64,000 bases of DNA from contig CBDCCZ010000054.1 in the NCBI GenBank assembly GCA_965215005.1, positions 32,001 through 96,000 of the forward strand, read 5' to 3'. Under the pieces are notes generated by a model that was not told where the DNA came from, did not search any database, and saw nothing but the letters and a program-made list of their open reading frames with translations. Positions within the stretch are counted from its first letter, which is position 1; every line of letters begins with the position of its first letter. Below are positions 1 to 64,000 of this stretch, piece by piece. The position numbers and the translations under genes were made by a program. Source of the DNA: Kofleriaceae bacterium (GTDB taxonomy: Bacteria > Myxococcota_A > Polyangia > Haliangiales > Haliangiaceae).

Positions 1-502
1 CGCCGCCCTTGCCGCCTTCAGCGTCGGTGCAAACCGCGATGGATTGCAAGGTCGAAGGAATCTTGGCGTCTTCGCCGGTGAGGTACTTGGCGAACTTATA
101 GGTGCCCATCAACGCACCCTCGGCAGCCAGCTGAGCGGAACGAACTCTATCGCTTGCCTCGAGCGATGGCAGAACCAGCACGAGCTCGTTGGCTCCCGCT
201 TGCGCGGCTGCGGCGCCTGCCTGTGCGGCCAGCTCCCGAATGGTGCTGTGCTCAAAGGAAGACCGCTCGCCGGCGCCGAGCAAGAGCAAGCGCCCGGCGG
301 CGAGCGACTCGCTCATGAACGTCAAGCTTTGGCCCGCCTTACCGGTGAAGCGCTCGGCCTTCGCGGCCGCAGCAAGGCGGCCACCGACGGCTTTATCGAG
401 AGCACCGAAGAGCGGCGTTGCTGATAGGTCCGCGTAGGTGCACACGGCGAGAAGGTCGGTCTTGGTCTCGAGCGGGTGCTCGCTAAGGTGACGAAATTTC
501 AT
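1..502 (-). CDS. pepA: Leucyl aminopeptidase (M17), N-terminal part; runs off window start
   Basis: Manual translation from ATG at 502: MKFRHLSEHPLETKTDLLAV...ERFTGKAGQSL...RLLLLGAGE...GALMGTYKFAKY, matching the Peptidase_M17 N-terminal domain pattern. Absent from the ORF track because no stop lies in the window. Confidence 0.75.
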   Translation of the reverse strand, partial: MKFRHLSEHPLETKTDLLAVCTYADLSATPLFGALDKAVGGRLAAAAKAERFTGKAGQSLTFMSESLAAGRLLLLGAGERSSFEHSTIRELAAQAGAAAAQAGANELVLVLPSLEASDRVRSAQLAAEGALMGTYKFAKYLTGEDAKIPSTLQSIAVCTDAEGGKGG

Positions 503-590
503 ATCTGAGCCCTGAAAGTCCCTGAAATGTTGCATGGTTATACGGAACGTCAGCGGCCTTGTAAAGAACCTGCCTCAGCCCGCTGCGGCG

Positions 591-620
591 TTGACACCGA
601 CGCGACGGCGCGACTACGTT
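591..620 (+). promoter_or_regulatory. Putative sigma70-type promoter for the small ORF at 664
   Basis: TTGACA (591-596), 18-nt spacer, TACGTT (615-620). Confidence 0.5.
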
Positions 621-663
621 TAGCCCGAAAGCGCCTGCTACAGGCTTACCCAGGGGATTGACG

Positions 664-807
664 ATGGCCAAGCGCAGCAAGTCTATCGAAGCCGTCAAAC
701 CGCTCGTCAAACGGGCTCCCATCGCCAAGCGCGGCAAGAAGAAAGCCGGGAAGGCACCGTCACCCCCCGCAGCACTTCCCGAGCCCATCGCCACGTTCCA
801 GCTGTAG
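664..807 (+). CDS. Small Lys/Pro-rich basic protein (47 aa)
   Basis: ATG664..TAG807 encodes MAKRSKSIEAVKPLVKRAPIAKRGKKKAGKAPSPPAALPEPIATFQL. AGGGGA SD upstream, promoter at 591-620, mostly GC-ending codons. Confidence 0.6.
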   Translation: MAKRSKSIEAVKPLVKRAPIAKRGKKKAGKAPSPPAALPEPIATFQL

Positions 808-1001
808 CGTCTGCTGCGGCGCCGCGCGGAAGGCAATCGATTCGAATCTGGGCTCCGGCCGGATGACAAGGCGCGAAGAACGCGCGTAGCAGGCCTGCCC
901 GACCGACGAGCAGCGTCGCCAGGGTAAATGGCGGCGTTTGGAACGAGACACGTGCGCGCGACGCTTCGTCTCGCGGACCGCGACGGGTCGCCGTTCGGAC
1001 G

Positions 1002-1727
1002 TTAGTCAGCCGAAGGCTCGCCCGCTGCGTCGAGAAGGATGCGCTCGAGGCGGAGCGCGTCGGGGTATTTGGTGGCGTGGGCGAAGACGATCCAGGCGCG
1101 CTCATAGCCGGCCGCTAGCTCGACAAGCTCCGCGAGCGCATAGTCGTCAAAGCGGCGTGCGCCCAGGCCGAGCCCTTTCACTCGAAAATACGCAGCTTCG
1201 GTGGGCAGATTGGCCCATAGCGCTGCGCCGGGGCCAAGCGGATCATTGGTGAGAGGGTCGCAAGCCAGGCATACGCCGAGCGTGCCCGCAAACCCCGCGG
1301 CAGCTTCCGGCTCCCACAACCCCGCAGGCTCCCAGACCATCGTGCGGTCGCCGAGCTGCGCCGGCGCCAGGTCACGGAAAAACGCTGTCATGCGCTCACG
1401 ATTGCCGGTGGACGGGGTGAACGAGGCGGGGGTTTGGAACACGAGGGCCTCGGCGTCGAGTCGAGACGCTGCGTCCGCCAGCGCGGCGAGTGCGGACGTC
1501 GTGGTCTCGGTGGCCGCAAACCCGGCGGCGCCGATTGCCGGCGGCGCCACCAGCGCGAAGCGATGCGCCGGCGAGGCTTCCTGCCGCCAGCTATCGAGGA
1601 CCGACGGGCGCGGCGGCGTGCCGGTGAGAGCATCGCATTCCCAAAAACGCAGCTTTTCGAACACGCGCTGACGTCGGAGCCCCGGCGCCAGTCCCGCGAT
1701 TCCGGCGCGGATGGGATGATCAGCCAC
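1002..1727 (-). CDS. DUF72 (YecE-like) domain protein
   Basis: Motifs LVFQTPASF, MVWEP, AYFRVKG and WIVFAH typical of DUF72. Confidence 0.75.
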   Translation of the reverse strand: MADHPIRAGIAGLAPGLRRQRVFEKLRFWECDALTGTPPRPSVLDSWRQEASPAHRFALVAPPAIGAAGFAATETTTSALAALADAASRLDAEALVFQTPASFTPSTGNRERMTAFFRDLAPAQLGDRTMVWEPAGLWEPEAAAGFAGTLGVCLACDPLTNDPLGPGAALWANLPTEAAYFRVKGLGLGARRFDDYALAELVELAAGYERAWIVFAHATKYPDALRLERILLDAAGEPSAD

Positions 1728-1765
1728 GGATTGACTCCCTTTGGGGCGCTGCGTAGAGTGCGCCT

Positions 1766-1999
1766 GTGTCGCCGGCCGATTTCGAGCGCAATCTGGCGCG
1801 CCTGGCCGAGCTCGCTGCCGCGTTGCGGCGGCGGCTCGATGAACGGGAGCGAGGGTTGCGACGGTTGGGGACGGTCATCGACGAGCTCTGCGAGTTGGGC
1901 GCCGACCGCGTCCACGTCCAGGAGTCGCGGCCGGCCGAAAGCGGCGGCAACCCTACGCTCGACATCCGAGCGACGCAAGTGGAGGCCTCGAGCAAATGA
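1766..1999 (+). CDS. Hypothetical protein (77 aa, helical)
   Basis: Fills the gap and overlaps the transaldolase start by ATGA. Confidence 0.45.
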
Positions 2000-2640
2000 A
2001 GTTCTTCATCGACACAGCCGACATCGGCGAAATCAAAGAAGCGGCGGCGATGGGGATCATCGACGGCGTCACCACCAACCCCAGCCTCGTGGCCAAGACC
2101 GGACGCAAGTTCCGCGACGTGCTGCTCGAGATCTGCGACATCGTCAAAGGGCCCGTTTCGGCGGAGGTGGTGACCCTCTCGTGCGACGAGATGATGAAGG
2201 AAGCGCGCGAGCTGGCGGCACTGCGACCCAACATCGTGGTCAAGATTCCGCTGATTCCTGAGGGTCTCAAGGCGGTGAAGCTGTGTGCCGAGGAAGGCAT
2301 TCGCACCAACGTCACCCTTTGTTTCTCGGCCACCCAGGCGCTGCTCGCCGCCAAGGCCGGGGCGTCTTACATCTCGCCATTCGTTGGGCGCGTCGACGAC
2401 ATCGGCGGCGAGGGCATGGAAACCGTTGCCGACATCGTGCAGATCTATCGCAACTACGGGTTTGAGACCGAGGTGCTCGTGGCCTCGGTGCGGCATCCGG
2501 TGCATGTTTTGGAGTCGGCCCGAATGGGTGCGCACGTGGCGACGTGTCCGCTCAAGGTCCTGCTGCAGCTCACGCAGCATCCGCTTACCGACGCTGGTCT
2601 CGAGCGCTTTCTGGACGACTGGAAGAATGTGCCGCAGTAG
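1996..2640 (+). CDS. tal: Transaldolase / fructose-6-phosphate aldolase family
   Basis: [22 protein letters not shown] (Schiff-base Lys), [14 protein letters not shown]. Confidence 0.92.
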
Positions 2641-2742
2641 CGCTATCGGCGCGACTTGAATGGCAAGTCGGCGCGCGACCTGCTGCCCGCGTTGCGGTTT
2701 GCGCGGCGCGTGGCAGTAGCGTCCGTTCGGCTCGTCGCGTAC

Positions 2743-3381
2743 TCATCGATATGGCGAGGGTCCATCGGCGCGGCGAAAGCCTTCGAAGCCGAGGCGAATT
2801 AGCTGCTGAACGAGCTCGGCGGGGCTGGGAAATTGGCTCGGGTCATCGGCCACTGCCAGCAGAACGCGCTCGACCATGCCGATGTGCGCGTACGCGGTGA
2901 GCATCGGATCGACCTCGCGGACAATCCCTAGCTCGATCGCGACCTCGATGTTGCGCGCTTCAACCGCGGCGAGATCGCGGTAAAAGCCGCGCATCAGTGC
3001 GCTGAGCTGCGGGTCGGGGCCCATCGACTCGCGATACGCGAGCCGCGCGAGCTCGCGGTTGGCTACGACGACCTCCATCAGCTCGAAGGCCGCCGTCTCG
3101 GCGCGGCGGAAAAATTCCACGTGGCTCTGGGCGCCCTCGGCGACGGAGCCACCCACCTTCTGGATGAGCTGCAAGAAGCCGCGGATTACCTCGTGATAGA
3201 TCTCGCGCTTCTCGCTGAAGTAGAGATAGAAGGTGCCCTTGGCGACGCCCGCTCCACGGGTGATGTCATCGACGGTGGTGGCGTGATAGCCCTTGGCGCT
3301 AAACAGCTCGCGGGCGGCGTCTAGCAGGTTTTGGCGGCGCTTGCTCGCGCTAACGGACTGCGTTGGCTTGGCCTTCGCCAT
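2743..3381 (-). CDS. TetR/AcrR family transcriptional regulator
   Basis: N-terminal HTH LF-x-KGYHATTVDDI...GVAKGTFYLYFSEK. Confidence 0.92.
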   Translation of the reverse strand: MAKAKPTQSVSASKRRQNLLDAARELFSAKGYHATTVDDITRGAGVAKGTFYLYFSEKREIYHEVIRGFLQLIQKVGGSVAEGAQSHVEFFRRAETAAFELMEVVVANRELARLAYRESMGPDPQLSALMRGFYRDLAAVEARNIEVAIELGIVREVDPMLTAYAHIGMVERVLLAVADDPSQFPSPAELVQQLIRLGFEGFRRADGPSPYR

Positions 3382-3573
3382 CGCCGATCATCTTTGCGCC
3401 GCCGGCGCAGCGGGTCAAGCGGCACTCTCGCACCGCTGTGTTACCGTTTGCGCCATGCTCGAGGCTAGAGCTTCGTGGTGGGCGAGCGGCGATCGCCGGG
3501 GAGTGCGCCGTAGCTCGCGCGTGATACCTGGCGACGCAGACTCTCGATCATCGGCGCCGCAGGAATCGCCGCC

Positions 3574-4038
3574 ATGACCACGCGAACGGCGTTTTCGGTG
3601 GCCGTCTACGCGCGCCGTGGCGGTCTCGGCGGGCCGGTGTTGGTCATCGCGCACCGTCGATTGGCGACCTGGCTGCCCGTGGGTGGGGAGATGGAAGTAG
3701 GGGAGACGCCGCGGCAGGCTGCGGAGCGCGAGCTGTTCGAGGAGACCGGGCTGACGGGCAGCTTTCCGCCGCTGCAAGGCGCGCTCGACGGGGTGCCTGC
3801 GGGCTTGCTCGGCTACGAAGAACATCTTGCGGGCGCCAAGGGGCTGCACCTGAACTTCGTCTTCGTCGCCGACGTCGCCGCCACCGCCGAGGTGCGGCCA
3901 AACCACGAGTTCACGGCCTTCCGCTGGGTCGAGCGAGTCGCGCTCTCGCAGCTCGACTCGCCACTGAACGTGCGCCAGTTCGGCTATCTGGCTCTCGATG
4001 CACGGCCGGCGGTGGTCACGGCCGCGCAATCGCGCTAG
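3574..4038 (+). CDS. NUDIX hydrolase
   Basis: Nudix box GGEMEVGETPRQAAERELFEETG. Confidence 0.92.
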   Translation: MTTRTAFSVAVYARRGGLGGPVLVIAHRRLATWLPVGGEMEVGETPRQAAERELFEETGLTGSFPPLQGALDGVPAGLLGYEEHLAGAKGLHLNFVFVADVAATAEVRPNHEFTAFRWVERVALSQLDSPLNVRQFGYLALDARPAVVTAAQSR

Positions 4039-4073
4039 AAGGGCGCTGCCGGCTCCAGGCGCGGCAGGAAACC

Positions 4074-4748
4074 ATGGGTGCTCGGCCCCGCATACGCCAA
4101 CACGTCAACCCGCTTGCCACTCGCTTCGCCGAGATGGATGTCACCCCGCCGCGGCTGCCGCGGGGGGGCAGCGTCGAGCTCGAGATAGGCTGTGCCGATG
4201 CGCAGTTCTTGTTCGAGCGCGCGGCGGTCAAGTCAGGTTGTTACATAGGCCTCGAGATCCGCGAAGAGCTCGTGCACGCGGTCAACCAGCAGGCGCGCGC
4301 GGCGGCGCTGCCTATCGAGGCGATCTTTTGCCACGCCAATCTTCACCTGGAGCGGTTGTTTGCGCCTGGCCGGGTCGACCGCGTGTTTCTCAACTTTCCC
4401 GACCCATGCTTCAAGAAGCGTCACCGCAAGCGGCGAATGATCGATGACGGGCTGGGGCGGGCGATTCACCGGGTGCTCGCGCCGGAGGGAGAGCTGTTCT
4501 TTCAAAGCGACGTTTGGGAGGTCGCTCTCGCGGTGATGGACGTGTTCGAGCGGCTCGATTCACTCTTTGCGAATCAAGCCGGACCGTGGTCGTTCTGGAA
4601 GCACGGCAATCCCTACGGCGCCAAGTCGTGGCGCGAACGGTACGTGGAAGGGCAGTCGCTGCCGGTGTGGCGGCTGTTGTATCGCCCGCGCCCGGGGGCC
4701 GTCACTCCGCGGCCAGCTCCATCGCCGAAGGCTCCGGCGCCAGGCTGA
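4074..4748 (+). CDS. trmB: tRNA (guanine-N7)-methyltransferase
   Basis: [37 protein letters not shown] motifs. Confidence 0.9.
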
Positions 4749-6753
4749 GCTCGATTTCCTCGAGCTCTCGAGCGCGGTCGCGAAGTTGGGCGGCGCGCTC
4801 GAACGCGAGATCTTTGGCGGCCTCGCGCATCTCACGGCGCAAACGGTCGATGTTGGCGCGCAGCTCGCGCTGGCTGTGGATGTCGATCTTGTGGATGGTC
4901 TCGGCCGCGCGACTCACGTCGGCGTAGTCGCCCTCGGCGGCCTCGCGAGGTAGCTCGAAGATGGCGCGGGACGCCGAGCGTGGCGTGATGCCGTGCTCGG
5001 CGTTGTAGCTCTTTTGCACTTCCCGCCGCCGCTCGGTTTCATCGATGGCCGCGCGCATCGAGGCGGTGATACGCGCGGCGTAGAGGATGACGCGCCCGTG
5101 CAGGTTGCGTGCAGCGCGACCGATGGTCTGGATGAGCGAGCGCGTCGAGCGCAGAAAGCCTTCCTTGTCGGCGTCGAGAATTGCCACCAGCGACACCTCG
5201 GGGATGTCGAGCCCCTCGCGCAGCAGGTTGATTCCGACGAGCACGTCGAACGCGCCACGGCGTAAGTCGCGGATGAGCTCGATGCGCTCGAGCGTGTCTA
5301 CCTCCGAGTGCAGGTACTTCACCTTGACGCCTAGGTCCGTGTAGTACTCGGTCAGATCCTCGGCCATGCGTTTGGTGAGCGTGGTGACCAGAACCCGCTC
5401 TTTACGCTCCACTCGCAGGCGAATCTCGTGCAGCAGATCATCCACCTGCTCGCCCACCGGCCGCACCTCGAGCTCGGGATCGAGCAGCCCTGTGGGCCGG
5501 ATGATTTGCTCTACCACCACGCCTTGGGCCTTCTGCAGCTCGAACTCAGCCGGGGTGGCGCTCACGTGCACGCATTGGTGGACCCGCTGCTCCCATTCAT
5601 CGAAACGCAGCGGCCGATTATCCAGCGCGCTGGGCAACCGGAACCCGAAGTCGACCAACGTCTCTTTGCGCGAGCGGTCGCCGCGATACATGGCGCCGAT
5701 CTGCGGGATGGTCTGGTGAGATTCGTCGACGAAGCAGAGGAAATCGTCGGGAAAATAGTCGATGAGGGTAGGGGGCGGCTCGCCGGGCGCCCGGCCGGTG
5801 ATGTGTCGCGAGTAGTTCTCGATGCCGGTGCAAAAGCCCATCTGCTCGAGACACTCTAGGTCATACATCGTGCGTTGCTCGAGCCGCTGGCGCTCGAGTA
5901 GCCGCTGCTCTTGCCCGAGCTGCGTGAGTCGCTCGCGCAACTCGACGCGGATCGATTCGACGGCGCGGCGCAGCTGGTCAGCCGGCGTAGCGAAGTGAGA
6001 AGCCGGAAAGATGGCGGTCGACTCGATGGCGCGCTTGACCTTGCCGCGGAGCGGGTCGATTTCCGAGATGCTCTCGATGTCGTCGCCAAACCACTCGATG
6101 CGCACCGCGGTGTCGAGCTCGTAGGCCGGAAACACCTCAACGGTATCCCCGCGCACGCGAAAGGTGCCGCGGTGAAAGTCGTAGTCGTTGCGCTCGTACT
6201 GGAGCTCGACCAAGCGCCGCAGGATGCTGTCGCGCGAGACCTCGGCGCCGACCTCCACGGGGCAGGTCATGGAGGCGTAGACTTCTTGCGCGCCGATACC
6301 ATAGATGCAGGAAACCGAGGCCACGATGATGACGTCGCGTCGCGATAGCAGCGCGTAGGTAGCAGCGTGGCGCATGCGATCGATCTCATCGTTGATGAGC
6401 GAGTCTTTCTCGATAAAGGTATCGGTCGTTGGGACGTATGCTTCGGGTTGGTAATAGTCGTAGTAGCTAACGAAGTAGTGAACGGCGTTGTCGGGGAACA
6501 GGTCGCGAAACTCGCCGTAGAGCTGCGCCGCCAAGGTCTTGTTGGGCGCCATGATCAGCGCCGGTCGGCCGGTGCGCTCGATGACGTTGGCGACGGTGAA
6601 GGTCTTGCCCGAGCCGGTGATGCCCAGGAGCACTTGGTGGGGGTCGGAGCGCGCCAGACCTGCTACGAGCTCATCGATCGCCCGCGGCTGATCGCCGGTG
6701 GGCTCGAAGGGCGACACCAAGCGAAACGGGCTTTGATTGACGCGGGCAGCCAT
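4702..6753 (-). CDS. uvrB: Excinuclease ABC subunit B
   Basis: [47 protein letters not shown] and C-terminal UVR domain. Confidence 0.97.
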
Positions 6754-6805
6754 GGCAGCGGGCAAGGGTAGCAGCAAACTCGTAGATGGATACGATAGAG
6801 CCGCG

Positions 6806-7459
6806 ATGCGGAGAACTTCAGTAGACCCACGGCTGCAGCTCCTGCGCGGCTTCTACGCGATCGTCGATCGGTATGACGAGGCCTTGGTACATGCGCTGTT
6901 GGCGCACGCATCCGTCGTGCAGCTTCGGCTAAAGCCGCCAGTGCCTGTTTCCACCCGCGAGCTGCTGGCTACGGCGCGCTGGCTGCGAGCCGCGAGCCGG
7001 CAGCAGCGAGCGCTGCTTGTCATCAATGACCGGCTCGACATCGCACTGGCAGTGGAAGCGGACGCGGTGCATCTCGGCCAGACGGATCTGCCCGCGGAGG
7101 TGGCGCGGCGGGTGGCAGCGAGCGCTGGTCGACCCGACCTACTCATTGGGGTATCGACGCACAATCGCGCGCAGGTGCGCCAGGCGGTGGCTGATGGTGC
7201 CGACTACCTCGGCTACGGTCCGGTATTCGTCACGGCGACCAAAGCCAACCCCGACCCGGTGCAGGGAGTCGAGGCGCTGGCCGCGGCCGTTGCGGCGGCC
7301 GGCGCTACGCCCGTGGTCGCCATCGGTGGGGTCACAGCGGAAACGGTGGCGGCCGTACGCGACGCCGGCGCTGCGGCGGCATGCTGCGTTGCGGCGGTCA
7401 ACGGTGCAGCAGATCCCGCACTGGCGGCGCAGCAGTTTCGCGCTGCGTGGGCGGGCTAA
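6806..7459 (+). CDS. thiE: Thiamine-phosphate synthase
   Basis: [40 protein letters not shown]. Start codon uncertain. Confidence 0.9.
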
Positions 7460-7529
7460 CGGCGGCTACAAGGCAAGCTCAGGTTTCGAGTTGGCGATGT
7501 AACCTTGACGGCGCTGGCCGCGTCGATCG

Positions 7530-7545
7530 AGGCACGCGCTTTGCG
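7530..7545 (+). promoter_or_regulatory. sigma54 (-24/-12) promoter upstream of the CXXCH protein
   Basis: AGGCACG-CGCT-TTGCG with exact GG-N10-GC spacing; consensus is TGGCACG-N4-TTGCW. Confidence 0.6.
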
Positions 7546-7636
7546 CTACGTTCGTCAACGCTTGCGGCTGAATAGCGGACGGCACGAAGCCGTCTGAGCA
7601 ACGGCCGCTCTGGCCCACATACAAGCTCGAGGAACC

Positions 7637-7939
7637 ATGGCCAAGTATATTCTTTCTACGTTTGCAACGATTGCCGTCGCCGTCATCGGATTTGCTTCGC
7701 TACCTGCCGCCGAAGCCGCCGATGCTTGCCAGCACAAAAGCTTCAAGTCCGAGCTCATCAAAGAAGCGTGTGCCAGTGGCGGCCAGAAGGCTGCCAAGAA
7801 GGCGATGAAGGACTTCGTCAAAGACGCCAAGAAAAAGCAGGACGGGCTCGACTGCGAGAGCTGTCACAGCAGTCTCTCGCCAAAGTACGAGCTCAAGAGC
7901 GACGCGTTCGAACGCTTCAAGAAGCTCGGCGGCAAGTAA
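7637..7939 (+). CDS. Small secreted c-type cytochrome-like protein (single CXXCH)
   Basis: Signal peptide ending AEA, CESCH heme-attachment motif, GAGGA SD. Confidence 0.75.
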   Translation: MAKYILSTFATIAVAVIGFASLPAAEAADACQHKSFKSELIKEACASGGQKAAKKAMKDFVKDAKKKQDGLDCESCHSSLSPKYELKSDAFERFKKLGGK

Positions 7940-8026
7940 CGCCGAGTCGCCGGCCGGGATGAGATGGCCCGTTGTGGACGCCGTTTCATCCCGGCTGGCA
8001 AAGCTAGGTGGGATGAAACGGCGGGG

Positions 8027-8308
8027 TCAGCTGCGCGAGGCTGCTTCGAAGCGGGTGGTCTTCACACGCTTTCGAATCGTGCCGACCAGCATCAGTAGCC
8101 ACAGAGCGCCGAGGACCAGGCCGATGCCGATCCAGCCGGGCTCGCGCTGTTGCCAGCCGCGGATCACCAGCGCGTAGGCCATGGCGGCGGTGAGGACCAG
8201 CGCGCTGAGAATCACCGTTACCAATGGTAGGAACATCGCGACGGCGGCGAGCTTCTTACCCGCGCTCGGAGGCGTCGAAGCTCGCATTTCAAGGCTCTCC
8301 GCCGGCAT
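8027..8308 (-). CDS. Small two-TM membrane protein
   Basis: Two hydrophobic helices followed by a basic tail; co-oriented after cpoB. Start at 8308 or 8287. Confidence 0.6.
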   Translation of the reverse strand: MPAESLEMRASTPPSAGKKLAAVAMFLPLVTVILSALVLTAAMAYALVIRGWQQREPGWIGIGLVLGALWLLMLVGTIRKRVKTTRFEAASRS

Positions 8309-8440
8309 GTGCCGGCTGCGTGGAAGCGCTGCGTCGCAAGGCACTGCAGCTATGAGCGGAGGAACTTGACGCGGGCACCGCGCGCTGCCCGCTCGTCTCA
8401 ACGCAGTGCATCAGCGAGTCCAACATCGGCACGTCCAGGC

Positions 8441-9268
8441 TCAGCTTTCACACTTTTTGCTGTTGCTACTGTCGCCCCGCAGCTCTCGGTCTTTGGCTTT
8501 GGCTTTGTTGCTGAAGCTCGAGCGCGGATACTTCTGCCGCAGCAGGCCGAAGTAGGCGCGCGCCTCGGTGCAGTGTTTGAGTGCTTGCGCGGCCTCGCCG
8601 GCGCGAAATAGCGCGTCGTCGGCAAGCGAGCTCTTTTCCCACTTGGTCCAGACTCGTTGAAACTCTGTGATCGCTGGATCGTGCTGGCGCTCGCGCAGAT
8701 ACGACTCGGCAAGCATGTACTGCGCGTTATCAGCGCGCTCGTAGCCGGGATACCTGACGACCACCCGCTTGAGCAGCTCTCGGGCGGCTTCGAAGTTGCC
8801 AGCTTCGAACGCCGCTTTGCCCTTTTCGAACGCTTCGCCCGCGGTCTCGGTGATGGGCGAGCCGTTCTTCTCGAGCGCCGCTATTCGGGCTGCCAGCGCG
8901 CTGAGCTGTTCTTGCAACAGCTGCTGCTCGGACTTCATCGCGGCGACCTCGGTCTGCACCTCATCGGTGTAGCGTTTGGCAGCCGTTAGCAGCCCGCGCA
9001 TGGAGCGCATCTCCGCGGATAAGCCCTCGACGTCGGCCCCTAGGTCGGCGCTGTTGCGCTTGAGCACCCCGGTGGCCTCATCGATCACTTCCTGAAGCCG
9101 TTTGACCTTGGTCTCGACGGTCTCTTCTTTGGTAGAGACCCGTTGCTGCAGCTGATTGACGTCTTTTTGCAGGGCCTCGCCCTCGCTCTTTGTGGTCACC
9201 CAGAAGCAGCCGCCGAGCGTGGTGCTGGCGACCAGAAGCAGACTGCAAACGATGAGCTTCATGGTCAT
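8441..9268 (-). CDS. cpoB: CpoB/YbgF-like TPR lipoprotein
   Basis: Lipobox LGGC, coiled coil, TPRs (ADNAQY, ADDALF, KYPRS). Follows a Pal-like gene with ATGA overlap. Confidence 0.8.
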   Translation of the reverse strand: MTMKLIVCSLLLVASTTLGGCFWVTTKSEGEALQKDVNQLQQRVSTKEETVETKVKRLQEVIDEATGVLKRNSADLGADVEGLSAEMRSMRGLLTAAKRYTDEVQTEVAAMKSEQQLLQEQLSALAARIAALEKNGSPITETAGEAFEKGKAAFEAGNFEAARELLKRVVVRYPGYERADNAQYMLAESYLRERQHDPAITEFQRVWTKWEKSSLADDALFRAGEAAQALKHCTEARAYFGLLRQKYPRSSFSNKAKAKDRELRGDSSNSKKCES

Positions 9269-9957
9269 TTCCACTTGAATTCGACCCGTCTATCGCGGTC
9301 TTCGCCGGCGCCGGCGGGCACGGTCTCGCCTTTGGGAACTACGTGAAAGCGGGCCGGGTCGACGCCGAGGCGGGCCAGATAGTCCGCCACCGTCTGCGCG
9401 CGCCGTTCTGAAAGCGCGATGTTGTATTCCTCGGTGCCGCTGGCATCGGTGTGGCCCTCGATGAAAACGCCGCGCGCGGGCGGCGCCTTCTGAATGCACT
9501 GCGCGGTGCCGCTTAGAGTCTCGCGAGCTTCCGGCCGAACCGACGCGTCGTCGAAGTCGAAGTAAACGGTGGTGAGCGCGCAGTCGAGGTTGGGATCGGT
9601 CTCGTTCATCCACGGGCGCTGACACTTGTTTTCGACGCAGTCTTCATCGTCCTCGCAGTCCTCGTTGCGGTCGCAGTAGCCCGGTTGACTGCGCGGATCG
9701 ACCTCGGAGACCGCATCGGGATCGGCGACACACGCGCCCAACTTGCAGACCTGCCCGCTGGCGCAGTGGTCGTCTTGGCCGCACTGCTGGCAGCGCTTGT
9801 TCACGCAGTGCTCGCCCTCACGGCAGTCCTTGTCCTTGCCGCACGTGGGATATTTCAGCTTCTTGTCGCCGCAACCGCCGGCCAGCGCCGCGAGCAGCCC
9901 TGCCACGAGAAGTACGACGCAGGTCCAATGGCGATCCCGCTCGAAGATGATGCGCAT
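9265..9957 (-). CDS. Pal/OmpA-family peptidoglycan-binding lipoprotein with Cys-rich N-terminal repeats
   Basis: Lipobox AGGC, CxxDxDC repeats, then VYFDFD, IEGHTD, YNIALSERRA, DRRVE. Confidence 0.88.
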   Translation of the reverse strand: MRIIFERDRHWTCVVLLVAGLLAALAGGCGDKKLKYPTCGKDKDCREGEHCVNKRCQQCGQDDHCASGQVCKLGACVADPDAVSEVDPRSQPGYCDRNEDCEDDEDCVENKCQRPWMNETDPNLDCALTTVYFDFDDASVRPEARETLSGTAQCIQKAPPARGVFIEGHTDASGTEEYNIALSERRAQTVADYLARLGVDPARFHVVPKGETVPAGAGEDRDRRVEFKWK

Positions 9958-10063
9958 ACTGCCGCGAACGGTATGCGCGGTCGCGCCACGAGTCAATGTC
10001 TGAGGTGGGCGTCGCGGCGGGTGGAAGCATCCTCGCGGGTCGGCTGTTATGGTCGTATCGTTC

Positions 10064-11425
<1,362 letters not shown>

Positions 11426-11431
11426 AGCTGC

Positions 11432-13150
11432 TCAGAAGATGCATGCGGCAACGTCGCCCGCAGAGGTGCAAACGCCACCCAGTGGACACTGCGGCGCCGG
11501 GCCGTCGGGCTCGCACAGCGCGTGGCAAAGCGGCTCGCCGGAGCCGATGAAGCACGCCAGCCCGTCGCGGCATCCGGCCTCGCCGGGGCCACCGCAGTGG
11601 GCGCCTCGGCGTCCATCGGTGGGGACGTCGGCGACGTAGAGCAGGCGGCCGCGAACCGCCGCAGCGTCGTTATCGGGAAACGCTTGGCTGCCGTCGGTAA
11701 AGACCACCAAGAACGCCTCGCCAACGGCAGCGGCGGCTGGATCGAACTGGTCGCCTTGTCGCGTGGTGTTGGCCAAAACCGGTTGGCCGATCGGTAAGCC
11801 GGTGGGGTTGAGCGGTTGCGCCCAGACGCCGCAGCCGGAGCCATCGCCACCGGTGCCGCAGCCGTGCCATGCGGCTAAGATGACGCCGGTGGCGGCGCGG
11901 GCCAAGGTCGGAGTCGATACCTCGTCCGGGGTGGCCGCGGTGAGCACGATGTCGCTGCCGAGACGACCGCCCGTGGCTGGGTTGATCCTGCGAACGACGT
12001 GGGCACCATTCTCCAGCAGCGGCTCGCTCGACGTCCGAACGTTCCACGTGAGCCACACCTGCCCATCGACCCACAGCGCCTGCGGTGGCGAGATGCTGGC
12101 GCCCGCGTAGGTCGACAAGGCGACCGGCTGCGCCGTGCGAAAAACGCCCTGCTCATCCATGAATAGGCCATAAATGTTGCCGTCGTCGCGCCACACCGCG
12201 GCCAGCTCCAGGCCATTGCCCGACGTGGCGACCGCAGGATTATCGACTCCCAAGGTCGTGGCGAGCTCGAAGTCTTCGGGTGTGCCGGTGACGGGGTTCT
12301 GCACGGGTTGGCCATCCGGGCCGATGAATCGGGCGCGCAGCGTTCGCGCTCCGTCGCGGAGCTCTCGCCACGCGACGACGAAACGTCCATCCGAGAGCGC
12401 GGCGACCGCGGGATCGAAGGCGATGCGACCATCTTGCTGCGGCGCGACCACGGTGTCGGCGGCACCAATCAAGGCACCGCTGTCCGATACCAAAGCGCCG
12501 CGAATCTCGGTGAGGGTCTCCCAGACGACGAACCACGCGTTGCCGCCGCGGGCGACAGCGACGACCAAGCTCTGTTCATTGGAGCGGTTTACGATCAACT
12601 CATCGGTCGTCATGGTGACCTGGTTGACGCGCGGCGTTCCGTCGGGCCCGATGAGGCGAGCAAAGACGTCACAGCGGCTGGCGATGGCGCAGTCGCTGAG
12701 CCACACGACCAGCGCTTCGCCTTGCGAGCCGGCGGCGACCTGCCGGGCCGCCCGTCCGGGGCGCGTGGCGAGCCATTGGCTACCGGCGATGCTGGTATTG
12801 ATCACGAAATCGCTGGGCTCGAGAACGGCGGTGACGTCGACGCGCTCATCGGTGAGCTCGACGCTCGCGCTGCCCACGGCGCTCTCGAGGTCGGCGCCGG
12901 TGAGCGCGCGCAGCGCGATGTCGAGCTGGCCCGTAGGAGCTTCGGGGGTGATCGTGAAGGTGAGTGGGAAGCTCTTGCCGTCGAGCGCGAAGGTGCGTCC
13001 CACACTCTTGGCGCCACTGGTCAACGTGACCGCCAGACGACTCGCTTCGCGCACGCCCGGCCGCGCCTCCACGGTCACGTGCACCACGCTCTCTTCGGCA
13101 CACGCCGTCGCCAGAAATCCAGCGAGCACGACCAAGGCTCGAGGCACCAT
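11432..13150 (-). CDS. Putative lipoprotein, beta-rich repeats with Cys-rich C-terminus
   Basis: Start ATG13150 (MVPRALVVLAGFLATAC lipobox). Repeated PAVAAL/FVVAW beta motifs. The extra N-terminus in the ORF track overlaps the upstream gene. Confidence 0.7.
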   Translation of the reverse strand: MVPRALVVLAGFLATACAEESVVHVTVEARPGVREASRLAVTLTSGAKSVGRTFALDGKSFPLTFTITPEAPTGQLDIALRALTGADLESAVGSASVELTDERVDVTAVLEPSDFVINTSIAGSQWLATRPGRAARQVAAGSQGEALVVWLSDCAIASRCDVFARLIGPDGTPRVNQVTMTTDELIVNRSNEQSLVVAVARGGNAWFVVWETLTEIRGALVSDSGALIGAADTVVAPQQDGRIAFDPAVAALSDGRFVVAWRELRDGARTLRARFIGPDGQPVQNPVTGTPEDFELATTLGVDNPAVATSGNGLELAAVWRDDGNIYGLFMDEQGVFRTAQPVALSTYAGASISPPQALWVDGQVWLTWNVRTSSEPLLENGAHVVRRINPATGGRLGSDIVLTAATPDEVSTPTLARAATGVILAAWHGCGTGGDGSGCGVWAQPLNPTGLPIGQPVLANTTRQGDQFDPAAAAVGEAFLVVFTDGSQAFPDNDAAAVRGRLLYVADVPTDGRRGAHCGGPGEAGCRDGLACFIGSGEPLCHALCEPDGPAPQCPLGGVCTSAGDVAACIF

Positions 13151-13154
13151 AGAC

Positions 13155-13763
13155 TTAGAAAGGTACGTTACCGAGGTCGGAGGAGGGAGGGTCTGATTGC
13201 GTTTCCCATACGACCACGGCACCGGTGCCCACGGCCACCGCGGCGATGCCGGTCCAAAACCACCACTGCCGATAAATTGGCTTAGAGGAGCTGCGGGCGG
13301 TGGCGGCAGGCGGCGCTGGAGGATCGGCCGTGGGCACGGCGGTGGCGCTATTGGCCTCGGCGAGCTCGGCTTCGAGCTTGCGGATGAGCGCGAGCACCGC
13401 ATCGCGATTGGCTGCCTCCGGGCGCAGCTTGAGATACTTGCGGAAGCTGAACATCGCCGACCGATAATTTCCCAAGTTGCGATAGCACTGGCCGATGTTG
13501 AAGAGGAACTCCGGCAGCGGTTGCGCCTCGAACGCGGCTTCGTAGGCGGCCAACGCATCGCCAAATCGCCCCAGGGCGAAGAGCTTCTCGCCGCGGAAAA
13601 AGTGCTTCTTGGCAACCTCTGCGGCAGCTTCGGGCTCGTCCTGCGCGTTCGCGATGGGCGCGCTGCCAAGCACCAACGTGCATGCCAGCACCGCGAGCAG
13701 CGTTGTCACGAGCGGTGCTCGAAAGCGCGCGGGACCGAGGGCAGGACGCAAGAAGCTATGCAT
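13155..13763 (-). CDS. Secreted TPR protein with C-terminal hydrophobic anchor
   Basis: Signal peptide, TPR (AKKHF-x-RG...FLFNIGQCY...FRKYL), PIYRQWWFW-TM; a myxobacterial kinase-associated type. Confidence 0.8.
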   Translation of the reverse strand: MHSFLRPALGPARFRAPLVTTLLAVLACTLVLGSAPIANAQDEPEAAAEVAKKHFFRGEKLFALGRFGDALAAYEAAFEAQPLPEFLFNIGQCYRNLGNYRSAMFSFRKYLKLRPEAANRDAVLALIRKLEAELAEANSATAVPTADPPAPPAATARSSSKPIYRQWWFWTGIAAVAVGTGAVVVWETQSDPPSSDLGNVPF

Positions 13764-13868
13764 AGGCGACGGCACGACATGCGAGTGCGGCGGCATGAGG
13801 AGAAGACGGGACGCCGCGACTGCCTCGCTGCAGACACGCGAGTGTGACCGTGGAAGTACCGCGAGTGG

Positions 13869-15992
13869 TCATGGATTGCCAAACGGATTGAGCGTGTCAC
13901 TCACGTCGATGTTGCGGCGCTCACGCTTGCGCGGCGGTTGCCGCGTGCGCCGCTTTTCCGGCCGCGGCGTGGCTTTTTCGGCCGGCTCAGCGGCGGGGGT
14001 GGGCTCGGCTGGGGGCTCGACAGTCGGCTCGACCGCCGTGCTGGGCGGCTCCTCCGCGATGGTGGGTGGCTGCGGCGCTGCGCTGCGCGTTGCGGCGAGC
14101 TCGATCTCGACCACGTTGGGCAGCGCGGTCAGGTCGAGCGTAACTAGATGATCGCGATAGCCTTCTTCCCGGAGAACGAAATGCCGCACGCCATCGGCTC
14201 CGGTGGCTGGCAGCTCGACGGTGACATCGCAGGGGGTTCGGCAGGTGGGGGTGCTGCTGCCGATGGGATAGACCGCGGCGCGCGGCGCCGACCGGAGCCG
14301 GACGGTGGCGGTCGGCCGCGACTGCGTATCGACGGTGACGTGGGGCTTGGCGATCGGTGTGACCACCGGGGGAATCGGCGCGGGGGCGGGACGCGCGATT
14401 GGCGTGGGCTCGGGCGCAACCGCGGGGGCCGGTGTTGGCCGTAGCCACAAGGCGGCGCCGACGAGGCCCACGACCACGAGCGCGCCAGCAGCCAGCCAGA
14501 GCCTGCCGCCGCTGGCGCGCCGGTCGCTCCACGTTGGCAAATCGCCCATGGCCATGGCGGTGACGTGGGAAGGCTCGGTCGGGCGCGGCATGCGCCCGCC
14601 GGATTCCGCCAATGCTCGGTAGGGAGCGGTGGGCGGCAGATGCTCGGCCCCGGACGGCTCTTGGTACTCGTGCGACTCCGACAGCAGCGCGTCTATCGAG
14701 GGCCCTGAGTAGCTCTCGCCCGAGCGGCTTTGCTCCCAGCCGAGCGCATTGCCAACGCGCTCGTCCCAGCCAAGCGCGCTGGCATCCGTGGGCGCCGGGG
14801 TCGCTGCGGCCATGGCCGTGTTGGTGAGCGGTGGCAAGCTCAGAGGCGCCATGGTGGCACCCGAAGGCGCCGGCGCCGGCAGCGGCGCGCCATACCGAGA
14901 TTCGTTATCGAAGGCGCTGAGTCTGTCGACGAGATCAACGCGCAATGCCGTGGCACTGGGGTAGCGGTCATCGGCGCGCTTGGCGATGCACCGCAAGATG
15001 ATCCGCTCAATGGCGGGATCGAGCGCGGCGCCGCCGGGGGTTTCGCGCGGCGCCGGCGGGTGCTCATTGAGATGCTTGCGGACGTATTCGCCAAAGGATT
15101 TGGCGCGAAACATGGGCTGGCCGCAGAACAGCTCGTACATGATGGCGCCGAGCGAGTAGATATCGGCGCGGGTGTCGACGGTGAGCCCGCCCGCTTGCTC
15201 GGGCGACATATACGCCGGCGTGCCGATGACCGAGCCGGCTGCGGTCTCGAGGCCGAGCTCCTCGTCTTCGCGGTGGAGCAGCTTGGCAACGCCAAAGTCC
15301 AGTAGCTTGACCAGGTCGCCACCATCGCCGGTGCGCACCAGGATCACGTTGTCTGGCTTGAGGTCGCGGTGAATGATGCCGTCGGCGTGCGCCGCTGCCA
15401 GGGCGTCGCAGATCTGGATCAACACTGCCAAAGCTCGCGGTTGCGCGAGCTCACCGCGGCGGATGGCGTTGCCCAGATTCTCGCCGGCGAGCAGCTCCAT
15501 GATGATGAACACGGTGCCGTCGTCGAGCTCGACGAAGTCGGTGACGTCGACGATGTTGCGGTGCCGGATGCGGTTGACGGCGCGCGCCTCTTGAAAGAAT
15601 CGCGCGACCGAATCGCGGCGCTCCGCGTACTCGTCGCGGAGCAGCTTGAGAGCGACCTCGCGCCCGAGACGAACGTGCTCGGCGAGGTAGACGCAGCCCA
15701 TGCCGCCGCGGCCGAGGACGGCGAGCAGTCGATAGGAGCCAAGAACCTGGCCGATGCGGTCCTCGGGGCGGTCGCGGGCGGGCGGCGGACGTCGGGCCCC
15801 GCGGGGGCTGGCGACGTCGGTCTCGCCTTCTCGTGGGCGGCCGCTGCTGGAGCTCGCCCAGCGGCTCGGCCTCTCGGCGCCGCCGGCGACGGATTCGGTC
15901 GGATCCACGAGCTCGCCAGGTGCTCCGGCGGCATCCGCTTCACCTACACCCGACCTGTCGTCACCGCCGTGGATATGACACCGTTGCCACAT
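13869..15992 (-). CDS. Membrane-anchored Ser/Thr protein kinase
   Basis: GRGGMG, VALK, HRDLKPDN, DFG, GTPAYMSPEQ, TM helix, PEGA-like segment, C-terminal LNPF. Confidence 0.95.
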   Translation of the reverse strand: MWQRCHIHGGDDRSGVGEADAAGAPGELVDPTESVAGGAERPSRWASSSSGRPREGETDVASPRGARRPPPARDRPEDRIGQVLGSYRLLAVLGRGGMGCVYLAEHVRLGREVALKLLRDEYAERRDSVARFFQEARAVNRIRHRNIVDVTDFVELDDGTVFIIMELLAGENLGNAIRRGELAQPRALAVLIQICDALAAAHADGIIHRDLKPDNVILVRTGDGGDLVKLLDFGVAKLLHREDEELGLETAAGSVIGTPAYMSPEQAGGLTVDTRADIYSLGAIMYELFCGQPMFRAKSFGEYVRKHLNEHPPAPRETPGGAALDPAIERIILRCIAKRADDRYPSATALRVDLVDRLSAFDNESRYGAPLPAPAPSGATMAPLSLPPLTNTAMAAATPAPTDASALGWDERVGNALGWEQSRSGESYSGPSIDALLSESHEYQEPSGAEHLPPTAPYRALAESGGRMPRPTEPSHVTAMAMGDLPTWSDRRASGGRLWLAAGALVVVGLVGAALWLRPTPAPAVAPEPTPIARPAPAPIPPVVTPIAKPHVTVDTQSRPTATVRLRSAPRAAVYPIGSSTPTCRTPCDVTVELPATGADGVRHFVLREEGYRDHLVTLDLTALPNVVEIELAATRSAAPQPPTIAEEPPSTAVEPTVEPPAEPTPAAEPAEKATPRPEKRRTRQPPRKRERRNIDVSDTLNPFGNP

Positions 15993-16075
15993 CGATACAC
16001 CCCAGGGGGGTAATCTTACGTTGCCTCTGTACGGTTGGGCAACGGCTGGATTTGCAGCCACCCCAAGAATCCCCG

Positions 16076-16651
16076 TCAGGCGTCGGTAAGAGCGCGAATC
16101 GCCTCACTTAGAGCCAGCCGTACTTGTGCCTCCGATTCACTGGTCAGACGGCTGCGCAGCGCTGGCAGGGCGGCGGGCGTGCCGCAAATTGCCAGGGCCC
16201 GCGCGGCGCTCGCCCGTATGTCGCGACTGGGATGGTCTAGGAGCGGGCGCAGGGGCTCGACCCCGCGCGGGCCAGCAACCACCGCCAGCGACTCGACTGC
16301 GGCGCGTAGATAGAGGACCTCGACACCGAATGCGTCGGTGCGTCCGCGGGCTTGAACGGCCTCGATGAGCGCGCGCTCGACCTCCGGGGTGGGGTAGAGC
16401 CGCAGCGCGCGGTACGCTCGGATACGCAGCCCGGGGTCGTCGTGCTCTGCCACGCCGCTGGCGATCGCCCGCAGCGATGCGGCCGGCTGGTCGAGTTGGT
16501 CGTCGAGCTGAGCGCGGCTGGGAACGAAGTCGAAGCCGCCGAGCACGTCACGAAGCGCGACGTCGCCGGTGGCCGTGACCGCGGCAGATACCGTGGCCGC
16601 GCTCGCGGCGGTCGCTATCAGCGCGAGCACCGTTTTGTACAGGGGCTTCAT
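16076..16651 (-). CDS. Secreted HEAT-repeat protein
   Basis: Signal peptide; repeats DPGLRIRAYRAL, SRDIRASAARAL, AQVRLALSEAI. Confidence 0.75.
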   Translation of the reverse strand: MKPLYKTVLALIATAASAATVSAAVTATGDVALRDVLGGFDFVPSRAQLDDQLDQPAASLRAIASGVAEHDDPGLRIRAYRALRLYPTPEVERALIEAVQARGRTDAFGVEVLYLRAAVESLAVVAGPRGVEPLRPLLDHPSRDIRASAARALAICGTPAALPALRSRLTSESEAQVRLALSEAIRALTDA

Positions 16652-18141
16652 CAGGGCGCCCCCAGCCCCGGGTACAGGCGCAGCACCTGCGCCTGGCCAG
16701 GGCTCAGCTCGGTCCCGCCGAATTCGCTGAAGTACATGAGATTGTTAGCGTCTTCGCCGCTGTCGGTGATGGGATCGACGGCACCGTCGGGCTCGCGGTT
16801 GCGAAACAGGCCCATGTGCCGCGCCAGCTCGTGCGCGGTGAGCCTGGCGAGCTCGGTCCAGCTGCGATAGCACAGCGTGTCAGTGGCGATGGCAATGCCA
16901 GAGGCGCGGGTCCCGCTGCGCCCCGGTGGACCGGGCGTGCCGCCGGCCAAGGCTTGGATCCCGGCTGGAGCGATGGAGCGGACGAAGAAGACGTGAATGC
17001 CGGTGTCGCTTCCGGACAGGGCGAGCAGCCGGGGCAGGTCGTCGGCCTCGAGCCCGTCGAGGTCGGGGCGGTTTTCGAGGTCGCTGTAGCGAAGCTCCCC
17101 AAGGCCGATGTCGGCCCGAGCGAAGATGTCGGCGAGCGCGCCGAGGTACTCCTCTTGGAACGCACGCGAGCGTTGCGCGAGATCGGCATCGAGCTCGCCG
17201 CCAAGCGCCTCGCGGCACGGGTGCTCCTCGAGATTGAGGAAGTGGAAGTGCAGATCGAGCGTGGCACCGTCGCCGAGCTTGTACACCACCGACACGTTTG
17301 GAACCTCGGTGCCGAGCTCTCCTCCTTCGAGCAGCGAAGACACCTCGACCCGATAGACTCCCGTCTCCAGCGCGACCCGGGGTGCGTTGGGAATGAGCAA
17401 CGTCGAGATGCCGGCTGCGGGCGCATAGCGAAGGACGTTTTCGTAGTAGCCGGCGAGGGTTCGCGGCGTCTGGTACAGAAGCTCGCCGGAGGGTGAGACG
17501 ATCTCCGTGGCGCCGACGCTTTGCTCGCCATCATTGACGGTGGCGATGAGCGCCAGCGAACGGGCATTGCTCGGGACCGGCACCCGCAGCGTGGTGCGTG
17601 GGCTATAGACGCCGAGCTCCGTCTCGATGATGCCGTCATCCTGCAGGCATCCCAGGAACAACGGCGCGCGATCTTCTAGTGAGAGGCGCGGGATCGACAC
17701 GCAGGCGGTTGCGCCTGGACAGTCAGCGTCGTCAGCGCACAGCTGCACGCAGCGACCGAGCGAGCACAGTCCTGACCGGCAATCGGTATCGGTTTGGCAT
17801 TCGCTGCCGGTGGTGGCGCCGGCGGCGGTGGCTTGGCAGGAACCGACGCGGCTCTCATCGTCGAGCTCGAGCTGACACGTCTGCCCGGCGCCGCAGTCGA
17901 GCTCGCGACGACAGTCATCGCCGATAGCGGAGCTCACCGCGGCGCACTCGCCCTGGCTGGTGCACTCGAAGCCGTCGCCGCAGTCGACGAAGGTTTGGCA
18001 GCGCGGGGTGCAGGTCGCAGCCAAGCACTGCAGCTGGGGCTGACAATCGCCGGCCTCTCCGCACGGCGCACCAACGCCGGCCTCTCCGCTGGTGCAGCCG
18101 CCCAACGCCAAGACTGCAACGACGGCATAGCGCGCTGTCAT
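16651..18141 (-). CDS. Cys-rich lipoprotein with degenerate metzincin (M43-like) domain
   Basis: Lipobox LGGC, CxxxxDC repeats, C-terminal AHELARHMGLFR...NLM. Confidence 0.7.
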   Translation of the reverse strand: MTARYAVVAVLALGGCTSGEAGVGAPCGEAGDCQPQLQCLAATCTPRCQTFVDCGDGFECTSQGECAAVSSAIGDDCRRELDCGAGQTCQLELDDESRVGSCQATAAGATTGSECQTDTDCRSGLCSLGRCVQLCADDADCPGATACVSIPRLSLEDRAPLFLGCLQDDGIIETELGVYSPRTTLRVPVPSNARSLALIATVNDGEQSVGATEIVSPSGELLYQTPRTLAGYYENVLRYAPAAGISTLLIPNAPRVALETGVYRVEVSSLLEGGELGTEVPNVSVVYKLGDGATLDLHFHFLNLEEHPCREALGGELDADLAQRSRAFQEEYLGALADIFARADIGLGELRYSDLENRPDLDGLEADDLPRLLALSGSDTGIHVFFVRSIAPAGIQALAGGTPGPPGRSGTRASGIAIATDTLCYRSWTELARLTAHELARHMGLFRNREPDGAVDPITDSGEDANNLMYFSEFGGTELSPGQAQVLRLYPGLGAP

Positions 18142-18246
18142 TGGTCGTGGGCTGAGCAACGGCCTCGGCTCTCGCGTTGGGGGATGAGCACACACACCAG
18201 CGGGAGGAGTATATACTCGCCGCCCACGGCGACGGGGAGTCGATTG

Positions 18247-18960
18247 ATGCTGCTCAGAATCACCTGGTTTGGCTCGCGGCTCGCGCTCGTTGGCGCAGCT
18301 TGGTTACTCATGCTCGGCGCTGCGGGGGTGGCGGTGGCGCAGGAGGCCCCGGAAGGGCCGACGCATGGCGCGTCTGAAGAGTTTGGCATCGGTCTGCGGC
18401 TGCGCAACGTACGGCTCCCGCAGGCGTTGCTCGAGCTATTCGTCGAGCGAGCCGCGGCGGGAATCAGTCAAGTCGGCATCGGTGTGGAAGGTATCCGCCG
18501 CACCGGCAACCTCGAGCTATCGGTGGGGCTCGAGTGGGACAGCTTGAGCGCCGAAGACGGGGTGTGGATCGAGAAGGGGGAGCAGATTCCGCGAGACGAG
18601 CCTGATTTCGTCCGTTTCGATGGGTTTGGCTGGATCACCCTCGACGCGATGGCGGCGTGGCATCGGCCGCTCAGCGAGCGGGTCTCGCTTCGCTACGGTG
18701 CGGGTCTCGGTCTCGGCATTCTGCTCGGCGAGGTGCTACGCACGGATTACGCATGTACCGGTCCTGAAATCGACAGCTGCAGAACGCGACCGGGCGGCAA
18801 GGTGGATGCTCCCGAGGAAGACATTCCGCCGGTGTTTCCGGTCATCAACTTGGTGGTGGGGGTGCAGGTCAAGGCGACTGAGCGCATCACCATCAATCTC
18901 GAGGGCGGGCTGCGGACGGTGCCGTTCATCGGCATCTCGGGTGGCTACTTCTTTGAATGA
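18247..18960 (+). CDS. Putative outer-membrane beta-barrel protein
   Basis: Signal peptide (AVA-Q), alternating beta-strands, aromatic C-terminus GYFFE. Confidence 0.6.
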   Translation: MLLRITWFGSRLALVGAAWLLMLGAAGVAVAQEAPEGPTHGASEEFGIGLRLRNVRLPQALLELFVERAAAGISQVGIGVEGIRRTGNLELSVGLEWDSLSAEDGVWIEKGEQIPRDEPDFVRFDGFGWITLDAMAAWHRPLSERVSLRYGAGLGLGILLGEVLRTDYACTGPEIDSCRTRPGGKVDAPEEDIPPVFPVINLVVGVQVKATERITINLEGGLRTVPFIGISGGYFFE

Positions 18961-18979
18961 GCGGCTACTCGTAGCAGCA

Positions 18980-20875
18980 TCAGCGGCGCCGGCGAAGGTC
19001 GCCAACGCGGAGCGTTAGCTTGACTTGGTCGAAATGTTCCGCGAGCGGAATGGAGTACTTGCGGGACGCGCCAGTAAGCTCTTTCCACTGCCCAGGCGAG
19101 ATGGTTTGGTGGGCTTGCAGGTGCGCGATGAGCTTGCCTTCCAAGGCGGCAAGAGCCGCGCTGTCGACGTAGAGATCGAACTTGATCTTCACCAACGTGC
19201 CGGCCGCGAGCAGCTCGGCGAGTGCATCGTTTACCGCGGCTGCGGTGGCTCCTAGCTGCGCCGGTAGCTCGGCAGGACGCCGCGGCGTTAGCTGCCAATG
19301 GGAAAACTCACGCGCGATTTGAAGCGCCAACGGTGAGAGCGCGGAGGTGGCCGCTTGCGGCACTCGCACCACCTCGGCCTCCAGCTCCATGCCGTGCACC
19401 TCGACCAAACGCTGCACGAGATGCTGGTACCCAGCGGGTGCCAAGGCTTGCGGCAGCCGCGCGCGAAGCGCTGGTTTGGTCAAGGCGCCATCGGCGCGCA
19501 GGGCATCGAGCAGCACTGCTTCGAGCTCACTGGCGACGTCGCGGTGCAGCAATGGACCGCCGTTCGGATGAATGAGCACGCCGCCCATGATGAGCTGCTC
19601 GAGCGCCGCGGCGAGGGCCTTTGTGCCGTGGCCGAGCCGCTGTTGCAGTGCTTCGACAGTGAGCCCGCGGGCGCCAGCGTGGCGTACTTCGAGAGCGACG
19701 CGCGTCTCGCTCGGGGCTCGAGCAAGCGCCCGCAGCTCGGTGATGGCGACGGCGCCGCGGCTCTTGGGTGCCAACGCGCGCACGATGCTGCCGCCGCCCA
19801 TGGTGGTGCCGTGATGCTCCGCCGCGATGAAGCCGCGGGCGAGGAAGTGATCGCCGGGCAGCGCGAAGATGGGCTCCTTCTGGTCCAAGCGGAGCTGCAC
19901 GAGCGCTTCGTCGCCGGGGTCGAGCCGATCGCGATCGACCAGTACCAGCGACGCCAAGCGTTGCGCGCCCGCGTGGTGCAAGAGGATCTTGCTGCGCGTG
20001 CGCAGCGGGGCAGCAGCCGATGGCAGATGCCGGTAGCATGCATCGAGGATGTGCGAGGCGGCTACGGCGTCGCGATGGCTGAGCATGGTGCCGCGCGCGA
20101 GGTCGCGGAGGCTCCCGCCGCTGAGGTTGAGGGCGGCGCGCAGGCCGGCGTGTGCTCGCTCGACGGCTTGCCCGTGGACCTCGATGCCCCGGACTTTGGC
20201 GACGCGACCACCGGCGATCACCTCGTCACCAACGGCAACGGTGCCACCGAGGACGGTGCCCGTTACCACGGTGCCGAAGCCGCGAACGGTAAACACGCGG
20301 TCGATGGGCAAGCGAAATGGGCCGCTGGAATCGCGTGGCGCAGTGATCTCTGCCAGCCCTGCTAGATGCGCTCGCAGCGCATCGAGGCCGTGGCCGGTGT
20401 GTGCGCTTACCGCGGTGATGGAGGCGTCGGCGAGGAAGCTTCCTGTCAGCGCCGCACGCAGCGCCGCGGCTCGCGCAGCCAGCTGCTCGGCATCGACGCG
20501 GTCGCACTTGCTGAGCGCGACCAACCCGCGCCGTACGCCGAGCAGCGCGCAGACGTCGAGGTGCTCGCGGGTCTGCGGCATCACGCCCTCGTCGGCGGCG
20601 ACTACGAGACACACGATATCGATACCGCTGGCGCCAGCGACCATGCTCTTGAGGAAGCGTTCGTGTCCCGGAACGTCGATCACCGCGATGCGGTGGGCGC
20701 CGAGCTGCAACGGGGCGAAACCGAGCTCGATGGTGATGCCGCGCGCCTTCTCGGCCGGGAGCCTATCGGTGTCGACACCGGTGAGCGCGGCGACGAGCGC
20801 GGTCTTGCCGTGATCGATATGACCGGCGGTGCCGAGCACGATCGGGTGCGGGCGCGCAGAATTGCCGGAAGCCAT
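18980..20875 (-). CDS. selB: Selenocysteine-specific elongation factor
   Basis: GTAGHIDHGKT, RGITIELGF, DVPGHERF, C-terminal winged helix SRKYSIPLAEHFD. Confidence 0.93.
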   Translation of the reverse strand: MASGNSARPHPIVLGTAGHIDHGKTALVAALTGVDTDRLPAEKARGITIELGFAPLQLGAHRIAVIDVPGHERFLKSMVAGASGIDIVCLVVAADEGVMPQTREHLDVCALLGVRRGLVALSKCDRVDAEQLAARAAALRAALTGSFLADASITAVSAHTGHGLDALRAHLAGLAEITAPRDSSGPFRLPIDRVFTVRGFGTVVTGTVLGGTVAVGDEVIAGGRVAKVRGIEVHGQAVERAHAGLRAALNLSGGSLRDLARGTMLSHRDAVAASHILDACYRHLPSAAAPLRTRSKILLHHAGAQRLASLVLVDRDRLDPGDEALVQLRLDQKEPIFALPGDHFLARGFIAAEHHGTTMGGGSIVRALAPKSRGAVAITELRALARAPSETRVALEVRHAGARGLTVEALQQRLGHGTKALAAALEQLIMGGVLIHPNGGPLLHRDVASELEAVLLDALRADGALTKPALRARLPQALAPAGYQHLVQRLVEVHGMELEAEVVRVPQAATSALSPLALQIAREFSHWQLTPRRPAELPAQLGATAAAVNDALAELLAAGTLVKIKFDLYVDSAALAALEGKLIAHLQAHQTISPGQWKELTGASRKYSIPLAEHFDQVKLTLRVGDLRRRR

Positions 20876-20912
20876 GGCGGCACGCTACCCCGTTCGGGCA
20901 GAGCGTGCTTCG

Positions 20913-22646
20913 CTAGAAGGAAACCGCGGCGTCGAGCTCGAGGCGGTTGCTGCGGCGGATGAGCTTGGCGTCGAGCGAGGCGAGCGAGGCGAGCAGCTTA
21001 TACAAAAATGCGTGGTCGCCGTGGGCACCGAGCTGCTCAGCGAGCATCTCCAGGTCGACGTGCAGGCTGGCCAACGCGTTCACTGGACGCGGTCGCCGGC
21101 CGAGCCATCGGCGCAAAGCGCCCACGCCAGTGGCAGCGCCCACAGAGTGGCGTTGCGGGAGCTGAAAAGCGAGTACCGGCGTTGTGCCCCAGAGTCGCGT
21201 CTCTCGCCCGTCGAGTCGCTCGATGCGGCTGGCGCCAAACAGCTGCGCGAAGAGACGCTGGAGGTCGGCAGCGGCCGCGTCCGCCAGCGACAGCTCGCCC
21301 GCAGCAATCAGGGCGGAGGCGGTGGACGCGAGCTGCCAGACCGCAAAGCTGGCGGGTCCCAGGCCATCAACTAACCGAGCGCTGGTGTTGTTGATGCTTG
21401 CGATGTCGTCGAGCATCTTGCCGGCGAGCTCGAGCCAGCCAAAGCCGTAGGTGAGCACCGCGGCCGTCGCTCCGCAGGCCGCGATGGCGCGCCTCAGGCC
21501 GCGGATGGGCGGGCCGAGGATCGCTGGGCGCTGGAGTGAGCGCAGCGCACCGGGCCGCTGTAGATGCACGGCTCCGGTCACCGCCGCTGCTGCGCGGCCT
21601 CGCTGCCGCTGGACCCGCTTCCGCGTCTTATCACTCGAAGCGTGCTTGGCCAGCGGCTCGCGACTCACGCCGTGGGCGGTGAGCTGCGGCGTGCGATGAT
21701 GGGCCGTCGCCAAGACCCGCGCAATCGCCTCATCGCGAAGCCCCCACGACAGCCGCAGCGCGAGGCCCTTTGGCTGCGGGCTGATCACCAGCGCGGCGTT
21801 CTCGAGCGCTATCGTCTCGCTCCAGCGCGCGAACCCTTTGCAGCGCGGCGGCAGCGCGCGGCGCATTCCGTAAGCCAGAAAATTGGCCTGTTCGACAGCG
21901 CTGCCATCGCGCCACACCGCCTCCGCCGCGCTCCAGAGGAAGATGGCAGGCCCTTCGGGAAGGGCCGCTGTGGCACGCGTGAGGGTATCGTTCTTCGCGA
22001 CCCGATCGAGCGCTTGCCAAAGCGCGCTGCGGTGCCTCCAGGTCCACGCGCCGCCCGCGAGGTGGGCGAGGGCGTCCACCCGCAGCGCCGCCGCGTCGCG
22101 GCGCACCACCACCAGCTGTTGGCGCCACACCGCGACGAATACGACGCCGCGGCGCCGCAACCCGGAGAGGATTTGAACGCCGGCGCCGCTCGGCGCTGCC
22201 ATCAACGTCTGCAGAGCCGTCTCGGCGCCGGCGTCGATGAAGACCGCTTCGGGTAGCGAGCGTCCGAGGGCTCGCAGCGTGGTCAGGATCCGGCCGGCGT
22301 CGCTGATCGGCAACTGCGCGCGGCTGTGCCAAAGCGGCAAGGCGCGGCCGGCCCGTGGCACCGCTCGAGCGAGCGATATCCAAACCGGCTGGTCAGCTGA
22401 AAATCCAGCCTCGGTCCAGCCTGCTGTGGTGGTGAGGTCGCTGCCGGCGAGGCCGCGGCTGGTGAGGGCTATGAGGACCGAGAGCGCCTCGAGCGCTTGG
22501 CTTCGGCTGCGCAGTAGGCTCCATACTTGGAGCAGCGTGCTCGGCTCCAGTCGGGCCACTAGCAGCGCATCGCCATCGACCGCGGGCTCGGAGCCTTGCG
22601 CCGCGGCGTTGGCGCTGCTCAGGAGCACCGCCGACAGCAGGATCAT
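20913..22646 (-). CDS. Hypothetical secreted protein
   Basis: Long ORF with signal peptide, between selB and the TPR gene. No recognisable motif; start uncertain. Confidence 0.55.
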   Translation of the reverse strand: MILLSAVLLSSANAAAQGSEPAVDGDALLVARLEPSTLLQVWSLLRSRSQALEALSVLIALTSRGLAGSDLTTTAGWTEAGFSADQPVWISLARAVPRAGRALPLWHSRAQLPISDAGRILTTLRALGRSLPEAVFIDAGAETALQTLMAAPSGAGVQILSGLRRRGVVFVAVWRQQLVVVRRDAAALRVDALAHLAGGAWTWRHRSALWQALDRVAKNDTLTRATAALPEGPAIFLWSAAEAVWRDGSAVEQANFLAYGMRRALPPRCKGFARWSETIALENAALVISPQPKGLALRLSWGLRDEAIARVLATAHHRTPQLTAHGVSREPLAKHASSDKTRKRVQRQRGRAAAAVTGAVHLQRPGALRSLQRPAILGPPIRGLRRAIAACGATAAVLTYGFGWLELAGKMLDDIASINNTSARLVDGLGPASFAVWQLASTASALIAAGELSLADAAAADLQRLFAQLFGASRIERLDGRETRLWGTTPVLAFQLPQRHSVGAATGVGALRRWLGRRPRPVNALASLHVDLEMLAEQLGAHGDHAFLYKLLASLASLDAKLIRRSNRLELDAAVSF

Positions 22647-22779
22647 GGCGACGGTCGTGCGGCATCGCTGGTGGCCTACGAGCCCTCGTTGCTGGCGCGC
22701 AACCCGCCGCTCGCGTGGGCTCGGCGTCGGTAGCGCGAGCCGGCAATCAAACCAACGCTCGCGTCGCGGCCCCGGTGGC

Positions 22780-25700
22780 TTAGCGAGCTTGCAGCACGCG
22801 CATGCGCTTGCGGACATCCTCGAGTTTGCTCGCATCGGTGCCCGTGGCGAGGTACTCGCGCCACGCGCTGATTGCCGCGCCGCGCTGACCGAGGGAATAC
22901 TGCAGGTGTCCGAGGTCGTAGAGGGCATCGGCGCGCCAGGGATGGGAGTGTTTGGCGCGTCGAGTTGCTTCGCTCAGAGCGCGAGCGGCACGCGCTGCGT
23001 CATCGACGGCCACGTGCGACATTCCGAGGTGGTAGTACACCTCGGCGAGATCATTGCCGCTTCCGCGAGTGGCGCGCTCGAAGTGCTCAACGGCGCGGGC
23101 GTGCTGCTCGCGGGCCGCGTACGCGCGGCCGAGATCAAACTGAATCTGGCTGCTCGTTGGCGCTAGCGCTGCAGCTTGCGAGAGCACTTCGATGGCGCGG
23201 TCATTCTCGTTGCGCAAGAGGTGGATTCGCCCGCGTCCGAGAAGCGGGCTGAGGTAGTTGGGAGCCGCTTCGCTGGCCGCAGCATAGGCCTTGAGCGCCT
23301 GTTCCCATTGCTTGAGGGCCTCGCTCGCGCGCCCTAACCCGTCGAGGTACTGCGGGTTGGGGTCGAGCTCAGTCGCGGCGCGATATTCTCGTTCGGCGGC
23401 TTCGTAGTCGCCGCTGGCCTGCAGCCCTTCGCCGCGCAAGAAGTGGCCGGCGGGATCGCTAGGCTGCTCATCGAGGATGCTCTGGCCGAGCTCTTGCGCG
23501 CGCACAGTTTCGCCGATGCGCGCAAAGAATCGCCCGGCTCGCGCTCGCGCGTTGATCGATGGATTCTTGCTCGCGAGTAGGCTGTCGTACTGCGCTCGTG
23601 CCTCGGCGTCGCGCTTGCGCTCTTCGAAGATCAGCGCGAGCTGCAGACCGATGTCCTCGCGCGGCAGCTCGCTTTTCCACGCGCGCTCTAAGGTTTGGAT
23701 GGCTGCGTCCACGCGACCTTGCGCATAGAGAGCCATGCCGAGCTGCAGCTGCGCCTCGGTGTCGCTCGGCCGCTGCGCCAACGCATTCTCGAACCACTTC
23801 TGCGCTAGCGCCGGTTTGCCGGCACCGAGGTAGGAAACCCCGAGGGTCACCGCCAGCGCGGGGTTGCCATCGGCTCTGAGCTCGAGCGGCGCGAGAAGCT
23901 CGGCGGCTTCTTTGCTGCGGCCGCTGCCGACCAAAACATTGGCTAGTGCAACGGTGGGCTGAACGTTACTGGGAGGAGCCAATGAGCGCGCTTGCTCATA
24001 CGCGGTGATTGCGGTCTCGAGCTCGCCGCGCTCCGCGAGCACGGCCCCTCGCACCATGTGCGCTCGCGCCAGGTCTGCTGGATTGGCAATCGGTGGGGTG
24101 CGCGCCAGTAGCGCCTCCGCCCGCGCCGAGGCGTCATCGAAGTCGCGCTCTTCAATCGCGGTCTCGGCGCGGGTTAGGTTGGCGTCGAGGTGCTCGGAAT
24201 CGAGCTTGAGGACTTGGTCGAGCAGCTCGCGGGCGTAGACCGGGCGATTGTCGCGCAGCGCTGCGTGAGCTCGGCCGACGCGCGCCTCGATGTTGGATGG
24301 ATCGAGCTCCATCGCCTTCTCAAACCGGGTCTTGGCAACTTCGACGCGACCGGCGCGCAACGCTTCGTCGGCCGCCAAGGTCCATGCTCGGGCCACGGCT
24401 GGCGGATTGGCGTTTCCGATGTCCTTGCGCTGCAAGATCGCCATGTAGGCATTCTCACGGGCACCTAGGGGCCCGGGCTCGGCGGCTTGGGCAGCGCCAA
24501 TGAGCGCACCGAGGTGGTCGTCATCGACGGCGAGAATGGCGTGAAACAACTGCCGGGCCTCATCGGCCTCGCCGAGAGCGAGCTTGGCGGTTGCTAGCCC
24601 GTACATCGCGGGAAGCTTGCGCGCGGGCACGGCCTCCATGGCGCGCGCAAACGCCTCGGCGGCGGCAGCATCATCGTGCGCGGCCGCCAGCGCCCAGCCG
24701 CGATACAGCGCCGTGTCGCCATCCTTCTCGAGCTTGGCGAGTCGCGCGGCGGCGTCGGCCGGATTGCGCTGCGCGATCATCTGCAGCGCCAGCGCCTTCT
24801 CGATGTCGGCACCATGCGCGTTGGTCGCGTTGATGGTGCGCATGATGGCTTCGGCCTTGGGCCCGAGCTCGCTGGCGCTGCCGCCATCGAGGGTGGCGGC
24901 GTAATAGGCCTGCGCCGCCAAACCGAGCGCTTCGGAGTTGCCGGGCTCGAGCTCGAGTGCGGCTTCAGCGGCAGCGGCGGCGCGTTGCCAATGGGCGCTG
25001 CTGCCCGACCGTAGCTGCTCCCGCGCGGTGCGCAGGTGGAGCTGCAGCGCTTCGGCGCGCTCGGCTCGAGCTTGCCAGCGTTGCAAGAGGTAGACGCCAC
25101 CCGCACCGGCAAGCACCAGCAGGAGTGCGGCGCCGGCGATGATTTGGCGCGCGCGGGTACGCGGCGGCCGCGCGACGTTGGCGGATTCCGCAGCGACCGC
25201 GGCAACGCGTGAGCTCACCGCCGCACGCGGCTTGACCTCATCGGCGAGGTCGAGGTCGCCCATGGATTGCTGGTTTCGCGCTACGGCAACCGGCGCTCGA
25301 TCGGCACGTGCAGCTGGATGTTGACCGGTCGCGGCTTTGTGGAAGCTGACCACGCCGCCCGTCGTGGCCTTGGCCGGCTGCGGTGGTAGCTCGAGCTCGG
25401 CAAAGCCAGGGTCGTCGGCGGATGCCGCGGATCGCGACGTGGGCGGCCCAAAGTCGAGCGGCTCGCCGAGATCGAACGCGTCATCGCCGGCGGTCGCACC
25501 GAGCTCGAACGGCTGCGGGCCGCCGCTGCGGGTATCCATGGCGACATCAAAGGAACCCGATGGCCCCCCCATGGTCGGTGGAGCGAGCTCGAAGTCATCG
25601 AGGTCGAGGCTTCGGGACCGGTCTCGGCTGCTGGACTCGGAAGTGTCGAGTGCGCTCGACTCGCGCGCGCTATTCGCAGCAGGCTGAGTTTCTGGCCCGG

Positions 25701-27147
25701 GAGAGCTGCCGGCGAAGAATCCGCCCACTGCGGGCTCTGCAGCGCCCGCAGCGTTGGCCAAGAAACCCACGTCCTCGAGCTGAAAAGAGCCACTTGGCTC
25801 GCCTGCTTGAGCTGCAGCGAGATCGTCGAAGAAGCCCGGTGGCGATGGAAGCTCGAGCCCCTCGTCCGGTTGCGAAGCCCGCTTCGGCGCCGGAAGTCGC
25901 GGATCTTGATTGGAGAAGGGCGCCTTGGGTGTCGGTAGGTCGATGGAACCGGCGGAGTGCGGTGAATCGACGGGCGCGTTCTTAGGAGTGGGGAGATTGG
26001 CGAAAGGGTCGGAAGGGCCTTTAGGAGTGGGGAGATTGGCGAAAGGGTCGGAAGGGCCTTTGGGAGTGGGGAGATTGGCGAAAGGGTCGGAAGGGCCTTT
26101 AGGAGTGGGGAGATTGGCGAAAGGGTCGGAAGGGCCTTTAGGAGTGGGGAGATTGGCGAAAGGGTCGGAAGGGCCCTTGGGAGTGGGGAGATTGGCGAAA
26201 GGGTCGGAGGGGCCCTTAGGGGCGGGCAAGTCGTCGAGGTCGGCGAAGAAGTCGCTACCGTGTTTGGGCGCTGGCAAGTCAGCAAAGAAGTCGCTGCCCT
26301 GCGAATTCTCGGGGGCGAGCAAGTCCGATGGCTCGCGTGCGGCTGTAGGCCAGTCGCCGTTGGTCGAAGGACGCGTCGGGGCCAGCATGTCGTCGTCGCC
26401 CGCCTGAAAGCTCGGATCCAAGAGGGCATCCCCGCGAGCATGGGATGCCTCGCTACCACGTCCGCTCGATGCAGTTTGCGTCGCCGAGGCGCGCTGCCGC
26501 GACGCCGAGCCACGCTTGGGAGCGGGAAGGTCGGCGAGGTCGTCGAGGTCGAGCGGCGCTTTGGTAGCGCCAAATTGTGTCTTGGGAGCCGGGAGATCGG
26601 CGAGGTCATCGAGGTCGAGCGCGGCGCGAGTGGAGCCGGACGGAGACTTGGGAGCGGGAAGGTCGGCGAAGTCGTCGAGGTCGAGCGGCGCTTTGGTAGC
26701 GCCAAGCTGTGCCTTGGGAGCGGGAAGATCGGCGAGGTCATTGAGGTCGAGCGGAGCGCGCGCGGCGCCTAATGAATTCTTGGGAGCTGGCAAGTCGGCG
26801 AAGGGATCGCCGGCGAGATCGATGACATCGCCGGTGTCACCGCCGCGGCTGGGCGCTTCGACGAGGCCAGATTCCCAGCCCATGGCCGGCGCAGATGGCA
26901 TCGGATTGGCTGCAACGCCATTGCTCATCACGCCACGCGAGCTGCCATGGGGCAAGGTCTGCCGACTCGCCGGGGCTGCGCGCTGTGGCGGTTGCGAGCC
27001 TCGCGCGGCAAAACCGGAGGCGTCCGCGTCGTTGCCTCCGCGAACAGAAATCGACGCGCCGCACCTCGAGCACTCGATGACTCCCCCGCGTTGGTCATCG
27101 CTCAGCTCGTGGACGGCGCCGCACTTACCGCAGGTCGCCTTGACCAT
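22780..27147 (-). CDS. Zinc-ribbon + disordered repeat linker + TM + periplasmic TPR protein (~1455 aa)
   Basis: CGKC-x16-CSRC ribbon, [DN]LP[AT]PK repeats, TM IIAGAALLLVLAGAGGVYLL, many TPRs. Confidence 0.85.
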   Translation of the reverse strand: MVKATCGKCGAVHELSDDQRGGVIECSRCGASISVRGGNDADASGFAARGSQPPQRAAPASRQTLPHGSSRGVMSNGVAANPMPSAPAMGWESGLVEAPSRGGDTGDVIDLAGDPFADLPAPKNSLGAARAPLDLNDLADLPAPKAQLGATKAPLDLDDFADLPAPKSPSGSTRAALDLDDLADLPAPKTQFGATKAPLDLDDLADLPAPKRGSASRQRASATQTASSGRGSEASHARGDALLDPSFQAGDDDMLAPTRPSTNGDWPTAAREPSDLLAPENSQGSDFFADLPAPKHGSDFFADLDDLPAPKGPSDPFANLPTPKGPSDPFANLPTPKGPSDPFANLPTPKGPSDPFANLPTPKGPSDPFANLPTPKGPSDPFANLPTPKNAPVDSPHSAGSIDLPTPKAPFSNQDPRLPAPKRASQPDEGLELPSPPGFFDDLAAAQAGEPSGSFQLEDVGFLANAAGAAEPAVGGFFAGSSPGPETQPAANSARESSALDTSESSSRDRSRSLDLDDFELAPPTMGGPSGSFDVAMDTRSGGPQPFELGATAGDDAFDLGEPLDFGPPTSRSAASADDPGFAELELPPQPAKATTGGVVSFHKAATGQHPAARADRAPVAVARNQQSMGDLDLADEVKPRAAVSSRVAAVAAESANVARPPRTRARQIIAGAALLLVLAGAGGVYLLQRWQARAERAEALQLHLRTAREQLRSGSSAHWQRAAAAAEAALELEPGNSEALGLAAQAYYAATLDGGSASELGPKAEAIMRTINATNAHGADIEKALALQMIAQRNPADAAARLAKLEKDGDTALYRGWALAAAHDDAAAAEAFARAMEAVPARKLPAMYGLATAKLALGEADEARQLFHAILAVDDDHLGALIGAAQAAEPGPLGARENAYMAILQRKDIGNANPPAVARAWTLAADEALRAGRVEVAKTRFEKAMELDPSNIEARVGRAHAALRDNRPVYARELLDQVLKLDSEHLDANLTRAETAIEERDFDDASARAEALLARTPPIANPADLARAHMVRGAVLAERGELETAITAYEQARSLAPPSNVQPTVALANVLVGSGRSKEAAELLAPLELRADGNPALAVTLGVSYLGAGKPALAQKWFENALAQRPSDTEAQLQLGMALYAQGRVDAAIQTLERAWKSELPREDIGLQLALIFEERKRDAEARAQYDSLLASKNPSINARARAGRFFARIGETVRAQELGQSILDEQPSDPAGHFLRGEGLQASGDYEAAEREYRAATELDPNPQYLDGLGRASEALKQWEQALKAYAAASEAAPNYLSPLLGRGRIHLLRNENDRAIEVLSQAAALAPTSSQIQFDLGRAYAAREQHARAVEHFERATRGSGNDLAEVYYHLGMSHVAVDDAARAARALSEATRRAKHSHPWRADALYDLGHLQYSLGQRGAAISAWREYLATGTDASKLEDVRKRMRVLQAR
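25982..26215. repeat. Tandem 39-bp repeat x6 (coding GPSDPFANLPTPK)
   Basis: Unit TTAGGAGTGGGGAGATTGGCGAAAGGGTCGGAAGGGCCT at 25982, 26021, 26060, 26099, 26138 and 26177; near-identical, no spacers. Confidence 0.95.
26515..26796. repeat. Degenerate tandem 66-bp repeat x4+ (DLPAPK...LDLDDLA)
   Basis: CTTGGGAGC recurs at 26515, 26581, 26647, 26713 and 26779. Confidence 0.9.
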
Positions 27148-27367
27148 CGAACCGAGCATATCACGCAGCAAGTGCCGCAGAGCGCCCGCTTCGAGCCAGT
27201 CTTGCCCTGCGACAGGGACTGCCGCCGTGGTCTGCGGTGCGACATGTTGTGAGCACGAGCCACTCGCATCGCACGAGGTGGTCGCAAAAGATGCAAGCCG
27301 CAGAGCTCGCCAAACCACGGGAGCAACGCGCCGTGGCGGGTGACCGGCAATCGACGATCTGAAGCGA

Positions 27368-27982
27368 CTAAAACGGGTCGGCCGGAAGCTCTGCGGTGCT
27401 CTCACGCGAAGGACCGCGTGTGGGTGCCGCACCGGCGCGTCGCATCGCTTTCACGACCTGCCGGTGGATTCGCCGATCAATCTCGGGGAGTACCACCAAG
27501 AGAGTCGCGGCGCGCTCGGGACTCAGCACCTTACGCACCGCTGCAAAGCGCTCCTCTTCGAGCTTCCACAGCCGCGCACGCATCGCCACGGCTCGATCGA
27601 TGAGCGCATTGAGCTCGGCGGTCCGTCCCGCTTCCAACGAGAGGCGCATCTGTCGATGAATGGCAGCATTCTCTTGCACCAGCGCTTCGAAGCGCTCGTC
27701 GTAGCGGCCGAGCACCGGGAACAGCTTGGCGGCCCCGGCTTCATCGAGATCGAGCGCCTCAGTGAGCTTCCACGCCCGCATGGCGCGAATCCGCTCGCGG
27801 ACTTTCTCGCGCTTGCGCTCGCTCGCCTCAGGACGCTTGCGATGGTTTGTTTTGTCGCGTTTTGACGCTGGCTCCACGGTCGCGCCCGACGGGTCGGCGT
27901 GTGCCGCCGACATTTCCGCAGCGGAAGCGACGGTGAGCGCGATAGCCATCGCGGCCAAACGGAGCAGTTTCGGTAGTCGCAT
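27368..27982 (-). CDS. Secreted helical protein, Spy/CpxP-like
   Basis: Signal peptide, LTEALDLDE and VLSPERAA (LTxxQ-like) helices; third gene of the ECF unit. Confidence 0.65.
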   Translation of the reverse strand: MRLPKLLRLAAMAIALTVASAAEMSAAHADPSGATVEPASKRDKTNHRKRPEASERKREKVRERIRAMRAWKLTEALDLDEAGAAKLFPVLGRYDERFEALVQENAAIHRQMRLSLEAGRTAELNALIDRAVAMRARLWKLEEERFAAVRKVLSPERAATLLVVLPEIDRRIHRQVVKAMRRAGAAPTRGPSRESTAELPADPF

Positions 27983-27993
27983 CGGGATTCTCC

Positions 27994-28749
27994 TCAAGCA
28001 CCGAGCTCGACGAGCAGAGCGTCGAGCTCGGAATCGCTGAGCTCGTCGAGCACCGCCACGTAATCGGGCTCAGGCAGTAGCGCCACGCTGGCGTCGCTGG
28101 CGTACGGCATTTCATCGTCTTGGGGCCACGCTTCTTCGAGCGGCTGACTCTCCTCTAGAAGCGCGCTTGCCCAAGCCTCGCCGTCGTCATCGGGAGCCAT
28201 CTCATCACCGAGCGCGGCGAGCACAGCATCAAGCTCGGCAGCGCGCAGCCCTTCGACGGTAATCGCCTCGAGCGGCATCGGCTCGAGCGTTGGCCCAGCG
28301 GTCGGCGAGGTTGCAACGGAATCGGGGGCCAGACCCCGGCGCCCTGTTGCCTCGGGCCACGCGGCCCAAAGCAACGCCGCCCCGGCGCCCGCTCCGAGTA
28401 GCGCGATGGGGACCAGCCGGCGCAGCCAATCGCCGCCACCGAGCTCACCGTCACCCGGTGCTCGCGCGCTGGCCAATGGAGTGGTGGAGAGCAGTCGGCG
28501 CAGCCAACCACGGCGCGCATCTTGGGCATCGCACGCGCGGGCAATGCCCTCAGCGATGCGCCCCCACGGCGGCTCCTCGAGCGGTCGCGGCTGGCTTGCG
28601 CGCACTGCATTGATCACCGCACGCATTGCTTCGACCTCGGCGTTTGCCTCGGGATGGGCCGCGAGATAGGCGCGAACCTCGCCATCCTCGGCGCCGTCCG
28701 CAAACGCTGCCAAACGCTCAGCCGGTGGCGCATCATCTCGTTGCGTCAC
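27994..28749 (-). CDS. Putative membrane anti-sigma factor
   Basis: GTG start overlaps the sigma stop (GTGA); N-terminal anti-sigma-like helices, one TM, acidic C-terminus. Confidence 0.7.
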   Translation of the reverse strand: MTQRDDAPPAERLAAFADGAEDGEVRAYLAAHPEANAEVEAMRAVINAVRASQPRPLEEPPWGRIAEGIARACDAQDARRGWLRRLLSTTPLASARAPGDGELGGGDWLRRLVPIALLGAGAGAALLWAAWPEATGRRGLAPDSVATSPTAGPTLEPMPLEAITVEGLRAAELDAVLAALGDEMAPDDDGEAWASALLEESQPLEEAWPQDDEMPYASDASVALLPEPDYVAVLDELSDSELDALLVELGA

Positions 28750-29363
28750 GAAGATACCTCCGAGGTGCCTGCGAGCCGCAGCTTGAGCTTCTTGACCGCG
28801 TGGTGAAAATTGACCTTGGCGGCGTTCTCGCTGCAGTCGCACAGCTCGGCTACCTCGCGAAAACTCAGCTCATCATAGATGCGCAGCTCGAGCACCATGC
28901 GCTGCTTGGGCGGCAGCTCGTCGATGGCTTGGCGGAGGCGAGCGGCATCTTCGTCGGCGATGACGCGCGAGGCACCAACGGCGGTGGTAATCAGCGCATC
29001 CTCGGCCAATTCCGTCGGCTGCTCGCGCTTGTGGTCGCGCAAGTGGTTGAGCGCGAGGTTGATCGCAATGCGAAACAGCCAAGTTCGAAACGCGGCGTCG
29101 CCGCGGAACCGGGCCACGGAGCGATAGGCGCGCACGAAGGCGCGCTGGGTGACGTCGGCGGCATCTGCGTCGTTCTTGACGTACCGCAGCGCCAAGTAGA
29201 ACACCTGCTTCTGATAGCGTCGCACGAGCTCATCGAAGGCGGTCCGCTCGCCCGCCTGGCAGGCGCGAACCAGCGCGGCGTCGTCGGTGCTGGCATCTCG
29301 GGCGGGAGGGTCGGCGCGCTTCATCGTGAGGGCTGCCAATCGCGCGGTGAAGGAGGTGCTCAC
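28746..29363 (-). CDS. ECF (sigma70 group IV) RNA polymerase sigma factor
   Basis: AFDELVRRY, DAADVTQ, FRTWLFRIAINL, LPPKQR, SFREVA. Confidence 0.93.
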   Translation of the reverse strand: MSTSFTARLAALTMKRADPPARDASTDDAALVRACQAGERTAFDELVRRYQKQVFYLALRYVKNDADAADVTQRAFVRAYRSVARFRGDAAFRTWLFRIAINLALNHLRDHKREQPTELAEDALITTAVGASRVIADEDAARLRQAIDELPPKQRMVLELRIYDELSFREVAELCDCSENAAKVNFHHAVKKLKLRLAGTSEVSS

Positions 29364-29368
29364 CGCCC

Positions 29369-29396
29369 TTCGACCCCGCGCTTGCGAGCCAGGTTA
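29369..29396 (-). promoter_or_regulatory. Putative autoregulatory ECF promoter
   Basis: Minus strand reads TAAC-N17-GGTCGAA, ending 6 nt before the sigma GTG at 29363. Confidence 0.45.
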
Positions 29397-29454
29397 AGCG
29401 CAGGTACCCTGCGCGGCCAACTGCGCCGAATCGTTGGCGCGACCGGGGTGCACG

Positions 29455-30714
29455 ATGCTCGATATAAATCGCATGAATGAGGTAGACCGCCGCGGCGGCG
29501 ATGTAGGTGCCCTGGTCGCAGAGCTCACGGCGGCGTCATCGGAGCGCAAACAGCTCCAGAGCACGCTGGATGAGCTGCGTGCCCAGCGCAACGCGGCCAA
29601 CCAGAAGATGGCCAAAGCCAACAAGCAGTCGGCAGAGTTTGCGGCGGCGCGCGATGAGCTGCGCGAGCTATCGCACCGCATCAAATCCGGCGAGACCGAG
29701 CTGGCGGTGCTCGAGGCGCGAGTTCGGCAGCTATGGATGGTCATCCCCAACGCGCCGCACGCCTCGGTGCCGCCGGGGGCGGGTGCGGAGGACAACGTCG
29801 TTCTGCACGTGTGGGGCGAGAAGCCGCAGTATGACTTCGCGCCAAAGGCCCACTGGGATCTCGGCGAGGCACTGGGGATCCTCGACTTCGAAGCCGCCGG
29901 CAAGATCAGCGGCGCGCGGTTTTGCGTGCTGCGCGGCCATGGAGCCAGGCTCACCCGCGCGCTCCTATCCTTCATGCTCGACCTGCACGGCCGAGCCGGA
30001 TACGAGGAAGTTTGGCCGCCGGCGATGGTGCGTCGGCACGCCATGGAAGGCACCGGGCAGCTGCCCAAGTTCGAGAGCGATGCGTTCAAGACCCAGGGCG
30101 AGCAAGAGTATTTCCTCTCGCCCACCGCCGAGGTTCAGGTGACCAACCTGCATCGCGAGTCGATCCTCGAGCCGGGGACGCTGCCGCTCCGCTACTGTGC
30201 GTATTCCCCGTGTTTTCGAGCGGAGGCTGGCTCGTACGGCAAAGACACCCGCGGGCTGATTAGGCAACATCAGTTCGACAAGGTCGAGCTCGTCGAGCTG
30301 GTCGAGCCGGAGCGAAGCTATGAGGCTCTGGAAGCGCTGCGGGCGCAGGCGGAAACCGTGTTGCAGGAGCTGGGGCTGCACTATCGCGTGATGACGTTGA
30401 GCACGGGCGACCTCAGCTTTGCCGCCGCCAAGACCTACGACTTAGAGGTGTGGTTGCCGGGCCAGGATGCGTTCCGGGAGATTTCCTCCATCTCCAACTT
30501 CGAAGCCTTTCAAGCGCGGCGCGCGCAGATTCGCTACCGCGCCGACGCCGGTGGTAAGCCGCGGCTGGTCCACACCCTCAACGGATCTGGGGTGGCCATC
30601 GGTCGGGCCATTGTCGCGATTCTGGAGCAGTATCAGCATGCCGACGGCAGCGTAACGGTGCCGGCGGCGCTGCGATTTTATATGGGCGGAGTCGAGCGAA
30701 TCGCGGCAAGGTGA
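29455..30714 (+). CDS. serS: Serine--tRNA ligase
   Basis: MLD start, [43 protein letters not shown]. Confidence 0.97.
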
Positions 30715-30787
30715 GCGGGGACCGCAGGAAGGCAGCAAGGCTTCCGGTGAACGAATCGGGGTCATGACGTTTTTGGCCGCACGAGTC

Positions 30788-30815
30788 TTTACAAGCAAGG
30801 CAGCACCCCTATACT
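30788..30815 (+). promoter_or_regulatory. sigma70 stable-RNA promoter for the tRNA cluster
   Basis: TTTACA-N16-TATACT followed by a GC-rich discriminator, 20 nt before tRNA-Ser. Confidence 0.65.
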
Positions 30816-30835
30816 TGCGCCTCTCCGGGGCTCCC

Positions 30836-30920
<85 letters not shown>

Positions 30921-30982
30921 CACTGTCACTTTGAAAATTGAATAGCTGCAAGAACGATTGGTGTCATGAAGCCGGCGAGTTT

Positions 30983-31075
<93 letters not shown>

Positions 31076-31136
31076 CTCAACTGTATGGAATCGTTAGAGT
31101 CGCAGCGGCATTGTTCGTTGCGGCTCATTCATCGCG

Positions 31137-31214
<78 letters not shown>

Positions 31215-31224
31215 CAGGGCCCGC

Positions 31225-31686
31225 ATGGCAGAAACGGAAGCTGACCATCATTACATGGGCGTCGCGCTCGAAGCGGCGCGCACGGCGTACTACGCGGGCG
31301 ATGTCCCGGTGGGCGCAGTGGTGGTACTCGACGAGCGCATTGTTGGTTGGGGTTATAACCGCCGGCAAGTGCTCGGGGATCCCACTGCTCACGCGGAGGT
31401 CGAGGCGTTGCGAAGCGCCAGCCGTGCCGTTGGCAACTGGCGCATCGAAGGCACCCTGTACGTCACCCAAGAACCGTGTCCTATGTGTGCTGGCGCGCTG
31501 GTGAACGCGCGGATCGCGCGGCTGGTCTACGGCTGCGCGAATCCAAAGGCGGGCGCGGTTGAGACGCTTTACCAAATTGTCAGTGACCCGCGGCTCAATC
31601 ACCGGATGCCTGTCACCGGTGGTGTGCGAGGCGAAGAATGCGCCACCTTGATGCGAAGGTTTTTTGCCAAGCTGCGGCGGCGATGA
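31225..31686 (+). CDS. tadA: tRNA adenosine(34) deaminase
   Basis: VPVGAV, DPTAHAE, EPCPMCAGA, LNH. Confidence 0.95.
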   Translation: MAETEADHHYMGVALEAARTAYYAGDVPVGAVVVLDERIVGWGYNRRQVLGDPTAHAEVEALRSASRAVGNWRIEGTLYVTQEPCPMCAGALVNARIARLVYGCANPKAGAVETLYQIVSDPRLNHRMPVTGGVRGEECATLMRRFFAKLRRR

Positions 31687-31918
31687 TCTTGGGAGTTATG
31701 CGCAAAGCGCCTGGCGTAACGCGCAATCTCCAGCAAAGGGATTTCGCAGCGTTGTCGCAGTGAGCAACAGCGCGAGCGCAGTCTCCATCATGAAGGGTGT
31801 CGCGTGGATAGTTTGCAGGCTGCGCGCAGAGAGTTCCGCGCCAATAGCGCGACAAGATTCACCCGACCACGACCCCCTCTTTATAGGGCTATTTCGCGGT
31901 CGATCGGGCGTCCGTTCA

Positions 31919-32004
<86 letters not shown>

Positions 32005-32048
32005 CTGCTGCGTATCGGCAGCTGGTATACCGGCTCACGTGTCTTCCT

Positions 32049-32136
<88 letters not shown>

Positions 32137-32168
32137 GTTCTGCTTCTCCACTCGTTCTTGTGATTTGC

Positions 32169-32251
<83 letters not shown>

Positions 32252-32322
32252 CTTTTTTGCGGCCGGTGATCGTCCATGAGACGGTCGCCGGCCGTTTCTT
32301 TATGCGATAGGGTGGGCTGGCC

Positions 32323-34485
32323 GTGTCGTACCTGGTTCTTGCGCGAAAGTATCGGCCTCAGACCTTTAGCGAGGTGGTTGGCCAAGAGCACGTCACGCGT
32401 ACGTTGGCGAACGCGTTCGCGCAGGACCGCGTGCACCACGCGTTTCTGTTTTGTGGGCCGCGCGGCTGTGGCAAGACCACCACGGCGCGCATTCTCGGCA
32501 AGGCGCTCAACTGCGAGGTCGGGTCGTCGCCGGAGCCATGCGGCAGGTGCGCCGCCTGTCAGAGCATCCTCGCCGGCAGTGCCGTGGATTACTTCGAGAT
32601 GGACGGCGCGTCCAACCGCGGTATCGATGCGATTCGCGAGCTCACGGATGCGGTGAGATACCAGCCGGCGGTGCTGCGCAAGAAGGTCTACGTCATCGAC
32701 GAGGTCCACATGTTGACCCCGGAGGCCTTCAACGCGCTCCTCAAGACGCTGGAGGAGCCGCCCCCGCACGTGACCTTCGTTCTTGCCACCACCGAGCCGC
32801 AAAAGCTCCCCAACACGATCCTGTCGCGTTGTCAGCGGTACGACTTCAAGTTGGTTCCGAGCCAACGGCTGGCCGAGCACCTCACAGCAATTTTTGCCGC
32901 CGAGTCCCTGGCGGCCGAATCCGGAGCGGTGAACCTCATCGTTCGTGAATCGGGTGGGTCGGTGCGCGATGCGCTCTCGATCGCCGACCAGGTCATCTCC
33001 TACGCCGGCGATAGCGCTCTCACCGAGGGAAGCGTCGCCGAGGTGCTGGGCGTTGCCGACCGTGCCTTGACCCGCGCTATCGTGACGGCGCTTGCCGCTG
33101 GCGACGCGGCCAGCGCGCTAGACGCGGTCGACCAGGCGGCAACGCGCGGTGTCGATGAGGTGCAAATCGCGCGGGCGGTGGTGCGATACCTGCGCGACCT
33201 CGCAGTGCTGCAGGTGGCGCCGCAGTCCGAGCAACTCGTCGATGGCACCGCCGAGGAGCGTGCCGAGCTGGTTGCGGAGTGCAAGCGGCTCGATCGGGCT
33301 CGTGTGCGGCAGATGTTCGACCGCATGGTGCGGGCGTGCGACGAGCTGGGTGAGACGCAGATGCCGCGAATGGTCTTGGACCTGGCGCTGATTGACGTGG
33401 CGGCATTGGAGCCGCTGTTGCCGCTCGGCGATCTGCTCGAGCGGCTCGCCGAGCTCGAAATCCGGCTCGGCGGTGGTGGTGGTTTGGGTGGTGGCGGTGG
33501 TTCGGTGCGCGGGCCGTCATCGTCATCGGGCTCGCGCGGAACCAGCCGGGATTCTTCGCGCGGCGGGACCGGCGAACGGGGCGGCGCCTCGGCCGCTTCG
33601 TCGGACGCCGCACGTAGTGACCTTGATGAGCGGGCGCCCGTCGAGATGAGCTTGCCGCCGAGAGGCGCGGAGGCCCGACCGTCGCTGACGGCGGATCCGG
33701 GCGGCTTGGGCGAGGTCGCGTCAGGTGACGCTTCGTCTCATCGGCGCGCTGCGCCAGGCAACGCTGTCACCGGCACCTCGCCAGGCAGCAGCGCGAACGG
33801 CGCCACGGCGTCGAACGGCGCCACGACGTCGAATGGCGCCACGACGTCGAACGGCGCCACGACGTTGAATGGCGCCACGACGTCGAATGGCGCCACGACG
33901 TCGAACGGCGCCACGGCGTCGAATGGTCGCGGCCGAGGTGAGCTCGGTGGGGCGCTCGGCCAGCACTCAGCCGCGGACACGGTGAGCAACACGACTGCTC
34001 CGAGTCGCCACGAGCGCGGCTCGGAGCGGGCCGGCTCCCGCGATGCCCCCGCGGCGCGCGATGCGACGGCGGCGGATCTAGCGGCGTGGCAAGAGCTCCT
34101 GAGCGCCCTCGCCGAAAGCCGCAAGATGTCGCTGTACGGCATCTTCGAGCAGGCGCGGCTGCTCCGCTGGCAACACGATTCGCTCGAGGTCGGCTTCACG
34201 CCCGACCTTGCGGGGCTCGCCGAGATGGCCGGCGAGCGCGACAACCTCTCGGTGATGAAGGCCTTCCTCACCGAACGCTATGGACGTTCCATCGACCTCG
34301 TCGTACGTCAGCTGGCAGACGGCGAGGCGGCCAAGAGTTCGGCTCGATCGGTGCTAGAGGTAGAGCAAAAGCGGCGCTCAGATGAGCGCGCAGTGCTCGA
34401 GGCGGAGGCGCGCGCCCACCCGCTCACCAACATGGTCCTCGAGACGTTTGGCGCCACAATCAAGGAGATCAAAACCGATGTCTAA
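32323..34485 (+). CDS. dnaX: DNA polymerase III subunit gamma/tau
   Basis: YLVLARKYRP, GPRGCGKTT, DEVHML, SRC. Confidence 0.97.
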   Translation: MSYLVLARKYRPQTFSEVVGQEHVTRTLANAFAQDRVHHAFLFCGPRGCGKTTTARILGKALNCEVGSSPEPCGRCAACQSILAGSAVDYFEMDGASNRGIDAIRELTDAVRYQPAVLRKKVYVIDEVHMLTPEAFNALLKTLEEPPPHVTFVLATTEPQKLPNTILSRCQRYDFKLVPSQRLAEHLTAIFAAESLAAESGAVNLIVRESGGSVRDALSIADQVISYAGDSALTEGSVAEVLGVADRALTRAIVTALAAGDAASALDAVDQAATRGVDEVQIARAVVRYLRDLAVLQVAPQSEQLVDGTAEERAELVAECKRLDRARVRQMFDRMVRACDELGETQMPRMVLDLALIDVAALEPLLPLGDLLERLAELEIRLGGGGGLGGGGGSVRGPSSSSGSRGTSRDSSRGGTGERGGASAASSDAARSDLDERAPVEMSLPPRGAEARPSLTADPGGLGEVASGDASSHRRAAPGNAVTGTSPGSSANGATASNGATTSNGATTSNGATTLNGATTSNGATTSNGATASNGRGRGELGGALGQHSAADTVSNTTAPSRHERGSERAGSRDAPAARDATAADLAAWQELLSALAESRKMSLYGIFEQARLLRWQHDSLEVGFTPDLAGLAEMAGERDNLSVMKAFLTERYGRSIDLVVRQLADGEAAKSSARSVLEVEQKRRSDERAVLEAEARAHPLTNMVLETFGATIKEIKTDV
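33793..33927. repeat. Tandem 18-bp repeat x7.5 (SNGATT) in the DnaX linker
   Basis: Unit TCGAA(C/T)GGCGCCACG(A/G)CG. Confidence 0.92.
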
Positions 34486-34828
34486 CGAAGAAGGTGGCGG
34501 CGGTACGTTCCCGGATCTGAGCAACATCATGCAAGTTGCTCAGAAGCTCCAAGGGGACGTCGCGCGGATGCAAGAGGAGCTGACCAAAATGACCTCCGAA
34601 GCCTCGGCTGGTGGCGGCATGGTTACCGCCGTGGTCAATGGTCAATACGAGGTGGTCTCACTTCGCCTCGACAAAGACGTGGTCGACCCAAGCGACGTTG
34701 GAATGCTCCAGGACCTGGTCGTGGCGGCCGTCAATCAAGCCATGGGCAAGATGCGAGAAGTCGCCAAGGAGCACATGGGTAAGCTGACCGGCGGGATGAA
34801 CATCCCCGGAATGCCCAACTTGTTCTGA
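34478..34828 (+). CDS. ybaB: YbaB/EbfC nucleoid-associated protein
   Basis: AGGGMV, LQDLVVAAVN; between dnaX and recR; AAGGAG SD. Confidence 0.92.
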   Translation: MSNEEGGGGTFPDLSNIMQVAQKLQGDVARMQEELTKMTSEASAGGGMVTAVVNGQYEVVSLRLDKDVVDPSDVGMLQDLVVAAVNQAMGKMREVAKEHMGKLTGGMNIPGMPNLF

Positions 34829-34847
34829 AGAAGGCCGGCGGCGAGTC

Positions 34848-35444
34848 GTGCAAGGTCCCATCGAGCGTCTGGTCCAGCACCTCGCGCGGCTACCTGGCGT
34901 AGGCGAAAAGACTGCTACGCGATTGGCGTTTCACATCGTGCGCAGCCCTAAGGCGCACGCGCGCGATCTCGCCACCGCACTCCTCGATGTTGTCGACCGC
35001 ATCCGGCTTTGCTCGGTATGCGCCAACATCACCGAAGCCGATCCGTGCTCGGTGTGCACCGACGGACGCCGTGACGGCAGTCAGATCTGCGTCGTCGCAA
35101 ACCCCTCCGACCTAGTCGCCATCGATCGCTCTGGTCACTTTCGCGGGCGATTTCACGTGCTCCACGGACTGCTCTCACCCCTGGAGGGGATAGGGCCCGA
35201 AGACCTGCGCATCGACGAGCTTCTCACGCGCCTGGAGAGCCAGGAATCCAGCGTTGCCGAGATCATTCTCGCCACGGCGGCGAGCGTCGAGGGCGAGGCC
35301 ACAGCCATGTATCTGGCCCGGCTCATCAAACCGCTGGGGGTGGCGGTGAGTCGCATTGCCAGCGGCATACCGGTGGGAGGGGAGCTCGAATACTCTGATC
35401 AAGCGACGATTGCCCGCGCGATCGATGGCCGTGCACGAATGTAG
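34848..35444 (+). CDS. recR: Recombination mediator RecR
   Basis: LPGVGEKTA, C4 zinc finger, EGEATA, GIPVGGELEY. Confidence 0.96.
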   Translation: MQGPIERLVQHLARLPGVGEKTATRLAFHIVRSPKAHARDLATALLDVVDRIRLCSVCANITEADPCSVCTDGRRDGSQICVVANPSDLVAIDRSGHFRGRFHVLHGLLSPLEGIGPEDLRIDELLTRLESQESSVAEIILATAASVEGEATAMYLARLIKPLGVAVSRIASGIPVGGELEYSDQATIARAIDGRARM

Positions 35445-35610
35445 GTCCGTTGACTTCGGAGTCCGTTGCTATCTCGAGACCCGGCAGCCGCATAATTGCC
35501 TGGAAAGGTTGAACGAATCAGGAGCGCCTGTTAGCGTCAGTCGGTACGCGAAGCAGGCGTTACTGCTTCGTCGGTTCGGATCGTTAGCGGCGTCAAGGAG
35601 CCTCGAGGAC

Positions 35611-36090
35611 ATGGGGAACCAGCTGGTCATGTACGAAGAGGAGCTGCAGCAGATCAATGCGGTCTGCGAAGTGCTCCATCGGGACTCGAACGCCAAGGCG
35701 GTTCTCGTCATCGACAAAAACGGGCAAGCCATCGCGCAGGCCGGCGACGTCGATCACATCGACGTCACCTCTCTCTCCTCGCTAACCGCTGGCAACGTTG
35801 CGGCCACCGGCGGTATTGCCAACCTTCTCGAGGAGAAGGAGTTTGCCGGACAGTTCCACGAGGGCGAGCGGACCAACGTTCACATATCCATCGTCGCGGG
35901 GCGCGTCATCTTGCTGGTGCTGTTCGACGAGCGGTCTTCGCTCGGTTTGGTGCGGCTCCGCGTGAAAAAGGCCACCGGCGAGCTAACCTCTGTGCTCGAG
36001 GCGCTGGTGCAGAAGAGTCAGTCGGGTTCTCAACCGTCGGTGTTCGCGGAGATCACCGATGATGACATCGACAACCTCTTCAACGATTAG
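35611..36090 (+). CDS. mglB: Gliding-motility roadblock GAP MglB
   Basis: 159 aa, MGNQLVMYEEE...SLTAGNVAA...EITDDDIDNLF. Confidence 0.95.
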   Translation: MGNQLVMYEEELQQINAVCEVLHRDSNAKAVLVIDKNGQAIAQAGDVDHIDVTSLSSLTAGNVAATGGIANLLEEKEFAGQFHEGERTNVHISIVAGRVILLVLFDERSSLGLVRLRVKKATGELTSVLEALVQKSQSGSQPSVFAEITDDDIDNLFND

Positions 36091-36108
36091 GCGCGCTGAG
36101 ACACTCGC

Positions 36109-36696
36109 ATGAGCTTCATCAACTACTCATCTCGCGAGATCAACTGCAAGATCGTCTATTACGGTCCGGGTCTGTGCGGCAAGACCACCAACCTGCAGTA
36201 CATCTACAACAAGACCAACCCGGAGGCGAAGGGCAAGATGATTTCCCTCGCCACGGAAACCGAGCGGACGTTGTTCTTCGATTTCTTGCCGTTGTCGCTC
36301 GGCGAGATCCGCGGCTTCAAGACCCGCTTTCACCTCTACACCGTGCCCGGCCAGGTGTTCTACGATGCGAGCCGCAAGCTCATCCTCAAGGGCGTCGACG
36401 GCGTGGTGTTCGTGGCCGACTCGCAGATCGAGCGCATGGAAGCCAACATCGAGTCGCTCGACAACCTGCGCACCAACCTCGCAGAGCAGGGCTATGACCT
36501 CGACAAGCTTCCCTACGTCGTGCAGTTCAACAAGCGTGATTTGCCCAATGCATCGCCGCTTGCTGAGCTACAAGAGGTACTAAATCCCACCAACGTGGCC
36601 AGCTTCGAAGCAGTGGCCACCAAGGGCTCGGGCGTATTCGACACCCTCAAGGCGGTGGCCAAGCTGGTGCTGACGGAGCTCAAGAAAGGCGGCTAA
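36109..36696 (+). CDS. mglA: Ras-like polarity GTPase MglA
   Basis: 195 aa, [36 protein letters not shown]. Confidence 0.98.
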
Positions 36697-36771
36697 CGGC
36701 TGCCGCGCTCAGGCCCGCTCCATCGCTCTCATCCGCCACGGCCAGGGCGGTGCAACGAACAAGGTGGCCTC

Positions 36772-38889
36772 ATGAACCTCGCAGAGCGACCCCGATTCCG
36801 CAATGACTTGGTAGCGCAGCCCATCGAAGAGGCAGGGCAGCTGTTCGTCGACGTCACCGACCCAGACTCGGGCGAGACGTTTCGCTTCTATGAGGTCGAG
36901 TACGCCCTTGCCTGTGCCATGGATGGTCAGCGCGACGTCGGCGGCTTGGTGCATTGGGCGGAAGAAGAGCTCGGACTCGTCCCGTCGAGCGACGAAATTG
37001 GCACCGTCGTAAAGACCCTCGACACGCTTGGATACCTCTCGCGCTCGGCGCGCAGCGCCGCGAGCGAGGACGTTGAGCTCGGCGCACCCGGAGCCGGTTC
37101 GCGGCGCTCCGCATCGGCCACCGAGCCACCGCAGGTGGAGCTAGGCGCTGCGGGAAGCGCCATCACGCCTTCTGAGGAGATGCCGCCACCGCCAGGTGAT
37201 GAGCTCGAGCTTGGTCGTGCGGGTGCGGATCAAATTCGCGGCTCGATGGCGGCCATCCCTTCTACCCCTCGCGGCGACGACGAAGCGCTCACACCGCGAG
37301 GTCAGTCGGCAGCGCCGAGCGTAGCCGCGTCCCAGGGCATGGAGCCGTCGGCTCCGCAGCGAGCCGAGTCCTCGGCTTCTTCCTCGTCCGCCGCGACCAA
37401 CCGCTTCGAACGCAGCACGCACGACGATAGCCTGGCGGCCTCGCGCGAAGCGTCGGGTCGCGCGATGACGCAGCCGCCGCGCTTGCCTACTGCCCCTCCG
37501 GGGCCCGCGCGTGGCTCTGCCGCGGAGCTGTTCGAAGAATCGTTTGCCGGCCTCATGGAAGAGCGGGCGCGGCCGGCCGCTGGCCCCTCGGCGATGGAGA
37601 TCGATGCGATCACGCCGCTTCCAGGGGAGGTGCAGCCATCGCTGCGTCCTCGTAGCAATGCCGACGCCGATGAGGATGGTCCCACCAACCTTCCCCCGGC
37701 ACAGCCCGACTTTGAAGACGAAGAGGTCTCGGTCGATCTCAGCCAGCATCTGTCGCTGGGCACCGCGGATGTAAAGGAAGCCGTTCGCGCCTCCAAGGTG
37801 ATGAAGGCGGTCGACGTGCCGCGCGAGCTCCTCGACGAGCTCGACGATCGGTCGCCTGCCGCGGCAATTCCGACCAGCACGGCGGCCGCGGCGGCGGCCT
37901 CTGCGGGCGCGGCTGTGCCCGCTCCCACCGCGGCGACGAGCGCTACGGCGCCGGCAACTCCCATGGCTGGCAAGCCGGCTCAAGAGCTACCGGCGACCCC
38001 AGCGGGCATGGAGCGGAGCGCGCCGGTTGGGCGGCCCGTCGAGGTTCCCACCGAGGGCGGGCATCCGCTGCCGAGCGAGGTCCGTCGCAACATCTCGCCG
38101 CTGCTCGTGGTGCTGATGGTGGTGGCCCTCCTCGGTGCTTGTGCCTACTACTACTGGGCTTTCATCTACGACCGCGGTGCAGTTTCGTCGGTCGACGAGC
38201 CCGCCGCGCTCGAGCCCGTCGAGCCGCTCGAGCCGTTACCTCCGCCGCCTCCAACCTCGGTGTTGGCCGCCGGAGCGCCCGTGGTGGAGGAGCTCGCTGC
38301 AGGAACCAACGGGCGTCTTGACGAGGTGGCCGAGCAAGGCGCAACCGTGGCCACCGATGATGTCGTCGCGCGTTTCGCCGGCTGGAAGCGCTATCAAGAC
38401 GAGATGGACCGCGATGAATACGATCTGAAGCGCTACGATCGCCGGATTGAGCGCGCATTGAGCGACAAAGAAGCGGCCGAGGCTGCGAGCAATGAAGCGG
38501 CAAAGAAGCGCGCCGAGCAGTTGATCGCGCAGACCGAAGACAAGATTGCGCGCCGCAAGGAAAGCATCGCCGCGAGTGCCGCTGCCATGGACAAGCTTCT
38601 TCTCAAGGCACCCTCGGATGGAGTCGTCGAGCGCGTCGCGCAGCCCGGCGCGGTGGTCAAAGCATCCGACGTGGTGGTGCGCATCCAGGGCGAGCCCACG
38701 ACTGTGGCTAGCTTTGAGCTACCGGCGGGGCAAGAAGCCAATTATTCGGCGGAGCAGACGGTGACACTCAAGGATGCCGCGAGCAGTCGCAGTATCGATT
38801 GCACCGTCAGCGAGCTCGTCGGACAGACCCTCAAGGCTCGATGCCCGTCGGAGGGGCTGCCAATCGGCAGCCAAGTGAAACTCGACTGA
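36772..38889 (+). CDS. PqqD/RRE-like N-domain + disordered linker + TM + membrane-fusion-protein-like domain
   Basis: N-terminal PRFRNDL...DPDSGETFRF...DGQR...LDTLGYL; TM near residues 443-465; lipoyl-like halves flanking a coiled-coil hairpin. Confidence 0.65.
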   Translation: MNLAERPRFRNDLVAQPIEEAGQLFVDVTDPDSGETFRFYEVEYALACAMDGQRDVGGLVHWAEEELGLVPSSDEIGTVVKTLDTLGYLSRSARSAASEDVELGAPGAGSRRSASATEPPQVELGAAGSAITPSEEMPPPPGDELELGRAGADQIRGSMAAIPSTPRGDDEALTPRGQSAAPSVAASQGMEPSAPQRAESSASSSSAATNRFERSTHDDSLAASREASGRAMTQPPRLPTAPPGPARGSAAELFEESFAGLMEERARPAAGPSAMEIDAITPLPGEVQPSLRPRSNADADEDGPTNLPPAQPDFEDEEVSVDLSQHLSLGTADVKEAVRASKVMKAVDVPRELLDELDDRSPAAAIPTSTAAAAAASAGAAVPAPTAATSATAPATPMAGKPAQELPATPAGMERSAPVGRPVEVPTEGGHPLPSEVRRNISPLLVVLMVVALLGACAYYYWAFIYDRGAVSSVDEPAALEPVEPLEPLPPPPPTSVLAAGAPVVEELAAGTNGRLDEVAEQGATVATDDVVARFAGWKRYQDEMDRDEYDLKRYDRRIERALSDKEAAEAASNEAAKKRAEQLIAQTEDKIARRKESIAASAAAMDKLLLKAPSDGVVERVAQPGAVVKASDVVVRIQGEPTTVASFELPAGQEANYSAEQTVTLKDAASSRSIDCTVSELVGQTLKARCPSEGLPIGSQVKLD

Positions 38890-38945
38890 GCAAATCCGTG
38901 CGCTCGGCTGGTCGGCGCGGGGCACGTGTGTGTTGCTGAAGCGGC

Positions 38946-39164
38946 TTACGTCGCCGACCAGGTCTTCACGTCGAGGATGGGCCCTGTCATACCGATGCCC
39001 ATCGCGTCGCGGGCGATGGAGCCTTCGATGGTGACCTGTTGGCCTTCGCAGCGAAGGCTATCGTCGCCGCCGCGAAGTTGATAGCGCTCGCCATCGTCGG
39101 CGTGCAGCTCCCAAATGCCGCCCTCGAGATCGTTCTTGCGTACGGTGCCGGTGATGTTTGCCAT
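38946..39164 (-). CDS. Small OB-fold-like protein (DUF5818-like)
   Basis: GTVRKNDLEGGIWEL...MGIGMTGP; AGGAA SD. Confidence 0.7.
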   Translation of the reverse strand: MANITGTVRKNDLEGGIWELHADDGERYQLRGGDDSLRCEGQQVTIEGSIARDAMGIGMTGPILDVKTWSAT

Positions 39165-39225
39165 GAGTTCCTTCGCAGCAAGGTAGCGTGGTTCGCGGTC
39201 GACGCCAATGCGTCAACGACTGCGA

Positions 39226-41326
39226 TCAATAGGTGAGGTCGTTGACGAGATAGTCGGCATCGATGGCGAGCGGCTGCTCATAGATGGTGCCCTCATAGAG
39301 GTAGAGGTAACGCGCGTAGATCTCGGGCACCTTCTTCATGTAGCCGCGCGTTTGATTGTACGAGACGAGCTCGATGAACTCATCGATCGGTCGCTCGCCG
39401 TTCTTGTCGAGCCAGCGCATCACCGGCCGCGGGCCGCTGTTGAACGAGCCCGCACCGATGGGAATCTGCTGCTTGAACTTCTCGAGGAGGTGCCCGATGT
39501 ACCAGGCGCCCGCGCGAATGTTCAGCTCCGGGTCGTAGAGCAAGTCGCTCGTGTACTCGAGACCGAGCTCCCCCACTACCCGGCGCGTCGTCGGCGGAAT
39601 CATCTGCAGCAGGCCGATCGCATCGGCGTACGAAACCGTGTGCGGATTGAAACCGCTTTCCTTGCGCATGATCGAGTAGAGGTAGTACGGCGGGTTATCG
39701 CCGATGCGCTGGTGCTTCTCCACGAGCTTTCGGTACGCGAGCGGATATGCATGCTCCCACCACACCCGCGCTTTGCCTTTGGGTGGTGCATCGAGCGCTC
39801 TACTACCGCCGTAAATCACCGCCAGCATCCATGGGCGGTTGAAGTTGTTCGCTTTGCGATAGCGATCCATGAGGATCGCCAAGGCGGCCGAGGTCGCGTG
39901 CCGCCGGATGAAGGCGCGCTCGCCCCGACGCAGCTCTTCTCCGGCTTCGACATCCAGGCCCGCGGCCATGAGCTCATCGGCCGCGCGAATCAGAGGATCG
40001 CGAGCGAGCCGCTCATCGACGCGCTCGTCGATCGCGGGGGCATCGGCCGGCGCGCGCGGGGCATCGCCGAAAGGCCCGAGGTCCACGCCCACCTCTTTCA
40101 GTCGTGAGTGAGCCAGGAGCGCGTACCACGAAAATGGATAGCGGCTGACCAGCGCGCGATACTCCGCGACCGCCTCTTCCTGGCGCTCGAGCTTCTGCAG
40201 CGCGCGCGCCTTCCAGTAGCGACCCTTGCCGTCTTCGAGGCGATCGGAGCCCTTCGCCACTTCCCTCGAATCGCGACAAAGCGCGCTGGTAGTCGCCCAG
40301 GAACCAATGCGACAGACCGAGGAACCACGTCGCGCTATCGGCCCAGCGGCTGCGCGGAAACCGCCGCCGCGTCTCTTCGAGGTACGGCACCGCCTCTCGA
40401 TAGTTGCCCATGTTGAATTCGAGCCAGCCCGATAACAGCTGCGCTTCGCCGGCCCAGTCGCTGCGCGGGTACTTGGCAACTACGCGCTGATACCAGCCAA
40501 TTGCCTGCTTATCCAAGTCGGCCCGCGACAGCGCGCGGGCGCCGTGAAACAACGCTCGCGCGGCCTCGCCGCCCATCTGCTCGTAGAGCCCGAGCAAAAT
40601 TCTGCCGGCATCGCCGTAGCGCCGCCGCATGCTGAAGTACGTCATCCCCAGCCAGTAGTCGCGCAAGCGCACCACCGCCGGGTCCTCATCATCGTCGATG
40701 CGCGAGAGCTCTGCGACCGCTTCGTGCCAGAGGTGCGCGGCCTTGAGATTCTTGGCGCGCTCGATGCGGTCACGAGCATCGAGCGAGGCGTCACCACCGT
40801 AGGCGATCAACTTCTCACGGATGTCGCTCGCCAGCGGGTGCGCCGGGTACTCGAGCCGCAGAGCGTGGAGCTGCTGCCGCGCCAGCGCAACCTTGCCTCG
40901 CTTTGCGTTGGCCTCGGCGATGCGAAACCGAGCGATGGCTTCATCGCCGCCGCCCCCGCGTTGCACCAGCCGCTCATAGCTCACGCGGGCCGGCTCTACG
41001 CGCCCCATCGCCCACAGCGCATCGGCCAGGCGCCACACTGCCAGGCTGGCAAAGCGCGAGCTTGGCGTCTTGCGCAGCCGCTCGAGCTGCGCGACCGCCG
41101 CGGCGTGGTTGCCGAGCATCGCTGCGGATTGCGCGGCCACGTATAGCGCGTAGTCGGCGTTTTCGAGCTTGGTGGTGTCGATCTTGCTGGCCACGGCATA
41201 GGCGCGGTCGTAGTTGCCGGCTTGGTACGCGCGCCATGCAGTTCCCAACGCCCGCGCGGGAGACTCGGCGCGGGCGGAGGCTGCTACCGTGAAGAGCACG
41301 ACGATGGCCACGGTTGCGCTGCGCAC
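39226..41326 (-). pseudogene. TPR-containing soluble lytic transglycosylase, split by a 1-nt frameshift at ~40263-40265 (pseudogene or sequencing error)
   Basis: Signal peptide and TPRs in ORF 40013..41671; SLT motif IMRKESGFNP...AIGLLQ in ORF 39226..40479. Removing one base joins them. Confidence 0.8.
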
Positions 41327-41374
41327 GATGGCCGAAGTATATCGTCCGGGCCGGCTCGCGCACCTGGGGGACTC

Positions 41375-42544
41375 ATGGCCTTTCGCGGAATTGACTACTA
41401 CGACCTCGATCCTCTCCTGCACGACGAGGAGCGCATGGCGCGCGATACCGTGCGTGCGTTCGTGTCGGAGAAAATCCTGCCGACCATCGGCAAGCACTTT
41501 TCTGCTGGCACCTTTCCTCACGAGCTCATCCCACGCTTTGGCGAGCTGGGACTCCTGGGCGCCTCGCTCGAGGGCTACGGTTGCCCCGGCAGCGGGCCGA
41601 TGATTTACGGCCTCATTTGCCAGGAGCTCGAACGCGGCGACAGTGGCGTTCGCTCGTTCTGCTCGGTGCAAAGCTCGCTAGTCATGTACCCGATCTGGGC
41701 CTACGGCTCGGAGGAGCAGAAACGCAAGTATCTGCCCAAAATGGCCGCTGGCGAGCTAATCGGCTGCTTTGGCCTTACCGAGCCCGACTTCGGCTCCAAC
41801 CCATCCGGAATGTTGACCACGGCCAAAAAAACCGCCACCGGCTATCGTCTCAACGGCGCCAAGCGTTGGATTACCAACGGCAGCATCGCCCAGGTGGCGC
41901 TGGTGTGGGCGCGGCTCGATGGTGGCAAGGTGCGCGGCTTCCTCGTCCCGACCGAAGCGGCCGGATTTTCGGCTCGAGACATTCACGGCAAGTGGTCGCT
42001 GCGCGCTTCCATCACCAGTGAGTTGATCTTGCAAGACTGCGACGTCGACGAAGACGCCATCTTGCCCGGCGTGGAAGGGCTTCGAGGGCCGCTGTCTTGC
42101 CTCAATCAAGCTCGATTCGGCATCTGCTTTGGAGCGGTCGGGGCGATGCAGGCGTGCTACGACGAAGCGCTCTCGTACGCCCGCGATCGGGTGCAGTTCT
42201 CGCGTCCCATCGCGGGATATCAGCTGGTGCAGCAAAAACTCGTCGACATGGTCACTGAGATCACCAAAGCACAGCTTCTGTGCCTGCAGCTCGGTCGGCT
42301 CAAGGAGAGCGGCGCGCTTCGCCCGCAGCAGGTTTCACTCGCAAAGCGCAACAACGTCTATTGGGCGCGCGAGCTGGCGCGAGCCGGTCGTGACATTCTC
42401 GGCGCAAACGGCGTCACCGATGACTACCAATGCGGCCGGCACATGCTCAATCTCGAGTCCGTGTACACCTACGAGGGCACGCACGACATCCACACGTTGA
42501 TCGTCGGGCAAGACGTCACCGGATTGGCTGCATTCGATACGTGA
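41375..42544 (+). CDS. gcdH: Glutaryl-CoA dehydrogenase-type acyl-CoA dehydrogenase
   Basis: CFGLTEPDFGSNP, WITNG, SLRASIT, TYEGTHDIH. Confidence 0.88.
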   Translation: MAFRGIDYYDLDPLLHDEERMARDTVRAFVSEKILPTIGKHFSAGTFPHELIPRFGELGLLGASLEGYGCPGSGPMIYGLICQELERGDSGVRSFCSVQSSLVMYPIWAYGSEEQKRKYLPKMAAGELIGCFGLTEPDFGSNPSGMLTTAKKTATGYRLNGAKRWITNGSIAQVALVWARLDGGKVRGFLVPTEAAGFSARDIHGKWSLRASITSELILQDCDVDEDAILPGVEGLRGPLSCLNQARFGICFGAVGAMQACYDEALSYARDRVQFSRPIAGYQLVQQKLVDMVTEITKAQLLCLQLGRLKESGALRPQQVSLAKRNNVYWARELARAGRDILGANGVTDDYQCGRHMLNLESVYTYEGTHDIHTLIVGQDVTGLAAFDT

Positions 42545-43299
42545 AGAACATCCTCATCATCTCGGGGCTCGATCCCAGCGGCGGAGCCGGATTTCTGGCT
42601 GACGCCCGCGTGGTGTTCGAGCACGGGTATCGCGCCGTGGGTGTGGTTACCGCGCTCACCGAGCAAACCACGAGCGGCGTGAGCGGCGTGACCACCAGCA
42701 GCATGGAGGTAGTCGCCGCCCAGCTTCGGGCGCTGCTAACCGATATCGAGGTGGCGGCTGTGAAAATCGGCATGCTCGGCAGCGCCGCCATGGCGCACGC
42801 CGTCGGTGAAGCGCTTGCTCTCACCTGGGCGCCGGTGGTTTGGGACCCGGTGCTGTTGCCCAGCCGCGGCCGCCTGCCGCTGTTCGTCGGCAATCCTGCG
42901 GTCGCGGTCGCCGCGCTGCGCGACCACGTCACGTTGCTCACGCCCAACATCTCCGAGGCCGTCGCTCTGGGCGAGCGAGATGAGCCGCACGCGGCGGCCC
43001 AGCGGCTGCGAGATATCGGTTTTGAGGCGGTGCTTCTCAAAGGAGGACATCGCCTCGGTGAGGAGGAGGTGGTCGACGTGCTGCTGCGAGCTGGCGAGCC
43101 AGATTTCGAGCTGCGAGGTCCGCGTATTGCGGGGGCCACGGAGATCCACGGCACCGGCTGCGCGCTCGCCACCGCGATCGCGTGTCGCTTGGCCGACTCG
43201 GTGCCACTACCGGCGGCATGTGAGGCAGGTCGAAGCTTCGTCGCGGAGCGGCTGCAGCGGCCACAGACGCCGGGACGTGGAGCGGCAGCCCTGCTATGA
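42541..43299 (+). CDS. thiD: Hydroxymethylpyrimidine/phosphomethylpyrimidine kinase
   Basis: GLDPSGGAG, VKIGML, DPV, TPN, KGGH, HGTGC. GTGA overlap with gcdH. Confidence 0.9.
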   Translation: MKNILIISGLDPSGGAGFLADARVVFEHGYRAVGVVTALTEQTTSGVSGVTTSSMEVVAAQLRALLTDIEVAAVKIGMLGSAAMAHAVGEALALTWAPVVWDPVLLPSRGRLPLFVGNPAVAVAALRDHVTLLTPNISEAVALGERDEPHAAAQRLRDIGFEAVLLKGGHRLGEEEVVDVLLRAGEPDFELRGPRIAGATEIHGTGCALATAIACRLADSVPLPAACEAGRSFVAERLQRPQTPGRGAAALL

Positions 43300-44294
43300 G
43301 CTCGAGCAACAAAGGCGCTGGTGGTGCACAAGAAGACATTTCCGGCACTTCGTCGCGGCGGGTCTTCCTCACCGGTGGCACCGGCTTCATCGGCTCTGCA
43401 CTGGTCCGGGCGCTCGGCGCACGCGGCGACGTGCCGGTGGTGCTCACCCGCAGCCCCGACAAAGCGCGCCAGCGGCTCGAGGCTGATACCGTCATCGTTT
43501 CCGGCGATCCCGAGCTCGGCGGCGATTGGCAATCGGAGCTGTGCGGTGCCAACGCCGTGGTGCATCTTGCTGGCGAGTCGGTGGCGAGCAAGCGCTGGAG
43601 TGCGCGACAAAAGCAGATCATCCGGGATAGCCGCGTCGAGAGCACGCGCAATCTGGTCGAAGCTCTCGCGGCGTGTCCGGCAGAGGAGCGCCCGGCCGTG
43701 CTGGTGAGCGCCTCTGGGGTCGACTATTATCCGTTTTCCCACGAGCTCGGGCTCGGGGATGACGATGCGATCACCGAGTCGGATCCGCCGGGGGACTCGT
43801 TCTTGGCGCGGGTGTGCCGCGCATGGGAGCAAGAGGCGCGGGGCGCGGAGGCGCATGGAACACGCGTGGTGCGGATGCGAACCGGCCTCGTCGTCGGTCC
43901 GGGCGGGGCGCTCGACAAGATGACGACGCCGTTCAAAGCCTTCATCGGCGGCCCGGTCGGGAGCGGCGCGCAATGGATGAGCTGGATCCACCTTGACGAC
44001 GTGGTGCGCGCGTATCTACGGGCCATCGACGACGCCACGCTGACCGGCGCAGTCAACTTGGTGGCGCCGCAACCGGTGCGCGCCAAGCGGTTCTTCAACG
44101 CGCTGGGGACTGCCATGCAGCGGCCGTCGTGGCTGCCGGTCCCGGCGTTTGCTGTGCGTCTGGCGCTTGGGGAGTTTGCCGAGCACGTGCTCCACGGTCG
44201 CCGTGCCGTGCCGCAAGCGCTGCTCGCCGCAGGGTTCGAGTTTTGCTACCCCGAGGTAGCGCCGGCGTTAGAAAACGCGATCCAGAACGACTGA
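43296..44294 (+). CDS. TIGR01777 (YfcH-like) NAD-dependent epimerase
   Basis: TGGTGFIG, HLAGE, SRV, GSGAQWMSWIHLDD, RPSWLPVP. Confidence 0.9.
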   Translation: MSSSNKGAGGAQEDISGTSSRRVFLTGGTGFIGSALVRALGARGDVPVVLTRSPDKARQRLEADTVIVSGDPELGGDWQSELCGANAVVHLAGESVASKRWSARQKQIIRDSRVESTRNLVEALAACPAEERPAVLVSASGVDYYPFSHELGLGDDDAITESDPPGDSFLARVCRAWEQEARGAEAHGTRVVRMRTGLVVGPGGALDKMTTPFKAFIGGPVGSGAQWMSWIHLDDVVRAYLRAIDDATLTGAVNLVAPQPVRAKRFFNALGTAMQRPSWLPVPAFAVRLALGEFAEHVLHGRRAVPQALLAAGFEFCYPEVAPALENAIQND

Positions 44295-44333
44295 GGCAGC
44301 CATCGCGAGCATATTCGCGCGCCGCGTCTCCGC

Positions 44334-45935
44334 TCAGCGTGCCGGCGCAAGCTCATACTTTTGCACCAGGCGGATGAGGTTGCGGCGAGAGATCTTGAGC
44401 TCGGCCGAGGCTCGGGTCTTGTTCCACTTGTTGCGCTCGAGAGCCTCGAAGATCATCCGCCGTTCGAGACCTTTCACCGCCTCGGGAAGCGAGTCTGAGC
44501 GAATCAGGGCGCTGCTACTATCGCCCCGTTGGCGCTGCTCGCGAATTCGCATCGACAGCAGCGACGGACCGATGGTCGCCTCGTCGCCCGATAGCACCAC
44601 GAGTCGCTCGACCTCGTTCTCGAGCTCACGGACGTTGCCCGGCCACCCATACGACAACAGCAGCTGCTTACACTCGGTTGAGAGGCGCTTGCTCTTGCCA
44701 TGACGAGCATGCTTCTCGAGAAAGTGCTCGAACAAGATCTCGATATCCTCGCGGCGCTCACGCAGCGGAGGAATCAACAGGTTGATTACGTTGATGCGGT
44801 AGTAGAGATCCTCGCGGAACTCTCCGCGGTCAACCATGCCTTTGAGGTCGCGATTGGTCGCAGCGATGATGCGCACGTCGACCTGGCGCATCTCGGTGTC
44901 GCCCACCGGCGTAAAGGTGCCCTCTTGCAGAACCCGCAATACTTTCACTTGCAAGGCGGGCGACATATCGCCGATCTCATCGAGAAAGAACGTCCCCTGA
45001 TCGGCGACCTCAAAGAGCCCCTGCTTATCGGCGATGGCGCCGGTGAATGCGCCGCGGGTATGCCCAAAGAGCTCCGAATCGAGAAGGTTGTCGTTGAACG
45101 CCGAGCAGTTCGTCACGATGAAACGCCGCGTCTTGCGCGGTGAGTTGAAGTGAATGGCGCGCGCGACCAGCTCTTTACCGGTGCCGTTTTCACCTTGAAT
45201 GAGCACCGTGGAGTCTGAGAGCACCACGCGATCCAAGATGCTGTAGAGGTCTTGCATCGGCCCGGACCTGCCGATGATGGCGTCGTAGCTGTAGCGGGTC
45301 GCGAACTCTTCTTCGAGGCCGGCCGCGCTCTGGCGCACCACCGGTGCGGCGACGTTGGCGACCTCGAGGGCGGCTTCGCGCACCAGCTCGGCCACGTAGG
45401 AGAGATCGCGCTCGTCGAGCCATGGGTGCTCATCGCGTGCGGCTAGATATTCGGCCGGTGCCAGCGCCAACGATGCGGTGCGGTGATCGACCATTGCAAA
45501 GGCGGCGCTGTGGTTGATGCCTCCGGCGACGAAGAAGCCGCCGCACAAGAGCGCGCCGTGCACCCGACCATCGATGACGATCGGCGCTGCCAGCTCGGTG
45601 AGGCCGGCGTGGCAACCTATGCGAATCGGCTCGACGGAGGGCTCGCCGTCGCTGTTGCGGGCAGCCTCGATCAGCCGCCGGATGGTCTCACCCGCACTCG
45701 CCTGGCAGGCGCGCTCGCCCGCTTCGCGGTCGCCGATGACCTGGCACAAACCACGCGGGCCGGCGTGATGGCTGGTTCGAGGCGGGCGCCGCTCACCGCT
45801 GGCTGCATCGACATACCCAAACCCCAAGCGCCAGCGTCGGCTGGCGATCTTCGCCACCTTCTTGACGACATGAAGCTGGAGCAATTCGCTCCATGGAAGG
45901 CCGGATCGCGGAGGCAAGGCTCCAGAGCGTGACAA
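44334..45935 (-). CDS. sigma54 enhancer-binding protein with PocR sensor domain
   Basis: N-terminal C...C...CHAGLTELAAPI...GALLCGG; GENGTGKE, GAFTGA, HTH. TTG start uncertain (45935 or 45917). Confidence 0.85.
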   Translation of the reverse strand: MSRSGALPPRSGLPWSELLQLHVVKKVAKIASRRWRLGFGYVDAASGERRPPRTSHHAGPRGLCQVIGDREAGERACQASAGETIRRLIEAARNSDGEPSVEPIRIGCHAGLTELAAPIVIDGRVHGALLCGGFFVAGGINHSAAFAMVDHRTASLALAPAEYLAARDEHPWLDERDLSYVAELVREAALEVANVAAPVVRQSAAGLEEEFATRYSYDAIIGRSGPMQDLYSILDRVVLSDSTVLIQGENGTGKELVARAIHFNSPRKTRRFIVTNCSAFNDNLLDSELFGHTRGAFTGAIADKQGLFEVADQGTFFLDEIGDMSPALQVKVLRVLQEGTFTPVGDTEMRQVDVRIIAATNRDLKGMVDRGEFREDLYYRINVINLLIPPLRERREDIEILFEHFLEKHARHGKSKRLSTECKQLLLSYGWPGNVRELENEVERLVVLSGDEATIGPSLLSMRIREQRQRGDSSSALIRSDSLPEAVKGLERRMIFEALERNKWNKTRASAELKISRRNLIRLVQKYELAPAR

Positions 45936-46008
45936 GGAGTCACACCAAAAGCAAGCGCCCGGCTGCAATTGCGGCGCGCCGCTCGCGTCCGCGCGAGAGC
46001 GAGCGCGG

Positions 46009-46665
46009 CTACGGCGGTAAGTCGACCGCGTGTCGCAAGGCGGCGCGGTTCTCCGCCCAGGCGGCGTCATCTTCCATGAACGGCACCTCGAGAGTGACAA
46101 CTTCGAGACCGCGGTCCACGCCGTACTTCGAGCCAAGCGAGCCTGGCGTTGCGTAGCCGATGTCGGCGGAGGCGCCGTAGCCGTTGTGTGCGGCCATCTC
46201 TTCGGCGAGCGCTTGGCCGGCGCCGTCCCAGTTGACGGTGCGAAACGGCTGGTGAATCGCCAGGAGCCGCCGTGGAGTAACGCGCTCGATGAGCGCCGTG
46301 AGTGCCTCGACCTCGGGCTCGGACTCCGGCGCAAGGCCTGGCCGATAACCGGCCTTGTGCTGCGCAGTCCAATTGCGCGCGGCGAAGTTGCGGTTCAGGT
46401 CCACGTCGTTGGCGTTGTTCTTGGTGCCTGCAGCGAGGCCATCGCCGTTGAGCGCAAAGATGATCCACGTGTCGCGGCCGGGCGGCCGCTCGATCAGCTC
46501 CTCGGCCAGTCGCAGAAGCAGCACCGCGCCAATGGGCTCATCGCCGTGAATGGCGCCAAACAAGATCGCGGGGTCGCGAGGGCGAGCGTAGCTCGGAGGC
46601 GCAAAGTGCACCGCGGTGATTGGCCGTCCCAGGACCGTGGTGCCGATGTCTAGCTCGCGCCTCAG
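46009..46665 (-). CDS. mpaA: M14 murein-peptide amidase (MpaA-like)
   Basis: GTTVLGRPI, IHGDE, DLNRNF, SEPE, IGYATPGSLG, TLE. Apparent CTG start. Confidence 0.8.
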   Translation of the reverse strand: MRRELDIGTTVLGRPITAVHFAPPSYARPRDPAILFGAIHGDEPIGAVLLLRLAEELIERPPGRDTWIIFALNGDGLAAGTKNNANDVDLNRNFAARNWTAQHKAGYRPGLAPESEPEVEALTALIERVTPRRLLAIHQPFRTVNWDGAGQALAEEMAAHNGYGASADIGYATPGSLGSKYGVDRGLEVVTLEVPFMEDDAAWAENRAALRHAVDLPP

Positions 46666-48200
46666 GCGTGCTCCAGCGTCTTGCCAACGATGGTGGCGCC
46701 GCCGTACGCGGTGAGGCCGAGCCACGCCGCCTGCGCCAGTGGCAGAAGTATCGTGGCGCCGAAGCGCTCGGCGAGCACCGCGCCGGGCGCAGTTGCGAGC
46801 GCGACGTGCAGCACCGCGACCACCAAGCCGAGAAAAATCCACGCCCACGCCAGCGGGACGCCGGCGCCGCTCGATGACGGCGGCATCCACACGAGAAGGG
46901 ACAGCACCGCCAACACCGCGGGCAACAGCCCGAGGAAGGCGTCGAGCTTGTGGCTTCCGGGCGTGGCGCCGAGGGCCTCGATGCGCTCGAGCAGCGAAAC
47001 TCCCCCTTCGGCGGGCAACAGCAGGCCGAGTAACACCAGCACGGCGCCGGCGCTGACGAGCAGCCGCGGCGCGAGATGGTCGCGGTAGACGCTGCGCGCG
47101 ATGAGGCCGATGGTAACCGCCGCCACCCCAAGCACGCCCAGCAGGCTCTGCCACGAGGTGGTTTCCGCGGGTCCGAGATACATCAGCGGGCCCATGGCGA
47201 TGAGCAACGCGATGATCCCGCGCCCGAGCGTCGCCAGCGGCAGCAAGCTGATGACCACCGCGAGCCCCCCCGAGCCCAATAGCAGCAGCGGCAACACCTT
47301 GGCGGGCATCGCTTCGCCGCTGAAGCCGGTGAAGGCAAACTGCACCGTGGGCACGAACGACCATGGCAACACGGCCGTGGCGAGAAGCGTAGCGCCCAGC
47401 GCCAGCATCACGGTGCGCAGCGTTTGCTCCCACGGGTCGATCGGCGCATTCAAGCGCGCCGCAGTCTGCGAGGCCAGATAGGGCGGCTCGCTCGGTGGCA
47501 GCGCTTGCGCCTGGCTATCAGAGTACGAAACCGGCGGCGGCGGCCCATGAGCGCCCGCGTTGGCGGGACTGTAGGCCAAGGTTCCGCCGGTGCCGGCGAT
47601 GATGGTCTGGGTGGTGGGGCCAGCGGGCGCGGCGCTGCTCGCTAGCGGAGGCTGCGCCGGCGGCGGGCCCTGCAGCTCGTGCTGCGCCAGGTGCTGCGAT
47701 GATGCGCCAGGGGAGGCTGCCGCGTCCGGTGCTGGCCCTGTCGGCTGCGCGATGATCGTGCGCTGGCTGGCGGCGCTAGTCGAGGAGACGCCCGGCGGCA
47801 GCGGCGCGACCAACGTCGTCTGCGAAGCTCGCGCGGCGGCATCATCATTAATAGGAGGATGCGCGGCGGCAATTTCGCCCTGCACAGCGGTGGGCGCGGA
47901 GGGGGCAGCCCAGAGGCGGTCCTGGGATTGGTGGGGCGCGTTCGCTGGCGGTCCGTCGGAGGGTTGGCGCCCGGGGCCGTCCGCTGCGTCACGGGAATCG
48001 CTGCTGTCCGCGGCGTCCGTTGCGCGGTTGTCGGCTTCGGCTTCTGGGTTGCGATTCGCCCCGGCCGCCTCCGCGCCACCGATATATCCGAGCATCGTTT
48101 GGCCCAGCGCCGCCACCGGAGCCGGCTGCTTGGTGCCGCAAAACACGCAGTGCAGCGCGGTGTCGGGGAGCTCTTTGGTACAACTTACGCAGGTCTTCAC
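46662..48200 (-). CDS. Zinc-ribbon + Pro/Ala linker + multi-TM membrane protein
   Basis: GTG start, CVSC-x10-CVFCG, about 7-8 hydrophobic helices at the C-terminus. Confidence 0.75.
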   Translation of the reverse strand: MKTCVSCTKELPDTALHCVFCGTKQPAPVAALGQTMLGYIGGAEAAGANRNPEAEADNRATDAADSSDSRDAADGPGRQPSDGPPANAPHQSQDRLWAAPSAPTAVQGEIAAAHPPINDDAAARASQTTLVAPLPPGVSSTSAASQRTIIAQPTGPAPDAAASPGASSQHLAQHELQGPPPAQPPLASSAAPAGPTTQTIIAGTGGTLAYSPANAGAHGPPPPVSYSDSQAQALPPSEPPYLASQTAARLNAPIDPWEQTLRTVMLALGATLLATAVLPWSFVPTVQFAFTGFSGEAMPAKVLPLLLLGSGGLAVVISLLPLATLGRGIIALLIAMGPLMYLGPAETTSWQSLLGVLGVAAVTIGLIARSVYRDHLAPRLLVSAGAVLVLLGLLLPAEGGVSLLERIEALGATPGSHKLDAFLGLLPAVLAVLSLLVWMPPSSSGAGVPLAWAWIFLGLVVAVLHVALATAPGAVLAERFGATILLPLAQAAWLGLTAYGGATIVGKTLEHA

Positions 48201-48293
48201 GATTCGTGCCTCCAGGCTGCGTAAACCCGCTGGAGCAAAGGAAACGTTGGGGCCCCGCACGCGGCCAGGAGTATAGGCGATGCGGCCGCGAAG

Positions 48294-49628
48294 GTGTCAA
48301 TCGGTGCTACCGTGCAAGACGTGGCAACCGTCGGGGAACTAAAGACCCACGCGACGCGACGATTCGCCAATGGCGACGCGGCCAGCGCTCTGCGCCTCTA
48401 CGACGCGGTGGTGGCCGCCGCGCCGCTCGACTACGAAGCGCGTTTGCGCATCGCCGACTGCCTCACCGCGCTTGGTCACAGCGATGCCGCGGCGCCCGTA
48501 TATCGCGCCGTGGCGTGGTATGCGATGAAGTCGGGTCATCCACTGGTTTCCGTGGTGTGCGCGCGGGTGCTCGAGTCGCTGGGCGCCGAGCACGAGGATC
48601 TCGCCACTGCCCTCGTCGTGCAGTACGGCAGCGACTCTGAGCTCATCGGCTCCTTTGCTGCGCGGGTGAGCCTGCCGCCGGCAACGCTCGAGCTGGAGGC
48701 GCCGGAGTTGCGAGCGCCGCCGACAGCAGATTGGCTGGCCGAAGTCGCCGCCCGCGCGGTGCACTGCTGCGACGACTTCGATGCCTTCCCCGAGGTGCTG
48801 CACCCGATTCCGCTGTTGTCCAGCATGTCCGAGGCTGCCTTTCGCCGCGTCCTGGCCACGCTGGTGGTTCGGCGCTTGCCGCACGGCGAGCAGGTGGTGC
48901 GCCAAGGGGATCCTGGCGCGTCGTTCTACTTCGTGGCAACCGGCGAGGTCCGCGTGTGTAGCGCCACCGCCGAGGGCCAACGCGAGCTGGCTCGATTGCA
49001 CGAGAATGCCTTGTTCGGCGAGATGGCGCTGCTCAGCGCGCAGCCGCGCAGCGCTTCGGTAGAGGTGCTGGGGGAGGCCGACCTCCTGGAGGTTACGCGC
49101 GCGTCGCTGGCGGCCCTGGCTGATGAGCTGGCGCCGGTGGCGCAGGCGCTGCACGGCTTCACGCGCGAGCGTCTGATCAAGAATTTGATGGCCCAGAGTC
49201 CTCTGTTCCGGCCATTCGACCGCACGCAGCAGCGCGAGCTCCTCCGCCGCTTTACCAGCCACGACGTCGCCGCCGGCGCCGCCATCATCGGCGAGGGCGA
49301 AGAAGGGCGAGGGCTGTTTTTGGTGCTGTCGGGAGAGGTCGAGGTGACCACCCGCGATGATCAGGGCGAGTCTGTCGCGCTGGCCAAGCTGGGTGCTGGC
49401 GACGTGTTTGGCGAGATATCGCTGTTGCGCGGTGGCGCTACGACCGCCTCGGTCATCGCCGTGCAGCCGACCACGGTGCTTTTTCTGGCTCGCGATTATG
49501 TCGAGCGGATCGTCGCGGGTGTGCCGGAGATCGGCCAGTATCTGGCCGCGTTGGCCGAGGACCGTGCCCTCGACCGCGAGCTTGCGCGGGACCGCGACGA
49601 GGACTCGCAGGTCGTCGTGCTCTTCTAG
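48294..49628 (+). CDS. TPR + two cyclic-nucleotide-binding domains
   Basis: FGEMALL..PRSASV and FGEISLL..ATTASV. Confidence 0.88.
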   Translation: MSIGATVQDVATVGELKTHATRRFANGDAASALRLYDAVVAAAPLDYEARLRIADCLTALGHSDAAAPVYRAVAWYAMKSGHPLVSVVCARVLESLGAEHEDLATALVVQYGSDSELIGSFAARVSLPPATLELEAPELRAPPTADWLAEVAARAVHCCDDFDAFPEVLHPIPLLSSMSEAAFRRVLATLVVRRLPHGEQVVRQGDPGASFYFVATGEVRVCSATAEGQRELARLHENALFGEMALLSAQPRSASVEVLGEADLLEVTRASLAALADELAPVAQALHGFTRERLIKNLMAQSPLFRPFDRTQQRELLRRFTSHDVAAGAAIIGEGEEGRGLFLVLSGEVEVTTRDDQGESVALAKLGAGDVFGEISLLRGGATTASVIAVQPTTVLFLARDYVERIVAGVPEIGQYLAALAEDRALDRELARDRDEDSQVVVLF

Positions 49629-49811
49629 TACGACGGCTTTACAGCGCCCCCTTCGGCGATGGTTGCTTGCTAGCGGTTTGCGACGCGCGCCCAAACCGCT
49701 AGAGGTCGCGTTCGCGGTGCGGGAGCGGCGGACGGGTCACGCCTGCCGATTGGCTGCGCCGGCTGCCTTTGCACGAGCGCCGACTTCATCAACCGGTATA
49801 ATCGAGACCAC

Positions 49812-51653
49812 ATGGACGAACGCAGCACCTCAAAGCGCAAAGGGAGCGGCCTTCTATGGCTGCTCGTGTTGGTCGCGGTCCTACTCGTGTGGTGGTACTG
49901 GCGGCCCGATGCAAATCGCGCGGTCGCTGCCTCCGACGATGCTGCCGACCGCTATGCCGATCCCGACGATATCCTCGTCGATATGGTCGATGACGTCGAT
50001 GCAGACGCCATTGCCGCCATCGAGCGCGAGCTGAATATCGAGCTCGTTCTGGTCTCGGACCAATCCTTCGACGAGCGCTTTTATCGCGCTCACGTCGAGC
50101 CCCAGCGGCGCGACGCGGTGCTCGCCGCGCTCTCCAAGAGCGGGCTGGTCGAGATTGCCGAGCCCGATGCCACGGTCTCGCTCTGGCCTTCGGAGACCTT
50201 TCGTGCACCCGCGGTGCATGATGGTTCTGGCTATCCCAACGATCCCCTCTACAAGCACCAGTGGCACCTCGACCAGATTCGCATGCCCGCGGCGTGGAAG
50301 CTTGCCGATGGCAATGGCGTCATCGTTGCCGTGCTCGATACCGGCGTGGCGTTTCAGACCCGCGAACGGTTCCACCGCGTTGAAGACTTAAACGGTGTCT
50401 CCTTCGTCAAGCCCTTCAACTTCGTCAACAACGATACGTTTGCCGAAGACGACCACGGTCACGGCACCCACGTGGCTGGCACCATTGCGCAGGTCACCAA
50501 CAACGGCATCGGCGTGGCCGGCGTAGCGCGCAACGTGAAAATCATGCCGCTCAAGGTGCTGAGCGGCTCGGGCTCCGGCTCGGTGGGCGGCATCGCCGAT
50601 GCTATCCGCTACGCGGCCGATGAAGGCGCCAAAGTCATCAACATGAGCTTGGGCGGTCGGTTTCCGTCGCGCGTGCTCAAGAAGGCTGTTGAGTACGCCC
50701 ACAGCAAAGGCGTGACGGTGGTGTGCGCGGCCGGCAACGAGAGCCGCGGCAAGGTTGGCTATCCCGCTGCCTATCCCGGGGCAGTGGCGGTGTCGGCCAC
50801 CCAGTTCGACGAAGCCACCACCTTCTACTCCAACTATGGCGTCGATATCGATATCGCAGCGCCCGGTGGCAACACGCGCATCGACCAAAACGGCGACGGC
50901 ATGCCCGATGGCGTCCTGCAGAACACCATTGCCATTCAAGATCCCAGCAAGAGCGACTATTTCGGCTTTATGGGCACCTCGATGGCGTCTCCGCACGCTG
51001 CGGGCGTGGCTGCCTTGGTGGTTGGCGAAGGCATTACCGACCCAGACGCGGTGGAGCGAATCCTCAAGTCTACGGCCCGCAAGCCGGATCGCCAGCGCTG
51101 GGATCCCGAGCGCTACGGCGCGGGCATCATCGACGCCGAGGCGGCGGTGCTGGCTGCACGGTCGAGCCAGGGCGGCTGGCAGCTACTGCTAGGCCTGCTG
51201 CTCGCGGGCGGGGTTGCCTCGTCGGTGCGCCGGCGCGGGCTTGGGGTAAGGCTCGGTCCGAGTTATCTGGGGGGCGTGATGCTCGGCGCGAGCGGGCTGT
51301 TCTTTCTCCCGTGGCTCGCAGCCGGAATGTCGTCGCTGCCCGGGATTGCGATGCTCACGCACGGCCTGCCGTCGTGGGATCTCGCTGTGCTCGGCGGCCA
51401 GGGCCATGGCAACGCGCTGTTCTTTAGCGCCCTGCTGCCACTCGGGCTGTTGGTGCTCGGGGCCGGCGTGTCTCGCTTGCGCGCGCCGCTGGCCGGTCTG
51501 GCCGTGGGCGTCGCCGGGCATCTCGTGTTTCACTTGGCAGCGCGCGTCACGGACATTCAGTACGTGCCCGGCGTGGGCCTGCTCGATGCGCTCTGGCTGG
51601 CGATGAACGCGCTGGTGTGCGTGGGTGCCGCGATGCTGGTGCTGCGCCGCTAG
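49812..51653 (+). CDS. S8 subtilisin-family protease with C-terminal TM domain
   Basis: Catalytic triad VLDTG, HGTHVAGT, GTSMA; hydrophobic C-terminus. Confidence 0.93.
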   Translation: MDERSTSKRKGSGLLWLLVLVAVLLVWWYWRPDANRAVAASDDAADRYADPDDILVDMVDDVDADAIAAIERELNIELVLVSDQSFDERFYRAHVEPQRRDAVLAALSKSGLVEIAEPDATVSLWPSETFRAPAVHDGSGYPNDPLYKHQWHLDQIRMPAAWKLADGNGVIVAVLDTGVAFQTRERFHRVEDLNGVSFVKPFNFVNNDTFAEDDHGHGTHVAGTIAQVTNNGIGVAGVARNVKIMPLKVLSGSGSGSVGGIADAIRYAADEGAKVINMSLGGRFPSRVLKKAVEYAHSKGVTVVCAAGNESRGKVGYPAAYPGAVAVSATQFDEATTFYSNYGVDIDIAAPGGNTRIDQNGDGMPDGVLQNTIAIQDPSKSDYFGFMGTSMASPHAAGVAALVVGEGITDPDAVERILKSTARKPDRQRWDPERYGAGIIDAEAAVLAARSSQGGWQLLLGLLLAGGVASSVRRRGLGVRLGPSYLGGVMLGASGLFFLPWLAAGMSSLPGIAMLTHGLPSWDLAVLGGQGHGNALFFSALLPLGLLVLGAGVSRLRAPLAGLAVGVAGHLVFHLAARVTDIQYVPGVGLLDALWLAMNALVCVGAAMLVLRR

Positions 51654-51782
51654 CTTCCCTTCGCCCATTGCAGTTCACGAGAGCCGCGCGACGATGTCAC
51701 GCGGCTCTTCGTGCGCTCGGGCTCGGCGCTGGGGGCTCACGCTCGCCACCATTGGCGCGTGCTTCGCGGTACCGTGCCGCTC

Positions 51783-52280
51783 ATGTCGCCGCATCGTCTG
51801 GTCGTCGAGCGCCAGCAGTTCAAGTTTTCCTGTGCTCACATGACCGTTTTTCCTGACGGCAGCAAAGAGCGCTTGCACGGGCACAACTATCAGGTCGGAA
51901 TCGCCCTCGAGCTGCGCGAGGTGTCGTTTGCGACCATGATTCCCTTCGCCGACCTCAAGGCTGAGCTCGCAGCGCTGTGCGCGGAGTGGAAGGAGTACAC
52001 GTTCCTCGCCGCGAGAAACCCGTACTTCGAGCTCGTGCGTCATGACGACGACGAGGTGGAATTTCGCCTCTGCGGCAAGCGCTACGTGCTGCCTGTGGAA
52101 GACGTCAAGATCTTGCCGCTGGACAACATCTCGGTCGAGCGGCTTGCGGAGCACGTCGCTTCCCTGCTGATCGAGCGGACGCGTCGGGTGTTCGAGCGCG
52201 AGGTGGTTCTGGGCCTCGAGGTGACCGTCACGGAGAGCCCCGGGCAAGGCGCCAGCTGCTATCGACGGCTGCGCGAGTAG
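51783..52280 (+). CDS. 6-pyruvoyl-tetrahydropterin synthase family (PTPS-III type)
   Basis: FSCAH, ERLHGHNY, SVERLA, VTES. Confidence 0.85.
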   Translation: MSPHRLVVERQQFKFSCAHMTVFPDGSKERLHGHNYQVGIALELREVSFATMIPFADLKAELAALCAEWKEYTFLAARNPYFELVRHDDDEVEFRLCGKRYVLPVEDVKILPLDNISVERLAEHVASLLIERTRRVFEREVVLGLEVTVTESPGQGASCYRRLRE

Positions 52281-52429
52281 GTCGCTACGACCGGTGGATA
52301 GACCCCGACCTCAGTCCGCGACGCGAGGCCGGGGGAACTGCGACATCTTTGTCAGGGCGGGCCATCGGGAATATGAACGGGTCGCCAGACGTTGCGATTA
52401 GGACCACCCAGGGTCCTAAACGATCACCG

Positions 52430-52466
52430 AAAAATGCGAAAGCCCCCGGCCTGCTGACCGGAGGCT
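52430..52466 (-). terminator. Intrinsic terminator on the minus strand
   Basis: Minus strand AGCCTCCGG-tcagcagg-CCGGGGGCT-TTCGCATTTTT. The stem pairs fully (one G-U) only on this strand. Confidence 0.7.
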
Positions 52467-52589
52467 CTCACCCCCAACTCCACGGAAAGTCTAAGAAAAG
52501 GCGCTAACGAAGCTAGTTGAGTAAATCAGTCGAAGTGTAATGAGGGGGCAAAGGCGCGGGCCCGATCGATAGTCGCCCGCTGCCTGCCC
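52430..52589 (-). ncRNA. Putative sigma54-dependent small RNA (~160 nt)
   Basis: Lies between the sigma54 promoter (52599-52614) and the terminator; 5' stem starts at the predicted +1; no ATG-initiated ORF. Confidence 0.6.
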
Positions 52590-52598
52590 TAAGCCTAG

Positions 52599-52614
52599 AG
52601 CAAGGGACGGGCCA
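52599..52614 (-). promoter_or_regulatory. sigma54 -24/-12 promoter
   Basis: TGGCCCG-TCCC-TTGCT, one mismatch from TGGCACG-N4-TTGCW. Confidence 0.7.
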
Positions 52615-52752
52615 CACCTGCTACTCCTCGCAATCTCTTGTGTTTGTCGATCGCCCGTGTTACCGACGGGCTCTGCATGCCCGTCTGAATCGGCGTAGGT
52701 AGGACATCCGTGTCACGGCCGGGCGAGCAGGCGCAACTTTCTGCACAGCCCA

Positions 52753-54411
52753 ATGCCAGAGAACGTTCTTGTCGTGAATGCAGAGGGCCCCGAGACCCGC
52801 GTAGGCGTGGTCCACGAGGGCGTCCTCTCCGAGTACTTCGTCGAGCGCAAGCGCGAGCGAGGCATGGTCGGCAACATCTATCGCGGTCGCGTGACGCGAG
52901 TGTTACCGGGCATGCAAGCCGCCTTTGTGGATCTCGGCCCCACCGTTGAACGCGCCGCGTTCCTGTACGTCGCCGATGTGCTGGGCGCCGCTGACGAGAA
53001 GAAGCACCTCACTGAGGATAGCGACGACTCCAGCGACGACTCCCCCGAGGGCACCGCCTCGCGCATCGTGCGGTCGCGCAAACGCGATGAGAACCGCAAG
53101 ATCGAGGACTTGCTCAAGCCCGGCCAGACGGTGCTCGTGCAGATCGTTAAAGATCCCATCGGTCCCAAAGGCGCGCGGGTTACCGGATATCTGTCGCTGC
53201 CGGGGCGCTACTCGGTGTTCATGCCGGCGATCGACCACATCGGGGTCTCGCGTCGCATCGCCGCGGATGCCGAGCGCAAGCGACTGCGCGACATCGTGAG
53301 GGAGGTCAAGCCCAAGGGCGCCGGGTTCATCTTGCGTACCGCCGCCGAAGCCACCGCCGATGACGAGATTCGCGACGATGTGACCTACTTGGTGCGCCTA
53401 TGGGAAGAGATCATGCGGCGCGAGAAGACCACCAAAGGTCCTGGTCTGGTCTACGCAGATCTCGATTTGGTGCTGCGGACGGTGCGGGATCTTCTGCGGC
53501 ACGACACCACGCACATCTATATCGATGATCCCGACCAGTACGACCGCGCGAAGAAGTTCACGTCGGCGTTCTTGCCGCGCTATGCCGATCGCATCCAGCA
53601 CTACGATGGCCGGCAGGCCATCTTCGATCACTTCGGCATCGAGGCCGAGCTGCGCAGCGCTTCGTCGCGCCGCGTACCGCTCAAATCGGGCGGCTCGTTG
53701 GTGATCGACCAAGGCGAGGCCCTCACCGCGATCGACGTCAACACCGGCAGCTTCGTCGGCAAAGACGATCTCGAGCAGACGGTCACCAAGAACAATCTCG
53801 AAGCCTGCAAAGAGGTCGCTCGTCAGCTTCGGCTGCGCAACATCGGCGGCATCATCGTGATCGACTTCGTCGACATGGACAAAGAGGCCAATCGCAAGAA
53901 GGTCTGGGACGCCTTCAACAAGGCGCTCGAGGGCGACCGCTCGCGCTGCAACGTCACCAAGATCAGCGAGCTCGGGCTGGTAGAAATGACCCGCAAGCGG
54001 ACGCGTGAGTCGCTGTTGCAGCTGCTCACCGAGCCGTGCGCGGCGTGTGATGGCGCTGGCGTGGTCAAGAGCACCACCACGGCGGCGTACGAGATCCTGC
54101 GCGAGGTGCGGCGGCTCGGCAACACCGCCCCGGCGGACGAGATCGACGTCGAGTGCGCGCCACGGGTGGCGGAGCTGCTGCGCAAGTTCGAACGCGATTA
54201 CCTCGACGAGCTCGAGAAGAAGTTCCAAAAGAAGATCGAGATCAAGGGCAACGCGTCGATGCGCGCCGGGCAGTTCAAAGTGGCGGGCCGCGGTGGCGAC
54301 ACCAACGCCGTCGAGCTCGCTGGCGGCAATGGCAAGGCCGGTCGCCGTCGCTCGAGCCGCGGCGGCCGTAAGCGCGGCAAGCCCAAAGACAGCGAAACGC
54401 CAACCAGCTGA
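52753..54411 (+). CDS. rng: Rne/Rng family ribonuclease (RNase G-like length)
   Basis: GNIYRGRV..VLPGMQAAFVD, AIDVNTG, RLRNIGGIIVIDFVDM, EMTRKR, CxxCxG. Confidence 0.93.
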   Translation: MPENVLVVNAEGPETRVGVVHEGVLSEYFVERKRERGMVGNIYRGRVTRVLPGMQAAFVDLGPTVERAAFLYVADVLGAADEKKHLTEDSDDSSDDSPEGTASRIVRSRKRDENRKIEDLLKPGQTVLVQIVKDPIGPKGARVTGYLSLPGRYSVFMPAIDHIGVSRRIAADAERKRLRDIVREVKPKGAGFILRTAAEATADDEIRDDVTYLVRLWEEIMRREKTTKGPGLVYADLDLVLRTVRDLLRHDTTHIYIDDPDQYDRAKKFTSAFLPRYADRIQHYDGRQAIFDHFGIEAELRSASSRRVPLKSGGSLVIDQGEALTAIDVNTGSFVGKDDLEQTVTKNNLEACKEVARQLRLRNIGGIIVIDFVDMDKEANRKKVWDAFNKALEGDRSRCNVTKISELGLVEMTRKRTRESLLQLLTEPCAACDGAGVVKSTTTAAYEILREVRRLGNTAPADEIDVECAPRVAELLRKFERDYLDELEKKFQKKIEIKGNASMRAGQFKVAGRGGDTNAVELAGGNGKAGRRRSSRGGRKRGKPKDSETPTS

Positions 54412-54421
54412 GCACGACGTC

Positions 54422-54448
54422 GTCGAGGGCCCGCCTGCGGCCCTCGAC
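54422..54448 (+). terminator. Hairpin after rng
   Basis: GTCGAGGGCC-N7-GGCCCTCGAC; no U-tract. Confidence 0.4.
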
Positions 54449-54619
54449 TCATCGGTGATTCGGCGCTAGCCCGCCGGTCAGCCGTGTCGTCGGCTCCGCG
54501 GCCAAGGCATTGCGTGTTGCCACGGAGAGACTGGCCGGCCAGAGCCACGCCCGCAGTGCTGCCGCTGGCGCTGGTGTCGGCTACACTGCTGCCGCGCCTT
54601 TGGGGCGCTTGCATTCGCC

Positions 54620-55255
54620 ATGAGCTACACCCGCCGGATCATCGAGACCGCCCGCGACGGGCTCAACACGTTGATGGCGCGCGTTGCCGCCGACGACACG
54701 CCGCTCTCCCACGTGCATGCAGAAGAGCTCCACGGTGAGCTCAGTGACCGCAAAGCGGCTCGCGATGCATCGGGTAAAGGACCGCTGGACAACCCTCGCG
54801 CTAAGCTCGCTGGCGCCTCGGAAGCGGCGCAGCGGCAGCGGCAAAAGATGGCTGCAGACCGCGAAGCGCGGATTCTCGGGGCGCGCCGCAAGCAGCAGGA
54901 AGCCCAGCAACGCGCCCAGGACGCTGCCTTTCGCGAGGCGCAAGAGCGGGCGCGGCGGCAGACCCGCTCCAGCAGCAATACCAGCGCCGGCTCTCAGCAG
55001 TCCAGTGGTAGCCGTCGCACCCAAGGCTTTCCGTTCGGCCGGCACGACGAGAAGCTCGCGCAGTACTACAAGGTGCTCGACCTAGCTCCGGGCGCCAGCT
55101 TCGATGAAGTTAAGCAGGCCTATCGGAAGGCGATGCGCAAGTATCATCCCGATCGTCACGCTGGAAATCCCAAGAAGCAGAAGGCGGCCACCGAGCTCAC
55201 GATGCGCGTGACTCAGGCCTACAACGAGCTCGAGCAACATTTGAAAAAGCGCTAG
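54620..55255 (+). CDS. J-domain protein (C-terminal J domain)
   Basis: YYKVLDL...YRKAMRKYHPDR...AYNEL. Confidence 0.9.
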   Translation: MSYTRRIIETARDGLNTLMARVAADDTPLSHVHAEELHGELSDRKAARDASGKGPLDNPRAKLAGASEAAQRQRQKMAADREARILGARRKQQEAQQRAQDAAFREAQERARRQTRSSSNTSAGSQQSSGSRRTQGFPFGRHDEKLAQYYKVLDLAPGASFDEVKQAYRKAMRKYHPDRHAGNPKKQKAATELTMRVTQAYNELEQHLKKR

Positions 55256-55286
55256 TGGTTCACGGCGGAAGTCGTGAACCGCTAGC
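55251..55286. terminator. 16-bp hairpin with GGAA loop between convergent genes
   Basis: GCTAGTGGTTCACGGC-GGAA-GTCGTGAACCGCTAGC; U-tract follows on the minus strand. Confidence 0.6.
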
Positions 55287-55495
55287 AAAGCAACAATCGC
55301 TTGGGGAGACGCCGAAGGGGGCGCGTGAGTAGCGGAAATCTGCCGCCCTTGCCCGCATCGGCGCGGCGGATCTCTGCGTCATGAGTCCCGCGGTGGCGTA
55401 CTCTAGTCCGAGTGCGACAGCGCTAGAATCATCAGGTTTGGAGCGCGCTCTGCGCTCGCCGTTGCACTCACTGCGGTGAACGTTGCCGCGGTGTT

Positions 55496-56122
55496 CTACG
55501 AGCCAGGAATCAGGTCGAGGTGGTCGGCGGGGGCGATCTTGCCGCGGAGTGCGCGATACTCGCCTCCCCACTGCTCGACGATGAGCGTATCGTCGTCGGT
55601 GCCGTTGTAAAGCCACCAGCGGCAGCGCTCGACGGTATCGGGGCGCGTGGTCTTGGCGCCGGCCAAGGTGCCGATCTCGCCGCTGAGGCGGACGGTCGCA
55701 GTGCCGCGCTTCTCGAGGTTGTAGCGCTTGTTCTCTGCCAGAATGGTTTCGGGTGGATATCCCGCGAGCTCGAGCTGCGAGTCTTCCGTGAGCATGCGCG
55801 CTTGCAGCTGCCCGAGCCGCTCGATACCGATGATCATCCAGCGCGCGTCGGCGCCATCGGTGAGCTTGCCGCCGATCCACGTGTGGCCATCCTCGTCGTA
55901 GCCGAGCACGCCTTCGACCAAGAAGTCTTTGCCATCGTAGGTCACCACGTCGCCGACCCGGAGCTCACGCAGACCCCGCTCGATCATAGAGGCGCCGGGC
56001 AGCGCTTTGGGCGCGGGCCGACCTTCGAGGGCGCGCTGCCGTCGGCCCAGCGCCAAACCGGCGCCCACCGCGGTCGCGGCGCCAGCGACCACGAGCAGAG
56101 TAATGATGAGGGCCGTGAACAT
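55496..56122 (-). CDS. DUF4178-like protein with N-terminal TM
   Basis: LRVGDVVTY..DFLVEG, Y..EKRGTA, VEQWG. Confidence 0.7.
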   Translation of the reverse strand: MFTALIITLLVVAGAATAVGAGLALGRRQRALEGRPAPKALPGASMIERGLRELRVGDVVTYDGKDFLVEGVLGYDEDGHTWIGGKLTDGADARWMIIGIERLGQLQARMLTEDSQLELAGYPPETILAENKRYNLEKRGTATVRLSGEIGTLAGAKTTRPDTVERCRWWLYNGTDDDTLIVEQWGGEYRALRGKIAPADHLDLIPGS

Positions 56123-56300
56123 GATGGGCGAGGCATTGTGCCGACCGCGAGTGCAGTGGTCAAACGCTAACGCAGCGCGGCAAGATTGTTGGCTTTTGGC
56201 TCCGCGGGATCGCTTGACACCCCGCCGGTGATCTCAGTACACGGTCAATGCGCTCCGTCCCGGTTCCCCGGCGTGGTGCGCAAGATCCAGGAGGAGCGAC

Positions 56301-57413
56301 ATGGTAGCCGTTCAAGTTCAATCCGAAGAAATGCGTCGCGTCCTCGACGACGAAGGCAAGGTCCTCCCCGGCGCCAAGCCGCCCGCGATTCCCGAAGACG
56401 ACCTCGTTCGCATCTTCGACACGATGATGATGGTGCGCGTCATGGACGACCGCATGATGCGCCTGCAGCGACAGGGCCGGCTCGGCTTTTATATGAAGTC
56501 GATCGGCGAAGAGGCGAGCCACTTTGCCGTCTACCCGCTGCGCCAGAGCGACTGGGTGTTTCCGAGTTATCGCGAGCCGGGCGCGTTCTTCTGGCGCGGT
56601 TACACCATCGAGACCTTCATCAATCAGTTGTTCGGCAACGTTCGTGATCCCATCAAGGGTCGGCAGATGCCGGTGCATCACAGCTTTCGCGAAGGCAATG
56701 TCGTCTCGATTAGCTCTCCGGTTGGTACGCAGATTCCGCAGGCCGTGGGTGCCGCGCAAGCCGCCAAGATCTCCGGCACCGACGATGTTGCGGTGACCTA
56801 CTTCGGCGAGGGCACCTCGTCTACTGGCGAGTTCCACGTCGCGATGAACTTCGCCGGCGTATGGAAGGCGCCGGTTGTGTTCATCTGTCGCAATAACGGC
56901 TGGGCCATCTCGGTGCCGCTCGAGAAGCAGACCGCTGCCAAGAGCTTTGCTTCCAAGGGCGTTGGCTACGGCATGCCGGGCGTGCTCGTCGATGGCAACG
57001 ACGTGCTGGCCGTGATTGCGGCCTCCAATGAAGCCGTCGAGCGCGCTCGTGCGGGCGACGGCCCAACGCTCATTGAAGCGCGCACCTATCGCGTGCAGGG
57101 ACACTCGAGCTCCGACGATCCGTCGGTGTATCGAGATGCCAACGAGCCGGCGATTTGGGAGCGAAAAGATCCGCTCAAGCGGTTTCGCAACTATCTCAAG
57201 AGTAAAGACGTCTGGTCCGAAGAGCTCGAGAGCTCGATCGTCGAGAAGCACAATCAGGCGATTACCGACGCACTGGCGCAAGCCGAAGAGCTCGGCCCGC
57301 CGCCCCTGGAGACGCTGTTTGACGACGTCTACGAGCACACCACCTGGAACCTTGACGAGCAGCGCGAGTGGTTGCTCGCTCAGGACCGCGTCAAGTCCCC
57401 CCACAGCCACTGA
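56301..57413 (+). CDS. pdhA: 2-oxoacid dehydrogenase E1 alpha (copy 1)
   Basis: RQGRLGFY, GRQMPVH, GEG...NN ThDP motif, HSSSDDP. Confidence 0.9.
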   Translation: MVAVQVQSEEMRRVLDDEGKVLPGAKPPAIPEDDLVRIFDTMMMVRVMDDRMMRLQRQGRLGFYMKSIGEEASHFAVYPLRQSDWVFPSYREPGAFFWRGYTIETFINQLFGNVRDPIKGRQMPVHHSFREGNVVSISSPVGTQIPQAVGAAQAAKISGTDDVAVTYFGEGTSSTGEFHVAMNFAGVWKAPVVFICRNNGWAISVPLEKQTAAKSFASKGVGYGMPGVLVDGNDVLAVIAASNEAVERARAGDGPTLIEARTYRVQGHSSSDDPSVYRDANEPAIWERKDPLKRFRNYLKSKDVWSEELESSIVEKHNQAITDALAQAEELGPPPLETLFDDVYEHTTWNLDEQREWLLAQDRVKSPHSH

Positions 57414-57506
57414 CCTCGCACTGCGGCTCGTCCGCGCCGCGCGCGTGCGAGCCGAGTAGCGAGTGCTGCGCCGCTTAGACCGCCGCCGGAAACTCAGGAG
57501 CAATCG

Positions 57507-58481
<975 letters not shown>

Positions 58482-58483
58482 CC

Positions 58484-59842
58484 ATGTCGTTCAACTTCCA
58501 TCTGCCCGACATCGGGGAAGGCGTCGTCGAGGGCGAGATCGTGAGCTGGAAGGTCGCGGTTGGCGATCCGATTGCCCTCGATCAGCCCATGGTCGAGGTC
58601 ATGACCGACAAGGCCACGGTCGAGATTCCCGCGCCGCGGGCTGGCACGATCAAACAGATCAACTTCAAAGAGGGCGAAATCTGCCCGGTGGGCGACGTGC
58701 TCGTCGTCATCGAAGAAGCGGGTGGCAAGGCCGCGGGTGGCAAGGCAGTAGCGCCACCGCAGGCGCCGCCGGCCAGCAAGAACGGCAACGGCGCCCATGC
58801 TCCTATGGCGGCGGGTGCCACGAAGGCCGAGCTGCCCACGCCGCCGCGCCAGGACCGCGCTAAGAACCAGCCAATGGCAACTGCTTCGGCCTCGCTCGTC
58901 GATGTCTCGGCGGACCGCCAACGGGTCAAGGCAACGCCGGCAACGCGCCGGTTAGCGCGGCAGATGAGCGTCGACATCACCACGGTCCCCGCGACCGGCA
59001 AACACGGTCGAGTCACCTCTGACGACGTTCGTGGGTTCGCCGAAAACGGCGGCTCGAGCGCCGGTCAAAGCGCCCGCGCTAACGGCGCCGGCTCGGCGCA
59101 AAGTCGAGCATTCGAGCCGCTGCGCATCGAGGACACCGGCGCCGAAGAGCGGGTGCCGCTGCGCGGAATGCGCAAGCGCATCGCCGAGAACATGACCAGG
59201 TCGGTGTTTACCGCCACGCACTTCACCTACGTCGAGGAGGTCGATATGACCGAGCTCGTCGAGGTGCGCGAGCGTGCCAAGAGCCGCGCGCAGGCGCGCG
59301 ATATCAAGCTCACCTATCTGCCGTTCATCGTCAAAGCGATCGTCTCGAACCTGCGCAAGTGGCCGCAGCTCAACGCCTCGCTCGACGAGTCGACCCAGGA
59401 GATCGTTCTCAAAAAGTATTATCACATCGGCATCGCCGCGCAGGGGCCGCAGGGGCTGGCGGTGAGTGTCCTGCGCGACGCTGATCGCCGCTCAATCTTT
59501 GATTTGGCGCAAGAGATTCAGCGGCTCGGCGACGCGGTGCGAACCGGCACCGCCTCACGCGAGGAGCTTACTGGCTCGACCTTCACGATCACCTCCCTCG
59601 GCAAGCTTGGCGGGGTGCTGGCGACGCCGATCATCAACTTCCCCGAGGTGGGAATCGTTGGTGTGCACAAGATGGAGCAGAAGCCCGCCATTCGCGACGG
59701 CGAGATCGTTGCGCGCTGGCTGATGAATCTCTCTATCTCACTCGATCATCGGTTGGTCGACGGCTGGGATGGCGCGATGTTCTTGCAGGACGTCAAGTCG
59801 TTCCTCGAAGACCCCACCACCATGTTCTTGGAGATGGTGTAA
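58484..59842 (+). CDS. pdhC: Dihydrolipoamide acyltransferase E2
   Basis: Single lipoyl domain (TDKA), E3-binding ATPATRRLA, DHRLVDG. Confidence 0.92.
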   Translation: MSFNFHLPDIGEGVVEGEIVSWKVAVGDPIALDQPMVEVMTDKATVEIPAPRAGTIKQINFKEGEICPVGDVLVVIEEAGGKAAGGKAVAPPQAPPASKNGNGAHAPMAAGATKAELPTPPRQDRAKNQPMATASASLVDVSADRQRVKATPATRRLARQMSVDITTVPATGKHGRVTSDDVRGFAENGGSSAGQSARANGAGSAQSRAFEPLRIEDTGAEERVPLRGMRKRIAENMTRSVFTATHFTYVEEVDMTELVEVRERAKSRAQARDIKLTYLPFIVKAIVSNLRKWPQLNASLDESTQEIVLKKYYHIGIAAQGPQGLAVSVLRDADRRSIFDLAQEIQRLGDAVRTGTASREELTGSTFTITSLGKLGGVLATPIINFPEVGIVGVHKMEQKPAIRDGEIVARWLMNLSISLDHRLVDGWDGAMFLQDVKSFLEDPTTMFLEMV

Positions 59843-61030
59843 ATGGCGGCGCCGACGGTCGCGAGTGGCAAGGGCAAGCCGGCAGCGCGCCCGGCGGCGC
59901 GACGCGGCGCCTTCGCGTATTTCGACAAGAGCCCTGAGGACAAGGCACGCGGGCTGTTTCAGCTCATCGACGAGGATGGTCACGCCAAAGCGGCCGATGT
60001 CGCCGGGGTGAGTGAAACGCTCGCGATGCGTCTCTATCGCGGCATGCTCACCATTCGCGTCACCGACGCTCGAATGATGGCGCTGCAGCGGCAGGGGCGC
60101 ATTGGCTTCTACGGTGAGGCGCTCGGGCAAGAGGCCGCCGTGGTCGGTTCCGCGGCGGCTTCCACGCCCGAAGACTGGATCGTCCCGGCGCTACGCGAGG
60201 CGGGCGTTGGCCTTCTGCGCGGAATGTCCCTTGGCGGCTACATTGCGCAGATCTATGGCAACGGCAACGACGTCACCAAGGGCCGGCAGATGCCCTGCCA
60301 TCCCTGCGATCGCCCAAGCAACTACGTGGTGATGTCATCGTGCGTGTCCACGCAAATTCCCCATGCGGTTGGCATCGCGATGGCCATGAAGCTCTCTGGT
60401 GACGGCGGCAAATGTTGCTTTGGCTACATGGGCGATGGCGGCACCAGCGAAGGCGATTTCCACGTCGCGCTCAACTTCGCAGGCGTGACTGCAGCGCCTG
60501 CGGTGCTGATCTGTCAGAACAACCAATGGGCCATCTCTACGCCGGGCACGGCACAAACCGCGGCTCCGACCATCGCCGTTAAGGGGCTTGGCTATGGCGT
60601 CGAGTCTCTACGTGCAGACGGCAACGACGTGCTCGCGGTTTACGAAGTTTGCAAATACGCTGCAGAGCGCGCTCGACGGGGCGACGGGCCTTCGTTCATC
60701 GAGCTCCTCACCTATCGCGTGAGCGCGCACTCCTCGTCAGATGATCCCTCACGCTATCGCGATGAGACGGTCACGGATGTGTGGAAGCGCAAGCGCGACC
60801 CGCTGGCTAGGCTGCACGCGTTCATGCAAGCTCGCGGATGGATCGATGACAAGCGGCGCGATGAGATGGCCGCTGAGCTCGAGCGCGAGGTGCGCAGCGT
60901 GATCGATTCGCAAGAGAGTGCTGGCAAGCCACCGCTCTCCTCCCTCATCGAAGATGTTTACGAAGAGCCAACTTGGCTGTTGCGCGAGCAGATGGACGAG
61001 CTCGTCCGCTCGCTAGAGGAGAATGACTAA
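59843..61030 (+). CDS. 2-oxoacid dehydrogenase E1 alpha (copy 2)
   Basis: RQGRIGFY, GRQMPCH, GDG...NN, HSSSDDP. Confidence 0.9.
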   Translation: MAAPTVASGKGKPAARPAARRGAFAYFDKSPEDKARGLFQLIDEDGHAKAADVAGVSETLAMRLYRGMLTIRVTDARMMALQRQGRIGFYGEALGQEAAVVGSAAASTPEDWIVPALREAGVGLLRGMSLGGYIAQIYGNGNDVTKGRQMPCHPCDRPSNYVVMSSCVSTQIPHAVGIAMAMKLSGDGGKCCFGYMGDGGTSEGDFHVALNFAGVTAAPAVLICQNNQWAISTPGTAQTAAPTIAVKGLGYGVESLRADGNDVLAVYEVCKYAAERARRGDGPSFIELLTYRVSAHSSSDDPSRYRDETVTDVWKRKRDPLARLHAFMQARGWIDDKRRDEMAAELEREVRSVIDSQESAGKPPLSSLIEDVYEEPTWLLREQMDELVRSLEEND

Positions 61031-62454
61031 TGGCAAGCGAGCAGCGAGTCGACTGTGTCGTCATCGGCAGTGGCCCCGGCGGATATCCAACCGGCATCCG
61101 CCTCGGTCAGCTGGGCGTCAAGACCGTGGTGGTCGAGAAGGAATATGCCGGCGGCGTATGTCTCAACGTCGGTTGCATTCCCTCCAAGGCTCTCATTCAC
61201 GCAGCCAAGACCTTCGAGAAGCTCGGGCACTCGGCCGACATGGGAATCCAGGTCAAAGAGGCGCCCGGCGTGGACATGGCCAAGATGCAGGAGTGGAAAT
61301 CCGGCATCGTCAATAAGCTCACCGGCGGCGTCAAGCAGCTGCTCAAAGCGGCGGGCACTGAGCTCGTCATGGGCACCGCCCGTATCGAGAAGGGCGGCGC
61401 CGATGGCCATAAAGTCATCGTCAAAGGCGAGAAGGGCGAAACCACGATTCTAGCCAAGAACGTGGTCATCGCGACCGGCACTCGTCCCATCGAGATTCCC
61501 GGCTTCGAGATCGACCAGAAGCGCGTGCTCGACTCGAGCGGCGGGTTGGCGCTCAGCGAAGTGCCCAAGCGAGTTGTGGTAATCGGCGGCGGCTACATTG
61601 GTCTCGAGCTCGGCACCGTCTACGCCAAGCTTGGCAGCAAGGTCACCGTGGTGGAGGCGTTGCCTTCCGTGCTGTCGGGAATGGAGCCCGAGTGCGTGAA
61701 GGTCGTGGCGCAGAAGCTGCGCAAGATGGGCGTCGAGGTGATGACGGAGGCCAAGGCCAAGTCGTGGCAAGACAAAGGCGATCGCGCGGTGGTCACCGTC
61801 ACCGCCAAAGATGGCAGCGAGGTCACTATCGACACCGACAAGATCTTGTTGTCGGTTGGCCGCCGGCCAAACTCGGAGAACCTTGGCCTCGACGGTCTGG
61901 GAGTCAAGGTCGAGCGTGGCTTCATCAAGGTCGATGAGTTCATGCGAACCAACGTGGCAGGCATCTACGCCATCGGCGACGTGGTCGGCGGCATGATGCT
62001 GGCGCACAAGGCGACCAAGGAAGGCATCACCGTCGCTGAGATCATCGCCGGCCACAGCGCCGCGATGGATGTACGCACCATTCCGGCCGTGGTGTTCACC
62101 GATCCGGAAATCGCTTCCACCGGCATGACCGAGGATCAGGCCAAAGAAGCCGGCTTCAAGAACCTCAAGGTCGGCAAGTTCCCCTTCGCCGCACTGGGAC
62201 GCGCCATGAGTGTCAATGACACCACCGGCTTTGCCAAAATCATCGCGGATGCCGACTCCGGGGAGATTCTCGGCCTGCACATCGTCGGCACCGGCGCCTC
62301 CGATCTCATCAGCGAAGGCGCACTCGCCATCGAGATGGGCGCGGTCCTGCACGACGTAGCCCTGACCATTCATCCGCATCCCACTCTCTCCGAAGCGGTC
62401 ATGGAAGCCGCCCACGTCGCCCTCGGCGAAGCCGTTCACGTTACCCAACGCTGA
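61030..62454 (+). CDS. lpdA: Dihydrolipoyl dehydrogenase
   Basis: GSGPGG, GGVCLNVGCIPSK, HPHPTLSE. Confidence 0.97.
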   Translation: MASEQRVDCVVIGSGPGGYPTGIRLGQLGVKTVVVEKEYAGGVCLNVGCIPSKALIHAAKTFEKLGHSADMGIQVKEAPGVDMAKMQEWKSGIVNKLTGGVKQLLKAAGTELVMGTARIEKGGADGHKVIVKGEKGETTILAKNVVIATGTRPIEIPGFEIDQKRVLDSSGGLALSEVPKRVVVIGGGYIGLELGTVYAKLGSKVTVVEALPSVLSGMEPECVKVVAQKLRKMGVEVMTEAKAKSWQDKGDRAVVTVTAKDGSEVTIDTDKILLSVGRRPNSENLGLDGLGVKVERGFIKVDEFMRTNVAGIYAIGDVVGGMMLAHKATKEGITVAEIIAGHSAAMDVRTIPAVVFTDPEIASTGMTEDQAKEAGFKNLKVGKFPFAALGRAMSVNDTTGFAKIIADADSGEILGLHIVGTGASDLISEGALAIEMGAVLHDVALTIHPHPTLSEAVMEAAHVALGEAVHVTQR

Positions 62455-62627
62455 GCTCGCTCTGGCGGGCAAGCTGGCTCGGGAGGTCGGCCCAAGGCTA
62501 CGAGTATGGCTTTGCTCGCTGCAACTGTCTTGTCCGCCAGCGCTGCGCCTAGCCACGACCGCTGCGTTGGCGGTTCCACCGCAGGCGGGCAGTCGTGGCC
62601 GCCCGGGTTGAGTATGATGAGTGCCCC

Positions 62628-64000
62628 GTGAGCGCGAGCATTCCACCGGCAGTCGTCCGCCGTGGGGCGCAGCACTTTGACGCCGAAACCCTCGCGAGCG
62701 GCTTGGCGCTTGCGATCGAAGGGCGGGTGAGCCTGGTGCGGGCGGAGTGGCCGGTGGTCGCGCAAGTCGGCGGCTACAAAGGCCACGTGGTGACAGTGCA
62801 CTACGTGGCGGCCACCGAAACGATGCGCGGCGACTGTAGCTGCTCGGAGCGGGTCGATTGTGCGCACGCGGCGGCCGCGTTCGTCGTCGCGGGAGCCGGG
62901 GAGGCGAGCGAGGACCGGCTGGCGGCCCAGAAGCAGGAGGCGGTGGGCGAGTGGCTAACTCGATTGTCCGTTGAGACGACCAAGGAAGAGTCACGTGAGA
63001 CTCGGCAGGTTGTCGTTTACGTATTCGTGCTGGTGGAGGGCGCGCTGGCGTTGACGGTTCAGCGTACGACGCGACTCATGCGCGGCGGCTTTGGTCGAAG
63101 CTCGGTGCTGGGAGCGCTCGGTGACCCTTCGCGGGGCGCGCCGAGCTGGGTTCCGGTAGAAGACTTGCGCCGCATCGCGCTGCTCCGCGCAGTCACTGGC
63201 GTGGGTCCGCTCGATACCAACATGCGGCTCGAGCGGATGGATGGCGACCTGCTGCACGACGTGGTGCACAGCAAGCGGTTGTTCTATGAGAGCGTGGGGA
63301 CCCGGCCGCTGCAGTGGGGCCTCCCGCGACGAAGCGAGCTGCGTTGGGAAGTCGATGCGAAAACAGAAGAGTATCGCGTGGGGCTCGGAGATAGCCTGAT
63401 CCTGTTGCCAACGCGCCAATGCCACTACCTCGACCTGATCGAGGGCCTCGTCGGCCCCCTCGACGTCGGTGTGGCGCCCGCCGTCGTACAGCATCTGTTG
63501 ACGGCACCGCCGGTGCCCAAGGCGATGCTCGCGGTGGTCACCGCCAACCTGCAGCGAGTGCTCGGCGAGCAATCACCGCTCATCACCACGGCACAAGCAG
63601 GTGCAAGCAAGCGCGCCTCGCTCCCCCAGATGCAGCCAGAGCTGCGCGTGATGCTCGACGATGCTACCGGCAATCTGGAGGTCGTGGCGGATGCGCTCTA
63701 CGATGACGACCGGTTTTCGCTGGCGGCTTGGGATGCGCAGCGGCCGCTGGTGCGCGACCTGGCGGCTGAAGGGCAACGGCGTCGGCGCCTCGATAGCTTG
63801 CTCGCAGCCGCCGTGCGCGGCAGCTCTGGCCACCGCGCGCAAGACGTCTTGGCACAGGCGCGTCATCTCGCGCACACCGTCGTGCCGGTGCTTGCGGAGG
63901 AGGGCTGGCGCTGCGTGATCGATGAGGACGTGCCGGTCGAGGCGCCGACGCTGCCCGAGGCGTGGGTCGAGCGTCTGGAGCCGCTGCGCGAGGACCGCGA
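62628..64000 (+). CDS. SWIM zinc-finger protein, probably an SNF2 helicase N-terminus; runs off window end
   Basis: Manual translation from GTG62628 gives ...GDCSCSERVDCAHAAA (CxC-x5-CxH SWIM). The frame appears to stay open to 64000; helicase motifs are not inside the window. Confidence 0.7.
   Translation, partial: MSASIPPAVVRRGAQHFDAETLASGLALAIEGRVSLVRAEWPVVAQVGGYKGHVVTVHYVAATETMRGDCSCSERVDCAHAAAAFVVAGAGEASEDRLAAQKQEAVGEWLTRLSVETTKEESRETRQVVVYVFVLVEGALALTVQRTTRLMRGGFGRSSVLGALGDPSRGAPSWVPVEDLRRIALLRAVTGVGPLDTNMRLERMDGDLLHDVVHSKRLFYESVGTRPLQWGLPRRSELRWEVDAKTEEYRVGLGDSLILLPTRQCHYLDLIEGLVGPLDVGVAPAVVQHLLTAPPVPKAMLAVVTANLQRVLGEQSPLITTAQAGASKRASLPQMQPELRVMLDDATGNLEVVADALYDDDRFSLAAWDAQRPLVRDLAAEGQRRRRLDSLLAAAVRGSSGHRAQDVLAQARHLAHTVVPVLAEEGWRCVIDEDVPVEAPTLPEAWVERLEPLREDR

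Follow-up and report, generated by a model that had tools for sequence, protein, structure and literature searches.

Sigma54-dependent promoters carry a -24/-12 element with the consensus GG-N10-GC, and RNAs of the CsrB/RsmZ type combine variable length, a variable number of short repeats and a terminator. GlmY of Enterobacteriaceae, which is transcribed from a sigma54 promoter with IHF and upstream activator sites (TGTC-N10-GACA), is a decoy RNA tied to the action of RNase E and a structured mimic of GlmZ. In Bacteroides, a host lacking Hfq, single-stranded parts of the sRNAs FopS and GibS are bound by the single-RRM protein RbpB; FopS is a multicopy base-pairing RNA with one conserved seed. 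CrcZ and CrcY of Pseudomonadaceae are non-coding RNAs controlled by a sigma54 promoter and an enhancer-binding protein, and the repeated short, A-rich motifs of CrcZ bind Hfq-Crc (PMC6292655).

RNA regulation in myxobacteria proceeds without Hfq, and in the literature consulted here Pxr of Myxococcus xanthus is the characterized sRNA of the group. Pxr is a 108-nt RNA with conserved SL1/SL2, stem-loops and a terminator, located downstream of pxrR and transcribed, in a bacterium without Hfq, from a sigma54 promoter with an enhancer. It is reported only from Cystobacterineae (PMC5568312 and PMC5684412), and its features are also described in PMC11928866 and PMC10217877. MXnc1 and other candidate sRNAs of M. 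xanthus, which are intergenic, are described in a TRIC-seq preprint (10.1101/2025.09.11.675593), which reports sRNAs of this species pairing near Shine-Dalgarno (SD) sites without Hfq; CsrC and GlmY have few RNA partners in the same preprint. Further comparisons draw on PMC8538405, PMC11697453 and PMC13370968.

Here, we describe an apparently undescribed small-RNA gene family of the sigma54-driven regulatory kind, starting from a 64,000-nt stretch of the genome of a Kofleriaceae bacterium (hereafter, the window, from genome G000). The 472-nt gap between a PTPS-like gene and rng, which encodes an RNase of the E/G family, contains a complete predicted minus-strand unit (Table 1). A sequence-only reading of this gap had listed four parts, namely a sigma54 promoter at 52614-52599, a 5' stem-loop at the predicted +1, a pyrimidine-rich stretch, and a terminator with a U tract on the minus strand only. 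All four stood, and no ATG was found on the minus strand within the RNA region, in agreement with that reading; its list lacked the enhancer, the IHF-like site, the UAG repeats and the conserved block before the terminator.

Table 1. Features of the predicted RNA gene and its surroundings (positions in the window)
Feature	Position	Strand	Remarks
Predicted non-coding RNA	52430..52588	-	~159 nt; putative +1 placed from the -12 box; based on sequence and on the homologous cassette in 70/72 order loci
Sigma54 -24/-12 promoter (GG-N10-GC)	52599..52614	-	TGGC-N7-TTGCT; sequence match
5' stem-loop	52546..52589	-	MFE and centroid folds; arms 52589-52575 and 52561-52546
U-rich body	52491..52545	-	Three UAG words: UAGCU 52515-52511, UUAG 52507-52504, UUAG 52494-52491
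Conserved 3' block	52471..52494	-	Common to 4 homologues of 3 other genera; GGWGUUGG core 52481-52474
Intrinsic terminator	52430..52471	-	16 pairs at 52471-52436, U tract to 52430
Palindromic upstream activator site GACA-N4-TGTC	52703..52714		~100 nt upstream of the sigma54 promoter; flanked by the putative rng promoter on one side and the rng start on the other
Second, weaker palindrome GCA(A/G)-N4-TTGC	52733..52744		Possible second activator site; noticed by eye across order loci
Second copy of activator palindrome	52342..52353		Downstream of the RNA; in 7/70 order loci
IHF-like site, CAA-N4-TTR core	52631..52640	-	Overlaps the -35-like hexamer of the putative rng promoter
Putative sigma70-type rng promoter	52638..52666	+	TTGTGT-N17-TACCGA, extended TG; a consensus scan did not pick it up
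rng, RNase E/G family	52753..54411	+	552 aa; sole family member found in the genome; Pfam
PTPS/QueD-like gene	51711..52280	+	Convergent with the RNA; other genes in its place in many relatives
Sigma54 enhancer-binding protein, candidate activator	44334..46334	-	PocR sensor, AAA+, Fis HTH; true start uncertain

Taken alone, the window provides weak statistics: the promoter pattern matches once against 1.26 matches expected, which is not above chance, and the fold of the RNA is modest (z -2.4). Two overlapping terminators were called at the locus, both on the minus strand, versus 0.4 in shuffled sequences. We judge the locus to be real because it is conserved in relatives, and on this comparative evidence the cassette very probably encodes a transcribed, functional RNA. 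Scans for the promoter and for motif clusters found no paralogue in the source genome. A short perfect inverted repeat with 8-bp arms lies between the PTPS-like gene and the RNA terminator (52398-52419).

The family had not been recognized in the sequence-only reading, and a search of Rfam 15 also came back empty: no family was near its gathering threshold for the window (best E 2.6) or for 14 homologous loci, whose top hit was snoRNA noise at E 0.32. Identity with Pxr was considered and rejected, given that there is no match to RF01812 at the locus and that the gene context differs, with rng and a PTPS-like gene as neighbours instead of pxrK/pxrR. Genome searches with RF01812, including 80 genomes, yielded no match, with no positive control among them. 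No description of the RNA was found in the literature on myxobacterial sRNAs, sigma54 decoys, RRM/UAG recognition and the PocR activator, a survey that mostly covered journals outside subscription.

A BLAST-type DNA search matched 4 of 40 relatives only, all of them beside rng; therefore, homologues were sought by synteny with this gene. We located rng in 137 of the 147 genomes of the order Haliangiales (a tally that counts the unpublished genome G067) and read the upstream DNA of 72. A divergent sigma54 promoter is present in 70 of these, mostly 141-162 nt from the rng start, so that the comparison of rng-upstream regions suggested in the sequence-only reading came out in favour of conservation. 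The two loci without the cassette are L045 (G010, 77% complete) and L057 (G003); at L045, words resembling the rng promoter are retained and the sigma54 box has decayed. Beyond the order, the promoter was found in one of 20 loci in a first set, in 36 of 50 in a second (the 30 best rng matches and 20 picked by hand) and at 6 new loci among 10 more regions in a third, which combined extend the cassette to 13 further families of the class. The genomes sampled from families f5, f8, f9, f12-f16, f18, f73, f81 and f84-f86 yielded no cassette next to rng (f10 lay outside the sample), and none of 20 loci from other classes had the promoter there. At loci L077, L082-L087 and L090-L093 (families f12, f13 and f15), a different conserved gene on the same strand, which by eye we take to be CarD-like, directly precedes rng, and there is no cassette.

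A strict pattern scan of GTDB returned 107 stretches, and 77 of the 80 that were fetched adjoin rng; where a title gives the family or order, it reads Kofleriaceae, Haliangium or Haliangiales. In metagenomes, the cassette was recognized by eye in 11 of 77 usable rng loci, those closest to the window locus, and a twelfth match to the promoter seems fortuitous. The cassette keeps its place next to rng even where its other neighbour changes. In genus g2 at least, however, it has been displaced from rng by 190-300 nt, and one genome has it at a distance of 2.8 kb; many relatives keep rng without the RNA.

Upstream of the promoter, GACA-N4-TGTC is present in 103 of 107 loci, at a distance of 99-103 nt in 80 of them and otherwise at 79, 89-91, 111-114, 121-124 or 135 nt, with one at 51. 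The spacing thus shifts by whole helical turns, in steps of about 11 bp, with p about 0.0001-0.0004 on 12 distinct distances, a value that treats kin as independent and comes from a test picked after the data were inspected. In 57 of 70 order loci, the stretch separating enhancer and promoter contains an IHF-like core (consensus from PMC3045617), whose distance to the promoter is mostly 26-28 nt. The putative enhancer, the IHF-like site and the promoter together make up the standard enhancer-dependent sigma54 layout. A word resembling the -10 element of the putative rng promoter recurs in 85 of 107 loci.

The enhancer-plus-promoter pattern occurs in 78 of 83 family genomes (unpublished G067 and G068 included), compared with 2 matches for a reversed-pattern control. 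It also precedes protein genes, in the source genome and in other families, and the activator would therefore have a small regulon. At G000:C38:22742-22867 (-), the enhancer palindrome and a sigma54 promoter stand before an ORF with a signal-peptide-like start, probably a second regulon member. At about position 75527 of G000:C58, a perfect TGACA-N4-TGTCA palindrome, absent from the promoter scan output, lies just 5' of a kinase-like ORF.

The candidate activator gene lies 6 kb from the RNA and, by Pfam, does not encode a receiver-domain protein. Among 54 genomes compared (G067 again counted), 26 carry the best activator match and rng on one contig, and in 24 of these the two are at most 30 kb apart; in 8 genomes of other orders, the match is 2-12 kb from rng. 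Close matches were absent from the cassette-bearing families f71, f17, f80 and f83, with 25 candidates scored per genome. The gene order of the block at 43296-55255 is largely conserved in relatives; the block includes genes for epimerase-like, sigma54 activator, peptidase-like, membrane and TPR-cNMP proteins, an S8 protease with DUF5942, the PTPS-like protein, rng and DnaJ. Further along (56301-62454) is a 2-oxoacid dehydrogenase cluster, named from translations, with two E1-alpha-like genes (56301-57413 and 59843-61030).

The RNAs themselves are of very variable length. Terminator calls were usable at 67 order loci (3 were dropped). There, predicted length ranges from 96 to 581 nt with a median of 139, a UUUCG tail marks the terminator in 63, and ATG is absent from 45, the longest ATG frame elsewhere being 32 aa. 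The bodies, composed of 31% U and 19% A, do not align between genera. Within genus g14 (25 RNAs), the 5' stem and the terminator comprise 18 pairs, of which 9 have two-sided changes, a number equalled in none of 500 shuffles and far above that in slid controls; relatedness inflates the shuffle test, the structure was derived from the same alignment, and the g14 sequence differs from the window copy. Covarying stems, another feature for which the sequence-only reading had suggested looking, are accordingly present in this genus. The sole invariant stretch between the g14 stems is UAGUU, which is unpaired in the consensus fold and does not covary. Also in g14 (loci L011-L036), UUGCCG is common to two loops, that of the 5' stem and that of the terminator, and in the latter it is invariant across all 25 RNAs.

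UAG is the recurrent word of the body. It is present in all 21 genus representatives, with 105 occurrences versus 61 in shuffles (z 8.7), and the extended form UAGCUU occurs 27 times versus 3. The density of UAGYU is 15.4 per kb, compared with 1.85 on the antisense strand, 0.66 in intergenic DNA and 1.8 in AT-rich intergenic DNA; this motif is found in 63 of the 67 order RNAs and in 18 of the 21 representatives, and its count climbs with RNA length (rho 0.56-0.66). At least two copies are present in 28 of 67 homologues and at most one in 39, and the window RNA, with one UAGYU and three UAG, is a modest example. Related words (GCUUA, CUUAG and UAGUU) are enriched in other orders too, where counts are at least the values obtained, several automatic terminator calls having ended early. 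Period-4 runs are common, and some RNAs have an optional hairpin with a YUA...UAA loop, noticed by eye. The clearest repeat expansion is seen in the longest homologue (L068, G033; 581 nt), in which ACUAGCUU and CUUGG units recur in tandem alongside a purine-rich stretch; within the order, L020 (G043) has a long (CCU)n tract beside its UAG repeats.

Variable length and a repeated, strand-specific motif are the anatomy of protein-titrating RNAs, and for this reason we prefer, at an even chance, the interpretation of the RNA as a signal-induced decoy that titrates an RNA-binding protein, ahead of base-pairing. GACA-N4-TGTC would be bound by an enhancer-binding protein, for which the linked PocR-domain activator is the most probable candidate, and looping of this protein to the sigma54 polymerase would switch on the RNA; several UAG(C/U)U or GCUUA(G/A) sites would then bind and titrate an RNA-binding protein and so free its mRNA targets, a mode of action that CsrB and CrcZ follow with different motifs and proteins. 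Because the IHF-like site overlaps the putative rng promoter and the enhancer falls within the rng leader, induction of the RNA might also, speculatively, lower rng transcription. Against titration we count the few UAGYU copies in the window RNA and most homologues, motif accessibility in single-sequence folds that is not greater than in the rest of the body (0.40 vs 0.46), the families with no close activator match, and the seed-like appearance of certain clade-specific invariant blocks and of a CUCCUCC tract.

As for possible protein partners, Hfq was found in one of 201 genomes of the class and had no match in the source genome (92.8% complete), where a search confined to that genome found no CsrA either. 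This genome encodes three glycine-rich RRM proteins, one cold-shock protein and KhpA/B, for which the available part of the KhpA/B preprint gives no recognition motif. The minimal RNA bound by a eukaryotic RRM, that of Musashi, is UAG (PMC3326303). One of the three RRM proteins has the contact residues K, F, W, R, F and F at the same spacing as Musashi, largely general RRM features, and per domain the three are closest to plant GR-RBP and CIRBP, not Musashi. Single-RRM glycine-rich proteins would be the lead partner, a weak guess: a guess because their genes do not track the RNA and folding shows the motif no more open than its surroundings. Of 80 class genomes, 78 have RRM genes, regardless of whether they carry the RNA, so that these genes do not discriminate; one RRM-less genome (86% complete) has a UAG-rich RNA and another a UAG-poor one. 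We are doubtful of the full proposal, that is, a class-wide sigma54-induced decoy titrating single-RRM proteins through UAG repeats, without Hfq or CsrA, and wired reciprocally to the sole RNase E/G gene. If it were true, this decoy would be a CsrA/CsrB-like global switch operating on the RNA code of eukaryotic Musashi/hnRNP-type RRMs.

The main competitor, possible but less probable than titration, is an Hfq-independent trans base-pairing sRNA like Pxr or MXnc1, with GGWGUUGG, the clade-specific blocks or CUCCUCC as seeds and the UAG repeats as chaperone sites. Of the elements proposed as seeds in the sequence-only reading, the anti-SD-like words did not hold up, CCCUC occurring in 2 and CUUUCC in 6 of 67 homologues; what stands of its sRNA is a sigma54-type, ORF-less small RNA gene tightly linked to rng. 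The repeated UAG(C/U)U in a very variable body fits protein binding better than a seed. Pairing keeps its place because a GGWGUUGG block immediately precedes the terminator of 14 of 112 RNAs, which come from 8 families and include the window RNA, and because some lineages carry CUCCUCC, which is complementary to the SD sequence. However, GGWGUUGG is missing from the other 98 RNAs, and no seed is common to the order. CUCCUCC, with a hairpin following it, is mostly found outside the order, where it is strongly enriched (13 of 35 RNAs, compared with 1 of 67 within), and in 6 of 7 folded examples the prediction has it paired to the 5' end of the same RNA. Longer clade-specific invariant blocks do exist in the bodies, the M. 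xanthus sRNAs mentioned above reportedly pair near SD sites, and RbpB is an RRM protein able to act together with base-pairing sRNAs. Target prediction, proposed with the original claim, gave nothing in its favour, a duplex scan of 3,991 crude translation starts in one genome being no better than 2-5 shuffles.

The sequence-only reading had also tied the RNA to the adjacent RNase, and such a functional tie may exist, linkage and promoter overlap being the two lines of evidence. RNase E prefers single-stranded RN/UU, which the UAG motif loosely fits, and the RNA could be imagined as a decoy substrate or feedback regulator of this enzyme, with the U-rich repeats as cleavage or binding sites and the shared promoter region lowering rng transcription. 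The persistence of the cassette beside rng as the other neighbour changes, the status of rng as the only family member in the genome, and the overlap of the two sets of control sites agree with this scenario. We nevertheless consider it improbable: the overlap is not required, as the displaced cassettes of genus g2 and of the 2.8-kb case demonstrate, an invariant UAG exceeds the need of a nuclease, and rng is kept without the RNA in many relatives.

Self-pairing of the repeats (AGCU and CUAG palindromes, and UUAG via G-U) into RNA dimers or a scaffold, in place of protein sites, is suggested by motifs that are paired as often as the rest of the body and by the period-4 runs; it is very unlikely, such short helices being weak and the g14 consensus leaving UAGUU unpaired. 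Equally remote is a non-functional RNA (a leader, a small-peptide gene, the PTPS-gene terminator, or a side product of a DNA element controlling rng), which the poorly conserved body and the prediction of the RNA from sequence alone would allow, against a downstream gene that is convergent here and variable elsewhere, a terminator that persists without the PTPS gene, the rarity and shortness of ATG frames, covarying stems and a strand-specific motif.

The decoy interpretation has practical consequences, in that the UAG repeat could serve as a specific bait with which to look for the RNA-binding protein still missing, and cultured Haliangium or Kofleria strains would make the RNA testable. With Pxr, the family would be a second set of sigma54 sRNAs, in a different, largely uncultured class, with a defined promoter and enhancer sequence and a candidate activator.

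Comparison with the described systems places the RNA among several of them. It shares with Pxr the myxobacterial host, the sigma54 promoter and enhancer, the stem-loops and terminator and the absence of Hfq, but lies beside rng and varies six-fold in length. MXnc1 resembles it as an intergenic myxobacterial sRNA. FopS and GibS, too, come from an Hfq-less host with a single-RRM protein, whereas the RNA described here is single-copy and sigma54-driven and has internal repeats. CsrB/RsmZ have a similar anatomy, but GGA, at 12.3 per kb compared with 12.4 in intergenic DNA, is not enriched here, and no match to their partner CsrA was found in the source genome. CrcZ and GlmY are precedents for sigma54-controlled decoys; the motif here is UAG(C/U)U in place of the A-rich sites of CrcZ, in a class where Hfq is nearly absent, and the activator site is GACA-N4-TGTC in place of the longer-spaced, inverted arrangement of GlmY. 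The RNA is thus most like CrcZ or GlmY in its control and CsrB or CrcZ in its anatomy, and is a member of none of these families.
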